Of a DNA stretch of 64,000 nucleotides, positions 1-64,000 are shown one piece after another. Source of the DNA: Phoronis australis (taxonomy: Eukaryota > Animalia > Phoronida). The translations under genes and the position numbers were made by a program. The DNA is taken from the NCBI GenBank assembly GCA_002633005.1, contig NMRA01001015.1, positions 1-64,000 on the forward strand. Reading direction: 5' to 3'. Every line of letters starts with the position of its first letter. The first letter of the stretch is position 1. The notes beneath the pieces are model-generated. The model was given only the letters and a program-made list of their open reading frames with translations, had not been told where the DNA came from and did not search any database.

Positions 1-3000
1 GCCCTGTCTACGACAGGTAAGGACGAGAGATGTCCACCATTTGCCTCGGCAATATAGAAGCCATTTTGCAGAAAAAATCAAAATAAAACCAAAGCAGTAC
101 GTCACGAAATACAAGTGTACAGATATCATCTTTTCGAACTAAGCACCACTATCAATTCAGTTTTCGCACCGTTGAATATTTTTTACAAAAATACTGCATT
201 CCTTTCCCGATCTACTTCATCAAGATCCGAACTATAAATCAGTAAATGGTGTTGCGAAGTAATTTCTTGCCGTCTCAACACAGGGTGCCGTTTTGGCCCT
301 ATGGAATGTTGGTTCTGATTCTGCAGTGTTCGGAAAGTAGCATTCTCATGTTCAGTGACTCAGATCACTTAAAGCTGTCGTGTTGGACATTCAGATGTGA
401 AGGGAGTCCTGAGTTTGCAACGAACAGACGGTTGTTTTTTGTTGAGACCTTGCTTATGGAGCCTGACCTCAAGCGCGAATGAACAGTCTGTTCTTTCATA
501 GTTCAGATATGTATAACTTTACCGAGTAACAACTGGAGACTATTTTCCTTTGGCTAACGGTAAGTGATTTATATAAATAAAAATTGTGGTGTTGTAAGCA
601 TAGATATAAACTCCACATCAAAGACTGCAAGCATCGTGCACTTGCACATGCCATACTGGTATTTTTGTGGACCGATTGTTCCGAATGTAGCGCTATTCAT
701 ATGGCTAAAAGAGGCAATGTACATTTGTTGCCGAGTTTTCCATCAAAATTTCACACAACACTGGATTTGCCGCCCTTCTTCCATTCAGACGAAAAGTCTG
801 TCAACAAGACAAAAGTTGTGAGTCTCTCCATTTCAAAAGCGTTACACGTGATCAAGGGAACTTTATTGTGTCTCATACATGTACGTTTTTACCCCTTCAC
901 CGAAAAATTGCGCAAAACTCGTAAAATGTGGCAGAAACGCACTACTGACAATTTTCAGTCAAAAATCACCCCTTACCAATGCATATACGAGCCAACACTA
1001 GATTCTGAAAGAAGATTTACCTAAAAGTTCCATAAATGTGGTCACAAAGTACTGCCATTCAATCATTTTTTTTGCAATTTTGGGTTGTTTGAGGGCTACC
1101 TAAAATCGCATCAGATTACTTGGTCGACGAGCGGCAATGCTACAGGGACAGCCATTCCGAAAAAATGTATCTATAGTCAAACCAGTTGGGCTTTTCTCAT
1201 TCACACCACGTTCAAATACAATTAAGCCAGATACACAGAACTTACTTGTAATGCATACCCAACTGCCGTCAAACCTGACCTATTCTACCTACAAAAAGTG
1301 TCAATTCAGTGGCCGTGGTTACAGTCTAACTGTATAATGCCACCAAAGGCATTATCAATGTCAAATCCAAATGAACTGCCGTCAAGCCTGACCTATTCCA
1401 CTAATTTATACAAAAACTCCCAATTCAGTGACCGTGGTTACAATCTAACTGTACAGTGCCACCAAAGGCATTATTAATGTCAAATCCAAATGAATGCAAT
1501 CTCTTGTTGGCTCATTGCAAACTCTAAGACATAGCCGCATGCCAAATTCGTTTTCTGAAGCACAAGGAAGTGCGATGGTGTACGAAGAATTGTGGAATGT
1601 GCACTGGTGAAAACTGAGCTGCCACGGCACGTACATGTATTAGTGTAGAGAGATGTTCTTGGGTTGCGTGAAGGCTGCGCCTTTGTCCTATAGGAAGCTG
1701 TGAAAGAACATAATTATAAGTTAACGGAGCTTGACGAGTCGAAACCCAGGTCCGTACGCGAATTCTATCCGTGCGTTACACTTCACACCAAGAAGTGCCT
1801 GACTGAAATGGACCCAAGCGCACTTTCGGAAAAACGGAATCGTAGCTATAGGAAGTTTCTTGGGACACAGTATCACCAGTATCCCCCTCAGCACGATGTG
1901 TAATGTTTGATTTAACTGCACAGAACAAACCATGTTTTTCAGATGCTGGCTTGATCCGACTAGCCTTACGGGGAATTAAGATTGGCGTGAAGGCAATTGT
2001 TGGCGCAGTAACTGGCGGTGGAACCGCTACAGTCGTTACAACGGCTGTCCTTACAGCTGCCGATCTGGCACTGAATTTAGGTAATATTTCATAGAAGAAC
2101 ATTTCATAACTTATACCTCAGTGATTTTATACCATTGTAGAACTTCGATTATCTGTCTTTTACTGGGAGGACGTTTTACTAAAATGTCATTGATAAATTC
2201 AATCAATCTTCGAATAGCATTATATGAAACCGGTCAACCAATCCTGAATCGTGTTTCGGCGACGTATTGGCTACATAGGGTGTAGCACCTAAATAGAACA
2301 GGGCGTTCTTCTTCAGACGAGCACCTGACCAACTATAAGCAAACTAAGAAACATTTTCAGTTAAACGCCTAAGAGATCGTTTCACAGTTGTTTCAAGTTT
2401 CATGCATTTTAGCACTGAAGGGAACAGTAGCCAAACTCAATGCACAATAGAAAATAATCCTTTGACAGTACGTCTATCTATGATCTAACTTTGACTAAGT
2501 TGTATGTGTACAAATCTTGCGTTTGTTTGCCTTCTCTCTATCAAGTAATATCACTCTTCTGAGCGGCACGTTAATTATAGCGTTTAATTCCTCAATTAAG
2601 TCCCCCCTGCCTCGTTCCTTCTTACCAACTGCGAAGCCAAAGCTTCCGGAAACGGTTTTCGCAGAAATTTCCGTTAGCTTCATGACGCTACTGTCATAGA
2701 TGTGAATGAACAGGTTCAGCTCAGCGAAGCAAATCCCTTTCAGGTAACGTGTTGTCCAAAGGATGCATGTACGAAAAAGAAATTTGCTCGCTGACACCAG
2801 AGATCGAGAACTTAGAGAAGGAGATGGCACCATTGTATAACCAACTGACGCTGCTGGACCAAAAGAACACCAAGACGTATAACGACCTGACGAAAAATCT
2901 GGAGAAACACAACGAGCTTGCGACAGAGGCCAACAAAATGCAAGCCCTCGTCGTGTCCATTATTCAGAAGTTGGGTGACCCCGCCAAATTAGATCGTCTT

Positions 3001-5026
3001 GGAGAGGAGTTTGAAAGAAACACAAAAAATCTGGTTAACACATTTGAAACCGAACTTCAGCAATACCAAAAGTCGATGGAAGGCAAAGCGGTGATGTCTG
3101 GAATTGCAGACTCTAGTCTTCTGCTCTATTTTGGTGCCAAACAGGCTTACACCAGCTTAAAGACGGCCGGAAAGATTTCATCTCCCAAAATGTTGAAAAC
3201 CATTAAATTTCCTAAGACAGGTCTGACGAGCTTGGCAAAACCAAAAGTTTTCACGAAGATATCGTCTTCACTGACCACAGTTAAAAACTTCTTCAAGAAA
3301 CCCAGCGTGGCCAAGTTCGCCAGCAAGGCCGCCAGTGGTGGAATGGTCCTCGGGAGTCTGGTCGGTTTGGGAGTCACGTTGGCTGTGGACATTTCTCAAG
3401 CAAAGAAGATGAGAGATTCTCTGCGCAACACGCGCGACGAGATGAAACGTACCCTTAATGAGCTGAGGAATGAAATCAACCGCGAGAAGACAACTGAGCG
3501 AGACCTAGCCGCTGCATTCCAAGACATCAGGAAGAAGCACATTGAGCTGGTTCAGATAATCAACCCTTCCTTGAAGAACAAACTCAGCACCAGCGCAGGA
3601 TCTAACTCCGCTCAACTGTACAATGTAAGTACCAAAATGTTGGGGGTCCAGCTTAAATGGCGGCATGGCATGAAATTCCCTGTTAGTATAGGATTGGTTA
3701 CCATGTCTTCCTTTTCAACACTTTCGTCGGTGTTTGACACTTCTCATCTAAATATTCAACACCTCTTTCCATGCTTACTACATATTACACATCAACTTTT
3801 GGCACGGCGCAACTGACACGGAGCAAATTGATCGGTACGTGTCAAGCGTCCGTTTACACACACAACTCACTATCTTTGGCAAGACGGAAATTGAATACTG
3901 GAGAATGGATCACACGTGCGCAGGTTTACAAATGACGGGAGTTGAAGAGACAGAGAACCTGTATTTAGGTCATTACACAAGCGCAGTTGAGATGATCCTT
4001 TCCGTCTTGCCCCAGTTTCGCGTTTAGACACATAATTGACGCGGAGGAGGATGTTCTTGCGCAAATTGCTCTACCTCAAAAACGGGTGGCAAAGTTGCCA
4101 CCGCGGTGTCAATTTTCTCCAGTTCAGTCCCGTTTACTCACGTACTTGGCTGGAACAACGCGTTCCGTGTCAGCTGATCCGTGTCAACTTTTGTAGTGTA
4201 AATGGCGCTATGGTCTCGCTGTCAGTCATGAATATTCTCCACATATTTCTGTATTCGCTCATCGCTCCGCTACAAAGCGCTGACCTGCAACACTTCCGTT
4301 CTCAGTAGATGTTTTCAACTGACTTTGCTTTAATTCTAAACTAAGGGGACCGCGAATGAATTAGAAAACTAATAAACGTCATGACTGAAGCGATTCTCGA
4401 ATACTGTTGATGGGAGAGTTCGCGTACTTCGCCGGCACCTCCCCTTGCTACGGGCCTTTGAGGGAATTGCAACAGTTTACCTTAAAAGCTCACGTCACGT
4501 TGCAAATCATTTAACCTGTTTTAAGGTGTACCCGTGGCAAAAGCTTTTCAGTGCCAATTCAAATGAAGTTCCTCAATGAAACGTTCCTTGTTTTGCAAGT
4601 TGTTGCGTTTTCACCTAAGTTGTGGTATCAAAATCAGTGCCTTTCCATAAAACCTCTTTCCTTTGTGGCACAAACGGTCGATCCAACTGTGTACTTCTTC
4701 AATGGCCTATTTCTTTCAACCAACATGAAACATCGTTCGGTTTCCTTACAATGTATGCGTCTGTCACATTCTAGTACCAAGTCCAGGCTTTGGCTGTGTT
4801 CAGAAGACTCAACGCTGAGCTTACTAAGATGGAAATCAATTTCTCAGTTATCGAGGAGGTTACAGCCGGTGTAGAGATGGGAGATGATTTGAACCGCATT
4901 CGAACCACTATCCAACGAAAAGGACTGGGATCTTTCAACGAAGGGGAGATCTTGAACATCATTGCTGAACAGTTCCCCAGCAAAACCTCCTACAAGGGAA
5001 AAGACCTTAAAAGATATAGAGGTTAA
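1..5026 (+). CDS. Secreted cationic coiled-coil protein, tandem copy 1 (5'-partial; exons <1-16, 1943-2080, 2744-3624, 4775-5026)
   Basis: GT-AG bounded exons with compatible phases (1,1,0) join into one open frame. Exon lengths 138/881/252 are identical to copy 2. Function not recognised. Confidence 0.85.
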
Positions 5027-6832
5027 ACGGAAAGTGGCAACGTTTTTCAATAATTTCTTGTAAATTTTGGTAGAATAATACCGATTTTTATTGCAAATGA
5101 GTTATTATTGAAAAGGTGAAAAGTACTGAATTCCAGACCACTGAATGCAGTATTTCAGGATACGCTATCCAGCTGACCGGAATTTTGTACTTTCAATAAA
5201 AAGTAGATTACGAAAAAAGTCATGCGAATTGATTTCGGATCACTATCGAAGTACATGTAAGCGTCAGTTTCGGAGTTTCTTGGATAAATCGAAGGTTTTC
5301 TCGTGCAACAAGGTTTACGAAAATCTTGAGTAACGTCTCTCCTAAGTCAGTTTTTATCTTTTTCCTATTTTATTTGCAATGTGAGTTGAACAGTTTTAAT
5401 TCGTAGATCATATTTTACAAATTTTCCTGTCCTGTATTTTGGTTTTTGCCTTTATAGCAAATCTGAAATTACCTCGCTGTTTTGGATTGTCCTACTTTTT
5501 AAAAAAAAAAACCGCCACACCATGTAAATGCCCCGCTTTTTAACACTCTGCCAAGTTCACATTATTATCATAATTTCCCTTGCGACATATCCTTATGTTC
5601 CCGCTCGACTAAAAATAAAAAGACGGGCCNCTCAGATATCGGTCAGGTTTCTTTTCTTTTTAATCCACCCATAGATTTTGCGAACAGAAAGCGCACATCT
5701 TCGGCTCCCGCAACTTTCGGGCCGCCTTTGCATACAATCGCGCTTTGCTCAATTTCCCAAGACAAACATAATGCCCCCCCCCCTTATGTTATCATAGATC
5801 TGCCACTGATCTACGGTGTTGTCAGAATCGTCAAAAACATCAAAACAGCCTATCTTTGAACGAGTGAAACCCACCCACAATTAACTTTATCAAGAATTTT
5901 TTAAATTTAAAAAGACTTTTTTGTTACAAAATATTCGTCCGCGGTCGTAGGAAGCGTAGTGATTTATCTTGTACACATCGGAAGCGAACAAATGAAAGAA
6001 ATAGAGTAAAACATTCAAATTTGGCCACGTGACTTAAAATGCAACCAGTTTTTTATTTCATTAGCACAACAGTTTTGAACTTGAGCTATTTTGTTTGTGG
6101 CGTATACAAGATTGTGATTAGTTTCAGCGTGAATTGTCCTATTGCATGATCAAAAACTTATATGGGCAATCAGTTGAGAGATGCGACAGAGAGATGATGG
6201 AAGAACCAAAAACATTTTATGTGCCCGAAGACGCTGGTTTGTTGTTCCTTTAACGATATGTCAGCAGGGCTTGGCAGCAGCTGACGAATTTTAAGCGATA
6301 TCCTATCGTAGGGATTATCACGAAGAGACGTAAAATGTTTGAGACTTCACACATGCTGTTATTCCTGACTTTCGGGCAAGCTGGTAAGTGTGCAAACTTC
6401 AGTGACTACATTCCCGTCGTGACTTAAGCAAAACAGATCTCAATCTGCTCTCATGCGATACCTGGGATAAGATTTGAGCCTAAAAAATTGTTTTTATCAA
6501 ATGAAATTCTGTCAGTTTCGTCCAGTTTTCCCAATAAAGTTTCATGAAACAGTGTTGGTTTTCATGAGTAACGTATTCGAAGATGTTTTTAAACGTCTTT
6601 CATCCATTCATGCACATATACATACTAGTAACATACGTACATATAAATACGTCCTGAAGAAAATATGATACTGATTAGTTATTTTTTGTCATTTCTGTAG
6701 TTGATGAAGTTACAAATTTTACTAATTTCATGTGACTGTGAATGTTTCCAATTTCTGAGAGCAAAAGTTATGAGTAATGCACTGTCACTGTTAACACGTT
6801 GCAAATGTTTTCAGGTGTGAAGTACTGGCGCT

Positions 6833-9800
6833 ATGAAGGTTTCCTTGATAGTAACGCTGTTGGTGGTGGCTCTTGCCCTGTCTACGACAGGTAAGGACGA
6901 GAGATGTCCACCATTTGCCTCGGCAATATAGAAGCCATTTTGCAGAAAAATCCAAACTAAAAGCAAAGCAGTACGTCACGAAATACAAGTGTGCAGATAT
7001 CATCTTTCCGAACTAAGCACCACTATCAATTCAGTTTCCGCACCATTCAAATTTTTTTACAAAAAGACTGCATCCCTTTCTCGATATACTTCATCAAGAT
7101 CCGAACTATAAACCAATAAATGGTGTTGCGAAGAAATTTCTTGCCTTCTCAACACAGGGTGCCGTTTTGGCCCTGTACAATGTTGGTTCTGATTTTCCAG
7201 TGTTCGGAAAGTAACATCCTCATGTTCTGCTACGTTCAAGATCTGGACACTTTTGACTCAGATTACTTAAAGCTGTCGTATTGGTCATTCAGATGAGAAG
7301 GGAGTCCTGGGTTTGCAAGGAACAGACAGTTTGTTTTTGTTGAGAACTTGCTTAAGGAGCCCGCCTGACCTCAAGCGCTAATGAACAGTATGTTCTTTCT
7401 AAGTTCTGATATACAGTGTATATAACTTGACCGAGGAACAACTTGAGACTATTTTCCTTTGGCTAACGGTAAGTGATTTATATAAATAAAAATTGTGGTT
7501 TTGTAAGCATAGATATAAACTCCACATCAAAGACTGCAAGCATCGTGCACCAGCACGTGCCATACTGGTATTTTTGTTGAACGATTGTTCCGAATGTAGC
7601 GCTACGTTACTCATGTGGCTTGCTTCTTCTAAAAGAGGCACTGTACATTTCTTGCTGAGTTTTCCATGCAAAACTTCACACAACACTAGATTTGCCGCCT
7701 TTCTTCCATTGTGACGAAACGTCTATCAACAAGTTGAAAAGCTACGAGTCGTTCCACTTTAAAAGCTTTACGTGACCAAGGGAACTTTATTTTGTCTCAT
7801 ATGTTTGACCCCTTCACTTCCACCGAAAAATTGCTCAAAACTCATAAAAATGTGGCAGAAACGCACTACTGACAATTTTCAGTCCAAACCCACCACTTTC
7901 GAATGCATATAAGAGCCAACACCAGATTCTGAAAGAGAATTTACCTAAAAGTTCCCGAAATGTGGTCCCAAAGTACTGCCATTCAATATTTTTTGCAAAT
8001 GAGGGTTGTTTGAGCGCCAATTAAAATCGCAGCAGGTTCCGTGGCCGAAGAGCGACAATGCTACAGGGACCGCCATTCCGAAAAAGTGTATCTATAGTCA
8101 AACTAGTTGACTTTTCTCATTCAAACCATGTTCAAATACAATTCGACTTAAGCCAGATACAAAGAACTTACTTGTAATGCATATCTAACTGCCGTGCGAA
8201 GCCTGACCTGTTCCACATAATTTATACAAAAAGTGCCAATTCAGTGGCCGCGGTTACAGTCTAACTGTACAATGCTACCAAAGGCATTATCAATGTCGAA
8301 TTCAAATGAATGCAGTCTCTCGTTGGCTCATTGTAAGCACTAAGACGTAACAGCATGCAAAATTCGGTAATATCGTTTTTTGAAATATAAGGAAGTGCGA
8401 TGGCGTACGAGAATTGTGGAATGTGCACTAGTGAAAAGTGAGCTGCCACGGCACGTACATGTATTAGTGGAGAGAGATGTTCTTGGTTTGCGTGAAGACT
8501 GCGCCTTTGTCCTATAGGAAGCTGTGAAACATATCAGATAACTGAGTTTGCTGAGTCGAAACCCAGATCCGTACGCGAATTCTATTCGTGCGTTGCCCGA
8601 CTGAAATGAACCCAAGCGCACTTTCGGCAAAACGTTACCGTAGCTACAGGCAGTTTTTTGACACAGTATCACTAGTACAGCGAGCGGTAATAATTCCCCA
8701 CAGCACGTTGTGTAATGTACATTTAGCTATACAGAACAAACCATGTATTTCAGATGCTGGATTGATCCGACTAGCCATACGGGGAATTAAGATTGGCGTG
8801 AAGGCAATTGTTGGCGCAGTAACTGGCGGTGGAACCGCTACAGTCGTTACAACGGCTGTCCTCACAGCTGCCGATCTGGCACTGAATTTAGGTAATATTT
8901 CATAGAAGAAATTTTCATAACTGATACGTTCGCATGGGCGGCGCAGCACTGAAAAAAGTGGGGGCTAAAGACACCCCAGCCCCCCCCCCTGTGGTGCACT
9001 GCCTATAGACCATGTGCGGCGTAGCACAGGAAAAAGTGGGTGGGCTATAGCACCCCAGCCCCCTTTGGTGCGCCACCCATGCTTAGTGACTTAATATCAT
9101 TGTAGAATTTCGATTTTCTGTCTTTTACTGGGAGGACGTTTTATGTCATTGATGAATTCAATCGAGTCTTTGAATAGCATGTAGTCGGTCAATCAATCCT
9201 GAACCTTGTTTGGGCGGATGTACTGGCTGCATAGGGTGTAGCACCTAAAGAGAACAGGGCGATCTACTTCAGACGTGCACGTGACCTACTATAAGCAGAC
9301 TACCAAAGATATTCAGTTGAATACCTGAAAGATCGCTTCACGGTTGTTTCAAGTTTCACGCATTTTCGCACTGAAAGGAACAGTAGGCAAGCTTAAGTGT
9401 TTGTGGTCGTTTTTATACTAACACAATAGAAAAGAATCCTTTGAGGGTACGTCTATCTATGATTTAACTTTGAAGTTCTATGTTTGGTTCTTCAATTAAG
9501 TCCCCCCATCCCGTCTTACCAACTGCGAAGCCAAAACTTCAGGAAAGTTTTCGCAGAAATTTCCGTTAGCATCATGACGTATTTGTCATAGATGTGGATG
9601 AACAGGTTCAGCTCAGCGAAGCAAATCCCTTTCAGGTAACGTGTTGTCCAAAGGATGCATGTACGAAAAAGAAATTTGTTCGCTGACACCAGAGATCGAG
9701 AACTTAGAGAAGCAGATGGTACCATTGTATAACCAACTGACGCTGCTGGATCAAAAGAACACCAAGACGTATAACGACCTGACGAAAAATCTGGAGAAAC

Positions 9801-11521
9801 ACAACGAGCTTGCGACAGAGGCCAACAAAATGCAAGCCCTCGTCGTGTCCATTATTCAGAAGTTGGGTGACCCCGCCAAATTAGATCGTCTCGGACAGGA
9901 GTTTGAAAGAAACACCAAAAATATGGTTAATACATTTAAAACCGAACTTCAGCAATACCAAAAGTCGATGGAAGGCAAAGCGGTGATGTCTGGAATTGCA
10001 GACTCTAGTCTTTTGCTCTACTTTGGTGCCAAACAGGCTTACACCAGCTTAAAGACGGCCGGAAAGATTTCATCTCCCAAAATGTTGAAAACCATTAAAT
10101 TTCCTAAGACAGGTCTGACGAGCTTGGCAAAACCAAAAGTTATCACGAAGATATCGTCTTCACTGACCACAGTTAAAAACTTCTTCAAGAAACCCAGCGT
10201 GGCCAAGTTCGCCAGCAAGGCCGCCAGTGGTGGAATGGTCCTCGGGAGTCTGGTCGGTTTGGGAGTCACGTTGGCTGTGGACATTTCTCAAGCAAAGAAG
10301 ATGAAAAATTCTCTGCGCAACACGCGCGACGAGATGAAACGTACCCTTAATGAGCTGAGGAATGAAATCAACCGCGAGAAGACAACTGAGCGAGACCTAG
10401 CCACTGCATTCCAAGACATCAGGAAGAAGCACATAGAGCTGGTTCAGATCATCAACCCTTCCTTGAAGAACAAACTCAGCACCAGCGCAGGATCTAACTC
10501 CGCTCAACTGTACAATGTAAGTACATGTTGAATCCAGTATTTTCTGTTGGGGCTCCAACTTAAATACGGCATGGCAAGCCTGAAATTCCCTGTTAGAAAG
10601 TCTTAAGAATTGGTTACCATATCTTCCTTGTCAACACTTCCGTCGGTGTTCGACACTTCTCCTCTAAATATTTAACATCGCTTGCCATGTCTACTTCATG
10701 TTACACACCTTATAGTCTCGCTATCATGAATATTCTCCACACATTTCTGTATTCGTTCATTATTTCGCAACAACGCGCTGACCTGCAACACTTCCGTTCT
10801 CAGTAGATGTTTTCAGCTGACTTTGCTTTGTGTATTTTATTTTAAACTAAGGGGACAGTGACTGAATTAAACGCCATGACTGAAGCAATTCTCAAATACT
10901 GTTGATGGGAGCGTTCACGTACTTCGCCGGCCCCTCCCCTTGCTGCGGGCCTGTGAGGGAATTGCAACAGTTTACCTTCAAACCTCACGTCGCATTGAAA
11001 ATCATTTAACCTGTTTCTGGGCGTACTACGTGGCACAAGCTTTTCAACGCCAATTCAAATGAAGCTACTCAATGAAGCGTTTCTAGTTTTGCAAGTTATT
11101 GCGTGTTCATCGAAGTTGCGGTATCAAAATCAGTGCCTTTTCATAAAACCTCTTTCCTTTGTGGCGTAGACGCTCGATCCAACTGTGTGCTTCTTCAATG
11201 GTCTATTTTTATAATCAAACGTGAAAGGTCGTTCAGTTTCCTTAAAAGAATGCTTTTGTCACTTTCTAGTACCAAGTCCAGGCTTTGGCTGTGTTCAGAA
11301 GACTCAACGCTGAGCTTACTAAGATGGAAATCAATTTCTCAGTCATCGAGGAGGTTACAGCCGGTGTAGAGATGGGAGATGATTTGAACCGCATTCGAAC
11401 CACTATCCAGCGAAAGGGACTGGGATCTTTCAACGAAGGGGAGATCTTGAACATCATTGCTGAACAGTTCCCTAGCAAAACTTCCTACAAGGGAAAAGAC
11501 CTTAAAAGATATAGAGGGTAA
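6833..11521 (+). CDS. Secreted cationic coiled-coil protein, tandem copy 2, 442 aa (exons 6833-6890, 8754-8891, 9636-10516, 11270-11521); possible alpha-helical pore-forming/cytolytic protein
   Basis: Signal peptide MKVSLIVTLLVVALALSTTDA, then GLIRLAIRGIKIGVKAIVGAV..., heptad-rich helices and hydrophobic segments AVMSGIADSSLLLYFGA and GGMVLGSLVGLGVTLAVDI. Spliced length 1329 nt in one frame. Gene structure is seen directly; function is inference. Confidence 0.85.
8933..9081. mobile_element. MITE (CATGGGCGGCGCA...TGCGCCACCCATG family) in intron of copy 2
   Basis: Terminal inverted repeats; absent from the equivalent intron of copy 1 (~2115); related to the element at 35920-36063. Confidence 0.7.
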
Positions 11522-14500
11522 ACGGAAAGTGGCAACGTTTTGAAATAATTTCTTGTAAATTTTAGCAAAACAATACTGATTTTATTGCAAATGAGTTATT
11601 AAAAATAAGAAATGTGCAAAATTCCAGACCACTGAATGCAGTATTTGAGGATACGCTATCCATCGTACCGGAATTTCGTACTTTCGACATGAAGTAGATT
11701 ATGAAAGAAGTCATGCGAATTGATTTTGTATCACTATCGAAGTACATGTAAGCATTAGAGTCGGAGTTTCTTGGATAAATCGAAGGTTTTCTCGTGCAAC
11801 AGGATTTGCGAAAAAACTTGAGTAACGACTATCCTAAGTCAGTTGTTTGTCCGATTTTATTTGCAATGCGAGTTGAACAGTTTTAACTTATCGATCATTT
11901 TTATAAACTTTTTTTTTGTATTTTGGTTTTTGCCTTCATAGCAAAACTGAAATTCCCCCGCTGTTGTTGGATGGTCCCACTTTTTTAATTTTTTTCCGCC
12001 ACACCATTTTTAAAATGTCCCGCTTTTTGACACACGGCCAAATTTACATATTATCATGTACTGATATATTTTCCCACGTGACACATCCATATGTTCCGGC
12101 TTCACTACAAAATAAAAACGAAACGTTTCATGGGTTTTTGCTACCGGTAATTTCCCATTCAACTATAAAAAAATAACAAAAACTGCTTGTGGGGCACCTT
12201 TGGGTGTTACATCTCCCGTTCGACAGAAAACACTGCCGGTACGTCTTTGTGTGTTGCCGCAAACATTTCACCTTAAGTTTTGGCTTATACACATTTTCCG
12301 CTTTTTGTCCTGAAGTCAATACAGCGCTTCCGTTTTCTCGTTATTGAATGTTGACCGTGACAACTATGCAACAGGTGTTCAAAATGATATTATCTTTTTT
12401 AGGAATATTGTTATTTTCCAGAGTCTACAATCGTAAAAATGTATTCCAATGTCTCTTGTTTGCGGTAACTTACATTACATGTATCAGGTTCACTAACTTT
12501 ACTTTCTGAAGAAAAGAGTTCATATGTAAACTTTTATGTAAAGTCCAACACTACTACCAATATGATGAGCTATCTACAGCACATTTCAAAGCTGCGTAAC
12601 AGATGTTTGTCCATTTTTATCCATATGAAAACCTTTATCAGCAAATTACAGATAGATAGGTGTAGTAGTTTATCGCATTTTTCGTAAAAGTCAAGAGCTG
12701 CATTCTGAATTTCTACTCAAGAATGTATTTGTATCAAAGGGCACCAATGGCCCAATTAATTATAATATATACAGATGTATAATTTTGGATGAATATCTGA
12801 CTAAATTATCCACGGCAAGTGTGATGGGTCCATATTCTAAAACCTTGGGACTTTATAGGGTAGAAATCTTTTTGAATCATTGAAACTATTTCCCCAATGG
12901 CATAAGTAGTCATTTATATATTTAATTTCTCTAGTTCATTTCCATTTTATGTTACTATTACACGCTGTTATTTTTTGCATTTTGATTACATAATTGTTTC
13001 TTAAACCAGTCAGGTATACGGAATGATAATAACTTATGAATTAAATTATTCACCTTGTGCTTCTAGTATAACCAACTAAAGAACTGACAATGTGTTTTCT
13101 AATGAGATGGCTCTTATGCAATTCGTTTGAAAAACGAAGGAGTTGGGAAAAGTTTTAATGACAGTAATTCCACAGCAAATGAACAAACAACTCTTACGCA
13201 TGCGTGGCGCAACCTCAGCGACCGCGAAATAGGAGTTGGCATTCCAGGCGCGCGTTCTGTAACGCTTAGAGGACCTAGCTAAAATCTATACGAAGTCACG
13301 TGCTACCATTCAAATTACACGACAATATCTCACGTAATCCCGCGAAGTCTTGGTTTTTAGCAAGGTCCTAGTGTTACTAAACGCCGGGGAGGCAGGGCTA
13401 GAATTCTATAGTCGCACCTACCGTATTAGCGTAATCAGGCGCAGTGTGCCTAATTGCGGGACCTCGCTTAGGCGCATGCCGGTCTATATGCGGAACAGTG
13501 TTGAATAGAACTTGCGTTGATCACGGTGCTCCGGATATAGGGTCACCTTCAATGTTTAAAAAATTCCTAGTTTGCACGTGGACACAAGCAGAAAGCGAGT
13601 CATAAATGGTAGATTTGGATTGGACGTGAGAGCCAGTGCCAGGGTAGTAAACAGACTCAGGTTGAACAATCACGACTAGATAGCAGTTAAAATGCTGTAG
13701 CAGTTGAGTATATGTGGAGTTGGGCCAAGTGTAGGCTAATATTACGTAAGTCGTTCCCGAAAATAAAGGTTGTAATGAGTTTCTTATTGTAAAGTTTTAG
13801 AATTTACAAAAGCGACGAATTTTATATTGTTTTGCATGCGCGCACCCAGGGCCGGGGAGTCGGGGGGCTCGAACGAGACCCCCATTTGGCGAAGTGGGCA
13901 AAAAGGTCCGCCTCTGAGAGACAAAAAGTCCGGGAAAATGGGACAAAAGTCTACTAAACAAGCGTAAACGTGCACTCCACAGTGGCGCTCCCGTTTTNAT
14001 TTCACCTTAAGTTTTGGCTTATACACATTTTCCGCTTTTTGTCCTGAAGTCAATACAGCGCTTCCGTTTTCTCGTTATTGAATGTTGACCGTGACAACTA
14101 TGCAACAGGTGTTCAAAATAATAATGTCTTTTTTAGGAATATTGTTATTTTCCAGAGTCTACAATCGTAAAAATGTATTCCAATGTCTCTTGTTAGCGGT
14201 AACTTACATTACATGTATCAGGTTCACTAACTTTACTTTCTGAAGAAAAGAGTTCATATGTAAACTTTTATGTCAAGTCCAACACTACTACCAATATGAT
14301 GAGCTATCTACAGTACATTTCAGAGCTGCGTAACAGATGTTTGTCCATTTTTATCCATATGAAAACCTTTATCAGCAAATTTCAGATAGATAGATGTTGT
14401 AGTTTATCGCATTTTTCGTAAATGTCAAGAGCTGCATTCTGAATTTCTACTCAAGAATGTATTTGTATCAAAGGGCACCAATGGCCCAATTAATTATAAT

Positions 14501-15337
14501 ATATACAGATGTATAATTTTGGATGAATGTCTGACTAAATTATCCACGGCAAGTGTGATGGGTCCATATTCTAAAACCTTGGGACTTTATAGGGTAGAAA
14601 TCTTTTTGAATCATTGAAACTATTTCCCCAATGGGTTAAGTAGTCATTTATATATTTAATTTCTCTAGTTCATTTCCTTTTTACGTTACTATTACACGCT
14701 GTTATTTTTCGCATTTTGATAACATAATTGTTTCTTAAACCAGTCAGGTATACGGAATGATAATAATTTATGAATTAAATTATTCACCTTGTGCTTCTAG
14801 TATAACCAACTAAAGAACTGGCAATGTGTTTTCTAATGAGATGGCTCTCATGCAATTCGTTTGAAAAACGAAGGAGTTGGGGAAAAGTTTTAATGACAGT
14901 AAATTCCACAGCAAATGAACAAACAACTCTTACGCATGCGTGGCGCAACCTCAGCGACCGCGAAATCGGAGTTGGCATTCCAGGCGCGCGTTCAGTAACG
15001 CTTACAGGACCTAACTAAAATCTATACGAAGTCACGTGTTACCATTCAAAATACACGGCTCAATATTTCACGTAATCCCGCGAAGTCTTGGTTTTTAGCA
15101 AGATCCTAGTATTAATAAACGCCGGGGAGGCAGGGCTAGAATTCTATAGTCGCACCTATCGTATAGCGTAATTATCACGACTCGATAGCACTTTAAATGC
15201 TGTAACAGTTGAGTATATGTGGAGCTGGGCCAAGTGTAGGCTAATATTACGCAAGTCGTTCCCGAAAATAAATGTTGTAATGAGTTTCTTATTGTAAAGT
15301 TTTAGAATTTACAAAAGCAACGAATTTTATTGTTTTG

Positions 15338-15624
15338 CATGCGCGCACCCCAAGGCCGGGGTGGCTCGGGGGGTTCGAACGAAACCCCCATTTGGCGAAG
15401 TGGGCAAAAAGGTCCGCCTCTGAGAGACAAAAAGTCCGGGAAAATGGGACAAAAGTCTACTAAACAAGCGTACCGCACTCCATAGTGGCGCTCCCGTTTT
15501 TTTTTTTTTTTTTTTTNTTTTTTTTCTTTATTTTTTTAGTCCGCCCGCTCTTCTGTTAGCAAAATGTCCAGAACGCCGGCAATTAGAGCCCCCCCCCCCA
15601 TACTGAAGGCTGGGTGCGCGCATG
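15338..15624. mobile_element. MITE with CATGCGCGCACCC termini
   Basis: TIR CATGCGCGCACCC/GGGTGCGCGCATG, flanked by TTTTG on both sides. Contains an n join at 15517. Partial relatives at ~13835, ~37760-37863 and ~42893-43043. Confidence 0.65.
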
Positions 15625-17093
15625 TTTTGTAGCCTCGAGCAAAGTTAATATATGTAATATCAAAATATACCATAAAACAATGACCCCAAAATTGCGTTTT
15701 TCGGTAGTAAAAACGACAACGTTCCCACAACCAACTTTAAAAAATATTTTTGACTGAAAAAGACGGAAAATAAGCTAAACACGCTTAGCGCCCATTGTTA
15801 CCTTTCGTCGATGGCATGTTTGCTTAACGACGAAAAAACGTCAAACTTGAGGGAATCGACAGCTTCTTTGAATTATTCACTTTAACCCCCCCCNCCCCTC
15901 AACGCACACGGATGGTTCCACAGCCAGATACATGTGCAAGTGTATATCCAAGAACCACCTGGTTTCTATTTTAAAGACTTGTTCTTCGTTTTAATCAAGG
16001 GCTGAAACAACCAGGGTGCTCGTGAAAACGTGGCTGACATCGCAAATTGCATTATTGATACTGATAGTGTCGTTTTTAAATGCCCTACAAAATTGATCGT
16101 ACTTAGTGGTCAGAAATAAAAAAGAGACCACCCTGATCAGTTTGAGAATACCATGGCAACTGACGTAGACTGTTTCTCTGGTTGAATTTATAAATAAACT
16201 GGCAACCAGTACCATCAATACTTCATTTACTTAATGGTAAGTCACTAGACAAGGAAGTTGTTATGGAAAGCTAAGTCATCTGGGGTTGTCAAGGTAGCAA
16301 AATTGGTCCAAAAATATACTGGCGCTGGCATCCTCGCATTGACGTTCAGGTTTCTTCACGAAATGTAAAGCAGAGGTAATGATGGATAAAAGGGCAGGAT
16401 GTGAGTTATAGGTCTGCAACTCGATCTCAGAGTTTTGGGGTATAAAAACACTATGATAGCAGCCCTTCTATATTTCAACTACCTTGCCATTTGATGAATA
16501 GTGCCAATACAATATCAAAAGTATAAAACGCCTCAGAAAGCTCTACAGCTCACTACACGTAACAGCTGCCCATTGTATACATAACAATACTTCTAGGCAT
16601 TAAAGGAGACATATTCAGTAAGCATAAATAAAACATCTACCATTCACACAGTAACAAGTGTGGTTTTCAAAAATTAATCCACGACAAAGCTCACTTAACA
16701 AGATTCCCTCTAAAAATGGATCCAAATCGCCTACCGCGGAGATGGAAACTTTTGACTAGAAATTTTTTGCACTGACATGACCATCGCAATAATTTCAGCT
16801 TGCACTGAAACCGGAGAAACCTTTTCAAGATTTGATTCATTATGGCAGTTAATGTAATTATATAGCAAAATATTGTTTTAGAAACAATTCAAAACATGTT
16901 ATGACTAGAAAGCAACTAAACAGCCTACAGTCTTTGAATTGCTACAATTCGTCTACATAAAGCTCTGTAAAAATGATAACAAACTCGGGCACATTTATTG
17001 ACCGGCCGTCAAGACTGGCAAATTGACAAAAATGTCGAACTGGCCAATGACTAGACAAACAGCTAAACCCATTGCAATAAACTAACTATAGGT

Positions 17094-20000
17094 TTAACTA
17101 ACGCCCTCTTTAGCGACACTGAATGGTGTTTCAACAGGAAGCGTTCCACTCTTCGCGATAACGACCTCTTTGATTGGACGATCCTCACTGTTGGTTGCTC
17201 CAAGTTCAATCTTCTTCACTATATCCATGCCTTCAAGAACCTTGCCAAACACCACGTGCCTGCCATTCAACCAGGAGGTCTGGACGCACGTGATGAAAAA
17301 CTGGCTACCATTGGTATCAGGACCTGCCACAGAGTAAGAATAAAAAACGTTGATATGTTTCAGAAACACAAGTTAGACATGTCCTCCATCTAACTTTCAG
17401 CCAACATGTTCACCATACTAACATTAGTTTCCATTCATAAAAATCAACTCATTTATTTATGATTTTAAGGGGTGTCACTGAATTAATGAAGTGCAGATTC
17501 TACATGAATTCTTGAGACACCAGTTGAATAGAAGAAACCGATAAATCACGCCACCTAGTGGATGGTCACCACCAACACAACTGTAGTCACTCAGGCAGGT
17601 GTCAAACGATAGACTAATGACGTCGTGGTGCGATTTTTCGGTTTCGTCTATTGATTTACCTTTGGCAATTTTGGTTCCTTGCAACCTTTCAGTAGAAACT
17701 AGTGACCACCAGGTGGGGTGATGATCAAGCTATTCCAAACACTGGAAAACTTGTACCCTCCCTTGTCTCTGTTCATACACTAATCCAAATAGACTGATAG
17801 ATTCTTTAGCCCCTCCATATAGCATTTCACAGCTGTCTTTACACAGTCTAACAGGGAGATAATCGTCTCCTCCACATGCCCCAGACCACACAACTTGGGT
17901 AGGAAGCCAAGAACAATGCGAAGACGAACACCGTACTTTTCAACCCTGAAGTAGGGTGCCACCTGGGTCAACCGTTGCATTTTGGGAACATTGTCGGGCC
18001 ACGAGCCCAAGTACTGCCTACTAAGAAAACATTCTTCAAGGTCAACAACTTTAATCTACAAGTCAACAAAATCTCGAACAGAGACCCCCTGGAAAAATGT
18101 ACTAAAGAGCAAGTGTCAAGTCTCGTATCGGAAGACCGACTTTAGATGGACGTTTCTCATTAAAGCTTGCTTTTAAAAACTGAATAACTTAGAGGTGAGG
18201 TTCCTAATCTGCACTGTGGGACAGCAACTTTATGAAGCAAACTGATAGAATCATCTGAAGATAAAGAAAAACGTGGCCTCAGGAGCTGCACAGGGCGAGC
18301 AGCCCTGTTCACTATATCAGTCACAGAATTTTGTCCATTTCCGATATCTTGGCAATCGATGCTCAGATACAACCGTGTACTGTGTTGATAACTTCCTCAA
18401 GGAGGACTTGCTCAGCATGGTGATGTAGCTGAGTTTCTATGCCCTTCGTTAAAATAGCCCTGGTCTCAGGTTCCATATAGTTCACTTGCCCTCAATTCAC
18501 AATAACACATCTTCCATATATTGTTCTCACAGATAAGACAAGGAAGACACTAGTCGAAGGCTATTATCCAGCACAACTTTAATAGTAAGTTCCATCAATG
18601 CGTTAACAAAGAACTGGGAATAATCAGAACTCCGTGGGTAAGCAGATGGGACATAGTATGGACTATGATACTTGCCGACATTATTTCCAGGTACAGTCAC
18701 CGTGGGTCATAGAGATGGGTTACACTCCGCGAGCACAGTGGCGATGGCCCGATTTTACTGAATTCCATGTAAATGCAAACAACCACCAGTGACACTGGAC
18801 TACCAATTGGCTTCACCAATCTAAAAACCAGTTACTATGAACTGTGGAGTAGGTAGCAACCAATTCAAACCTTAACAACTGAACAATGTCCCTGGCATCC
18901 AGTTCTGAGCTTGTCTCTACTATACTTGATAGCATCTAACCAGAATTGATGCAGTAGAGATCACAGGGAAAATCTCATCGTCCTACACTTTGGTAAAACC
19001 TCCCACAAGATGCTTGAGTTCTTAACATGGTGCTCATTCTGGCCAATAACTGGGTGTAAAATGTCAGGTGATGTTATCAGTCTATGTTAGTTTTGTACAC
19101 CATGGTGAGGTGCTTAGTGGTAGTACCATTGACAGTGACCTGAGAACTTTATCAATCAAGAACACCAGGGAAGGTATACATTACCTAGGGAATGCAATAG
19201 CCTGATCACCACCCCACCTAGTGGTCATTAGCTTCTGAAGGTGGCTGCATGCCATACGGCGGCGCCACTGCTAAGGTGTTAAACTCAACTGGTTGTGTTT
19301 CAAGAAATCAGTAATTTCATGGTGACAATCTCTTATTCCTCTTTAGCCAAAACACAGCTTTTGTGCATCAGTAAGTTACATAGGAAAGTTTGGTTAATTA
19401 CAATTTGTCACATATCCAGCATTTTAGTATGAATTCATATGAATGGTACGATAGCTTACTGATAAAATTCATATGAATGTCTAATACAGCACTATTTTTC
19501 ACGCATGGTTTAACACCAGTTGAGAGAATTGATATGGTTTCTTACCAGTCACAAAATACCAAAAGAGGTTTGACATGAACGAAGCTATGAATGCTAATCA
19601 GGCAGATATCAAACTGATTATCACTGATATGAAATGACATTTACTAAAATGAAGGGAAGAGAAAGCGTATGCCAAATTCCACAAAGACCTATGGAAGAAC
19701 GAAGTAGATATAGAGACAGAATGGGGGGGCCTACATGGAAATGGAAGTTAGGGGACAAAGAATAGATTAAAAAAGTCTGAACCAAGGCAGGAGCTGTTGT
19801 CTCTTTCAAGGAAATTTCTTTCTTACATGTTAATTTGGTAGATATTGAGGTTTACGTAAAAAACTTAAGATTATCGCTAGATGTCACAGTAGTCACAGAC
19901 TCGTCCCAAAATCAAGGTCATAACAACTCTGAACGAAACACAAGAACCCAATTTCATGAAAATCCATCACAAAACTAGGTAAATATTGAGACAGAAGTAA

Positions 20001-23000
20001 AAAACTAAAGTGCTACTAGGGAGCGCTACAGTAGTGATGTTCTTCTCAATAGGAATACATATACCAAATGTCATCTTAATCCTTTGAGGCGGATGCCAAA
20101 AACAGACTCAAAAATAACAACAGGGGCAGAAGAATATGTCGAATCCATCCAAAGTCAAGATGATATTGACATTGTCTTAATAGAGATTTCAAAAGAATCC
20201 ACCAAGGAATTTGGTTAATACTGAGCAAATGGAAAAAATAATGTTACTACGGTCATGCAACAGTAGTCAGATTCATTTGAGTCATCATAGTTATCACCTT
20301 CATTACATCTGCCAAATTTCACAAGATAATACCGGGGATACAGCTGCGGACATCCAGACGCGCAGAGCAATATCAGAGAAATCACTCAGGAAAAGTAAGA
20401 TGGATTGTCAAAAAGCCATCAATTTTGACAGTATTTGCTAACCTTTCCAAAACTTTGCTGCTTTATGTCCATTATATGTGATTACCATTAGTGGTACAAA
20501 CCAACTGCAGTCATGGCAAGGAAAATAGATATCAGACCATCACAGTTGAGCCTATGTCATGACTTTCATGTTCTGGCCACAAGCAACAATTTTTAGCATT
20601 ATCAACATAGGTAGGAAGAAAATTTCAGTAATAATGAATAAAAATCCAGACAGTATTAACAACAACCCTAAAGCAGCTTGCATCAGAATTGTAAAATGAT
20701 GCCTAGAACACTAACATTCAGTTAAATTATGCCTAACCCTCTAACACGGATTTCAGTTCTTACCAGAATAAAAACTGGTTTTCGTTCTTGCAAAGAGCTA
20801 AAAAGTTTCAATAACAGCAGGCAATATACATCAGGGCTCGATTTGGCGATCTGCAACCTCAGGCTTTGTTTGGGGTGCTGCCTTGGTAAAAATCCCAAGT
20901 TACTATGAAGACTCCGGTTTTTGCAAGTTGCAACCAAGTGAAAACAAGTCAGACAAATATCCATTTTCGCACCTCCACATAAAATTACAGGGTTTACTGT
21001 TTTGGTGAGCTCGTTAAACATTTGGCGACCAGGTCGCATTTGACAAGTTCGCATTATGCTAAGCCACCTAAAATTGAAAGCAAGCACCGTCTTTCACCAA
21101 ACCACCATAGCTGTCACGTATACACATATTTGAAAGTTATACAATACAAGTTGTTAAGTTAATCATCCATAAACCAACTCAGCGAAAAAAGCTCATCCAT
21201 TTCCTGATTTTTGTGCAAGTGCATATACCAGCGTTTTGGAGACGTAATGGAAAGTTTTCATTTAAAAAAGTTTTAGTAAAATCAGCTGGGGTTATTTTGC
21301 TGTGAATGTACCTTTTCTTGTACATGAAAATTTGACTTGAAAAACATGGTCACATGACAATAGTAAAGACATAGTAGTAAGAAGCACGTTATTTAGAATC
21401 CTCGATCTTTCTCGTTTCAGAAAATAAATACTTTTAATGGTTGACAAAGCATAGTCTTTTCAATTTTTAACTTGAGAGTTGAGGTCGTTTATTAAGGTCC
21501 TAGATAAAGTTAAGCCCTATGAGCAACAGTGCGTGTGCAAAAAGACTGGGATAATGTACAATGTACCAGCATTAGCCATGCTCAGCCATCCCGCGCCGTA
21601 GTGAGCCAACTTGAAGTTCTCATCATCAAAACGTTCACCAAACACACTATGGCCACCTGTACCATCACCCTTTGTGAAGTCGCCACCTGGAAATGGATAG
21701 ACAAATAACTGTTGTCATTTTTTATTCTAAAATTACACACATATATTTCAAAGCCTGAAGTTCGTAAGTAGCAAATATTGGGAAAAGAACATTGGCTAAC
21801 GAAAACTGAATTCTAACTGAATTCTACACTCTGTACTCTTGACTCGAGTAGAAAACTGCCCAATACGGCAAGGCATGCTTCGAGTAAACTGACAAAATTG
21901 TAATCCAATAGTGCCATGTGAATGGTTAAGTTTAAACCTTGAGTCTGAGTCGAGCCTGAGTTCGGATATTAAGTCCTGGGTCCAGACCATATTTCAATTT
22001 CAGTAAATTCCTCTCAAGTTCTATTGCTGGCCAAACATCATTTGACTGGATTAGATTTAATTGCTGTCTCCTTTAACTGTCTCAGTGGAATGACGATGGT
22101 GAAGTAAAGCGTCATGCAGCATCCTTCTCACATGTAGACAGTCATATTAGCTTTCAAAGTTAAATCAAACACTTTGTGAATCATGGCTATTTGGTATGTG
22201 GATTTTAAACAATCGTCTTAAACACGGCACCCATTCACATCGAGCGAAATGCACTGTCGAGCAACGCCGTTCAATTAGAAATGTTTACTTGGTGTGATAT
22301 AATATTTAGACATACCAAATTGAAATCAGATTCTAAATCGAAATTTTGCACATGCAAGTCATCACTTAAAGTTATTTAGAACCCTCAAACAATGGACAAA
22401 TTTGGCAAAATCTCAAGAAATACCTGATAGTATGCAAATGAAGCTTCCATATATCATGGTTTATGCACTGTTTTACAAAATTCTGTTTGGAGTTTTTTAA
22501 ATTGTCCACTTTTGCAGGAGGAACTAACAAAAAACAGGACTTTTATGATTTTTATGAAAAAAACATCAAAAGTTGCATATAACGAAAACAAAATCATAGT
22601 TCAGAAAACTGTAAAATACTTTTTGGGATTTTATATAGAACATTTAAATATCGAATGAATTTTGGTCATGTTATTGATGCGGTAACCGTTATTTTGCTAC
22701 ATATGAACCTTTTTTTGATAACTTTTACTAACTTAAAAATATTGGTATCAAGTCATAAATCAAATTCAACAGCGCTATTTCCATCACCCATTGGCACACA
22801 TGATCCCAGCTAGAAATAACAGCGCTATCTTCCTTCCCCATTGGTACAGATGATCTGGGTTAGAAACATCAGCACTATTTTTCTTCCCCGTTGGTTCACA
22901 TGATGTGGGGTAGAAATAATACCATCTTCTTTCTCAATTTGCTTGTATTGAGGTTCAACCAATTTAAATTGGCACAAAAATATTCTGGTAATAATGGAAC

Positions 23001-25623
23001 TTGTAGTAAGGCCAAGTGTTAAAACATTCTACAACATTATCATACCACCGACAATCTGTATCCACCTCAAATTACCTTGAACCATAAACTGTTTGATGAC
23101 CCTGTGAAATTTACTACCAGCATAGCCAAAGCCTAGATCCCCAGTTGACAGTTTGACAAAGTTGTCCACAGTGCGTGGAACTGTCTTCCTAAACAGACCA
23201 AACACAATTCTTCCAGCTGGCTCGCCACCAATTTCCACGTCAAAGTACACCTTGTCAGTAACTAGGGTATCATCATTAGCTGCCTGTAATAACAGTATTG
23301 AAACTATAGAAAGAGCACAATAACCACATTGTAAAATACATTCTTCCTGGTCACAATTAAGGTTCTGACACATGCAGTTTCATGAGGAAAGCCAAGGTTT
23401 TAGACAATACTTTTACTAAAAAGAGCACTGTCGTCACATACATCTGAGTTCAAGTTTCATTGCAATCCACCTACCGGTTCTCCAGATATTATTCAGAAAT
23501 GCTACTTCTCTAAAAAGCACTGAAAAAGCCCCTTGTTGATAGCAAAACGGCCACTAAGACGTGCTGTAGAGGTTGAATCCACCTCTACGCCAAGTTTCAT
23601 CGAAATCCGTCGATGAGTTCTCTAGATATCATCCAGAACCGCTAAGCCCAAAAACCCTAAAAAGCCCCTCCCTTTGACTCTCAGGGGATGAGGCCATTTG
23701 AAAAGTAGCATATACCGTTCTAGGTGGTGACCAACACCCTTGTCCCAAATTTCATCAACATGCGATCAGGGGTTTTTGAGTTACTGAGCGAAGACCTCTC
23801 CACCTGGACAGGATGACGACAATACTGCCATCACATGACATATGTGGGTGCACAGAAATACAGATCCATGTTTATTACTGTTTGCAGGGTTGGACTTTCA
23901 ATCCGTGCAAAAATGGAAAGTGAAGTATACGACCCAGCAAAAGATCTGCATCTTGGTTCTGTATAATCCACATCCATTCCCAAAACACGAACACACAATA
24001 ATAGTCAGATACATGGGTCCCTCCCACAACTTTAAAACTACCCATTAGAAATTAATCAAAAATATCTGACTCGATTCGTCAATCGATACTCTCCAACCAG
24101 GTGGTGACAGAATTAAGCTCCAACATTTTTTATTTTAATGTATGCTCTCCAATACAACCCTACAGTCGGCCGCCTGCCATCATTTTATAAGTATGCACTG
24201 ATGGAATGTTATATCTATGAACACGTAATTGAGGATTTGCACACACGCATCAACTTGCGAAGCGTTAAGCATCAAGGAACAACTTAAAATAATAATAATT
24301 CCTTGAGATGCTGATTGAATTTACTGGGTGCGCTAATTCAGTGCCTCGGAAAAGGAAATACATGTGGTAGGGATCCCAAAAGTAGTGAAATAACTCAATT
24401 TTACGCCATGATTATGCATTTGGGAAAGCTTCATTACCATCAACTGATTCAATTACTAGTAATTGGTGAAGTGCAAAATTAAGCATATTTAACCAACCAA
24501 GTTGTTGCATCCCGTCCACTGACATCGCTGAAAGCTTTGTCAAGCGAATATCACAAAACGAATGTAATTGACCAATTTGTTGGATAAATAGTCAACTCGA
24601 GCTTTTGGGTGGGAATGACAACTTTGCCCATACTCAGTATGGCTGAAGCACCAGAATATTTGTAGGGAGGTGGCCAGTCATTACTTTGATATTAGTAAGC
24701 CCAATAATGGGCCTGTTTTTGTTTCTTTTTATGTTTTATACTTTTTATTTAATATTTTTGATATTTCATCATTTTCCTTAAACTTTTTATAATATTTTAT
24801 CATTTTCCTTTCCGGTGTTACCGCACTGCCTCTCACACCACATGATATCGTCCAGCTACAAGGTAACCCGGCAGATGCTCGCTGATTAACACGCTCATCG
24901 CCATCAATTATCTCTTAACATTTTTCAGTACATTTAAAAAATATGCATAGTTTGTGTGGCTGCCAGTCACAGGGTTGACAAAACTGCGAAAGTCACCACG
25001 TGTGATCAATGTAGGGTGGGTTCAATAAACGACCTCTACTCTTAGTCAAATATCTGCCTTTCCATCTACCGACCAGAGGCAGATGGTTGTGGTAATTGTT
25101 GCGCCGTCCCACCAACGGCAGGCAACCAATTCCTTGGGCAGAGCTGTACGTAACCTGAGCCAGCTAGATGCATGAAGATCATCTGGTCAGTTTTTACCCA
25201 CATCGGCGCATACACCTTTGCACCAAGGCTGGGCTATACGCACCAAACCGACTCGGTCTGTGCATAAAGCTCTACCACGGCTAACAAACCTAAAAAACCC
25301 GTGTTTTTTGCGAACGCTGAATGACGCCTGTTCTTTGGCAACCATGACTGGCGACACTACCACGTTGCCTACAGCCACAGGCTGGAGGTTTGCCTAGGTG
25401 GCACAGCACCGGAAGTTTCACGTGTGCAATATAAACCACTGACCCACGTTGACTTTTCTTTTTAATCAGTGGTAAAAGCGCTGTTGAAATGGAACTCATA
25501 TTTTAAAATGATCCTGGTAAGAACACACTCTTCCAGTCTCGCACGTTGTTCCCAAAGTCATTGACAGTGGAGAGTACTTACAAGTGATACAGCGAAGAGG
25601 GTACAAAAAACTAACACCAACAT
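17094..25623 (-). CDS. PPIB: Peptidyl-prolyl cis-trans isomerase B (cyclophilin B), 199 aa (exons 25623-25582, 23283-23076, 21686-21567, 17323-17094)
   Basis: Signal peptide [15 protein letters not shown]; [80 protein letters not shown]. All junctions are GT-AG and in phase. Confidence 0.95.
22768..22930. repeat. Minisatellite, ~50-bp unit x ~3
   Basis: Recurrent (TAGAAAT)AACAGCGCTAT...CCCATTGG.ACA.ATGAT unit in PPIB intron 2. Confidence 0.7.
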
Positions 25624-28227
25624 CGCCGGGGTCACTCTCGCGGAAAAAAGTATACACAATAGATGGCGTGTGTCACTCTGCTTCACGCAGTAAGAGCAAA
25701 GTCCCTGGGATTTTTCCCACCACATGGACGAAATACGCCTGTCGTCTACAGTACATCTACTAATCTAAAAAATGACCCCAGCAAAGCTGAGATTAAACTG
25801 GATCTCGTAATTAATTTTATAAATGATATTTTATTAATTTGTGAATGACTAGCTCAGTCGTTACCCATCATGTCTCAGTGTTGCGTTCTTATAGTTTTAA
25901 GTGACACCCATCAAAGTTCCACTCACGCTTGATTGTTCCATTAACCCGCCAGGCTGGCAGCCAAGCTTAGTGTTTTAATGCCATTGCCAGTACTGAACTT
26001 TGATTAACTTACATCAGGTGATATCGATTTGAATTGAATAGGTCTATTAGTTCTCACGTACTCAGCACGGCGAATTATCAGTGACGCCAGGACAAAATTT
26101 ACGTTAGGAAAATTTGACACGTAAGCGGAGACGGGTCACTCGGCTGTCGCATTAGTCACGGGAAATCCATGTGCTTGGAAAAAAACAACAATTACTTTCA
26201 GAGCTATTGCAAGCAAACCGTTGGTTACTGAGCATTACAACTAACTCCCTCATTGATTATTTAATTAATGTCACCCCGCCGCCGCGGAAGATCAATACCC
26301 GTCGTGAAATTTCCTCAGTAAAGTCAACTGATCAGCTCTCCTTTCAGTGAAGTCAAAGCCGAAAATAGCATACTTACGAGAGACAGAATCTCCCTCAAAC
26401 CGGCTCAACACCAAATCTAGTATATAGGCCTACTACACAATTTTTACACTAGCTAACTGCCGGCGTCATCTAAATGCATCACCACTGCACTGGCAATCCC
26501 TAACACACCTTTACTTTGTGATTATGCTTATCGTTCTCATACATGATGCTCTCATTTGTTTCGTTCATGACGCACTGAAATATTTTTGGGACTCCGAGGC
26601 ATTTTTGATGTCCTTACACTGACGGCACTTGAAAACGGGCACTTTCACTTACACACAAGAAATTAAGTCAGAGAAAACTTTGATAGTTTTTCAAAGATTT
26701 TATAAGAAAATTAATTAGAGTTTAAAATCCGAACAGACAACTTTTAGAGAATTTTTTTCCTTTCCAGCGAACCCCATGTCTAACAAAACAAGCTTTCAGT
26801 AGAAGCATGTTGAATACAAAGAAAATGGTATACGAAATGCTTATTATTAAAAATTGTTCGACTGAAATTAGTGGACCTAAGAGTACGACTATCCCCTCTA
26901 ATCAAGCTATTTTATATTATTTCTTATACGTATCCTTTCACATTCCTCTGGTATCATGAATTCATATATTGTCATATCGGTACTCTGTATTAATGAGTTC
27001 GAAACTTGTTTGTGATATTTTGTTTACTATTTGTATTCTTAGTTTTTAGTTTGGTTGTAGACAGTGCGGCATGAAGTTTTACTCATGATCGGGTGACCTT
27101 CGTGCAAACGGCCTCGGGGAAGCTTTTTGAAGGTTTGACTAGTCTTTAGCCTGCACTGTTGTTCTTTTATGCAAAATTGGTTGAATACCCGACACGAGTC
27201 GTTGTTAACAATCTTTATTCCTTTCCGTTCGTGTTCGGCTTGGAACCGTGGCAAAGTTCGACACTCAACAGAACATTGGTAAAGCAACTGACCAAGACAT
27301 TATAAAAGACAAATGATATTTCGAAACATTTCTTGTTTCATTCTCAGTCAGTATACAACCACAGGGCAAGAGCTGCAAACATACCCTGTGCGGGACACAC
27401 GGCAGGTGCCTGTGAAATGCTGCAAAGAATCACAAATGAAGGGGGGTAACAGGAAAGTCACGCAAACAAGTATATAAGAGTGCGGCGCGACCCTGTTGGC
27501 TGCTCATTCAAAATAGGCTTCTCGAATGCAAAGGGACTCCCAACACTTTCAAGCGCAGCACGTGCTCTACGTACCGAATCAACGTGTTTTCCACAATTTC
27601 TTGACAGGTGATTTTACGAGAAAGACAGCAAACCGTTTGACCAATGTAACATTGCTTGACATTTGAACGAAGACATTCAGAGCATTCAAACTCATAAACA
27701 ACGCTACACTAACGGTCAGACTTAATGACGAAGTTTTATTACGATAATAAATAATGACATCGACGTAATCATCCGCCTTACAAACTTTAACATTGCCCCT
27801 AATGATTTTCTAAATGGCGTGTCCGTCCAGAGCTAGGTAGTGGATATAACATTTTGCACCTTTTTGGCCAGGTCATACCGCCTGGTCCGACTTTGCAGTG
27901 GATTCACAATTAACTCTGGACAGTAAATCGACCAACGGTCTACAAAAGCATTTGTGTACTCATTATTATTGTTCTCTTACTTATACGTATAAACTGTAAT
28001 TGCATCATAGCTAAAATAAAAGTAGGTTTATTCTTTACAGAATCGAGTGTCACTGTGACGCCGGTACCGATTGGCACATTCCATTAACTCATCAACTGAC
28101 TTTAGTGCACTAATAAAACGGAGTGAAATTTAAGTGGCCTGTACTTTTTACACCCCTCCTTAAGATGAAGGAAAATACTTGCTCAGGTGCTCAATGTACT
28201 ATCATAGGCGGATTTAGGGGGGGGCCC

Positions 28228-28943
28228 NNNNNNNNNNNNNNNNNNNNNNNNNNNNNNNNNNNNNNNNNNNNNNNNNNNNNNNNNNNNNNNNNNNNNNNNN
28301 NNNNNNNNNNNNNNNNNNNNNNNNNNNNNNNNNNNNNNNNNNNNNNNNNNNNNNNNNNNNNNNNNNNNNNNNNNNNNNNNNNNNNNNNNNNNNNNNNNNN
28401 NNNNNNNNNNNNNNNNNNNNNNNNNNNNNNNNNNNNNNNNNNNNNNNNNNNNNNNNNNNNNNNNNNNNNNNNNNNNNNNNNNNNNNNNNNNNNNNNNNNN
28501 NNNNNNNNNNNNNNNNNNNNNNNNNNNNNNNNNNNNNNNNNNNNNNNNNNNNNNNNNNNNNNNNNNNNNNNNNNNNNNNNNNNNNNNNNNNNNNNNNNNN
28601 NNNNNNNNNNNNNNNNNNNNNNNNNNNNNNNNNNNNNNNNNNNNNNNNNNNNNNNNNNNNNNNNNNNNNNNNNNNNNNNNNNNNNNNNNNNNNNNNNNNN
28701 NNNNNNNNNNNNNNNNNNNNNNNNNNNNNNNNNNNNNNNNNNNNNNNNNNNNNNNNNNNNNNNNNNNNNNNNNNNNNNNNNNNNNNNNNNNNNNNNNNNN
28801 NNNNNNNNNNNNNNNNNNNNNNNNNNNNNNNNNNNNNNNNNNNNNNNNNNNNNNNNNNNNNNNNNNNNNNNNNNNNNNNNNNNNNNNNNNNNNNNNNNNN
28901 NNNNNNNNNNNNNNNNNNNNNNNNNNNNNNNNNNNNNNNNNNN
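28228..28943. other. Assembly gap (N run)
   Basis: About 716 N. Flanks look like the two ends of a G/C-run MITE (GGCGGATTTAGGGG... / ...TAGATCCGCCGCTG). Confidence 0.95.
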
Positions 28944-29634
28944 NGCATCTATAATCGTGGTTCAGTTTGCGCAAATGCTTACAGCCGGACAAAATTTGGG
29001 CCCCCCCCTTGTGATATCCTAGATCCGCCGCTGACTATAAAGCTTTACAAACAGCACTAGCACGAGTCAAGATTTTTGGAATATGCATACTGGTCAAAAA
29101 CGAGCTTCGTTTTATGTGTCCATGCCCTGTCCTTGGTGATGAGTGTGGGTCGAAATTTGTTGACAAATATGGCAGATGATGCCAGAGTAGTATTATATCA
29201 AAACCATGATCTTTGCGAATAAAAGAGTCAGGCGGCTATATTTTTCAGAGCAACGGGTGCTGCATAAGCGAGAGCTGAAACCCGGTCGTAGTAAAGTTGA
29301 GCCAAGGGCAACATTGATTTTAGATTCAGACAAAATAAACTATATCTAGCTTGGTGCCGCTTTCGCATGGGCAGTAACAGGGTCTGTGTAAACCCCGGTT
29401 GGAGGCTTGCCCGGCCCGGCAGCCGGTGTCCCGGTACCGGATTTCGACACTCGTTGTATGATATTCTAAACTCTCATGCGGTTGCCCACCATGCATTATG
29501 TTGCATCCGGGTAGTCGGCTCAGTCCTCATGTTTGTGGTTTCTGGCAGCAAAGCAATATTGCCACGTAGACAAGAGAGGCATCCACACGCACTGAACTGA
29601 CACTCGAACGGGTTGCTATAATCGTACTATTAAC

Positions 29635-32600
29635 ATGCTGTTCCAGAGTGCCGTAGTTTTGTGCCAGGTTTTCGCGTTTTCCTTCGTAAGTATCATTTGG
29701 AATATACAGTAGCAGATGCCAAGATAATTTGCTTGAGTATTTCATTGGGTTAATAAGCATTTGATGTAAAATGCTACATGATCTCGTGTTACAAGTTGCC
29801 ACCATACACTCGACTTCCGGCAGCCAACGTGGCACTTCTAGTAGACTTAGGAAAGTAAACTGATAGACACTCGGTGTCCCAATATGTCGACACGTAGGCC
29901 TACTGTAAAGCATTGAAAGTGATGGTTGCAGACAAACCTGGCCTGGGCTGGGGGTTACTCCCTTAGACGGGACGTGCCCTAGATCCATGGTCCGGGTAGG
30001 CCTACTTTCAATACTTTGCCACGACCAACTTTAACCCGAAATATAAGAAAGGGTGCCGGTGCCTTTTCCGACAAAATTTTCCGTGAATGAAAATGTGCAT
30101 TTCCTTTTTAATTCCCCACAAAAGGGCTACAGTTTGGGACTAATAAACTGCTACAAGGGGCCCCGTTTCGGGCGGGGAGCGGGCAGTCCAGCCAGCAGCA
30201 GCGGAATGCGAGATAGTGAGGACGTGCCGCTGAGAAAGGCTGCATTTTTGTCACGCAAGAAAATCTGCAATGTTTCTAAATGTTACCTTTAGTTTATGTT
30301 TATAACCTTGATGGGACCAATATTAAGTGATTCCTATAGCTTGATTGCAATAGATCCTCTTTCAGTTTTAATTACTAAGTAGTTGGCATCTGTTCTTGTG
30401 GTGTTTCAGGCGAATTGGTTAAAAAGACTGTTATCCAAGAATCCCTACGACGGGGCAAATTAGGTTTATGGAATTAACCTAGTATGTATGTGTAATCATT
30501 CTGTGCGACCTCCAGTACCGGACTATTGTATTGTGCATGTATGTATTACTCGGTATATGTTATGTGGCTACATTTCATCATTTTATTGTTTTTGAAGATA
30601 ATTAATTTGTTTACCTTAACCGCTAAAACATTTCAAGATTTTGCCCTTGTTTCTTATGTCAGTGAGAGTGCAGCATCACATGACTGTTGGTTAACATATA
30701 ATACGAGTTTGGCATATGAAGTTGCTTGCTGTTTTTAAAGAGTAGGAACAATATTGTCACCTCATGATAAGCTCTAAAAGATGGCACTGTTCAGTTGTCG
30801 TAGTTATGACAAATAAGTGTGGTAATTATAAGCAAGAATTGTACAACAAGATGGTTGAATATGTGCTACATTCTGTCTGCAGGCTTTAGAAAATGGTGCA
30901 CTGGTGACAGAAAAGGCTTACTTCGATATAGTTATTGATGGAGAACCAGCTGGAAGGATCGTCTTTGGACTGTTTGGTGAAACGGTGCCAAAAACTGTTT
31001 CAAATTTTGCCAAACTGTCTTCTGGTGAATTAGGGTTTGGCTATGCTGGCAGTAAATTCCACAGAGTGATTAAAGACTTTATGATTCAAGGTAATCACTG
31101 GGTGTCAGTGTGGATATGAAAGGACTGTAGGAAATGTTCACACTATTATTCAACTCAACATACATTTGATGTCTCTTGTGATGCATGCAAACTTTGAATC
31201 CAACTTTCAACTCAAGTCGCGTGTTCTACTGCCAATTTGTGTGATTAAAAGAACGCGTTTTTCTTGAAGTTCAGGAAAATTTATTCAATCTACTAAGTGT
31301 TCTAAAACATATTTTTCCAAATGATGCAAAAATTAATCAAAGCTGCACTTCGCTCTGTTTGCGTGGCTGAAAAACGAAAATCAAATTTGGCATTTTACTC
31401 TCTTATAATATTCCTTACCTTGAGAGGATTCTGTTTCCAACCGGGCCTGTCACGGCAATACTTACGTGCGTCATTTTCAAATTTGTAATTTTAGGGTTGG
31501 CATACCGATCCCAATAAACTGAAACATTTTCTTGAGTCCCTGTCTCCCTGATGGTTTCGATATTGTTGTTGGTTATAGAAGTAGAATCCTACCTCTGCAC
31601 AAAATAAAATGAGACTGATTTTAGGAACCTTACAGTAAACACCCTAATACGCTTTTCATTTTAGCCAGCTAAACAGCGCGAATGCAGCTTTATTCCAACA
31701 TTCAAAGTGCTAAGATGACATGTTTTGACCCATTGTCTATGCCTCACTTGCTTAATTGCACAACGTTGTATTTTAGCTGGTGATTATACTACACAAGATG
31801 GCATGGGAAGTGAGAGCATTTATGGCGGGAAATTCAAAGATGAGAATTTTAAACTCAGGCATTATGGCCCTGGGTGGGTCAGCATGGCAAACTATGGTGA
31901 GTGGCCTATAGTTATTTATTCATGAGTGTTCGCGGAATTAATTGAACAAACGGCAGTGTTCTGCTCACAATTTGAATGGATGTTTCCTCCGTTCCTCCCT
32001 TCCTCCCCCATCCCTCTCTCCTCCCTCCCTCCCTCTGGTTAGGGCCATGATGGAAATGCGTGAAAAACAATCTTAGAAAAAGGTGTCTAACTTCGTTTAA
32101 CCTTGGGTATATTTGAAATTGTTTTGTTTTTGACTCTGGTTTCTGTTCCAGTTTTTATTTGTGACAGGATGCATAAGTGAAGAGTAGTCATACCGATACT
32201 AAGGTGTAGTTTGATGGGATATTTGGTTCATTAATAAAGAGTTTGTCTTTCACTAATGGAGATGGTGTGTAAATTATTGGTTTCATTAGCGAAATGTTCT
32301 TAACTGGTGGAAAATCCCACCTTATTCAGTTTTCATTCCACTCCTAACTTACAATAATGGCAGACTATATATGAAACAAAAACGTCACATTTGTTTTTGG
32401 TCAAACTACATGTATGATTACGAGCTCTAAAATCGGCACATGAACGACATATTGATCGAGGTTTCAGTTTATTTTCCTTAAACCATTCTCAAGAAAAAAG
32501 ACAAACGTTCACAATATACCAATCAGGTGATACAGGTGTACCTGTTCTGTCCGTTCTCCACCTGTGTCACCTGATTGGAATATTGTGAACTTTTGTCTTG

Positions 32601-33159
32601 AGAATGGTTCAGAGACAATAAACCAAACATAGATAAATGTCATTGTTTACATATGCGTTGGTTTTAAAGTTCGTAGAAAACTGTCCATTTCAGCCGCCCT
32701 GTGCAGGCCATGTGCATGTTATCAGTCCTGTGTCTTTCAACACCTCATGACTTTAACACTTATGCTGTGATTTAGATTTATTTCTATTTAGTTTAATATC
32801 TAGAATAACCTAGCACCATAATGCACAATGTTTTACTTAGTTCAATCCGTGGAGATCCTGTGACACAGTGCTATGTCAGTAACTTCGTGTCTGTTGATTT
32901 TGCAGATGTTGATACCAACGGAAGTCAGTTTTTCATCACCTGTGTTAAGACATCATGGCTGGATGGCAGACACGTGGTTTTTGGCAAAGTGCTCGAAGGA
33001 ATGGAGGTTGTGCGGAAGATTGAAAGTCAGGCAACAACTCAGCAAGATCGTCCTGTCAAAGATGTCGTGATTGCTACCAGTGGAATTCTGCCAGTTGAAA
33101 CACCATTTAAAGTGAGGACAGCGGGAGTCTTGGAACCTGGACGTCAAAACTTCATTTAG
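29635..33159 (+). CDS. PPIB: Cyclophilin B paralog, 210 aa (exons 29635-29685, 30883-31090, 31777-31896, 32906-33159)
   Basis: Signal peptide [18 protein letters not shown] ending at a GTAAGT donor. Internal exons are 208 and 120 nt, as in the minus-strand paralog. Motifs [37 protein letters not shown]. Confidence 0.92.
32483..32608. repeat. Long palindrome / fold-back element in intron 3 of the second cyclophilin
   Basis: CCATTCTCAAGA...GTTCACAATATACCAATCAGGTGATACAGGTG pairs with CACCTGTGTCACCTGATTGGAATATTGTGAAC...TCTTGAGAATGG; pairing extends imperfectly further out. Confidence 0.75.
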
Positions 33160-34565
33160 GAAATATTAATGCACTACTGTTTTGATTTGCTTAAATCGGA
33201 TTTAAATTGGTGAAATATTATACAGCATTTCAACGAATCCGATTTTTTAACGGTTGGATTCATAAAGAATTGTGAATTTGAATTAACTGCATTCTTTTTA
33301 AGTGCCATTTTTGTACACAACGCACCTATGTTCTCGCCGGTCTTAGGCAATGATGTCCCTCTGCAGCTGTTGAGAGACAAACGTTTGTGTCAGTTAAATT
33401 TTTGATGATATCTTGATGTTTAAGTTTCAATTAAGAGTCACAAGTCAGTTAGAACTAGTGGTTTACATGTAAGTAGTAGCGCGTTTCCTTTGTGGTTACT
33501 TGTGCAGCTGAACAAACCAAAGTAGACGTCAATACCGGATTCTGAGTTCTTTACATTCATGTGCCAGCTTTTGAAATCCATTCAGTGAAATGCTATTGTA
33601 TATTGAAGCATTTGTTTTCCATTTTTATATTTTTTTGTAGAAATGTTGTTGTAACATTTTTTCTACATGGTATTTTTGCCATTGAGGTTGGTGCTACATG
33701 TACATTTGTATAGGCCTATTGTTTGTTTTTATACTTTTCTCTTAATGTGGACACTCCAGGTGTTTCACTTATGTCCTTGCCAGATTTATGTCGACTGTTT
33801 TTCCTCGGATGTCAATGATGAATGCTTCACCAAAGAGATTTAGGATTTAGACTATTGCCAAATTCATCCCATCTTGAGTTGATTATGGTGAGCCGGCAAC
33901 TCAGTGACAGGCAATGCTTGCGCGAGTTCGCGCTTATAGGTTAGTCACCCCACCCCATTAAACTCTGAGCTACTTTCTTGAGTAGTTGATGGCATCTGTG
34001 TTCTTGTTGGTAACGGAAGTCAACCCCTTATCATGGTAAGGAACATCTTGGGGCAGGTTGTCATTTCTGTTTATGGGCAGCTAAATACTGAGGAAATACA
34101 GTTAAAATCAATGCCATTATCTGGTTTGAGTCAGTGTCAAGTCTTTGTTGCTGACAAATTGGCTGATTTCATATCTTGTTAATGACTTGAAAATGTTATA
34201 AAAATAAATTAGTTTGCATTCTTTTCAATATTGTTAGTATTACAGATAGGACACTTCATCCAAAATCCTAATCCTGTCATAACTTATCACAGAGCTGACA
34301 GATTATATGAGGTCACCCGGTGGATGCAGATGTTGAGTGCTTGCTCAGGCCTGTATAAAGATACTTGTATTATGCAGGCTTGCTGGCTGGTTGCGTGGAT
34401 ACCTGTATGCGCTCTTGGTTAGTGTATGTGTTTGCGCATCAGAATGTAAATGTAAGGGATATATTTCTACTTGATCTGACGGATATGGCGAGTTCAGTGT
34501 TGCATGGTGCAAAACGAGCCTAACCTTTCTGATGCAGATCTTTCATCTATTTAAAACATATTTGG

Positions 34566-34730
34566 CAGTGGCAGATTTAAGCGGGGCCAAGGGGGCCATG
34601 GTCCCCCTAAAACTCTCCAGATTCCATTTGGCACTGAGTTCGGGGGTTCGAACGTCTGACGGGCAAAATCCTGGCTAATACTCTGCCCTGCCTCCCCCAC
34701 CTAACTCAAAATACTGTATCCGCCCGTTTG
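34566..34730. mobile_element. MITE, CAGTGGCGGAT family (degenerate copy)
   Basis: Aligns by eye over its length with 46067-46224. Confidence 0.65.
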
Positions 34731-35919
34731 GTATATGCTTAGCCTAGGAACTGGTTCCGAGGCTTAGCCAAGCGGTTGATGAAAAAGGTGTCACGTAATC
34801 CTTTTTAAAGGACTCCCTCATGTTAACATGGATTGGGATAATTGCTTGAATTATTCAGGCAATGCCTCAGTGAACACGGGCTGGGCCCATTCCAGCATCT
34901 CAAGTGTCCTGCGGTTAAAATTTGCTAATCACATGCCTGTTTAAACCTATCAAGTTATCCGTTTATGTTCGCAACTGAATTCGAACCCGCGCCTATAGCA
35001 TCCGGAATTGGGTGCATGCGTCTATATATGCAACGCTAGAGTAGAAACAAAGGAGCAACTTCTTCAGTTATGCAGCTGAATGAAGTTGACTAATGTTTTG
35101 CAAAATGCAAACGAGGTGATAGAATGAATGCTAATCAGTGCTTGGAATTTTCCTCTTTTGAGAGGATTTCCCTTTTGGGTTTCAATTTCCTCTTCTTTGA
35201 TTTCCAGTTTCCTCTGTTCGTCTCTTTTTATCCCATTACTTTATGCATGCACCGATGCGCTTTTTTTCTTTCATGCCAGGTGTCACGCTTCACTTCTTCA
35301 AGCTTTGCCACACCCTTGTCAACTTGGCAGCATATTCGTTTTGCAACAACTGGGGTTGTCTGACACCTGTCACAGGTGCACCTGCAAGATGCGTCGCAAC
35401 GAAATTACATTGCGTCAGTCAACATCAAAATGTAAAAATTGAAAAATTTACCAATTTTGCCAAAATTGAGGAGGCTGCATACGTTTTCAGTTCTCATGAG
35501 CAGTGGGGGCTAAAGCCCCCTTGAGCAGCGCCCCTGTTTCAACTACTGAACAAGAATCAAATCTTTTAATGAAAAACAAACTTTGTGACAGTTGTGAATG
35601 ATGCCCGGGGAATACAAGAATAAGCATTCATTGTTCGATTGTTTTACCTGACCCTGAGATGGGATTGTCAGTACTGACTCGAGTCATGCGGCCGGTACCA
35701 AGGAGTGTATTGGGCCTACACTCCTTGCCCTTACTCCCAACCTGAACCCTATCGGAACCTACTTTCCACTTAGTCAACCTGACTGAAGGGTCACCTGTAC
35801 CTTAAACATTGCAATGCTTTTTTAAGTACTTCATATGCTATATGTGCAATCCCCAATCCAATGGGATGCCCTCTATTGAAACTACCAGTTGGTAGTTCCT
35901 ATCCACTAGTCGATTCGTA

Positions 35920-36063
35920 CATGGGCGGCGCACCATAGGGGGCAGGAAAGGCTATAGCCCCCCTTTTTTCAGCTCGCTCCGGGGCCCATGGTCTATTGGC
36001 GGTGTACTACAATGAGGGGGGCTATAGCCCCCCCCCCACTTTTTCAGTGCTGCGCCGCCCATG
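35920..36063. mobile_element. MITE with 13-bp TIR and 5-bp TSD
   Basis: CATGGGCGGCGCA...TGCGCCGCCCATG flanked by TCGTA on both sides. Confidence 0.85.
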
Positions 36064-36519
36064 TCGTACTCAGACCGAGGTCAAGTATCATTACTTTCAT
36101 TTTATAAATCAACGGGCAACATCGAGTGAATTTACATACTCATCACTGTTTCAATTTCAATCACTGCTTTACAAAATACAGTTTTGAATCACTTGTGTAG
36201 TTGACTTAAGAAGTTACCTAGCTGTTTCCTTTGCAAATACCAAAAGTTTGAGATTGCAGTAGAAGTAATCAGAGACCAAACATTTTTCATTTGAAGTGAT
36301 CCTCTAAATTGCAAAAACACGTTCATTCCAACAGTAGCTGGTAACTGGTATTTATCCGAGACTGAAACACGACTCATTGTGAGTGGGACGTGGGCGCCTG
36401 TGACTGACCGATAAGGCTACTCAGTGAATTTGAATTGAAAACTGCCGCCAAGTAATTATTCGCAGGATACGTGTTTTAACAACAATTAGTCTTACCAGTC
36501 CACTAACGTCCTGTTGTAA

Positions 36520-39230
36520 CTCCTGTCAGAGACCGCCAGTCGCATTTTCAAAATCCAGGTCGCATTCATAACTCGTTGATTCCCTACGTGTCCGCTAGTG
36601 GGTATTTAATTTTCTTCGGGAAGTTTGTTTACACCGGCGTTTTCTAATTGGCTGGTCGAATGCTCAACAGGTAGCGCTTTACGTAAACAAACTAGCATGA
36701 CTGATAGAGGAAGAGTAAGTGTAGAATTGTGGTCTGTTGTACAGGCAAATCGGTTCTTAAAATTCATGTTCAAGAAATGTGATTCAGAAAGCTGTGGTTG
36801 TGCTTTTTCGGAGTACATTTTTTTACTGTCGCTGACTTTCGTTTTTGTTGCTGTCCTGTGTTCACAGAGTATAAATAACACACGGTTTAAATCGGCCAGT
36901 TGTGTGTTCACTTTGTACCTGGCAGGTGCTTTTAGTCGAGCACGCGGCTATTAAACATTACTGCAGAATCGAAATATCTGCTGTCACGCCACTTGCATGA
37001 CAAACATCGTTCATAGTCGGCCATTTCTTTCTTTGTTGTGAAGCTACAAACCAATGACTGCTGAGGTTACATCAACCAGTGACAAAACGCATGCTGCTGA
37101 TGCGTGTCCTCTACCTCCTAGCGGAAACACAGGGAACCAGCGAGGCGTTCATAAATGCTAGGTCACAAAATTTTCCCAGCATTTTTACGTTCCAAAATTA
37201 TTTTTTAGATTTTCGAGAAAATGTATAGATTACGATCTTACCTGCGGCGTTAAATACGCACACATTTCAGGTCGCAAAATTCAGTTCTCACATGCAGGTA
37301 CAGCGTTACTTCTTCAAGACCGCAGCGCAAGTTGCTGAAGTGAAAGTTGAATCAGTGCTATCTAACCGACACGTCCATTCGAGTAGCTAAGTTGTAATGT
37401 GAAAAGGGGGGAAATATTTGATGAAAAACTGTCATCGACTGATCCGTGAAACGTTACCCTAGCCCAATGATGTATTCGGATACACGGGAACAATTCACTG
37501 ATCAGCCAGGCCACAACAAAAATGTGGGGTTCATGTTGTTTACTTACTCAACAATTAGTTTTCCATGAAATAAAATCCGAGAAATAATTTCCGACTCTGT
37601 GCGGGTTTTCATCTAAACAAAGACCCAGGACTTGACCTACCTGCGGTGTATTTAGATTTGTTACGGGATTCCCCCCGACATTAGCGAATCCCTGAGACTG
37701 TTTTTATTTCTTTTATTGTACAACCCGGTGGTGAAAGAAGTCCGTGAGAGTGGACGANACCTTTTTGCCCAATTCGCCAAATTGGGGGGCTCGTTCGAGC
37801 AAAAGGTCCACATAGTTGGGAATTCGAGCCCCCCCCCCATATTGAAGGCTGGGTGCGCGCATGTACTTTATCTATGTTCAGTTGAGAGTAGAGTTTTGTT
37901 CCGAAGGTATGAATGTAACGGAATAAAGACTGTCAACAATGAAGTGTCGTGCGTTTAATCAATTATTTAGGATTGTCAATGTTCTCTTTCCATTTGTAGC
38001 TTTGGAGTGGTGGGCACGAATTAGTTCACGCGCTTGAATAGCCGGAGTAGGCCAGCACTATCCAGATGTTTAGAGATGACGTATCATGGCAGTAGATGAC
38101 GCAATTTGGACCCAGAAATAAGAATAGAAATGCCGTCACACTGAGTCCAAAACGTCAAAATGACGTCACGCTAAACATTCCAATACCGGCGCTGGCCAAC
38201 AGCATATGACAGACGACTCGTAATGTCGCGCACGTAGCCCCAGAAACAAGTAAAGGGGTTGGGAATTTACTGGCGACTCAAAAACATAGGCGGATTTTGG
38301 GGGGGGGGCAGGAGGCCCAGGCACTCCCCCCCCTTGAAAGAGCTTGAAGAGTAAGGAAATATTGAGATCAGCAACTAGGACCGGTAGCGGATAAGGGGGG
38401 GGGGGACCTCAGACCTCGGGGATTGTGTTCTCGCTTTTTTTAGTACATCGAAGGATATTCCGAACAGAAGGTTCACATCCCCGGCCCCGCAACCCTTCGG
38501 GCCTGTGCACATTACAATAGCGCTTTGCCCATTTCCCGAGGCAACATGTTGCCCCCCCCCTTATGGTGTCTTAGATCCGACACTGAAAAACCACTTTGCT
38601 GAAAGTAAAGACGTGACCGTCGTTTGGCGATTATTAGGGTTGCCATTTTCACGTTTGCTATACTTGCGATGACAGACAAGACGTACGTTTCGAAGCNCTT
38701 AGTACGATCGTCTGCCGGGACCGCTTGCGCGCCAACAACGAGACCGATCAGTGCCGCAGTGCGATATGAAAGATATTGTCGGGGATATTTCGTAATAAGG
38801 GTTTCTTACGTGAAAAATAAATATGTTTTCCTGAACAAAGTATAGTACGTTGTTCGTGCATTAATAGAAATACCACTGTTTTGTGACGTTTTATCACGTG
38901 TTCTGCCGTGCCTGGTCCGAAAGTTTGTTCGGTTCATCCCAAACTGTTAGCCAATGTCGTCAAAGGTTGATTCTGCACTGTCCAATGTTCACGCGACGTG
39001 CAAGTCATCGGGAGTGCTGTTCCCGGTTAGTGCTTTTTTAACTTGATTTCGCAACAACCAAATAACGGTCAGATTTAAAGGAGTGGCTTATGTTTGCTAG
39101 CTATGAAGCTATCCGCTCAGAAGTGTAAAAACTCAGCTTGCATGTTTACGTTAGAAATTCCAGCGGTTGCATTTTGCGACTTGATACGAACTGGCAAAAA
39201 TCTTAGCTCGCACATCCAAATATCAGGTTC
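36520..39230 (-). mobile_element. Old, interrupted inverted copy of the 61008-63213 non-autonomous DNA transposon
   Basis: 37140-37280 is the reverse complement of ~63000-63135 and 38600-39225 of ~61045-61685. Younger MITEs are nested inside. Boundaries approximate. Confidence 0.6.
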
Positions 39231-40190
39231 TTTGTGTTCCACTATGTCACAGAAAATGGCACAGTTTGTATTTTCCGTTACAATATGGCGCTACGATATC
39301 GCGGCACTTCAATATAGCGACGTGTAAGTCAATGTTAAGAATATACAGTAGCTATTATAATTGTAGACAAGAATTTAGACCATATTGTTGTTCAGATTGG
39401 TTTGGACCTTGCAAATTTCTCTTCAAAATGTCGTCCGCTGTCGGCTACCTATTTCCCGCCTTTCAAGGGTACTTATCTACTTTATATTTTCAGATGGTTT
39501 CAACCACAGGCGCTCGGATTTCCAGATCACTCATAACCATATATAAGAAACATATAGTAGTGAGTGACGTCATTTTCGATCGAGGAACAGATAAACCCAA
39601 GCGCCTGTGGTTTCAACCTACGTTCAACACCACATTTGCAATCATGGCGATACGTTTTTGTGTATGTCCGACAAAGCGTGTTTAACACCACAACATAACG
39701 TACAAATTGACATTAAAGATAAAACAGCAGCCGAACTCAAGGTCTTCTTTTAAAGGAATAACTACTTCAAGTTAAAGTGTAGAAACGTACTTAAAACGAG
39801 TTGCTGATATTATTTTTCTTTTAGTAGAAAACATAAACTGGGTGGTCTGATAACTGCTAACCAGAAACTCCTATTTTGTGATTAACAGCTCTAAAGAAAA
39901 AGCAACCGAAAAATTTAGCAAGCCTCAGGATTTTGACGAAATTTCCAAGAGGTTTTGCCCATGTCATAAACCTGAGACTCGCGTAGGATTCTCTCTATCT
40001 TACTCGGAACATAAGTCGATCACAAATAAGGATTCGTTTTCTAAGATAATTATCTGAGTCATTATTATAATTGTCTTATATTTATGTTGCAAGAAAAATT
40101 GTCACTGGAGACCGCACTCAGTATATAGTTGCAAAGCGAATACGTACTTCAGATTAGCATAGAACTGTGGTAAACTGCCGTACACTTTAC

Positions 40191-43100
40191 TCAGGTTTTG
40201 GCGACCTTCACCGAAATCGTTCCGTCGACGACAACTTCATGTGGAAGTTCCCGCATTCTGAAAACTTTCAAAGGTTTCGTCTTTATTGTAGTAACTTGAG
40301 GTGTCGTAGCTTGTGCTGTAATGTCCCCCCTATCCCCAATGAAGTACTCTTTTCCTAACGTGTCATACACAATGCTCCAATCTTGAAAGCTACCTTGGTC
40401 GTCAACATCCATGTTTTCCATGCCGGAGCTTTCCCTTTCTAAAACATGGAGACTTTGCTCCAGATGTTTGTCAAGCGACGCGGGTTGATAGAGGTCTTCA
40501 TCATCTATGTATTCTAAATTGACAACTGGTTTGGGTGAACGATTCCACATCCCACTGTCATGAAAACTCATGGGCTCCAACGGCAACTCCTGTGTTAAAT
40601 CTTTGATACAATCGGCTCTATCTACAGAAATTTTAGAATTTGTAGAGCTCCTAGAAGTAATAGCGGAGCCACTAAAATAACCTTTACTCGACATAGTTGA
40701 TTCTTTACTCGGTCCCCTGTCAATCTCTGTCGTCTTACAACACACATGCCCAACGTGGGAATCAACGACGCCGTGCTCGTCAGCAAATCGTCTACGAGTG
40801 ACATTTTCTCTGTAACCACTGGCGGTAGGCTCACGTGATACATCCTTCCTAAGCCAATCAACACATTCTTTCACCGAGCCGACACGTAGTTGCCGACACT
40901 CAAGGATCTCGCCTATGCTATACTCTTGACGGAGAGTAGCATAAACATCTCTAACTAAATTAAGTTCACAATGAGCTATTAACAGACCTACCGCCACATC
41001 CAAAATTACCTCTTTATTTACCGCGGGCCTTTCAAGCTTAAGGACACCGTCCCTTTCCGTGTAACCCATGAGATTAAATACCGAAACTGGGTCTTTAAGG
41101 ACAGATTTTATGTAGATATTATAGTACCCACCATAAGTCTGAAAGAAAATTGAAACTATTCAAAACTGTTACCAATAAGGAAAGTGTGAAGCCGGCATTC
41201 TTACCAATGCCTTTTTACGTACTAGCGAGGACATCAATAATTTGCAACGACAGGAGACTAAACTTTGTTGGTGACCAGATTGCAATACAGGCAATGACAA
41301 AGGCGTTAGCAATTTGTGACTACGCAAGGGTCGCTGGTGATCGTGTCCGCGAGGGAGCACATAATGCTATGTCTAATTAAAATGTGAATATGCAAATGAA
41401 GTAAAAGTTTACAAACAACCCCGGGTCTTCCGGTGTGCCGAAAACCATCCGAGAATAAGTTACCATTACAATCTCGCGAAAGTCTCCTTTTGCAAGATTA
41501 ATTTTTTGCAAATGAGTATGGTAATATTTCATCGTTACCTTAATGAAACAAGGCACAGATTTTACTATTTGTTTATTTCACTATCAAATATGGTACTACT
41601 TGGAATTATGTTTTTTATAAGTTAACACTTGTTTTTAAGTGTATCAGTTGCGGTGTTTTTTTAAACCCCAAGTTATTTACAAAATCTTTCTTTTCCTGAT
41701 TATACTCGTACACGTAGTTCTCCAGCAAGTCACTAGGTAGCGCTTGATACAAATTTAAATATTCACAGTTTTAATGAGACACAGCATCTTTAACCACAAC
41801 GATTTCTTCCTTCCTGACGGCTAGAACTGCTATATCAAAACCACATGGGGGGACGCGCAAAAGAACTGCCAAAATTATTTAAGTGCATGAAATCACCAAC
41901 NTGTAACCCATGAGATTAAATACCGAAACTGGGTCTTTAAGGACAGATTTTATGTAGATATTATAGTACCCACCATAAGTCTGAAAGAAAATTGAAACTA
42001 TTCAAAACTGTTACCAATAAGGAAAGTGTGAAGCCGGCATTCTTACCAATGCCTTTTTACGTACTAGCGAGGACATCAATAATTTGCAACGACAGGAGAC
42101 TAAACTTTGTTGGTGACCAGATTGCAATACAGGCAATGACAAAGGCGTTAGCAATTTGTGACTACGCAAGGGTCGCTGGTGATCGTGTCCGCGAGGGAGC
42201 ACATAATGCTATGTCTAATTAAATTGTGAATATGCAAATGAAGTAAAAGTTTACAAACAACCCCGGGTCTTCCGGTGTGCCGAAAACCATCCGAGAATAA
42301 GTTACCATTACAATCTCGCGAAAGTCTCCTTTTGCAAGATTAATTTTTTGCAAATGAGTATGGTAATATTTCATCGTTACCTTAATGAAACAAGGCACAG
42401 ATTTTACTATTTGTTTATTTCACTATCAAATATGGTACTACTTGGAATTATGTTTTTTATAAGTTAACACTTGTTTTTAAGTGTATCAGTTGCGGTGTTT
42501 TTTTAAACCCCAAGTTATTTACAAAATCTTTCTTTTCCTGATTATACTCGTACACGTAGTTCTCCAGCAAGTCACTAGGTAGCGCTTGATACAAATTTAA
42601 ATATTCACAGTTTTAATGAGACACAGCATCTTTAACCACAACGATTTCTTCCTTCCTGACGGCTAGAACTGCTATATCAAAACCACATGGGGGGACGCGC
42701 AAAAGAACTGCCAAAATTATTTAAGTGCATGAAATCACCAACTCCACACAAAAAACATAAGACAATCAGACAGTCAAACCTCCACAAACAGTGTTTGATA
42801 ATAAGTGACTTGGTTCATCTCGTGTTACGAGCATTTATTGGTCGATACACACGTACCAAGAAGAATCGGGAAACGATCACAGCATTAGTCATCCATGGGC
42901 GCACACGGGGGGGGGGGCGGGGAGTCCACCAAAAAATCGGCGGAGAATGCACAATTCACAGCTTTGAGTGTACCTCGATTTTTTTTAGCAAAAGGTCCAC
43001 ATTCTCAAAAATTCGAGCCCCTCATTGTTTAGGCTGGGTGCATATTTTCGATAGTGTTTAGTGTCAAAAGTCGTCGTCGATATTGCAGCGCGTTTTCCGT

Positions 43101-44642
43101 GATTCGAAGTATAATAAAGAATAGCGTTGCGTTTCAGGTGGTTGTGACAACTTGGTATTTGACCACACTGTGTCTTTGGCATTTTTTCTCGGGACGTCAG
43201 TGAACCGCGGATAGGGCACAGGTTTGTACAAGAAACTCGTGTGTTGGTGGACATGGCACACTGGCGAGGGGTACGTTCATACTTCACACTCTTGTCTGTG
43301 GAGTTAAGAAACATTCCATTTAAGGTCACTTTTTTCTATTGTCTCTGTTTTGGGATATTAAATTCACGGTTGTGATATGGCAGTGCTCTAAAGGAAGGCT
43401 TAATGTAGTTATTTGTCAAAACAAGGTAAATGGTAGTTTAACACACTTTCATGCAGTTCTTTTTTCACCGAGAACTGAAATGCTTCTTTTACAAACAGCA
43501 ATTTTAGTCTTGTGAGCGCAGCACGACTTTTCTCATAAACAATCAGCATTGCTCACGGTACTGTATACTCTCGATTAACAATGCGACACAGTTAAGATTA
43601 GAAAATCTATGACTAACTGCAAAAGTGATATACCATAATCCCATGATTACACCAGATGTCAAAGTCACTTGGAGCCTGTTTCTAGAAGAGACTATTGGTT
43701 TTTAACTTTAACTTAAAGTCAGAACTCTGACTACAAATTTCCAAAAATTCTAGTTGATCTTTTGTGTTTTGCGTTCCTCGAAACTTTTCAGTAAATTGTC
43801 TTCTGTCAAGTCGAGCAGACAATGGATTTTTGTTTTGTTTTTTTTTTTTTGTCTCCGAGTTGCAGACAGATTTTTTGACTATCTACCTTAGCCTGCTCTT
43901 GTGAAACAGGATTAACCATCTGTAGGCTTATTTTTAGCCGAAAGTCATAAGACTCTTTGAGAAACATGCCCCAGGTGGCGACAGCTGTCTCGCCCATTAG
44001 TCGGCTCAACTAGAACTACCAAAAAGCATATGTTAAGTTAGTAGAAGAAGGTATCAAAAGCCGAAATTGTCGCTTTGTGTTACTTTTAACGACCGACATT
44101 ACCTTAAGACACCGCATCTGGTCACACGTGATGGAGATAATCTGAGAGGATTTTCGTAAGATAATACTCTAGTGATGGCTTGCGAGGTAAATGTATGATG
44201 GCATAATTACTAAATGTGAGAGCACTCAAAATAAAAACCATACAGTAGTTACAGGCCATAGGCCTATCTGCACTAATCATGTCTTGAAGAATAGTAATGT
44301 ACCAAAACGTTGACAGCCTGGTTGACGACTTAAAATACTCACTTTAATGGTTTTGAACTCCGTCTTCCAAGGCCAAATAAGCAAATTCATAGCATAAGAA
44401 AAGAGCACCGCAAAAGCCGTAGAAAACTGCTTCAAGGACTCCCTGTCCTTATGTTGTTTAATTCGGACGAATTCTCGGCGAATCTCCTCAAATTTCCATT
44501 TGTCCTTGTCCTTACACGAAGACAAGTATTGGGTAACTTTAGATCGGATTTTTTGCGGGACCTCTTCCGATGGGCCACTGTGATCGTAATTTCCAACTAT
44601 AAGTTCATAGAGTTCCGCTCCATAGCGGCTATTACCGCCCAT
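40191..44642 (-). CDS. SPATA2: SPATA2/Tamozhennic-like PUB-domain protein, ~415 aa (exons 44642-44343, 41138-40191)
   Basis: Spliced sequence AFAVLFSYAMNLLIWPWKTEFKTIK|TYGGYYNIYIKSVL...MGY resembles the SPATA2 PUB core (NLFLYPWKKEFRSIKTYTG). PIM-like DDEDLY downstream. An acceptor at 44657 implies an upstream exon; both termini are uncertain. Confidence 0.8.
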
Positions 44643-46066
44643 AACAATGCTAACATCTGAAAATACAGGACGCTGTTATAAACAACAATTCATACATTAA
44701 TGATGTATTTTGCCCTGTTTGACTCGTTAAAAACGGAAATTGATTCAGGCCTTGCACTCTCATCGCCATAGGATTCCATTTCAATAAACAAGAACATGGC
44801 GACATCATCAGCGACTCAACAAAAAGCCTCAGAGTTAACTGGGGCTGACCAAACCCTTAAATTGCTAATTCGCCGGCGCAACTTCATTTTCTGACAATGT
44901 CCTGAGCGGCTATCGGAAACAGAATCCTGCTACGGTAGAGTATTTCGAAACCCGAATTGTGACAAAATAGGCCCAATCCCGCGATTTTCATTAGCTAGCT
45001 AAGGGCGAACGGAAGTATATTGTATCGGGGTTTTGATGTACGCTCTATTCCTGGTTATCTCTTCCTAGTTCTATCGATTTTTTACAAACAAACGCATTAA
45101 ACTTTTACTCAATTTAAACGATACAATAAAAGTGTCCGAGCACACCCGCCAATGAACGTACACAGAACATCTTTCGCCTGATATCCACCGTACATAGTCC
45201 GAAAAGGTCGAGTGAGACCAAAGGTAGTAAGGGCTCATGATCTTGCAACATTTGACTTCTTCAGAGTTACTTCAGTTAAGTTACCAAGGAAAGCTTCTGA
45301 CGTTTGTTTGTTTTGTTTTTTTTTTATTTTGTAAAACTACGTTAAGCAGGCCTTTGGCAATTCACCGTATAATTTCTGACTTTAATCGAGATCAATGTAT
45401 GTTGGTTCAGACCAAAATGACCGACGCGAATTAACTAACTGACATATGTTACGGGCAACAACCGTCTATGCAAAAGCAAATGGGTCTTATTTATGGAGCC
45501 TAAAAAATAGAAATAGTCCTTATTTCCCTGAGCGACATCCCCACTCGCCATCCCCGGTACTGTTGGCAATTTTTTTAGCCTGAGTCAGTCTCCCGGGCCA
45601 CTAATTTCCCTGTTTTTGACCACGAGTAACAGAACAGCTGGCGGCATAGTATTCGGCAGGTAGTTCAGTTTACACTGCCCGGCGGTACTTTTTTAGATTT
45701 GAAAACTAAGCTTAGGTATCGCAGACCACGACTGTCTTCAACTATTAAATGCCATTGCGTGAACTCAGTTTGCTGTACTTGAGCAGAAGGTACAGTGATC
45801 CCGAGGCGACATTACGAGGTAGTCACAGGTTCAAGTGACTTTTACGCGAGTAGTCCACCAGAGTCACGTGCCGGGCATTAGGCCTATATATTTTGTCTTT
45901 TGTAGATCCCTACGCCGGCGAAGCCGCACTGTCATCCCGCCGACGCAGTAGGCTAGATCTATAAATGCAGGCCTAAATGAAAGTATATATAAAATATATG
46001 ATCAAATCAGTCATCAGTGCCTAAACTTCACTAAGTCCATGAATATATCCAGTCATGATCAGTATT

Positions 46067-46224
46067 CAGTGGCGGATTTAGAGGGGGTCAAGGGGGCCAT
46101 CCCCCCTAAAATTCTCCCAGATTCCATGAGGCAGTTGGGGGCTGCGAATGTCTGACGGGCAAAATCCTGGCTAATACTCTGCTGTGGCCCCCTTAACCGT
46201 CTCAAAATCCTGGATCCGCCCCTG
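46067..46224. mobile_element. MITE, CAGTGGCGGAT...ATCCGCCCCTG, 5-bp TSD
   Basis: TIRs flanked by GTATT on both sides. Confidence 0.85.
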
Positions 46225-46453
46225 GTATTACTGACGAAACACATTGCATTTGATTCGAGATACGAATCATTCAGTCGAGCTCAAAATGATTTTCACACTT
46301 ACCGGGTTCAAAAAACCTGTAGAGTTTAGACACCGTAGTGCCAAACAACTTCTTCTTCCAAGTTCAACTGATATGCAATGAAATCAAATGGCGCGATAAG
46401 AGGATCACGTGATCAGTTGGGTTTTCCCGTGACCTCATACTGACAGCAAACAT

Positions 46454-47496
46454 TGTCGTGAACGTGTATTCTCTCGTTGTGTGGCGTCATGTGGTGTTGT
46501 CTTTGTTCGTCTCTGTGTGTGTGGTGTTGACATAGTGAGCCAGTGATAGGTCACGTGACTCTGGGCACGAGGGGGAATCGGGGAGTCTATGAAAGGGTGT
46601 GGACCTAGATAGACGATCTGGAGAGTGTAACTAGAAGCGCTCTTACAAGTGTGACACTGATGGCAAGCCCGGACAAGAAGTTGGGTAAGTTGGCTGTCTC
46701 TGAGGAATTATAGGCCGCGTTACTATAATTGGCGTAGTCGCCGGCAGGATTCAAGAGTGCCAACTTATAAACCGTGTGTGAGTTTTTCGCGCCGGTACCC
46801 TTCCGGGAGTGGGAGGGTAATTTGTATACCAAGTGCGTTTTCGCGTGTAGCTAGCCTATATATTACTGTCGTTACTGGTTATTTGTTGTAATCTTGTTGT
46901 GAGTAAATACTGCATGTCCATTTGATTCCGTGCGCGGTTCTCAGTTCCTATTTGATATTGGTCCTAGGAAATATTAAACTTGCGGGTTTGATATTAGTTG
47001 ATAATTATGGCTGCCGGGAAGGTGTCTATTAATTTCTGTCCCGCGGGAGAGTTGTTAGAAATTCCAGGGGTTTCCGAGGAAATTGCTAAAGATATTTTGA
47101 AGTTCCGGTCATCCACTCAAGTATTACCGGAAAATGTTAATTATATTAATTCAGGGTGGAAAGTCACTAAGGCGGTCCGTAATACTATTGATTTCAGCGC
47201 GAGTCCAGAGGACGAATTTCACAAAATTATCGAGGTATGTGAGGAATTCGAGAAACATGCTTTTAAGCCTGCAAAAACAAAGAGTGCAGGTCATACTCCC
47301 TCTTCGGCAAAGATGGCCGCAAAATTCCCGGGAAGCACAAATGCAAGTTTGGAGTGTAAACATGATATCAGATCACATGCTCCCAGTAAGCTAGTTTTTT
47401 CGGGAAAAAGGGGAACATGGGAGGACTTTCAATGGAAGTTCCAGAGTTTGGCACGTGATTATTTTTGGCCGACACATAAGTGTCGCACTGAGTTGG
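46454..47496 (+). mobile_element. Second, truncated copy of the Gypsy element: 5' LTR (46454-46727), PBS, leader and gag 5' part
   Basis: Same LTR/PBS/gag sequence as 48171-49210 but a different 5' flank (ACAT) and a diverged LTR. Intact gag ATG at 47007. Ends at the n join 47497. Confidence 0.9.
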
Positions 47497-47527
47497 NCTC
47501 AGATTTTGCATGCACCCCGTCCTACAT

Positions 47528-48016
47528 CAGGGCTTGGAATGACCAATGACAAAAAACACGGAAACCTTTACGGGCCCAAAACATGCGCGCTACCTAGCCT
47601 TGAAATGGTCAATGTGAACTTTACGACTAAAAAAAAGGAAAAAAAAAAGTTACCAGCAGCAGTAGCATGAGTCTGTGTCGTTTTAGCTCGTCCGTCCACT
47701 TCCAACCCACACATTTTTGGCTGCAAAGCCGTAGTGTTTGTCACCGCGGTTTACAATCACACGAGCACCATTGAAAATCCCACCACGCTATCCCAGATGC
47801 CCCGGCAATGTTGACAATTTACGTTCCTCCGAAACATAAAGAGCAACTGCTGCATTTCGAGGTGAACGTCGTCTGCAATGGCGCTGTAAGAAAGGAATTT
47901 GCCGCGGAAATTTTATATCAAATCCGATTTTTTTATACGGAAATATAATAAAATGCGCGGACAGAACATTTTTAAAAAGCGGAAATCCGCGTTTCCGCGG
48001 AAAATTCCTAGCCTTG
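47528..48016. mobile_element. Non-autonomous TIR element with 6-bp TSD
   Basis: CAGGGCTTGGAA...TTCCTAGCCTTG imperfect TIR flanked by CTACAT on both sides. Confidence 0.7.
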
Positions 48017-48170
48017 CTACATGTTGATACAGGTTTCACGGTGAGTTGATGAGCAGAACTACCCTGGCTGTGTGCAATTTCGGGGTATACGGAAGAAAAA
48101 CACACAGTGATACCTAGCTGTACTTTACTTTGACGATAGTCTTCATACAGCTAGCTGAACAGTGGCGGAT

Positions 48171-48446
48171 TGTCGTGAACGTGTATTCTCTCGTTGTGTG
48201 GCGTCATGTGGTGTTGTCTTTGTTTGTCTCTGTGTGTGTGGTGTTGACATAGTGAGCCAGTGATAGGTCACGTGACTCTGGGCACGAGGGGAAAAATCGG
48301 GGAGTCTATGAGAGGGTGTGGTGAAAGATAGACGCTCTGGATAGTGTAACTAGAGGCGCTCTCAAAAGTGTGACACTGATGGCAAGTCCGGACAAGAAGT
48401 TAGGTAAGTTGGCTGTATCTGATGAATTATAGACAGCGTTACTATA
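48171..48446 (+). repeat. 5' LTR
   Basis: TGTCGTGAAC...GTTACTATA; direct repeat of 57622-57897 (about 8 mismatches by eye). Confidence 0.95.
48379..48403 (+). CDS. Putative coding mini-exon in the LTR (MASPDKKL) spliced to ORF3
   Basis: ATG GCA AGT CCG GAC AAG AAG TTA G|GTAAGT: consensus donor, phase 1, in frame with the acceptor at 55251. Confidence 0.65.
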
Positions 48447-48448
48447 AT

Positions 48449-48468
48449 TGGCGTAGTCGGCAGGATTC
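48449..48468 (+). promoter_or_regulatory. Primer-binding site, tRNA-Ser
   Basis: TGGCGTAGTCGGCAGGATTC, 2 nt after the LTR, is complementary to the 3' end of eukaryotic tRNA-Ser (GAATCCTGCCGACTACGCCA). Confidence 0.88.
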
Positions 48469-48722
48469 AAGAGCACCAACTTATAAACCGTGTGTGAGTT
48501 TTTCGCGCCGGTACCCTCCCGGGAGTGGGAGGGTAATTTGTATACCAAGTGCGTTTTCTCGTGTAGCCAGCCTATATATTACTGTCGTTACTGGTTATTT
48601 GTTGTAATCTTGTAGTGAGTAAATACTGCATGTCCATTTGATTCCGTGCGCGGTTCTCAGTTCCTATTTGATATTGGTCCTAGGAAATATTAAACTTGCG
48701 GGTTTGATATTAGTTGACAATT

Positions 48723-50136
48723 ATGGCTGCCGGAAAAGTGTCTATTAATTTGTCCCGCGGGAGAGTTGTTAGAAATTCCAGGGGTTTCCGAGGAAATTGC
48801 TAAAGATATTTTGAAGTTCCGGTCATCCACTCAAGTATTACCGGAAAATGTTAATTATATTAATTCAGGGTGGAAAGTCACTAAGGCGGTCCGTAATACT
48901 ATTGATTTCAGCGCGAGTCCAGAGGACGAATTTCACAAAATTATCGAGGTATGTGAGGAATTCGAGAAACATGCTTTTAAGCCTGCAAAAACAAAGAGTG
49001 CAGGTCATACTCCCTCTTCGGCAAAGATGGCCGCAAAATTCCCGGGAAGCACAAATGCAAGTTTGGAGTGTAAACATGATATCAGATCACATGCTCCCAG
49101 TAAGCTAGTTTTTTCGGGAAAAAGGGGAACATGGGAGGACTTTCAATGGAAGTTCCAGAGTTTGGCACGTGATTACTTTTGGCCGACACATAAGTGTCGC
49201 ACTGAGTTGGGGTTGTGCCTTGAGGGGGATGCAGCTCGGTGGTTTTCTAATTATATAAAAGAATATCCGGGGGCAGAGTTTGATGACATCATCGAGATAA
49301 TGTCTAATAGATTTGGATCCGAGGTGGAGAGTATTGAGGTACATCAGCTTCGTTTCCATTCAGCATTTCAAGAGAGGGATGAGTCTCTTGAACAGTGGGC
49401 AGATCGCCTTACTAGTTTGTTCCTCAAGGCTTTTCCGGACCCCAGGCCTTCGGATAAATCACAGTCAGTACTGAGGTTTTGTCTGGGAATGCGCGATAAA
49501 GATGTGGCCCAATTCACAATTAATAATAAACCAGCGACTGTTGTTGACGCATTGACATCGACTCGTTGGTTTTCGACCACTAAAAACCTAATGCATGCAT
49601 CGCCCAGGTCAGTGACATTTCGTCGCGAATCTTATGCCGACGATGTATTCGAGAATGTCGACGTGAGACAGGTTAATCGTAAGCCTAGTCTTAAATTTAC
49701 CCCGCGAGATACTATTGAGTCGCGGTTGGACGCCCTTGAGGGGAAATTCGCGTCCCTTGAATCATCTAGTCTTGAAATGCAATCGGATATTGTTTCCCTG
49801 AAATCAGACAATTCTCAAATTCACAAGAAAATAGACCGCATGAAGACTGAAATGAATAGCAATTTCGGTGACATAACAAATAACTTCAATAAACTATTTT
49901 CAATACTACAAACTCAGTCGCCGAGACGACCGCAGGAGTCGAGGGAACAGCGGTTATCGCCGAATTCTCCGAGGTCTGACATTCGTCAGCGAAATTCACC
50001 AGGTTCTTCACCTAAATGTCCATATACACCGAGGTGTTTTAAGTGTAATCAACTGGGGCATTATCAGAGTAATTGTCCATCGACGTCGGCACGTAGGGCT
50101 AGTGTGGAAAGCAATGAGGGTGATTTAAATGCCTAA
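48723..50136 (+). CDS. gag: Gag with N-terminal HhH motif, capsid-like region, coiled coil and CCHC zinc knuckle (2-nt deletion near 48750 relative to the upstream copy)
   Basis: LEGDAARWF, QERDESLEQWADRL, CFKCNQLGHYQSNC. ATG context matches the intact copy at 47007. Confidence 0.9.
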
Positions 50137-50185
50137 GGACTGGGCGATCGGGTCTTACCCCAGTCCGTAGTAAGTGCCAAGACCC
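50124..50185 (+). promoter_or_regulatory. -1 programmed ribosomal frameshift signal (slippery site + H-type pseudoknot)
   Basis: In-phase T TTA AAT at 50124-50130 and a 6-nt spacer. Stem 1 GGACTGGG(50137-44)/CCCAGTCC(50159-66); stem 2 GGGTCTT(50150-56)/AAGACCC(50179-85). The -1 frame is open into the protease ORF. Confidence 0.8.
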
Positions 50186-53100
50186 TCCTGATGTTGCGAA
50201 ATTAGTTGGCCTCGTGGGGTGCATCAAGAAATTTGTTAAAAAGCTTAGTCGGGACTCCAATTCATCGGAAACGGATTGTTCCTTTGAGAGAAAAACTTCT
50301 GCCGATTATCATAAATCTGTTTCAGAGTTAAGTAGTCCTACAAATTCTAACGTAACGGAGAGTGTATCTTCAGACAAGATGTGTGGGGAAACGGTTCCGG
50401 TTATTGTTGAGGAGGTGACGAACAGTTATGAGATTGTGATAGATTCATTACACATGAATTCACAAAGTAACTCTCCATCTGTGTCGGGAGAGCTGGTTCC
50501 ATCCGGCTCTGTTCCGGTCAAGATGTCAGTCGAGGCTGATAGTTTCTTCGATTCCCTAGAGACTGTTGGAGTAAAGAAGACTGCAACGGGTAATATGTAT
50601 TATATACCGATTAGAATTAATGGCACTGTGGTTGATGCCATTATTGATTGCGGAGCTGACAGCACCATAATCTCGCACCGGTTGTACAATTTGTTAGACA
50701 ACGTTGCTTTTTCACATAACATTAATGTACAAACGGCTGGAGAAGATATGGCTATGCTAGGTTTTCGAACGCAACCAGTAACTCTCACGTTTCAGCATCA
50801 GACCTGTGATGTTTCATTAGTCGTGGCTAATATTAACGATGAGTGTTTATTAGGTCTGGATGTTATGAAACGGCTAAATGCAGTTATTAATATGAAAAAA
50901 GATTGCATCACGTTGGATAACAAAACTTCAGAAATGAAGTATGGTTTCCCTGCGAAGCTATTACCTACTGTAGTACTGGCTAGGTCTGTTAGTATACCTC
51001 CAAATACTGTGAAACGGGTTAAGTGTGTAAAAAACCCAAAATTTCAGTCAACAGTTTTGGTTGAGGCCGATTTGATGAATCTGGATCCGCGATTATCAGT
51101 ACCTCGCGCTTTGTATGATTTTGAGGATGAGCCAGCTTTGATGATTTTCAACACTTCGGAGCATCAAGTTAGGCTGGTGGCTGGGTCATCACTGGGTTCA
51201 GTACAAAATGTGGATGAATGGACTGAGGTTCATTTGAATTCCGTTACTCCCTTGGATGAAGATGATGTTTCGGCTTGAAAAGTTGTTGATCAGTCAGATG
51301 TCAATAAGTATCAGATTAGCTTACCATCCAAACTTCAGGGCCTTTTTGACAAATCTAAAGTTTCACTTTCGGATGACGAGTCGTCAAAATTACATACATC
51401 GATTACTTTCTGATTATACCGATGTATTTGCAGCCGATGATATGGATTTGGGCAATTTTACAGCCGTAGAGCATGTAATTGATACGGGAGATGCTCAACC
51501 AATAAAAATGGCTATGCGGCGTACTCCGAGTTGTTTCATTTCGGAGGAGGAGGGTCATCTAGACAAAATGCTCAAGGCTGGCGTGATTACTCCGTCTACG
51601 AGTGAGTGGGCTGCGGCTCCGGTTTTAATTAGAAAGAAAACTGACGGTTCAGTCCGGTATTGCATCGACTACAGGAAGCTAAATCGGGTAACCAAAAAGG
51701 ACTCCTGGCCTTTACCATTGATAGACGAGTGCATTGATTTACTTGCGGGTAATGTGTGGTTTAGCAAATTAGATGCTAATTCGGCGTACTGGCAAATCAA
51801 AATACGCGAAGAAGACCGTAAGAAAACGGCTTTCATAACTAAATATGGCCTTTTCGACTTCAAGTCAATGCCTTTTGGGCTCTGTGGGGCTCCCTCAACC
51901 TTTTCACGGGCAATGAGTTTAGTTCTGCGGGGGCTAAACTGGCACACAGTTCTTGCTTTTCTCGACGACATTTTGGTCTTGGGTTCTAGTTTTGACGTGC
52001 ATTTAAACAACCTGCGGGAGGTTTTTGATCGTTTTAGGAAATATCAAATGAGATTGAAACCCAAGAAATGTTCATTGTTTCAAAAACGCGTTGATTTCCT
52101 AGGACGATGGGTGGGCCCTGAGGGGTTAGAAATGGGTCAAGATAATATTGACAAGGTAAAAACCTGGCCTGTTCCAAGAAGTAAAAAACAGTGTCAGAGT
52201 TTTCTTGGTTTCGTAAATTATCATCGTCTTTTTATCAGGGATTTTGCTCGCATTGCGATGCCACTTTACGAAGTCACTGGGTCCTCTCCCTTTGCGTGGG
52301 TGGAGAAGCAGCAATTAGCTTTTGAAGAGCTTAAGGTGGCTTTAACATCGCCACCCGTGCTGTCGTTACCCAATAATTATGATGAATTTATCCTCGATTG
52401 TGACGCTTCTGATCTTGCGATTGGTGCTTGTTTGTCACAAGTTCAGAATGGCGAGGAAAAGGTTATCTCGTATTCGAGTTTTGCGTTGGTGGATGAGCAA
52501 AAACGGTATTGCATGACTAGGAAGGAATTATTGGCTGTGGTCCGTTTTACTCATTAATATCGACATTATTTGCTGGGTCGGAATTTCCGCGTGCGGACGG
52601 ATCATAACAGCTTAACATGGTTGTTGAATTTTAAATCTTCAAGTGGTCAGATAGCGCGTTGGATTCTGCAGCTGCAACAATTTCCGGGTATGAAGATAGA
52701 GTATCGGCCGGGTATAAAGCATATTAATGCAGATGCACTTTCCCGTATTTCTGTAGATATTTGAAGCAACTATAAACTGGGAGTTTCTCCAGAACTGCTT
52801 CCCTGCGGGGGTTGTGCAAAATGTCAAAAAGCTCATAATGACTGGTATAGTTTTTCACAAAAAGTTGATGATTCAACATCTCTTGGTAGCGTGGTGGTCA
52901 CAAAAGTAGATAAATGTATTGGTACAGGGAGACAGGTAATTACGGCTTCTGTTGGAAGTCAAGAGTCGGATTTGTCTCGGTATATACCTGATGATCTAGC
53001 AGAGCAGGAATTTGGATTGGCTGTGGTTAATCCAAATCTTTCAAATTCGAGTGATAGTGTTTTTGTGGAATCGGAATTTTGCGTTGTCAACAACAACTCG

Positions 53101-55207
53101 ACCAGCTCAAACTCCTGCGGGTATCTTAATGAAGCTGAGTTGCCAATTAAACAAAAAGCTGATGTGGATTTGACTTTTGTTTTCAACTGGTTAAAGGAAC
53201 AGNATAGTGTTTTTGTGGAATCGGAATTTTGCGTTGTCAACAACAACTCGACCAGCTCAAACTCCTGCGGGTATCTTAATGAAGCTGAGTTGCCAACTAA
53301 ACAAAAAAAAGCTGATGTGGATTTGACTTCTGTTTTCAACTAGTTAAAGGAACAGGTAGTTCCTACAGAGCACGAATTGTTCCTATCTAGTCCGTCAGCA
53401 AAGTTTTACTGGATAAACAAAGATCGGTTTTATATTCAAGGTGATGTATTGTTCTGAAAATCATACCATCGGCGGCTCATCAGGGTATTTTCCGGACTAA
53501 GTCAAAAATAAGGTTAAAATATTTCTGGTATGGTTTGACGAAAGATGTCAAACAATTCATAGGTTCCTGTGGGGCCTGCAATCAGAACAAGCAGGGCAGT
53601 AGACGTGGTCGATTTCCGATGATTCGTTATCATGCTGGTGCGCCGATGGGACGGGTTCATGTATTTTCTGGGGCCATTACCTGTGACAAACCGCGGTAAT
53701 GAACATGTTTTAATGATCGTTGATCAGTTCACCAAATGGGTCGAGTGCATTCCATTACCTTCCCAAACGGCTGAGGTCACGGCCCATGCGGCGGTCAACG
53801 AGTTCTTCACACGGTTCGGATATCCGTTTCATATTTTTTCAGATCAGGGAAGGAATTTCGATAGCAAACTTTTTAAGTCACTGTGCGACCTCCTACACAT
53901 AAATAAGTCAAGAACAACTCCATACGAATGGACAGGTAGAGCGATTTAATCGCACGCTCATGGACACGGTGAGATCTCACGTGAGGGATTATCAAGACGA
54001 CTGGGATATGTTTATTCCGCAAATTGCTGGGGCGATTCGCTCATCAGTCAACCGACATACTGGNGCCTGCAATCAGAACAAGCAGGGCAGTAGACGTGGT
54101 CGATTTCCGATGATTCGTTATCATGCTGGTGCGCCGATGGAACGGGTTCATGTGGATTTTCTGGGGCTATTACCTGTGACAAACCGCGGTAATGAACATG
54201 TTTTAATGATCGTTGATCAGTTCACCAAATGGGTCGAGTGCATTCCGTTACCTTCCCAAACGGCCGAGGTCACGGCCCATGCGGCGGTCAACGAGTTCTT
54301 CACACGGTTCGGATATCCGTTTCATATTTTTTCAGATCAGGGAAGGAATTTCGACAGCAAACTTTTTAAGTCACTGTGCGACCTCCTGCACATAAATAAG
54401 TCAAGAACAACTCCATACCGTCCGTCTGCGAATGGACAGGTAGAGCGATTTAATCACACGCTCATGGACGCGGTGAGATGTTACGTGAGTGATTATCAGG
54501 ACGACTGGGATATGTTTATTCCGCAAATTGCTGGGGCGATTCGCTCATCAGTCAACCGACATACTGGTTTCTCTCCAAATATGGTGATGTTGGGACGAGA
54601 AACAAATCAGCCGATAGATCTTATATTTCCGGTGGTCACGTCAGTTAATAATCAACCATATGGTGATTATGTTGGGAGACTTCAAGGGGCAATAAGCAAG
54701 GCTCATGAAACGGCGCGTCAATTTCTTCAAACTAGTCAATCTTTGATGAAACGGGACTATGATCTTTCAGTGTTTAAGCGCGTGTTTCATCTGGGTGATC
54801 TTGTGTATATCTTTGACTCGGCAACCGTGAAAGGAAAATGTAAAAAATTATCTCCTCCGTGGAAGGGGCCGGGCATTATTACGGAAGTCTTAACTCCAGC
54901 GTTGTACCGGGTAAGAGTTAAGAATTCAGTTTCGGTAGTTCATCATGACAGAATAAAATTATGTACAACGCAATATACAGAATTGCCTGATTGGTTAAAA
55001 AGAGTCATTTCTGCTGGAAATGTCATCAACACCAATACCGGGAATAGGGATCCGGAACTTTTTTGCATTTGTCGCAAGCCCGATCACGGAGGGCTCATGA
55101 TTCAGTGCGACTCTTGTGATGACTGGCTTCATGGGGAATGTGTTGATATTACCGCTACTGATGCAAGGGAAATTGACACTTATTGGTGTCCTCGGTGTAA
55201 GCCATAA
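50130..55207 (+). pseudogene. pol: Pol polyprotein (protease, RT, RNase H, integrase, PHD), disrupted in this assembly
   Basis: PR AIIDCGADSTII; RT YCIDYRKLN, MPFGL, AFLDDILV; RH DCDASD, TRKELLAV, RTDHNSL; IN VHVDFLG, FSDQGRNF, GQVERFN, WKGP. Frameshifts near 51270-51390 and 52760, stop at 52555, duplicated blocks at n 53203 and n 54064. Confidence 0.93.
53960..55207 (+). CDS. Integrase core + C-terminal PHD finger
   Basis: DDE motifs as above; C4HC3 pattern LFCICRKPDHGGLMIQCDSCDDWLHGECVDIT...YWCPRC at ~55058-55200. Confidence 0.9.
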   Translation: MDTVRSHVRDYQDDWDMFIPQIAGAIRSSVNRHTXACNQNKQGSRRGRFPMIRYHAGAPMERVHVDFLGLLPVTNRGNEHVLMIVDQFTKWVECIPLPSQTAEVTAHAAVNEFFTRFGYPFHIFSDQGRNFDSKLFKSLCDLLHINKSRTTPYRPSANGQVERFNHTLMDAVRCYVSDYQDDWDMFIPQIAGAIRSSVNRHTGFSPNMVMLGRETNQPIDLIFPVVTSVNNQPYGDYVGRLQGAISKAHETARQFLQTSQSLMKRDYDLSVFKRVFHLGDLVYIFDSATVKGKCKKLSPPWKGPGIITEVLTPALYRVRVKNSVSVVHHDRIKLCTTQYTELPDWLKRVISAGNVINTNTGNRDPELFCICRKPDHGGLMIQCDSCDDWLHGECVDITATDAREIDTYWCPRCKP

Positions 55208-55251
55208 CATCATTATGATGTAATAATTACATAACCATGTTTTTGTTGTAG

Positions 55252-56087
55252 ATGTCCAGTTCGCCTGTTTAGATGTTCGTTTGCGAACGAACCCAGACCT
55301 TCCAATAGCGACCTTCAACGAAGGTGAGTCCGGGGCTGTTGAGGTAGTCCCTATGGATGCAGAGTCAGTAGTGGGTAAGTCAACTGAATGCCAAGGTGAA
55401 GTGGATTGTACAGTTGCGGCTGTAGACGAAACACAGTCATCGATTAAAACGCCAGTTAGACCTGCGGGAATCTCGGGGTCATCTAGTCAGTGTTCGGTAA
55501 GTTCTGCGGGTCTTCCATCTCCCTCCTTTTCGTGCCCGTTATGTCCTTTTACGGGGTCGGAGGCCGTGTTTCGGGCACACGCCCTATTACATCTTCCGAA
55601 AATATTCAATATATCATCTATTCACATGCTCGCGTTTCCGGGGTTACAGCGTCGTCGCGCTTGGGCGATTCTTCGCCTGTTTTCTTACATAGAGGGCAGG
55701 GAATTGGTGTCATACAGCGATTTGATGGATATGGGGGGGTTGATCGTGCGCAGTTTGCCATGTATACCATCTGTGTTGTTGGTTGACGAGGTGTCGATGT
55801 TCTTAATATGCCGTGTGATGGGATGGCCGATACCATCTCGTTTTATCGCACCGGATGGTCGCTTAGAGAATCCAGCATGTGTGTTCCTCTTGTATATTAT
55901 TTTGGGGATGATGGCACGCGTGTCGGAGGCCCTTCGCTCTGAGTGGATCCGTTGGTGTGATGAAGAGTCCGCATCTACCGAAATGCAGGAAGTAACATTT
56001 ATTCCTTTAGCGGCGCCACTGCATCAGACATCTACTGGGGTAGACGTTGCGTCGACTCCTACGAACGGACCGGTGAATGCACCATAA
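55252..56087 (+). CDS. ORF3 N-terminal part: Ser-rich linker, C2H2-like finger, helical domain of unknown function
   Basis: CPLC-x11-H-x3-H (CPLCPFTGSEAVFRAHALLH). Same frame as the TatD ORF, separated only by one TAA at 56085-56087. Polypyrimidine acceptor TTTTTGTTGTAG ends at 55251. Confidence 0.7.
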
Positions 56088-56099
56088 GCAACGGGGCCT

Positions 56100-57087
56100 G
56101 TGACTACATCGTTCACCACTTTTGCTCAGGTAGTTGCAGAGGGTTCGTCTAGGCCTACTGCGATTGGAACGACTGTTGCGGCCGAGTCTATTTCAACTCT
56201 GCGCAAAGTAAAAGCGGATCCTCAGGCTTTGGACTCGCATTTCCACATTGATAGGTTATCTGTGGCCCATCGTGAGAAAACGGGCGTACGGACAGTGGAC
56301 AGATGGCTGTCAGTACCAGAACTCCTGGCGGCAGATATGTGCAGGCAACCGACGGTGCCAGTGACCCTCTGTGGGGGGATCATGGTTTTTTGCGATGCAC
56401 ATGACTTTCGCGTTGACCTGGGTGCCTATTTGAAACAGCTTCCTACGGGATGGAAGGCAGTCGTAGGCATCCATCCTAAACAGCTCTCCAAATTGGATTT
56501 CCGTGCGTGGGAAGTTATGTTGGGGTTGCTGTCAGAACCAAAGGTAGCAGGGCTTGGGGAAGTCGGATTGGAACAAGGTAGGGACGAGGTATGGCAGGCG
56601 CGTGCTTTAGAAGATTTGATAATTCATTTTTGTCGGCTGGAAAAGAAAAAAACTGAATATCGTAGGAAGGTGCTAGTGATTCACCTGCGAGGGGCCAAGC
56701 ATGATGTTCATTATGATTGGGGTTTTGCTACACTCCGTGAGATTTTGCGGCGTCATGCTCCGCGGAGTATTCGTATGCACTTATACACCTTTGTTGGAAA
56801 TACAAATGTCGTGCGCGACTTCTGTGAGGAATTTCCTTCGTGTTATTTTGGCTTTTCAGGTTTGGTATGCAGGTACAACCGCTGGCAGGTTGCAGCGTTA
56901 CGCGCGGTTCCTCTGCAGCGGTTGTTGTTGGAAACCGATTCCCCTCACCTTCCGGTAAATACTAAACCTAATTACCCTCAGTTTATAGGGGAGGTCGCGG
57001 AAGTTGTGGCAAAGCTAAGGGGGGGTGTCCACTAAGGTGGTTCTGGACGAGAGCGTTCGTAACGGACGAAGGTTATACCGATTATAG
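56100..57087 (+). CDS. tatD: TatD-family metal-dependent DNase domain (ORF3 C-terminal part)
   Basis: DSHFH, VGIHP, GLGEVGLE, VLVIHLR, YFGFSG, LLLETDSPHL in TatD order. Removing one G from the run at ~57019-57025 restores the typical ending RGVSTKVVLDESVRNGRRLYRL* (stop 57085-57087). Confidence 0.9.
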
Positions 57088-57608
57088 AGGGGCGTGGGGG
57101 TGGTATATGAGATATTATAGAAATAATAGTTTTTTTCCCTTTTCTATATATTTTTTTTGTATATGCCTCTTTATTTTACATTTAGGGGCATTTCCGTCTC
57201 GTCTGTTCGGACATCTTGTGGATTATATTAGTTGTTTCTTTTTTGTTTTTTGTTTTTTTTTATGTATTAAGTTCTTACTTGAGAGTAAGGGGATGGGTTT
57301 TTGGTGTTTTTTTTTGGTTTTTCCTTTTCGTTGAGTGCCCTTTTCTTTTTAGAGTCAATAGGTTTTGTTTTTAGTCATTGTTCTTCAGGCCACTATGTTT
57401 AGGATAATTTTCTTTTGGGAGGGACGGTTTAGTTGTGAAGTGCTACTAACGTCACATCAAATGTTTTTTTTTTTTCATTAAGTTATTTTATTTTTTCTTT
57501 CTTTCTGCGAAACTAATTGATGTTTCTTTTTGTTACATTTGGTACGACTGTTGGTCTTCTAACATTTGTTTGGGGATATTAGGAATTAAAGTTAGGCATG
57601 TTCTTTTT

Positions 57609-57621
57609 AGGAAGGGGGGAG
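57609..57621 (+). promoter_or_regulatory. Polypurine tract
   Basis: AGGAAGGGGGGAG immediately before the 3' LTR. Confidence 0.9.
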
Positions 57622-57897
57622 TGTCGTGAACGAGTATTCTCTCGTTGTGTGGCGTCATGTGGTGTTGTCTTTGTTCGTCTCTGTGTGTGTGGTGTTGACA
57701 TAGTGAGCCAGTGATAGGTCACGTGACTCTGGGCACGAGGGGAAAAATCGGGGAGTCTATGAGAAGGTGTGGTGAAAGATAGACGCTCTGGAGAGTGAAA
57801 CTAGAGGCGCTCTCAAAAGTGTGACACTGATGGCAAGTCCGGACAAGAAGTTAGGTAAGTTGGCTGTATCTGATGAATTATAGGCCACGTTACTATA
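57622..57897 (+). repeat. 3' LTR
   Basis: Direct repeat of 48171-48446, followed by the GGAT TSD. Confidence 0.95.
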
Positions 57898-58047
57898 GGA
57901 TTTAGGCATGGGGGCCATGCCCCCTCCACTAAAATTCTCCCAGATTCCATTTGGCAGTTAGGTAGTGCGAATGTCAGACAGGCAAAATCCTGGCTAATAA
58001 AAACTCTGCCCTGGCACCCCAAACTCAAAATCCTGGATCAACCCCTG
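57898..58047. mobile_element. 3' remainder of the CAGTGGCGGAT MITE interrupted by the Gypsy element (5' part 48160-48170)
   Basis: Aligns with 46074-46224. Confidence 0.85.
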
Positions 58048-58664
58048 AAGAACACAACAATTATCAGGGCTCGACATAACGAGCTGCAGGTCGCATTTGC
58101 GACCTGAAATTTGGAAATGCGAGCTGAGATTTTTGTCNAAATTAATGAATTTGGGTGAGGATATTATCTCTTCACAACTTGCTATGTTCGTAAACACAGT
58201 CACAGAAGCATGCGTCAACTCGGAGCATAAATTCTCAACCGTCGTATGCATGCAGACGCTCAACTCCCTCAAGATCACAACTACGTTTTGTCTTCATTTT
58301 CTGTGTCATCTTTCTGTCATATGTACACGTCATCGACTCAATATTATGGCGACTCAGTGAATGAAAGGACTGAGGGTACACATGGTGCTGCTCTGTGTCT
58401 GGTGTGAGATTTAATTTAAGTGACAGCCTTATAACCTTTGACCTCGGTTAAGTTGTAAACAAATTTCCATGCCGTTGTCTGGCTCCAAGGTGGTTCTGCT
58501 AAATCTTTTTTCTCGCTACACTGTATACATTTCGTATTTGAAGTTCCCGAGAATGAAGATAAAGCATTTTGTTAGACGTGAAATGTTGTAAAAATGACCA
58601 ATTCTTGTGAATAAGGTTCGAGATATCCTTAAGACCCAACTTGTTATTACATATGGATCATAAT

Positions 58665-58843
58665 GCCATGACCTATAGAGAGATATGCTGCAACACTCAT
58701 GTTGGTATGCCATGACCTATAGAGAGATATGCTGCAACACTCATGTTGGTNGCCATGACCTATAAGAGAGATATGCTGCAACACTCAATATGGATCATAA
58801 TGCCCTGACCTATAGAGAGATATGCTGCAACACTCATGTTGGT
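58665..58843. repeat. Minisatellite, ~42-50 bp unit x ~4
   Basis: GCCATGACCTATAGAGAGATATGCTGCAACACTCATGTTGGT repeated. An n join at 58751 makes the copy number unreliable. Confidence 0.85.
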
Positions 58844-61007
58844 GAATTCGATAACCAAAACACACAATATGACCAGTATCACTTTTGATACTTTATAGTA
58901 CAATGACACTTGCAATGACTGCAAAAATGCAGAAACTAAAGTTATAGATAAGATGTAACACACATGTATTCTGATAAATGACATATCGACGATAACTCAT
59001 TTCATTACCCCCACAGACAGGTGATGGAAAACCTAAAATGCTGTCATAATTCGAAGAGTAATTCTATTATTCGGCCACAGTAAAACAGAAAACTATATCA
59101 TTGCCTTGGTATTCACCAAATGCTAAAGACTTGAATCTGTAGAATCTGAATACAATTACATAACCAGTAAATACCTGACAGTGTTTATTCTTTAATTTCT
59201 CTTAAATTTAAAAAAAGTGTTTACACTCCAACAAGGATTCAGTCAGCTGACAACAAAACATTAACATAATGTACCTGAACCTGGTTGGTGTACGTCCTAC
59301 GCGCCTTGGGAGGGACAGCCTTACACCCCCTGTGCCGTGATAAGTCTATGTGGTAAGAACACTTATACACTTGTGGCTTAACACAGACGTCACTGCCTTG
59401 TAAACAATACACTTCATCCATGGAGCCCATGATGGGACAAGGTACAGAAAGACTTCGCATAACAAGAGTCAAGGCATCCAGTGAAAGCAACAACTTTCAC
59501 TTTCACACACTTTTCTCGCGTAGACAAAACAGGTCTGCACTGCCCCACTTCCTCAGTACACACACGCTTCACCTATAGTCTTCACACAGACTGGGGTTGC
59601 CAGGAACAATGTCGTGTCACACATTGGCAGTTGTAATTCACCTCATTAAAACCAAGCACATTAATTCAGTTCAAGGGTCTCTCTCCCATCTAACAGGGGT
59701 ATTCATCAGGTGTTTATCAAAGTGTCACAACAAGCAAATGCAGCTTCAGGTGTCTACAGCAAGCTTGAGTTTCACGGCATCTTATTTCGAGGTTTACTTT
59801 GCAAATGTGCAGACAACTTTAATTCTGCCTTAAGATAAATTCCTGACCTCTAAGCAAAGAGAAAAGTACGTCGTCCAACTCTGCAACATTTATAAAGCTG
59901 TTGAAACACACAGCAGTCCGTTTGCTACGCTGCATCCGACAGCAAGCACTCCCAACTTAAAATTTCACTACATTTTAGAGAGCCTGTGTGAAAATTTACT
60001 CCACTATATCTGACTAGGTTCTGTAACACAGTTCCACAGCACTAATCCATGGGACATACTTAAACAGTATAAGACCATATGAACACTATTAACAGGCACA
60101 CTAATTAATCTCTATGCAATCAATCAATAAGTCTACAAGTGATCCATAAGCTAAAAGAGACAATAACACAATACTTATCAACCTACGAACACAGGCACAT
60201 GCACGCACGCACGCACACACACACAGAGGAAAACATAATGAATAAAAAGCTTTCTAGAGGGCGCCACTATGAGAAACTATATGACAAATGATGATGATTA
60301 TGACAGTGGCAGCAGCAGTGGCAACAACAGCAGGAAATCAGTCAAATAAAGAGCAGTCACCATAAAATGTCAAATTACTAAAAATGGTATGATGTAGCTA
60401 AAATGGTGGCACAGTACCCATAGTGCTTCCTTACACACCAAGTTTCATAAAGCTCCCCCACAAGAGAGTGGTGATATGGGTCTGGCACATGAAAAGTTGG
60501 AAAATGGCCACTATAGCGCCATCTTGAGTCCTATTTTAACCAAAAAACAACAGGCCTGAAATTATTGACAAGTCACATGTTGAGAGTAAATTTCTTAGGT
60601 CTGCGGAACATAGCCTTTATACCTACGAACATAAAAGTGGCAAAAATATGACAGGCTGGACAAAAAATTTTCCCCAAGTAATAATACGCAAGCACATACA
60701 AACAAGCACACCCATACTTGTATCATTCTTAGACCTACTGCAGACAATGGCAAGAAATGATCTTACTCTATTCACTTACAGTGAACACTAACTTCCTCCA
60801 AATATCGTTAATAACAAAATTCTGCAACAAATAAAACAACTTGCCAGTCTTCCTAAATTCTCAACCTACACCAATCCGTTAACACAGAATTCAAATCCAT
60901 GCATAAGTAATCAAATTGTACATCAAACATTGAAACCTATGAATGCACAATTTGTGGAAAGCTTCTTAGCAAAGCTCAAGAATATTTTTGTTTTTTAAAG
61001 TCTAACC

Positions 61008-63213
61008 CAGGGCTCGACATAACGAGCTGCAGGTCGCATTTGCGACCTGAAATTTGGAAATGCGAGCTGAGATTTTTGTCAGCTCGTATCAAGTCGCAAA
61101 ATGCGACCTGGAATTTCCAACGAATGCGAGCTGAGTTTTTACACTTCTCAACAGATATCTGGCACATACAAAGCAGCTCTTGTTAATCCGACCGTTATTT
61201 GGTCGTTGCCAAATCCAAGTTCAAAACAACACTAACGAGAACAGCCCTCCCGATGACTTGTAAGCAAGTCGCGTGAACATGGGATATGCAGAATCGATCT
61301 TCGACGCGTTTCATTGGCTAACACTTTCGGCCACTTTTGTAAATTCCCGGATTCGCCGAAGAAAGTTTCGGGCCACTGCTTAACACGTGATAAAACTTCA
61401 CAAAACAACGGTGTTTCTATTAATTCTTAAGCGATCAACTTACCAAACTTTGTGGTGGGCAAAAATGTTTAGTTTTTCATATAAGATGTCCTTATTACAT
61501 GTACCAAATATCCACGACAAAATCCCTGATATCGCACTGCGGCACCGTCAGTTAGCGCGCAAGCGGTCCCGGCAGACAATCGTGACTTAGACTGAGATGT
61601 GCTTCTCCTTTTAATCGTATTAAGACAGCCAAAGTGAAAATTACAACCTTATTAATCGCCAAACGACGGTCACGTCTTTACTTTCAGTTGCCAAGAAATT
61701 CTCAAACCCCCTTACTTGTTTCTGGGGCTACGTGCGCGAAATATGATTTGTCTTTCACACGTACGTTGCCAACGTAAAGTGTAGGCCTACTCCAGCGATG
61801 AGCATGTGCGTGAACTCACGCGTGGGCACCACTTCAAAGAACAGCGACAGCCCTAAATGAAAGAGTATGTCGGCTTGGCTCTGGTTTATTTGAAAATAAA
61901 CTCAGATTCCCAGCGGTTATAAAAGACCCGATGTACCGGGACCGATATACATTGTAACCCCGAGAACTGACGTTTTCCTGTTCCGATGTTTCCCGAGGTC
62001 TATGTTCTGTAAATCCTGTATTCTATGCCCGTAGCCAGTTATTGCAACTAAACTGGCACTAGATGCGAAATTGTGGTTCAAGTTAGCGAACTTTTCATTC
62101 TTCTCTTTATACCCCCCGCCAACTTTTCGCTCCCCAAACCACCGTCGCCGTAAAATGTTCAGACTCACCTATAGAAACAACCTTGTTCCGGCTGAAGCGG
62201 ACAGTTAAAAACAAAATCGTTCCGGGTGGCTAAAAAGGGTACAATGTAGGTGGTTACGATATCCAGAAGTCACCCCTACGAGATGGAGTTTGCCTCGCAA
62301 AATCGTATTATTATAACGTTTCTTACCATTGCAGCATTTTAATATCTTATTACCGCAAACACTGAGGTTAACGACTATACTCACGCACAAGCTTACCCCC
62401 TACCTTTAAAGTGTTTCATAATTAGCGCTCACTGATCTATTAAAAGTCCCCCCTTAAATTTTGAGAATTTCCAGTGAAGCGCCCACAGTTCAAGCTAGCG
62501 CCCATCATAGCGTACTACAAACGACCGCGTGTGATTTAAAATTGTCACGCAGCTTATATGGTGTGTCTCTTTCATTTTACACAACTTCAGTTTTCATAAA
62601 CGTCTTTTCACAATATGTAAAAACCAAATCCCGGCTTTGTTTTATACCTCGGAAAGAAAGTTAACACTAGTGACTTGCGTGTCGTTTTGTGACTGACCTA
62701 TTTTTCCCGTACTTGGAAGGTATTGCGGAGCAAACTCGCCATTACCCGAGTTAGTTTGAATCGTTAACGACTTTGATGACAGCCAGTAGCAGGCCAGATC
62801 TAAAAATATCCCGGATACTTTTTCAAGGGACATTTTCTCCCTTTTCACATCGCAAATTTAGCTACTCGAATGCAAAAGTCAGTTAGAGAGCACTGATCAT
62901 TCAACTTTCACGTCGGCAACTTGCCTTGCGCTCTAGAGTCTTTCAATGGAGGTCGTGAAGAACAGTAAGGCCGTAACCTACATGAATGAAGTCAATATTG
63001 AGATCCGAAATTTGTGAGTATTTAACGCTGCAGGTAAGAACATAATCTAAACATTTTCTCGATGATCTAAAAAATCTATTTTGGCGCGTAAAAATGGCGG
63101 AAAAATTTTGCGACCTGGCATTTAGGAATGCGAGCTGGATTTTGAAAATGCGACCTGGGATTTTGGCTAGGTCGCAAAATGCGACCTGGCGATTTTAATA
63201 GCGTCGAGCCCTG
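61008..63213. mobile_element. 2.2-kb non-autonomous DNA transposon (hAT-like termini, 5-bp TSD)
   Basis: Perfect 11-bp TIR CAGGGCTCGAC/GTCGAGCCCTG, TAACC TSD, subterminal TGCGACCTG/CAGGTCGCA arrays, no transposase ORF. An identical left end at 58064-58137 is cut by an n join. Confidence 0.85.
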
Positions 63214-63789
63214 TAACCTCAACGGAATTTTGTTATTTAAGATGTATTCGGCTAACCAGGTACTCCTAGCAAAGCCTTAGCAAAACAAGAAAATCTGAGT
63301 TTGATCACGCAAATGTAGGCCAGTTAAATGATAGGTAAAGCTGCCTTTTCGTGCCATATTGCGTCACCGCGAGATTCCTGCGCAAAAAACAAAAGGTCGA
63401 TAACAGTTGTATTGAATAGGGATCTGCATAGAACACCACTGTGTGCGGGTGCTATTCGCAGCTGTTTGAATCAAAAGGTGATTCTCGCAGTGACGTAGAC
63501 AAAAGCAAACCAATACACCTAACAGTTCGTTACATTTGACTATTTATGGAACTAGTGGACTCAAAGCGATGCTCTTAATATACTGTAGGATCCAAATTTA
63601 CAGGTGTTACCATTCAAGATAGGCTTTAATGTCTTACTCTCTTGCATGTATTACGCTATTATTAATGTATTACCGTGTGTCAATAGGTACTTATGTGTAC
63701 GCCAACAAAAAATTTGCTGCAATAATGATTACATCTGTTGAAAGCATATTTTAGAAATTAGGATCTGTGACTAACAGTACATTAGCGAT

Positions 63790-64000
63790 GACTTCCGGTA
63801 AAATGGCGCCAGCACAAAACGTGCGTTTTGCTAGTCTGTAAATTTTCAAAGTTATCTTCACCTTGCTGCTTGAAACGGGACGTACAAAAAGAGCCACATC
63901 ATCTCCTGCACCAAAAGACGGCGAGGAAGTGCCAGAGAATGAACCAGAGTGGTTTTCATCATTAAAGAGTGAGTTGAAAAGGTCTAATATGGAGATTATG
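63790..64000 (+). mobile_element. Possible 5' end of a non-LTR retrotransposon or a gene start
   Basis: GACTTCCGG + AAAATGGCG (ETS/YY1-like), followed by an open frame KRATSSPAPKDGEEVPENEPEWFSSLKSELKRSNMEIM running off the window. Only suggestive. Confidence 0.3.

Follow-up and report, generated by a model that had tools for sequence, protein, structure and literature searches.

Splicing from within the LTR of a Phoronis australis Ty3/Gypsy element to a TatD third gene

In a 64,000-nucleotide stretch of the Phoronis australis genome (contig NMRA01001015.1, positions 1 to 64,000; hereafter the window), an LTR retrotransposon carries a third open reading frame, ORF3, downstream of pol. The locus raises the question of how this gene is expressed and where its protein begins. 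A first-pass annotation had proposed that a coding mini-exon inside the LTR is spliced to ORF3 and supplies the start codon that ORF3 lacks.

A Ty3/Gypsy element and its TatD protein

The element at 48171-57897 is a Ty3/Gypsy LTR retrotransposon, with two LTRs, a target-site duplication, primer-binding-site-like (PBS-like) and polypurine tract (PPT) motifs, and the gene order gag, then protease, RT, RNase H and integrase; the integrase with its PHD finger is followed on the 3' side by the TatD ORF3. The features of this full copy, and of a second copy nearby, are as follows.

46454..47496, + strand: second copy, truncated and ending at an N, comprising an LTR variant (46454-46727; its mini-exon 46660-46684) and the gag start
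48167-70 and 57898-901: target-site duplication GGAT, 4 nt, bracketing both LTRs
48171..48446, + strand: 5' LTR, 276 nt, 8 mismatches to the 3' LTR
48379..48403, + strand: putative coding part of the LTR mini-exon, ATG at 48379-81, 8 codons plus 1 base, 25 nt, phase 1
48404..48409, + strand: splice donor GTAAGT, score 7.5, on the 5' side of the PBS-like site and 43 nt short of the LTR end (48446)
48449..48466, + strand: PBS-like sequence, falling in the intron
48723..50136, + strand: gag, with an N-terminal helix-hairpin-helix (HhH) motif and a CCHC knuckle
50124..55207, + strand: pol (protease, RT, RNase H, integrase, C-terminal PHD finger at about 55064-55198)
55240..55251, + strand: splice acceptor (T-rich tract, TAG), score 4.4, 44 nt past the pol stop (55207)
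55252..57087, + strand: ORF3 exon, with a family motif (55266-55290), a Zn-finger-like, helical middle, and TatD at about 56232-57023
55324..55329, + strand: second donor GTGAGT, score 8.0; 55252-55323 is a 72-nt phase-symmetric exon
57600..57621, + strand: T-rich tract with an acceptor-like AG (57609-10), and the PPT
57622..57897, + strand: 3' LTR, repeating the mini-exon without change (57830-57854) and the donor

The PBS-like site is presumably complementary to tRNA Ser; no tRNA gene was found within the 64-kb window. The full copy is decayed and unable to make full ORF3: gag has a frame break near 48750 (its HhH motif was scored on the second window copy and a relative), pol is disrupted by stops, frame breaks and two N-gap duplications, and ORF3 is broken by a stop at 56085-87 and a frame break near 57020.

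ORF3 matches the TatD family (PF01026) at 92.7 bits against a curated cut-off of 27, and YcfH/TatD structures at E 1e-8, while no envelope family was matched. Six positions, which we take from the TatD motifs to be the metal site, are invariant in all 15 single-frame relatives among 28 TatD loci, window included; the window copy itself retains five of the six, the altered one lying near 56784. Together with a dN/dS of about 0.24 in the sole unsaturated pair, this supports selection on the TatD ORF3 across the clade. The first-pass annotation had called TatD a regulated, selected gene, and the second half of that description is borne out by these figures; the evidence on regulation comes from three very-low-depth samples. 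The TatD fold is that of a metal-dependent nuclease, and here it perhaps trims or clears nucleic acids in the element's cycle.

Relatives were gathered by integrase, using the best 80 of 100 matches, as an element-specific TatD alignment contained no stretch conserved enough for scanning. A search of genome contigs with the TatD alignment gave one relevant locus among 80, the others being ordinary prokaryotic TatD to judge from their titles and partial matches, and viral contigs gave none. ORF3s of such elements are annotated elsewhere as host or even bacterial TatD genes, which their Gypsy origin explains.

A splice from the LTR to ORF3

Four public runs (X1-X4) from two studies were searched, X1 being only by our guess RNA. 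A junction joining 48403 to 55252 occurs in two of the four, one from each study, in the form of two X4 reads and a single X1 contig, and the joint coincides exactly with the GT of the LTR donor and the AG of the acceptor past pol. The X1 contig has a word depth of 22.7, and its 19 overhanging letters equal window 46665-46683; the RNA reads thus resemble the LTR variant of the second copy (46454-46727). The junction is not among the joints listed for X2 and X3. In X4, sense coverage begins at the acceptor: of the 21 bins across gag-pol (48466 to 55101), 20 have zero depth, and depth exceeds zero in all six bins from 55102 to 56997. Nine X4 reads pass the donor unspliced and may derive from 3' or solo LTRs. 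The two X4 junction reads are possibly one molecule.

The splice linking the LTR donor with the acceptor past pol is real, and the RNA evidence supports its producing a subgenomic RNA without PBS, gag and pol. The mini-exon, its donor and an acceptor that joins in frame are all present as first proposed, and the junction for which RNA-seq was to be searched has been found; the dedicated spliced mRNA then put forward is upheld by that junction, by X4 sense coverage over ORF3 only, and by signals conserved in the clade. An alternative acceptor AG at 55272, which had also been put forward as in frame, can be discarded as a main site, scoring -0.1 against 4.4 for 55251 with no junction listed. No match to a branch-point motif was found before 55251.

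The clade-wide signals are as follows. Of 44 de-duplicated relatives, 19 have an acceptor no more than 30 nt ahead of the ORF3 ATG; among the control ATGs the figures are 35 of 1973 (coding) and 7 of 197 (3' region). Likewise, 7 of 13 LTRs with the window included (6 of 12 without it) have a donor scoring at least 5 within their final 100 nt, against 0 of 13 in antisense and 0.3 expected from shuffles. Both signals keep their positions in relatives that share about 40-70% integrase identity, and the predicted design, an LTR donor with an acceptor before ORF3, is by these signals clade-wide. The conserved donor and acceptor show that this gene has a message of its own across the clade, much as env has in retroviruses, and the nuclease is hence likely to be important for the element's cycle.

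The start of the TatD protein

We suggest that the splice gives a short, TatD-only message and that, in this lineage, the LTR ATG probably starts the protein. Transcription would begin upstream of 48379, and the 5' LTR donor would be spliced to the acceptor just past pol, yielding a message with the TatD third gene alone; because the donor precedes the primer-binding site, this message would not prime reverse transcription. Eight LTR codons would then replace the start and an N-terminal domain of about 110 residues, which in most relatives follow the acceptor. That domain is missing from ORF3 here: the six frames of 46300-58000 gave no match to profile positions 1-90 (best other match iE 0.3), and the N-terminal half of ORF3 as sole query found no longer homolog, which is weak evidence. 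The family motif is still recognisable (profile positions 110-145, iE 0.0046, 55266-55421) and begins upstream of the first in-frame ATG at 55353, so that it could be translated only from an upstream start.

It is also conceivable, if rather unlikely, that the splice is real and the LTR exon non-coding as in most relatives, with ORF3 starting at 55353, past the six-codon frame at 55252, or truncated and declining, and with the in-frame LTR ATG a product of chance. Most relatives do have a predicted non-coding LTR exon and an ORF3 with its own ATG; 13 of 19 have no ATG open to the donor, and in the other six it is in frame in three, so that chance yields a coding LTR exon fairly often. Nor does phase discriminate strongly, as a match has a one-in-three chance and, of the nine AGs in 55208-55360, six, including that ending at 55251, fit the phase of the frame 55227-56087. 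The ATG at 55353 has a context similar to that of the LTR ATG, which has a pyrimidine at -3 and is preceded in the same LTR by two short upstream ATG frames, and its existence means that the first-pass annotation overstated the case in saying that ORF3 lacks a start. In X1-X4 no read is shown that carries both the LTR ATG and the junction; the X1 contig includes the last 20 nt of the mini-exon and stops short of the ATG, beginning 5 nt past its A.

Conservation of the exon, tested on the three LTRs in the window and a small number of run contigs, can be read both ways. Relative to the 5' LTR, the second LTR shows two changes among the 25 exon bases, each of them synonymous, with the donor retained, and the 3' LTR has no change in the exon. 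This much of the earlier argument from synonymous differences stands, whereas the weight placed on it was excessive, two synonymous changes out of two having a chance of 0.04-0.15. The codon-level conservation that was to be looked for did not emerge, as the exon diverges no less than the rest of the LTR (2/25 versus 12/208 and 4/43). ATG, exon length and donor are nonetheless kept in both window variants and, among the differences listed, in an X1 LTR contig that has diverged further; the second codon is altered in the more diverged contigs of that run. A non-coding exon fits poorly with the retention of ATG and phase in the LTR variants seen; it would also leave the family motif at 55266-55290 untranslated yet recognisable, and would present the ribosome first with an out-of-frame ATG directly at the acceptor (55252; six codons, then a stop), unlike in most relatives.

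Molecules beginning at 55254 make up 10 of 18 in X2 and 5 of 10 in X3, starts that the LTR-splice model does not account for. Together with the small number of junction reads, they could be taken to mean that the junction is rare cryptic splicing or a processed or deleted DNA copy, the RNA over ORF3 arising chiefly at an internal start close to the acceptor or at host promoters. We regard this as improbable, since the joint coincides to the base with GT and AG, relatives at about 40-70% integrase identity have both signals in corresponding positions, and the molecules starting at 55254 exit the element at 55324 and hence are not ORF3 message. From that second donor, 63 reads lead into a foreign exon, and 2 reads from X3 into the PPT region. 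Splicing of the LTR donor into host genes, foreseen in the first-pass annotation, was not seen in these data: the three raw-read runs, of which roughly a fifth each was covered, list no loose ends at this donor (three reads being needed for listing).

U1 binding suppresses premature polyadenylation in the 5' LTR of HIV-1 and foamy viruses, and the position of the donor near the 3' end of LTRs in the clade would suit a donor kept mainly for that purpose, with ORF3 splicing a side use (both roles can coexist), but this is most improbable given that a matching acceptor is conserved directly before the ORF3 start, that the junction is used, and that no AATAAA-type signal was found in the window element's LTR.

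Relation to known systems and significance

In foamy viruses and deltaretroviruses the donor lies in the R region, upstream of the PBS, and the LTR exon is non-coding; in ASLV, Env takes six Gag codons from a short coding first exon that is that of gag. A close parallel is the env-F subgenomic mRNA of Drosophila errantiviruses of the ZAM and Beagle subclades, as described in parts of PMC12992720, in that a single donor upstream of pol is spliced to an acceptor after it. Exon 1 of those elements, a coding exon that supplies the start codon, is located on the 3' side of the LTR, at 494-531 in ZAM (LTR 1-473), 454-495 in gypsy5 (1-430), 433-461 in tirant (1-417) and 646-689 in HMS-Beagle2 (1-332), and none of the 20 'exon1' entries listed lies inside an LTR (PMC12992720). 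The window exon, in contrast, lies inside the LTR and before the PBS, and its product has a TatD fold and is not a fusion glycoprotein. Splicing here works like env splicing, and ORF3 is not env; the element shows a variant of env-type splicing, set apart by the TatD ORF3 and the LTR-internal exon.

Other systems share single features, as far as the passages of each source that bear on them show. Mammalian MaLR/ERVL LTRs, such as mouse MT, have a donor near the 3' end, like the LTR here, and sometimes a functional AUG, forming a portable first exon, and are known for splicing into host exons (PMC5538554); the donor here serves the element's own third gene and was not seen joined to host exons. 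The bdelloid elements Juno and Vesta carry non-env ORF3 enzymes (DEDDy exonuclease, GDSL esterase) in the env slot, typically from spliced messages, and belong to a different lineage from the window element with its TatD, PHD-bearing integrase and HhH gag; TatD is absent from the main text on them and no splice sites are mapped there (PMC5408684). Cer1 of C. elegans, a CERV, likewise makes a spliced non-Gag/Pol product, but from five exons shared with gag (PMC10309623), and Springer has a 5' donor that also forms host chimeras, located 43 nt downstream of the LTR and giving a chimeric exon without AUG (PMC13097621). The main text of PMC13524379 makes no mention of splicing, PHD or TatD, and sections of the MDG1 sORF2 preprint (10.1101/2025.03.14.642691) report no splicing. 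No description of TatD nuclease cargo in LTR retrotransposons was found in the literature searched; for PHD-bearing Gypsy elements, titles and the opening lines of abstracts pointed to no paper on an HhH-gag/TatD clade, in a literature that took in neither Repbase-type reports nor the majority of subscription journals.

More tentatively, and with appreciable doubt, we raise the possibility of an undescribed-looking Gypsy clade (HhH-gag, integrase-PHD, TatD ORF3) in which the LTR-donor splice removes the primer site, the start codon has here moved into the LTR, every LTR, solo ones included, is a ready coding first exon, and both donors already feed host transcripts.

What had been a guess from sequence is now a gene model, for an element-borne nuclease gene, that can be put to the test. 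Should the LTR ATG prove to be used, it would show how the recruitment of LTR sequence lets a cargo gene shed both its start codon and its N-terminal domain; the LTR would then be under protein-coding constraint, and each copy would be a potential first exon for host genes.

Element architecture and predicted splice signals

The features needed here are as follows.

48171-57897, plus strand: Ty3/Gypsy LTR retrotransposon (main copy), with LTRs, a target-site duplication, a PBS-like site and a polypurine tract (PPT)
46454-47496, plus strand: second, truncated copy, the source of the other LTR, which has 18 mismatches and 2 gap columns in 276
55324, plus strand: second donor, score 8.0, closing a 72-nt phase-symmetric exon

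The main copy is bounded by LTRs of 276 nt each with 8 mismatches between them, is flanked by the target-site duplication GGAT, and has its PBS-like site at 48449 and its PPT just before the 3' LTR. Pfam matches cover gag (zinc knuckle), protease, RT, RNase H and integrase, which carries a PHD finger at its C-terminus; in a third frame, after pol, TatD_DNase is matched at 92.7 bits versus a cut-off of 27. The gag N-terminus matches a helix-hairpin-helix motif (PF12836, cut-off 27; 26.1 bits at window 47007-47210 and 30.4 at 5649-6098 of L096, a related locus in metagenome contigs); judged by these matches, such a gag is a clade feature beside the integrase PHD finger. The main copy is decayed: its gag and pol carry stops and frame breaks, with two duplications at N gaps, and its ORF3, broken by an internal stop at 56085-87 and a frame break near 57020, also departs at one of six metal-site positions that are invariant otherwise. 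The truncated copy stops at an N; a stretch of its gag matches the main copy at 100% identity, whereas its LTR is ~7% different. The pol duplications likewise flank Ns (53203, 54064). Joins made in assembly or between haplotypes may account for all of these. Window 1-15400 contains further long direct repeats, spaced ~6.5-6.9 kb and 1.7 kb apart.

The first-pass annotation proposed that a coding mini-exon in the LTR is spliced to ORF3. The signals themselves are borne out by the sequence: an ATG at 48379 opens 25 coding nucleotides followed by GTAAGT from 48404, and an acceptor whose AG ends at 55251, 44 nt 3' of the pol stop, matches this donor in phase. As the donor precedes the PBS and sits 43 nt short of the LTR end, the 6,848-nt intron contains the PBS, gag and pol. 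The splice reading is upheld by the junction in sequencing runs and by clade-wide signals, but three arguments offered for it are weaker than claimed. The LTR was said to supply a start that ORF3 lacks, and the frames do join, but ORF3 contains an ATG of its own, in frame, at 55353, 34 codons past the acceptor. The phases are compatible, but so are those of 6/9 AGs near the acceptor. Both mini-exon differences between the LTR variants are synonymous (2/2), as had been put forward for codon conservation, but the chance of this is 0.04-0.15, depending on the model, and the mini-exon has diverged as fast (2/25) as the remaining LTR (12/208 and 4/43).

The junction in sequencing runs

Four public runs under one species label and from two studies, X1 (contigs) and X2 to X4 (raw reads, about a fifth of each examined), were searched for the predicted junction. 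It was found in X4 as 2 reads, possibly one molecule and too few for the main table of joints, and in X1, whose RNA status is a guess, as one contig of 236 nt and word depth 22.7 that aligns to 55251-55465. The 19 overhanging letters of this contig, compared by eye, equal window 46665-46683 in the second LTR variant; it carries just the last 20 nt of the mini-exon, beginning 5 nt past the A of the ATG. No LTR-to-acceptor joint is among those listed for X2 and X3. With the X4 sense strand taken as first mate on minus, in agreement with the GT orientation of joints, X4 sense depth is zero in 20/21 bins over 48466-55101, the remaining bin containing a 33-nt cross-match flanked on either side by loose ends, and 0.3-2.4 in 6/6 bins over 55102-56997. 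In finer bins it stays at zero across 54800-55215 and begins in the acceptor bin.

Reads covering 48402 (14, 7 and 9 in X2, X3 and X4) and 48417 (12, 7 and 9) are similar in number, so most LTR reads pass the donor unspliced; loose ends at the end of the LTR show many of them continuing into flanking DNA, as expected of 3' or solo LTRs. LTR reads of X2 (48171-48446) are largely antisense and continue into flanking DNA, as from LTRs within host transcripts. Run reads mismatch the main copy at many sites and are closer to the second LTR variant, so expression comes from other loci.

Solo LTRs had also been expected to scatter exons able to splice into host genes. Among the joints listed, none that is chimeric leaves from the LTR donor; they leave instead from the internal donor, with 40 reads in X2 and 23 in X3 departing exactly at 55324 for one foreign sequence. 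Molecules beginning at 55254 number 10/18 (X2) and 5/10 (X3). The element piece 55252-55323 is likely exonised in a host transcript, the chimeric splicing from 55324 probably occurring at another locus. Two X3 reads join 55323 to 57611, an acceptor-like site at the PPT (2,287 nt), a joint that would skip the TatD domain.

Splice signals across the clade

With the TatD part as query, 16 longer proteins were found; two have oyster and abalone as their named sources. From an integrase scan of metagenome contigs the best 80 of 100 relatives were taken; with the window and locus L001 included, the pol stop could be located in 64 loci (60 clusters), and a TatD match lies downstream of pol in 28. Fifty-seven loci have at least 300 nt past the pol stop, and 48 remained once 9 lacking a long ATG frame were left out. 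The first long-frame ATG is preceded within 30 nt by an acceptor (score at least 4) in 21/48, or, without near-duplicates and the window, in 19/44 versus 35/1973 coding-region ATGs (p = 4e-20) and 7/197 3'-region ATGs (p = 6e-11), with similar results at thresholds 3 and 5; these p-values are indicative, given approximate scoring tables and the relatedness of the loci. For the donor, 20 LTR starts were picked by eye and the end was fixed by the PBS in 13. A donor (score at least 5) occurs in the last 100 nt of the LTR in 7/13 (6/12 without the window), versus 0/13 antisense and an expectation of 0.3 under doublet shuffling. We consider it highly probable that the splice from LTR donor to post-pol acceptor takes place. 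Acceptor-like and donor-like sites were also seen by eye between the TatD stop and PPT of five loci (L087, L093, L096, L101, L103), where 3' UTR introns are possible.

A probable coding LTR exon and its cargo

Thirteen of 19 relatives lack an LTR ATG that is open to the donor; the first exon predicted for these would therefore be non-coding, and their ORF3 starts at an ATG of its own directly after the acceptor; an LTR ATG is open in 6/19, three of them in frame. L091, L113 and L126 have an open frame without early ATG past the best-scoring acceptor, which may not be the site used. In most relatives (group of 37 sequences) ORF3 opens with a conserved ~110-residue N-terminal domain, whose profile the window ORF3 fits from position 110 on only (55266-55421, iE 0.0046); no match to the missing domain turned up in the rest of 46300-58000. 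At the acceptor itself, an out-of-frame ATG gives a frame of just six codons. As the retained family motif precedes the first in-frame ATG, its translation requires the LTR ATG. We suggest that the lineage of the window element would have lost the 5' part of ORF3 and that the LTR exon would have taken over its start; given the splice, the LTR ATG is likely used.

The claim that the TatD gene is selected holds for the relatives: the six metal-site positions are invariant in 15/15 with a single frame, and the only unsaturated ORF3 pair, one member of which has a stop, gives dN 0.20 and dS 0.83. By these sequence measures, ORF3 of the clade is evolving under selection. In locus L122, whose integrase is without a PHD match, ORF3 (3514-4683) has the family's Zn-finger-like and helical middle part after an N-terminal motif that we take to be SGNH/GDSL-like, a composition suggesting that cargo domains are swapped. 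Animal-type retrotransposon DNA also occurs in records labelled as the bacterium Sedimenticola (all of L001; protein record P0004), which is why ORF3 is catalogued as a bacterial TatD hydrolase.

Titles and abstract openings in the literature yielded no clade-wide LTR-internal donor combined with TatD cargo and a coding LTR exon for a lost N-terminus. Mammalian MaLR LTRs, in passages of PMC5538554, have a donor near the 3' end and sometimes a functional AUG, and bdelloid elements, in passages of PMC5408684, likewise have enzyme ORF3s said to be typically spliced. The individual parts are therefore known from these systems; what would set the phoronid element and its relatives apart is how they are put together.

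Follow-up and report, generated by a model that had tools for sequence, protein, structure and literature searches.

In retroviruses and errantiviruses, env is translated from a subgenomic mRNA in which a donor near the 5′ end is joined to an acceptor just behind pol, and the upstream exon provides the first codons. In the LTR retrotransposons Juno and Vesta of bdelloid rotifers, this slot behind pol holds an enzymatic ORF3, a DEDDy exonuclease or a GDSL esterase with intact catalytic residues, which is described as typically expressed from spliced messages and for which the source shows neither activity nor role (PMC5408684). The enzymes most similar to the protein described here are Group II (HxH) TatD proteins such as TATDN2, TATDN3, YcfH, and YjjV. 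According to one study, enzymes of this group are two-metal nucleases with 3′–5′ exonuclease and AP endonuclease activity, and replacement of His174 by Ala in TATDN1 lowers AP activity 2-fold and leaves exonuclease activity unchanged (PMC10085689). Human TATDN2, a member of the HxH group, acts on hairpin RNA, which it degrades, and on R-loops, from which it removes the RNA strand through two Glu and one Asp that match the GEVG and ETD motifs discussed below (PMC10711561).

The analyzed window, a 64,000-nucleotide stretch of Phoronis australis contig NMRA01001015.1, contains a 9.7-kb Ty3/Gypsy LTR retrotransposon (48171–57897). Its third gene, ORF3, combines a zinc-finger/helical domain with a TatD domain. 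The element has the following features:

48171..48446, + strand: 5′ LTR, 276 nt, TG...TA; target site duplication (TSD) GGAT precedes
48379..48403, + strand: LTR exon, likely first coding exon of ORF3 (ATG, seven codons, and one base); GT donor at 48404
48449..48468, + strand: primer-binding site (PBS), which we take to be tRNA-Ser-like
48718..50136, + strand: gag, capsid-like region and CCHC knuckle
50124..55207, + strand: pol, protease, RT, RNase H, and integrase with a C-terminal PHD finger
55232..55251, + strand: pyrimidine tract and AG acceptor, joined to the LTR in RNA data
55252..56084, + strand: ORF3, 5′ part; linker, zinc-finger/helical domain (~55521–55964), linker
56085..56087, + strand: stop codon TAA, private to the window copy
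56088..57087, + strand: ORF3, 3′ part; TatD domain of the HxH group, with Tyr at 56784 and a frameshift at 57019–57025
57609..57621, + strand: polypurine tract (PPT)
57622..57897, + strand: 3′ LTR; GGAT next to its downstream end

The Ty3/Gypsy assignment is based on the two LTRs with their TSD, the PBS, the PPT, and the order of gag followed by protease, RT, RNase H, and integrase in Pfam matches. The first-pass annotation of this DNA had called the nuclease element-borne, and the position of ORF3 behind gag-pol and between the LTRs bears this out. The LTRs are identical at 268 of 276 bases, and GGAT is found at both flanks. In this copy, gag is frameshifted close to its start and pol is disrupted by stop codons and frameshifts as well as by two N-linked duplications; no dUTPase was seen in pol. 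Beyond the LTR ends, reads and contigs run on into a number of distinct flanks, which indicates that the element family is multicopy.

The window contains further repeated sequences. A partial second copy of the element (46454–47496; LTR, leader, and gag start) terminates at an N; its LTR exon has two synonymous differences from that of the main copy and is closer to the junction contig of sequencing run X5 described below. This copy is either a tandem insertion or an assembly artefact. In pol, 53054–53355 and 53570–54567 are tandem duplications, each with an N at its center, and an X3 contig omits the first; both are likely scaffolding artefacts. A 33-nt piece of gag (49561–49593) also occurs in a different expressed sequence, seen in runs X5, X6, and X8, which probably represents a related family. 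Outside the element, two coiled-coil ORF copies with weak Pfam matches (2749–3816 and 9641–10531) lie in a 6.5–6.9-kb tandem duplication, and 36500–39230 and 61045–63150 hold diverged inverted copies of a ~2-kb repeat.

Related elements share the arrangement of the third gene. A scan of metagenome contigs with a TatD profile gave 80 loci, among which L001 alone held retroelement genes, namely gag, a 1415-codon pol ending in a PHD finger, and a 712-codon single-frame ORF3. An RT-based scan, which is blind to TatD, yielded three loci: L088 and L089, which contain a zinc-finger and TatD gene directly behind pol (809 unbroken codons and, after one stop upstream of the zinc domain, 781 codons, respectively), and L090, a distant 2.6-kb fragment (RT identity 38%) that ends ahead of the ORF3 slot. 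All three loci whose RT is at least 62% identical to that of the window (62–66%) carry such a gene behind pol. Across the four elements, RT sequences are 62–68% and TatD sequences 29–38% identical (five of six pairs computed). The viral contigs searched contained no such element. A helix–hairpin–helix opens gag in all four elements (E 5e-15 to 0.03; above the cut-off in L088 only), at the following positions:

Helix–hairpin–helix of gag (HHH_3): window 47010–47110; L001 8603–8710; L088 566–730; L089 1713–1870

The ends of the L001, L088, and L089 contigs overlap, and all three sequences are circularly permuted. Bacterial MAGs include L088 and L089, and one family protein (P0147) is named as a MAG protein; animal retroelements probably contaminate bacterial MAG bins. 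At 1900–2607 of L090, the distant Gypsy pol runs into a Macro-like domain, as judged by eye.

In the window copy, ORF3 is broken by point lesions. The first-pass annotation had interpreted two neighboring ORFs as one split protein, and its observations were reproduced: the codon starts of the two ORFs, 55251 and 56088, are multiples of three, and a single TAA (56085–56087) separates them; the frame closes at 57035, and the alternative frame entered at the G-run (57019–57025) leads to a TatD-like last helix, which follows the pattern of relatives, and a stop at 57087. The metal-ligand motifs DSHFH (HxH), GEVG, IHLR, and ETDSP are present, and the second single His is a Tyr codon at 56784. Contigs from X1 and X2, two DNA runs of the same species and one sample, differ from the window at all three sites (two of two runs compared), and the frameshift is also absent from a single X7 read and from an X5 contig of depth 66.5. 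The stop is therefore not fixed in all copies, and the lesions are private to this one; the L001 and L088 relatives are single frames, as expected for one protein. The lesions reflect either decay or assembly error, and the DNA runs may derive from an individual other than that of the assembly. The 97% LTR identity is compatible with some decay, and the N-centered duplications point to assembly trouble. Counted arithmetically from the LTR start, ORF3 comprises 619 codons, or ~578 from its first in-frame ATG (55353). It lacks the ~90-residue N-terminal helical part present in L001, and its N-domain is without the His-Trp-Arg motif of the family.

The TatD domain of the window protein matches TatD_DNase (PF01026; E 3.2e-26; 92.7 bits against a cut-off of 27), and YcfH is the best PDB sequence match. 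In the model of the intact L001 protein, the zinc domain stands between an N-terminal helical part and a TatD barrel, with disordered linkers connecting them; Foldseek matched this model, which represents L001 and not the window copy, to TatD structures (E ~1e-11), in line with a TIM-barrel TatD fold. The protein family was defined as the best 150 clusters from a profile of 14 sequences, each cluster below 50% identity, and genomic context is available for four members only. Of the 142 scoreable family proteins, 128 retain all six metal ligands, a count to be read with the selection by score against a motif-bearing profile, which favors the motifs. The HxH His columns are kept in 142/145 and 135/144 proteins, and the column of the window Tyr, which removes this copy from the intact set, is His in 142 of the 149 proteins that cover it. 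The other 14 of the 142 scoreable proteins are without one or more ligands, some without nearly all. A loss of catalytic residues across the family, which had been named as an outcome contrary to the nuclease reading, is thus not what we find.

In a quick, midpoint-rooted tree, which covers 86 of the 233 domains, the family stands apart from all but one of the 30 rows labelled bacterial (29 of 30; SH-aLRT 100); P0094, whose bacterial label is unverified, grouped inside the family. The tree addresses the bacterial side of the phylogenetic comparison proposed earlier and includes no verified TATDN1/2/3 row. The HxH grouping, public names, and likeness of motifs make TATDN2 a candidate source of the ORF3 TatD domain. 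Clusters named among the 30 looked up come from Magallana, Saccostrea, Ostrea, Mya, Lytechinus, and Lingula, with Plakobranchus and Elysia also among the relatives, and are annotated as “TATDN2”, “uncharacterized”, or “mucin-17-like”. One cluster from the clam Mya has 13 near-identical members, whose contigs show 10 or more different lengths, as expected of dispersed copies. Pfam searches of 49 long family members detected a zinc knuckle in P0255 and a sulfatase fusion in P0267, but neither RT nor integrase in any of them. Fusions of pol and ORF3 were not found among proteins of 896–2555 aa, which is weak evidence. With respect to env-type features, no signal or transmembrane segment and no glycoprotein homology were found, and only 7 of 150 family proteins reached a hydrophobicity (KD19) of 1.8.

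The N-terminal part had been described as an added Zn finger. The finger ligands are indeed present: C-x2-C-x11-H-x3-H-L-P at ~55533–55598 corresponds to the invariant Cys/Cys/His/His/Pro of the family, in which the four ligands are kept in 100/101, 97/98, 105/107, and 109/111 covering rows. The finger is, however, one part of a larger zinc-finger/helical domain found throughout the family. A profile of this domain matches the window ORF3 (E 4.5e-19) and 124 of the 150 family proteins (83 of 109 outside the building set), with misses mostly among short fragments, and none of 79 bacterial-type TatD rows. Conservation of the domain equals that of the active site. Its model, built from 43 sequences (pLDDT 93, pTM 0.87), predicts two short strands and a helix carrying the four ligands, with a helical bundle after them. 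Compared with classical C2H2 fingers, the ligands are invariant and two strands and a helix are predicted, but the spacing varies (x11 in the window) and there is no Pfam or PDB match. No finger or other family was assigned by Pfam to the 150-residue domain, Foldseek against PDB gave no match at E 0.001, and the Atlas gave no match of at least 0.9 for the N-domain and no usable match for P0128.

ORF3 had been called intronless, a description that RNA data qualify, with thin support. An X5 contig (depth 22.7; X5 is presumed to be RNA, and RNA runs were picked by species label) contains 19 LTR letters abutting the GTAAGT donor at 48404, followed by 55251–55465, and two X8 reads show the same join of 48403 to 55252; this support, 19–20 letters on the LTR side and two reads, lies below the thresholds of the mapping tool. 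The join is absent from X3 DNA contigs and was not seen in RNA runs X6 and X7. Position 55252, where the stretch examined in the first pass begins, is the first base past the acceptor, which that annotation had not recognized. After the join, the LTR ATG at 48379 is in frame with ORF3, and homology to P0128 begins 27 residues ahead of the first internal ATG. Three of the four elements have a donor-like site 17–45 nt ahead of the PBS by pattern (expected 0.02–0.05 per 60 nt), and a weaker one was spotted by eye in L089; L001, L088, and L089 all combine such a site shortly before the PBS with an acceptor-like site 30–80 nt past pol. L001 and L088 ORF3 possess their own ATG, so an in-frame LTR start may be peculiar to the window subfamily. 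It thus appears that splicing yields a subgenomic RNA for ORF3, with the first codons supplied by the LTR. The layout of donor and acceptor and the start in an upstream exon are those of env mRNAs; the donor here lies inside the LTR, upstream of the PBS, and a putative soluble nuclease takes the place of the membrane glycoprotein. Coverage of the ORF3 body is low (~2x in X8 over 55096–56303; ~1x or none in X6 and X7), and X8 has sense reads on ORF3 and none over most of pol. In X6 (40 reads) and X7 (25 reads), sense reads start at ~55254 and continue from a GTGAGT donor at 55324 into sequence that is not in the window, a chimeric transcript in which this piece of the element perhaps serves as first exon of another gene.

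Taken as a whole, we give an even chance to the reading that this locus is a decayed Gypsy copy encoding a ~620-residue zinc/TatD protein from an LTR-started spliced RNA, likely a nuclease for the element's own intermediates. The LTR-initiated RNA would yield one protein, whose TatD domain would act as a 3′–5′ nuclease on RNA:DNA hybrids or single-stranded by-products of the element, while the zinc domain would bring it to nucleic acid or to the particle or integration complex. Conservation of the metal ligands makes catalytic activity of the ORF3 protein likely, and by analogy with TATDN1 His174 the Tyr at 56784 may not alone abolish it. For its purpose, clearing of own intermediates is plausible at somewhat less than an even chance; we place it ahead of a counter-defence or scaffold role since unrelated 3′–5′ nucleases, among them the rotifer DEDDy enzymes (PMC5408684), occupy this slot repeatedly, a pattern suggestive of a shared need. 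Thin splice support, the ligand-poor family members, low ORF3 coverage, and the N-terminal features missing from the window copy count against this explanation, and the need for another hybrid nuclease is not evident, as pol already has RNase H.

The recurrence argument suits nearly as well a nuclease directed against host defence, which would remove the small RNAs, nascent-RNA hybrids at the insertion, or stray cDNA through which the host silences or senses the element. A separate spliced message would allow this protein to be made apart from gag-pol, as the X8 sense reads on ORF3 may suggest, and pol carries a chromatin-reading PHD finger. TATDN2 acts on R-loops in fish germ cells (PMC12709183), and Rodriguez et al. 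consider that DEDDy ORF3s may have a role linked to silencing (PMC5408684). Read counts are, however, too low to establish expression of ORF3 alone, and we regard this role as possible but rather doubtful. That the protein is chiefly a nucleic-acid-binding scaffold, with cutting secondary or dispensable, would suit a zinc domain conserved as well as the active site and the long frames of P0142 (cluster named Ostrea edulis), P0237, P0206, and P0257, which have lost most ligands; retention of six ligands in the bulk of the family across deep divergence makes it unlikely. The annotation of relatives as “putative deoxyribonuclease TATDN2” could suggest a host TATDN2-like gene captured by chance as a useless passenger. 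This is strongly disfavored and very improbable, given that the four elements, despite their divergent TatD sequences, have the gene in the same slot and on the same strand with the same splice layout, and given the many copies of the Mya member. Least credible, to the point of being nearly negligible, are two separate proteins or programmed readthrough at the TAA: the stop does fall in a flexible interdomain linker, but other copies lack it and relatives have a single frame.

Enzymatic ORF3s are known in kind, and a TatD cargo with a zinc domain is new as far as the open-access literature was searched: no description of TatD-carrying LTR elements with a zinc domain was found there. The likeness to Juno and Vesta lies in an enzyme in the env slot with intact catalytic residues, here apparently also expressed from a spliced message. 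The elements described here differ in their TatD barrel in place of a DEDDy domain, the zinc-finger/helical fusion, a pol in which no dUTPase was seen, the integrase PHD finger, the gag helix–hairpin–helix, and their named hosts, which are molluscs, a sea urchin, and a brachiopod. With Group II TatD enzymes, ORF3 shares the HxH, Glu, two His, and Glu-x-Asp ligands and the TatD fold; unlike these, it is mobile and multicopy, has an extra N-domain, and forms its own branch apart from bacterial-type rows. A published figure of the Hox cluster of the giant squid includes a “putative deoxyribonuclease TATDN2” alongside other genes of transposon-like character (PMC6962438), and this may be the same cargo.

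More speculatively, and with a probability well below even, these elements would form an old, widespread animal Gypsy lineage in which a TATDN2-type R-loop/hybrid nuclease with a zinc domain of new fold, LTR-spliced, serves as a weapon against silencing or sensing, and many “TATDN2-like genes” of molluscs, echinoderms, and brachiopods would be its cargo. The recording of element cargo as host TATDN2 genes is a likely annotation error. The zinc domain offers 150 residues without structural match in PDB by Foldseek. TatD represents a second, structurally unrelated 3′–5′ nuclease family in the env slot of LTR retrotransposons; the recurrence of nucleases there suggests a need that gag-pol leaves unmet, and the role of enzymatic ORF3s becomes approachable through a well-studied enzyme class.
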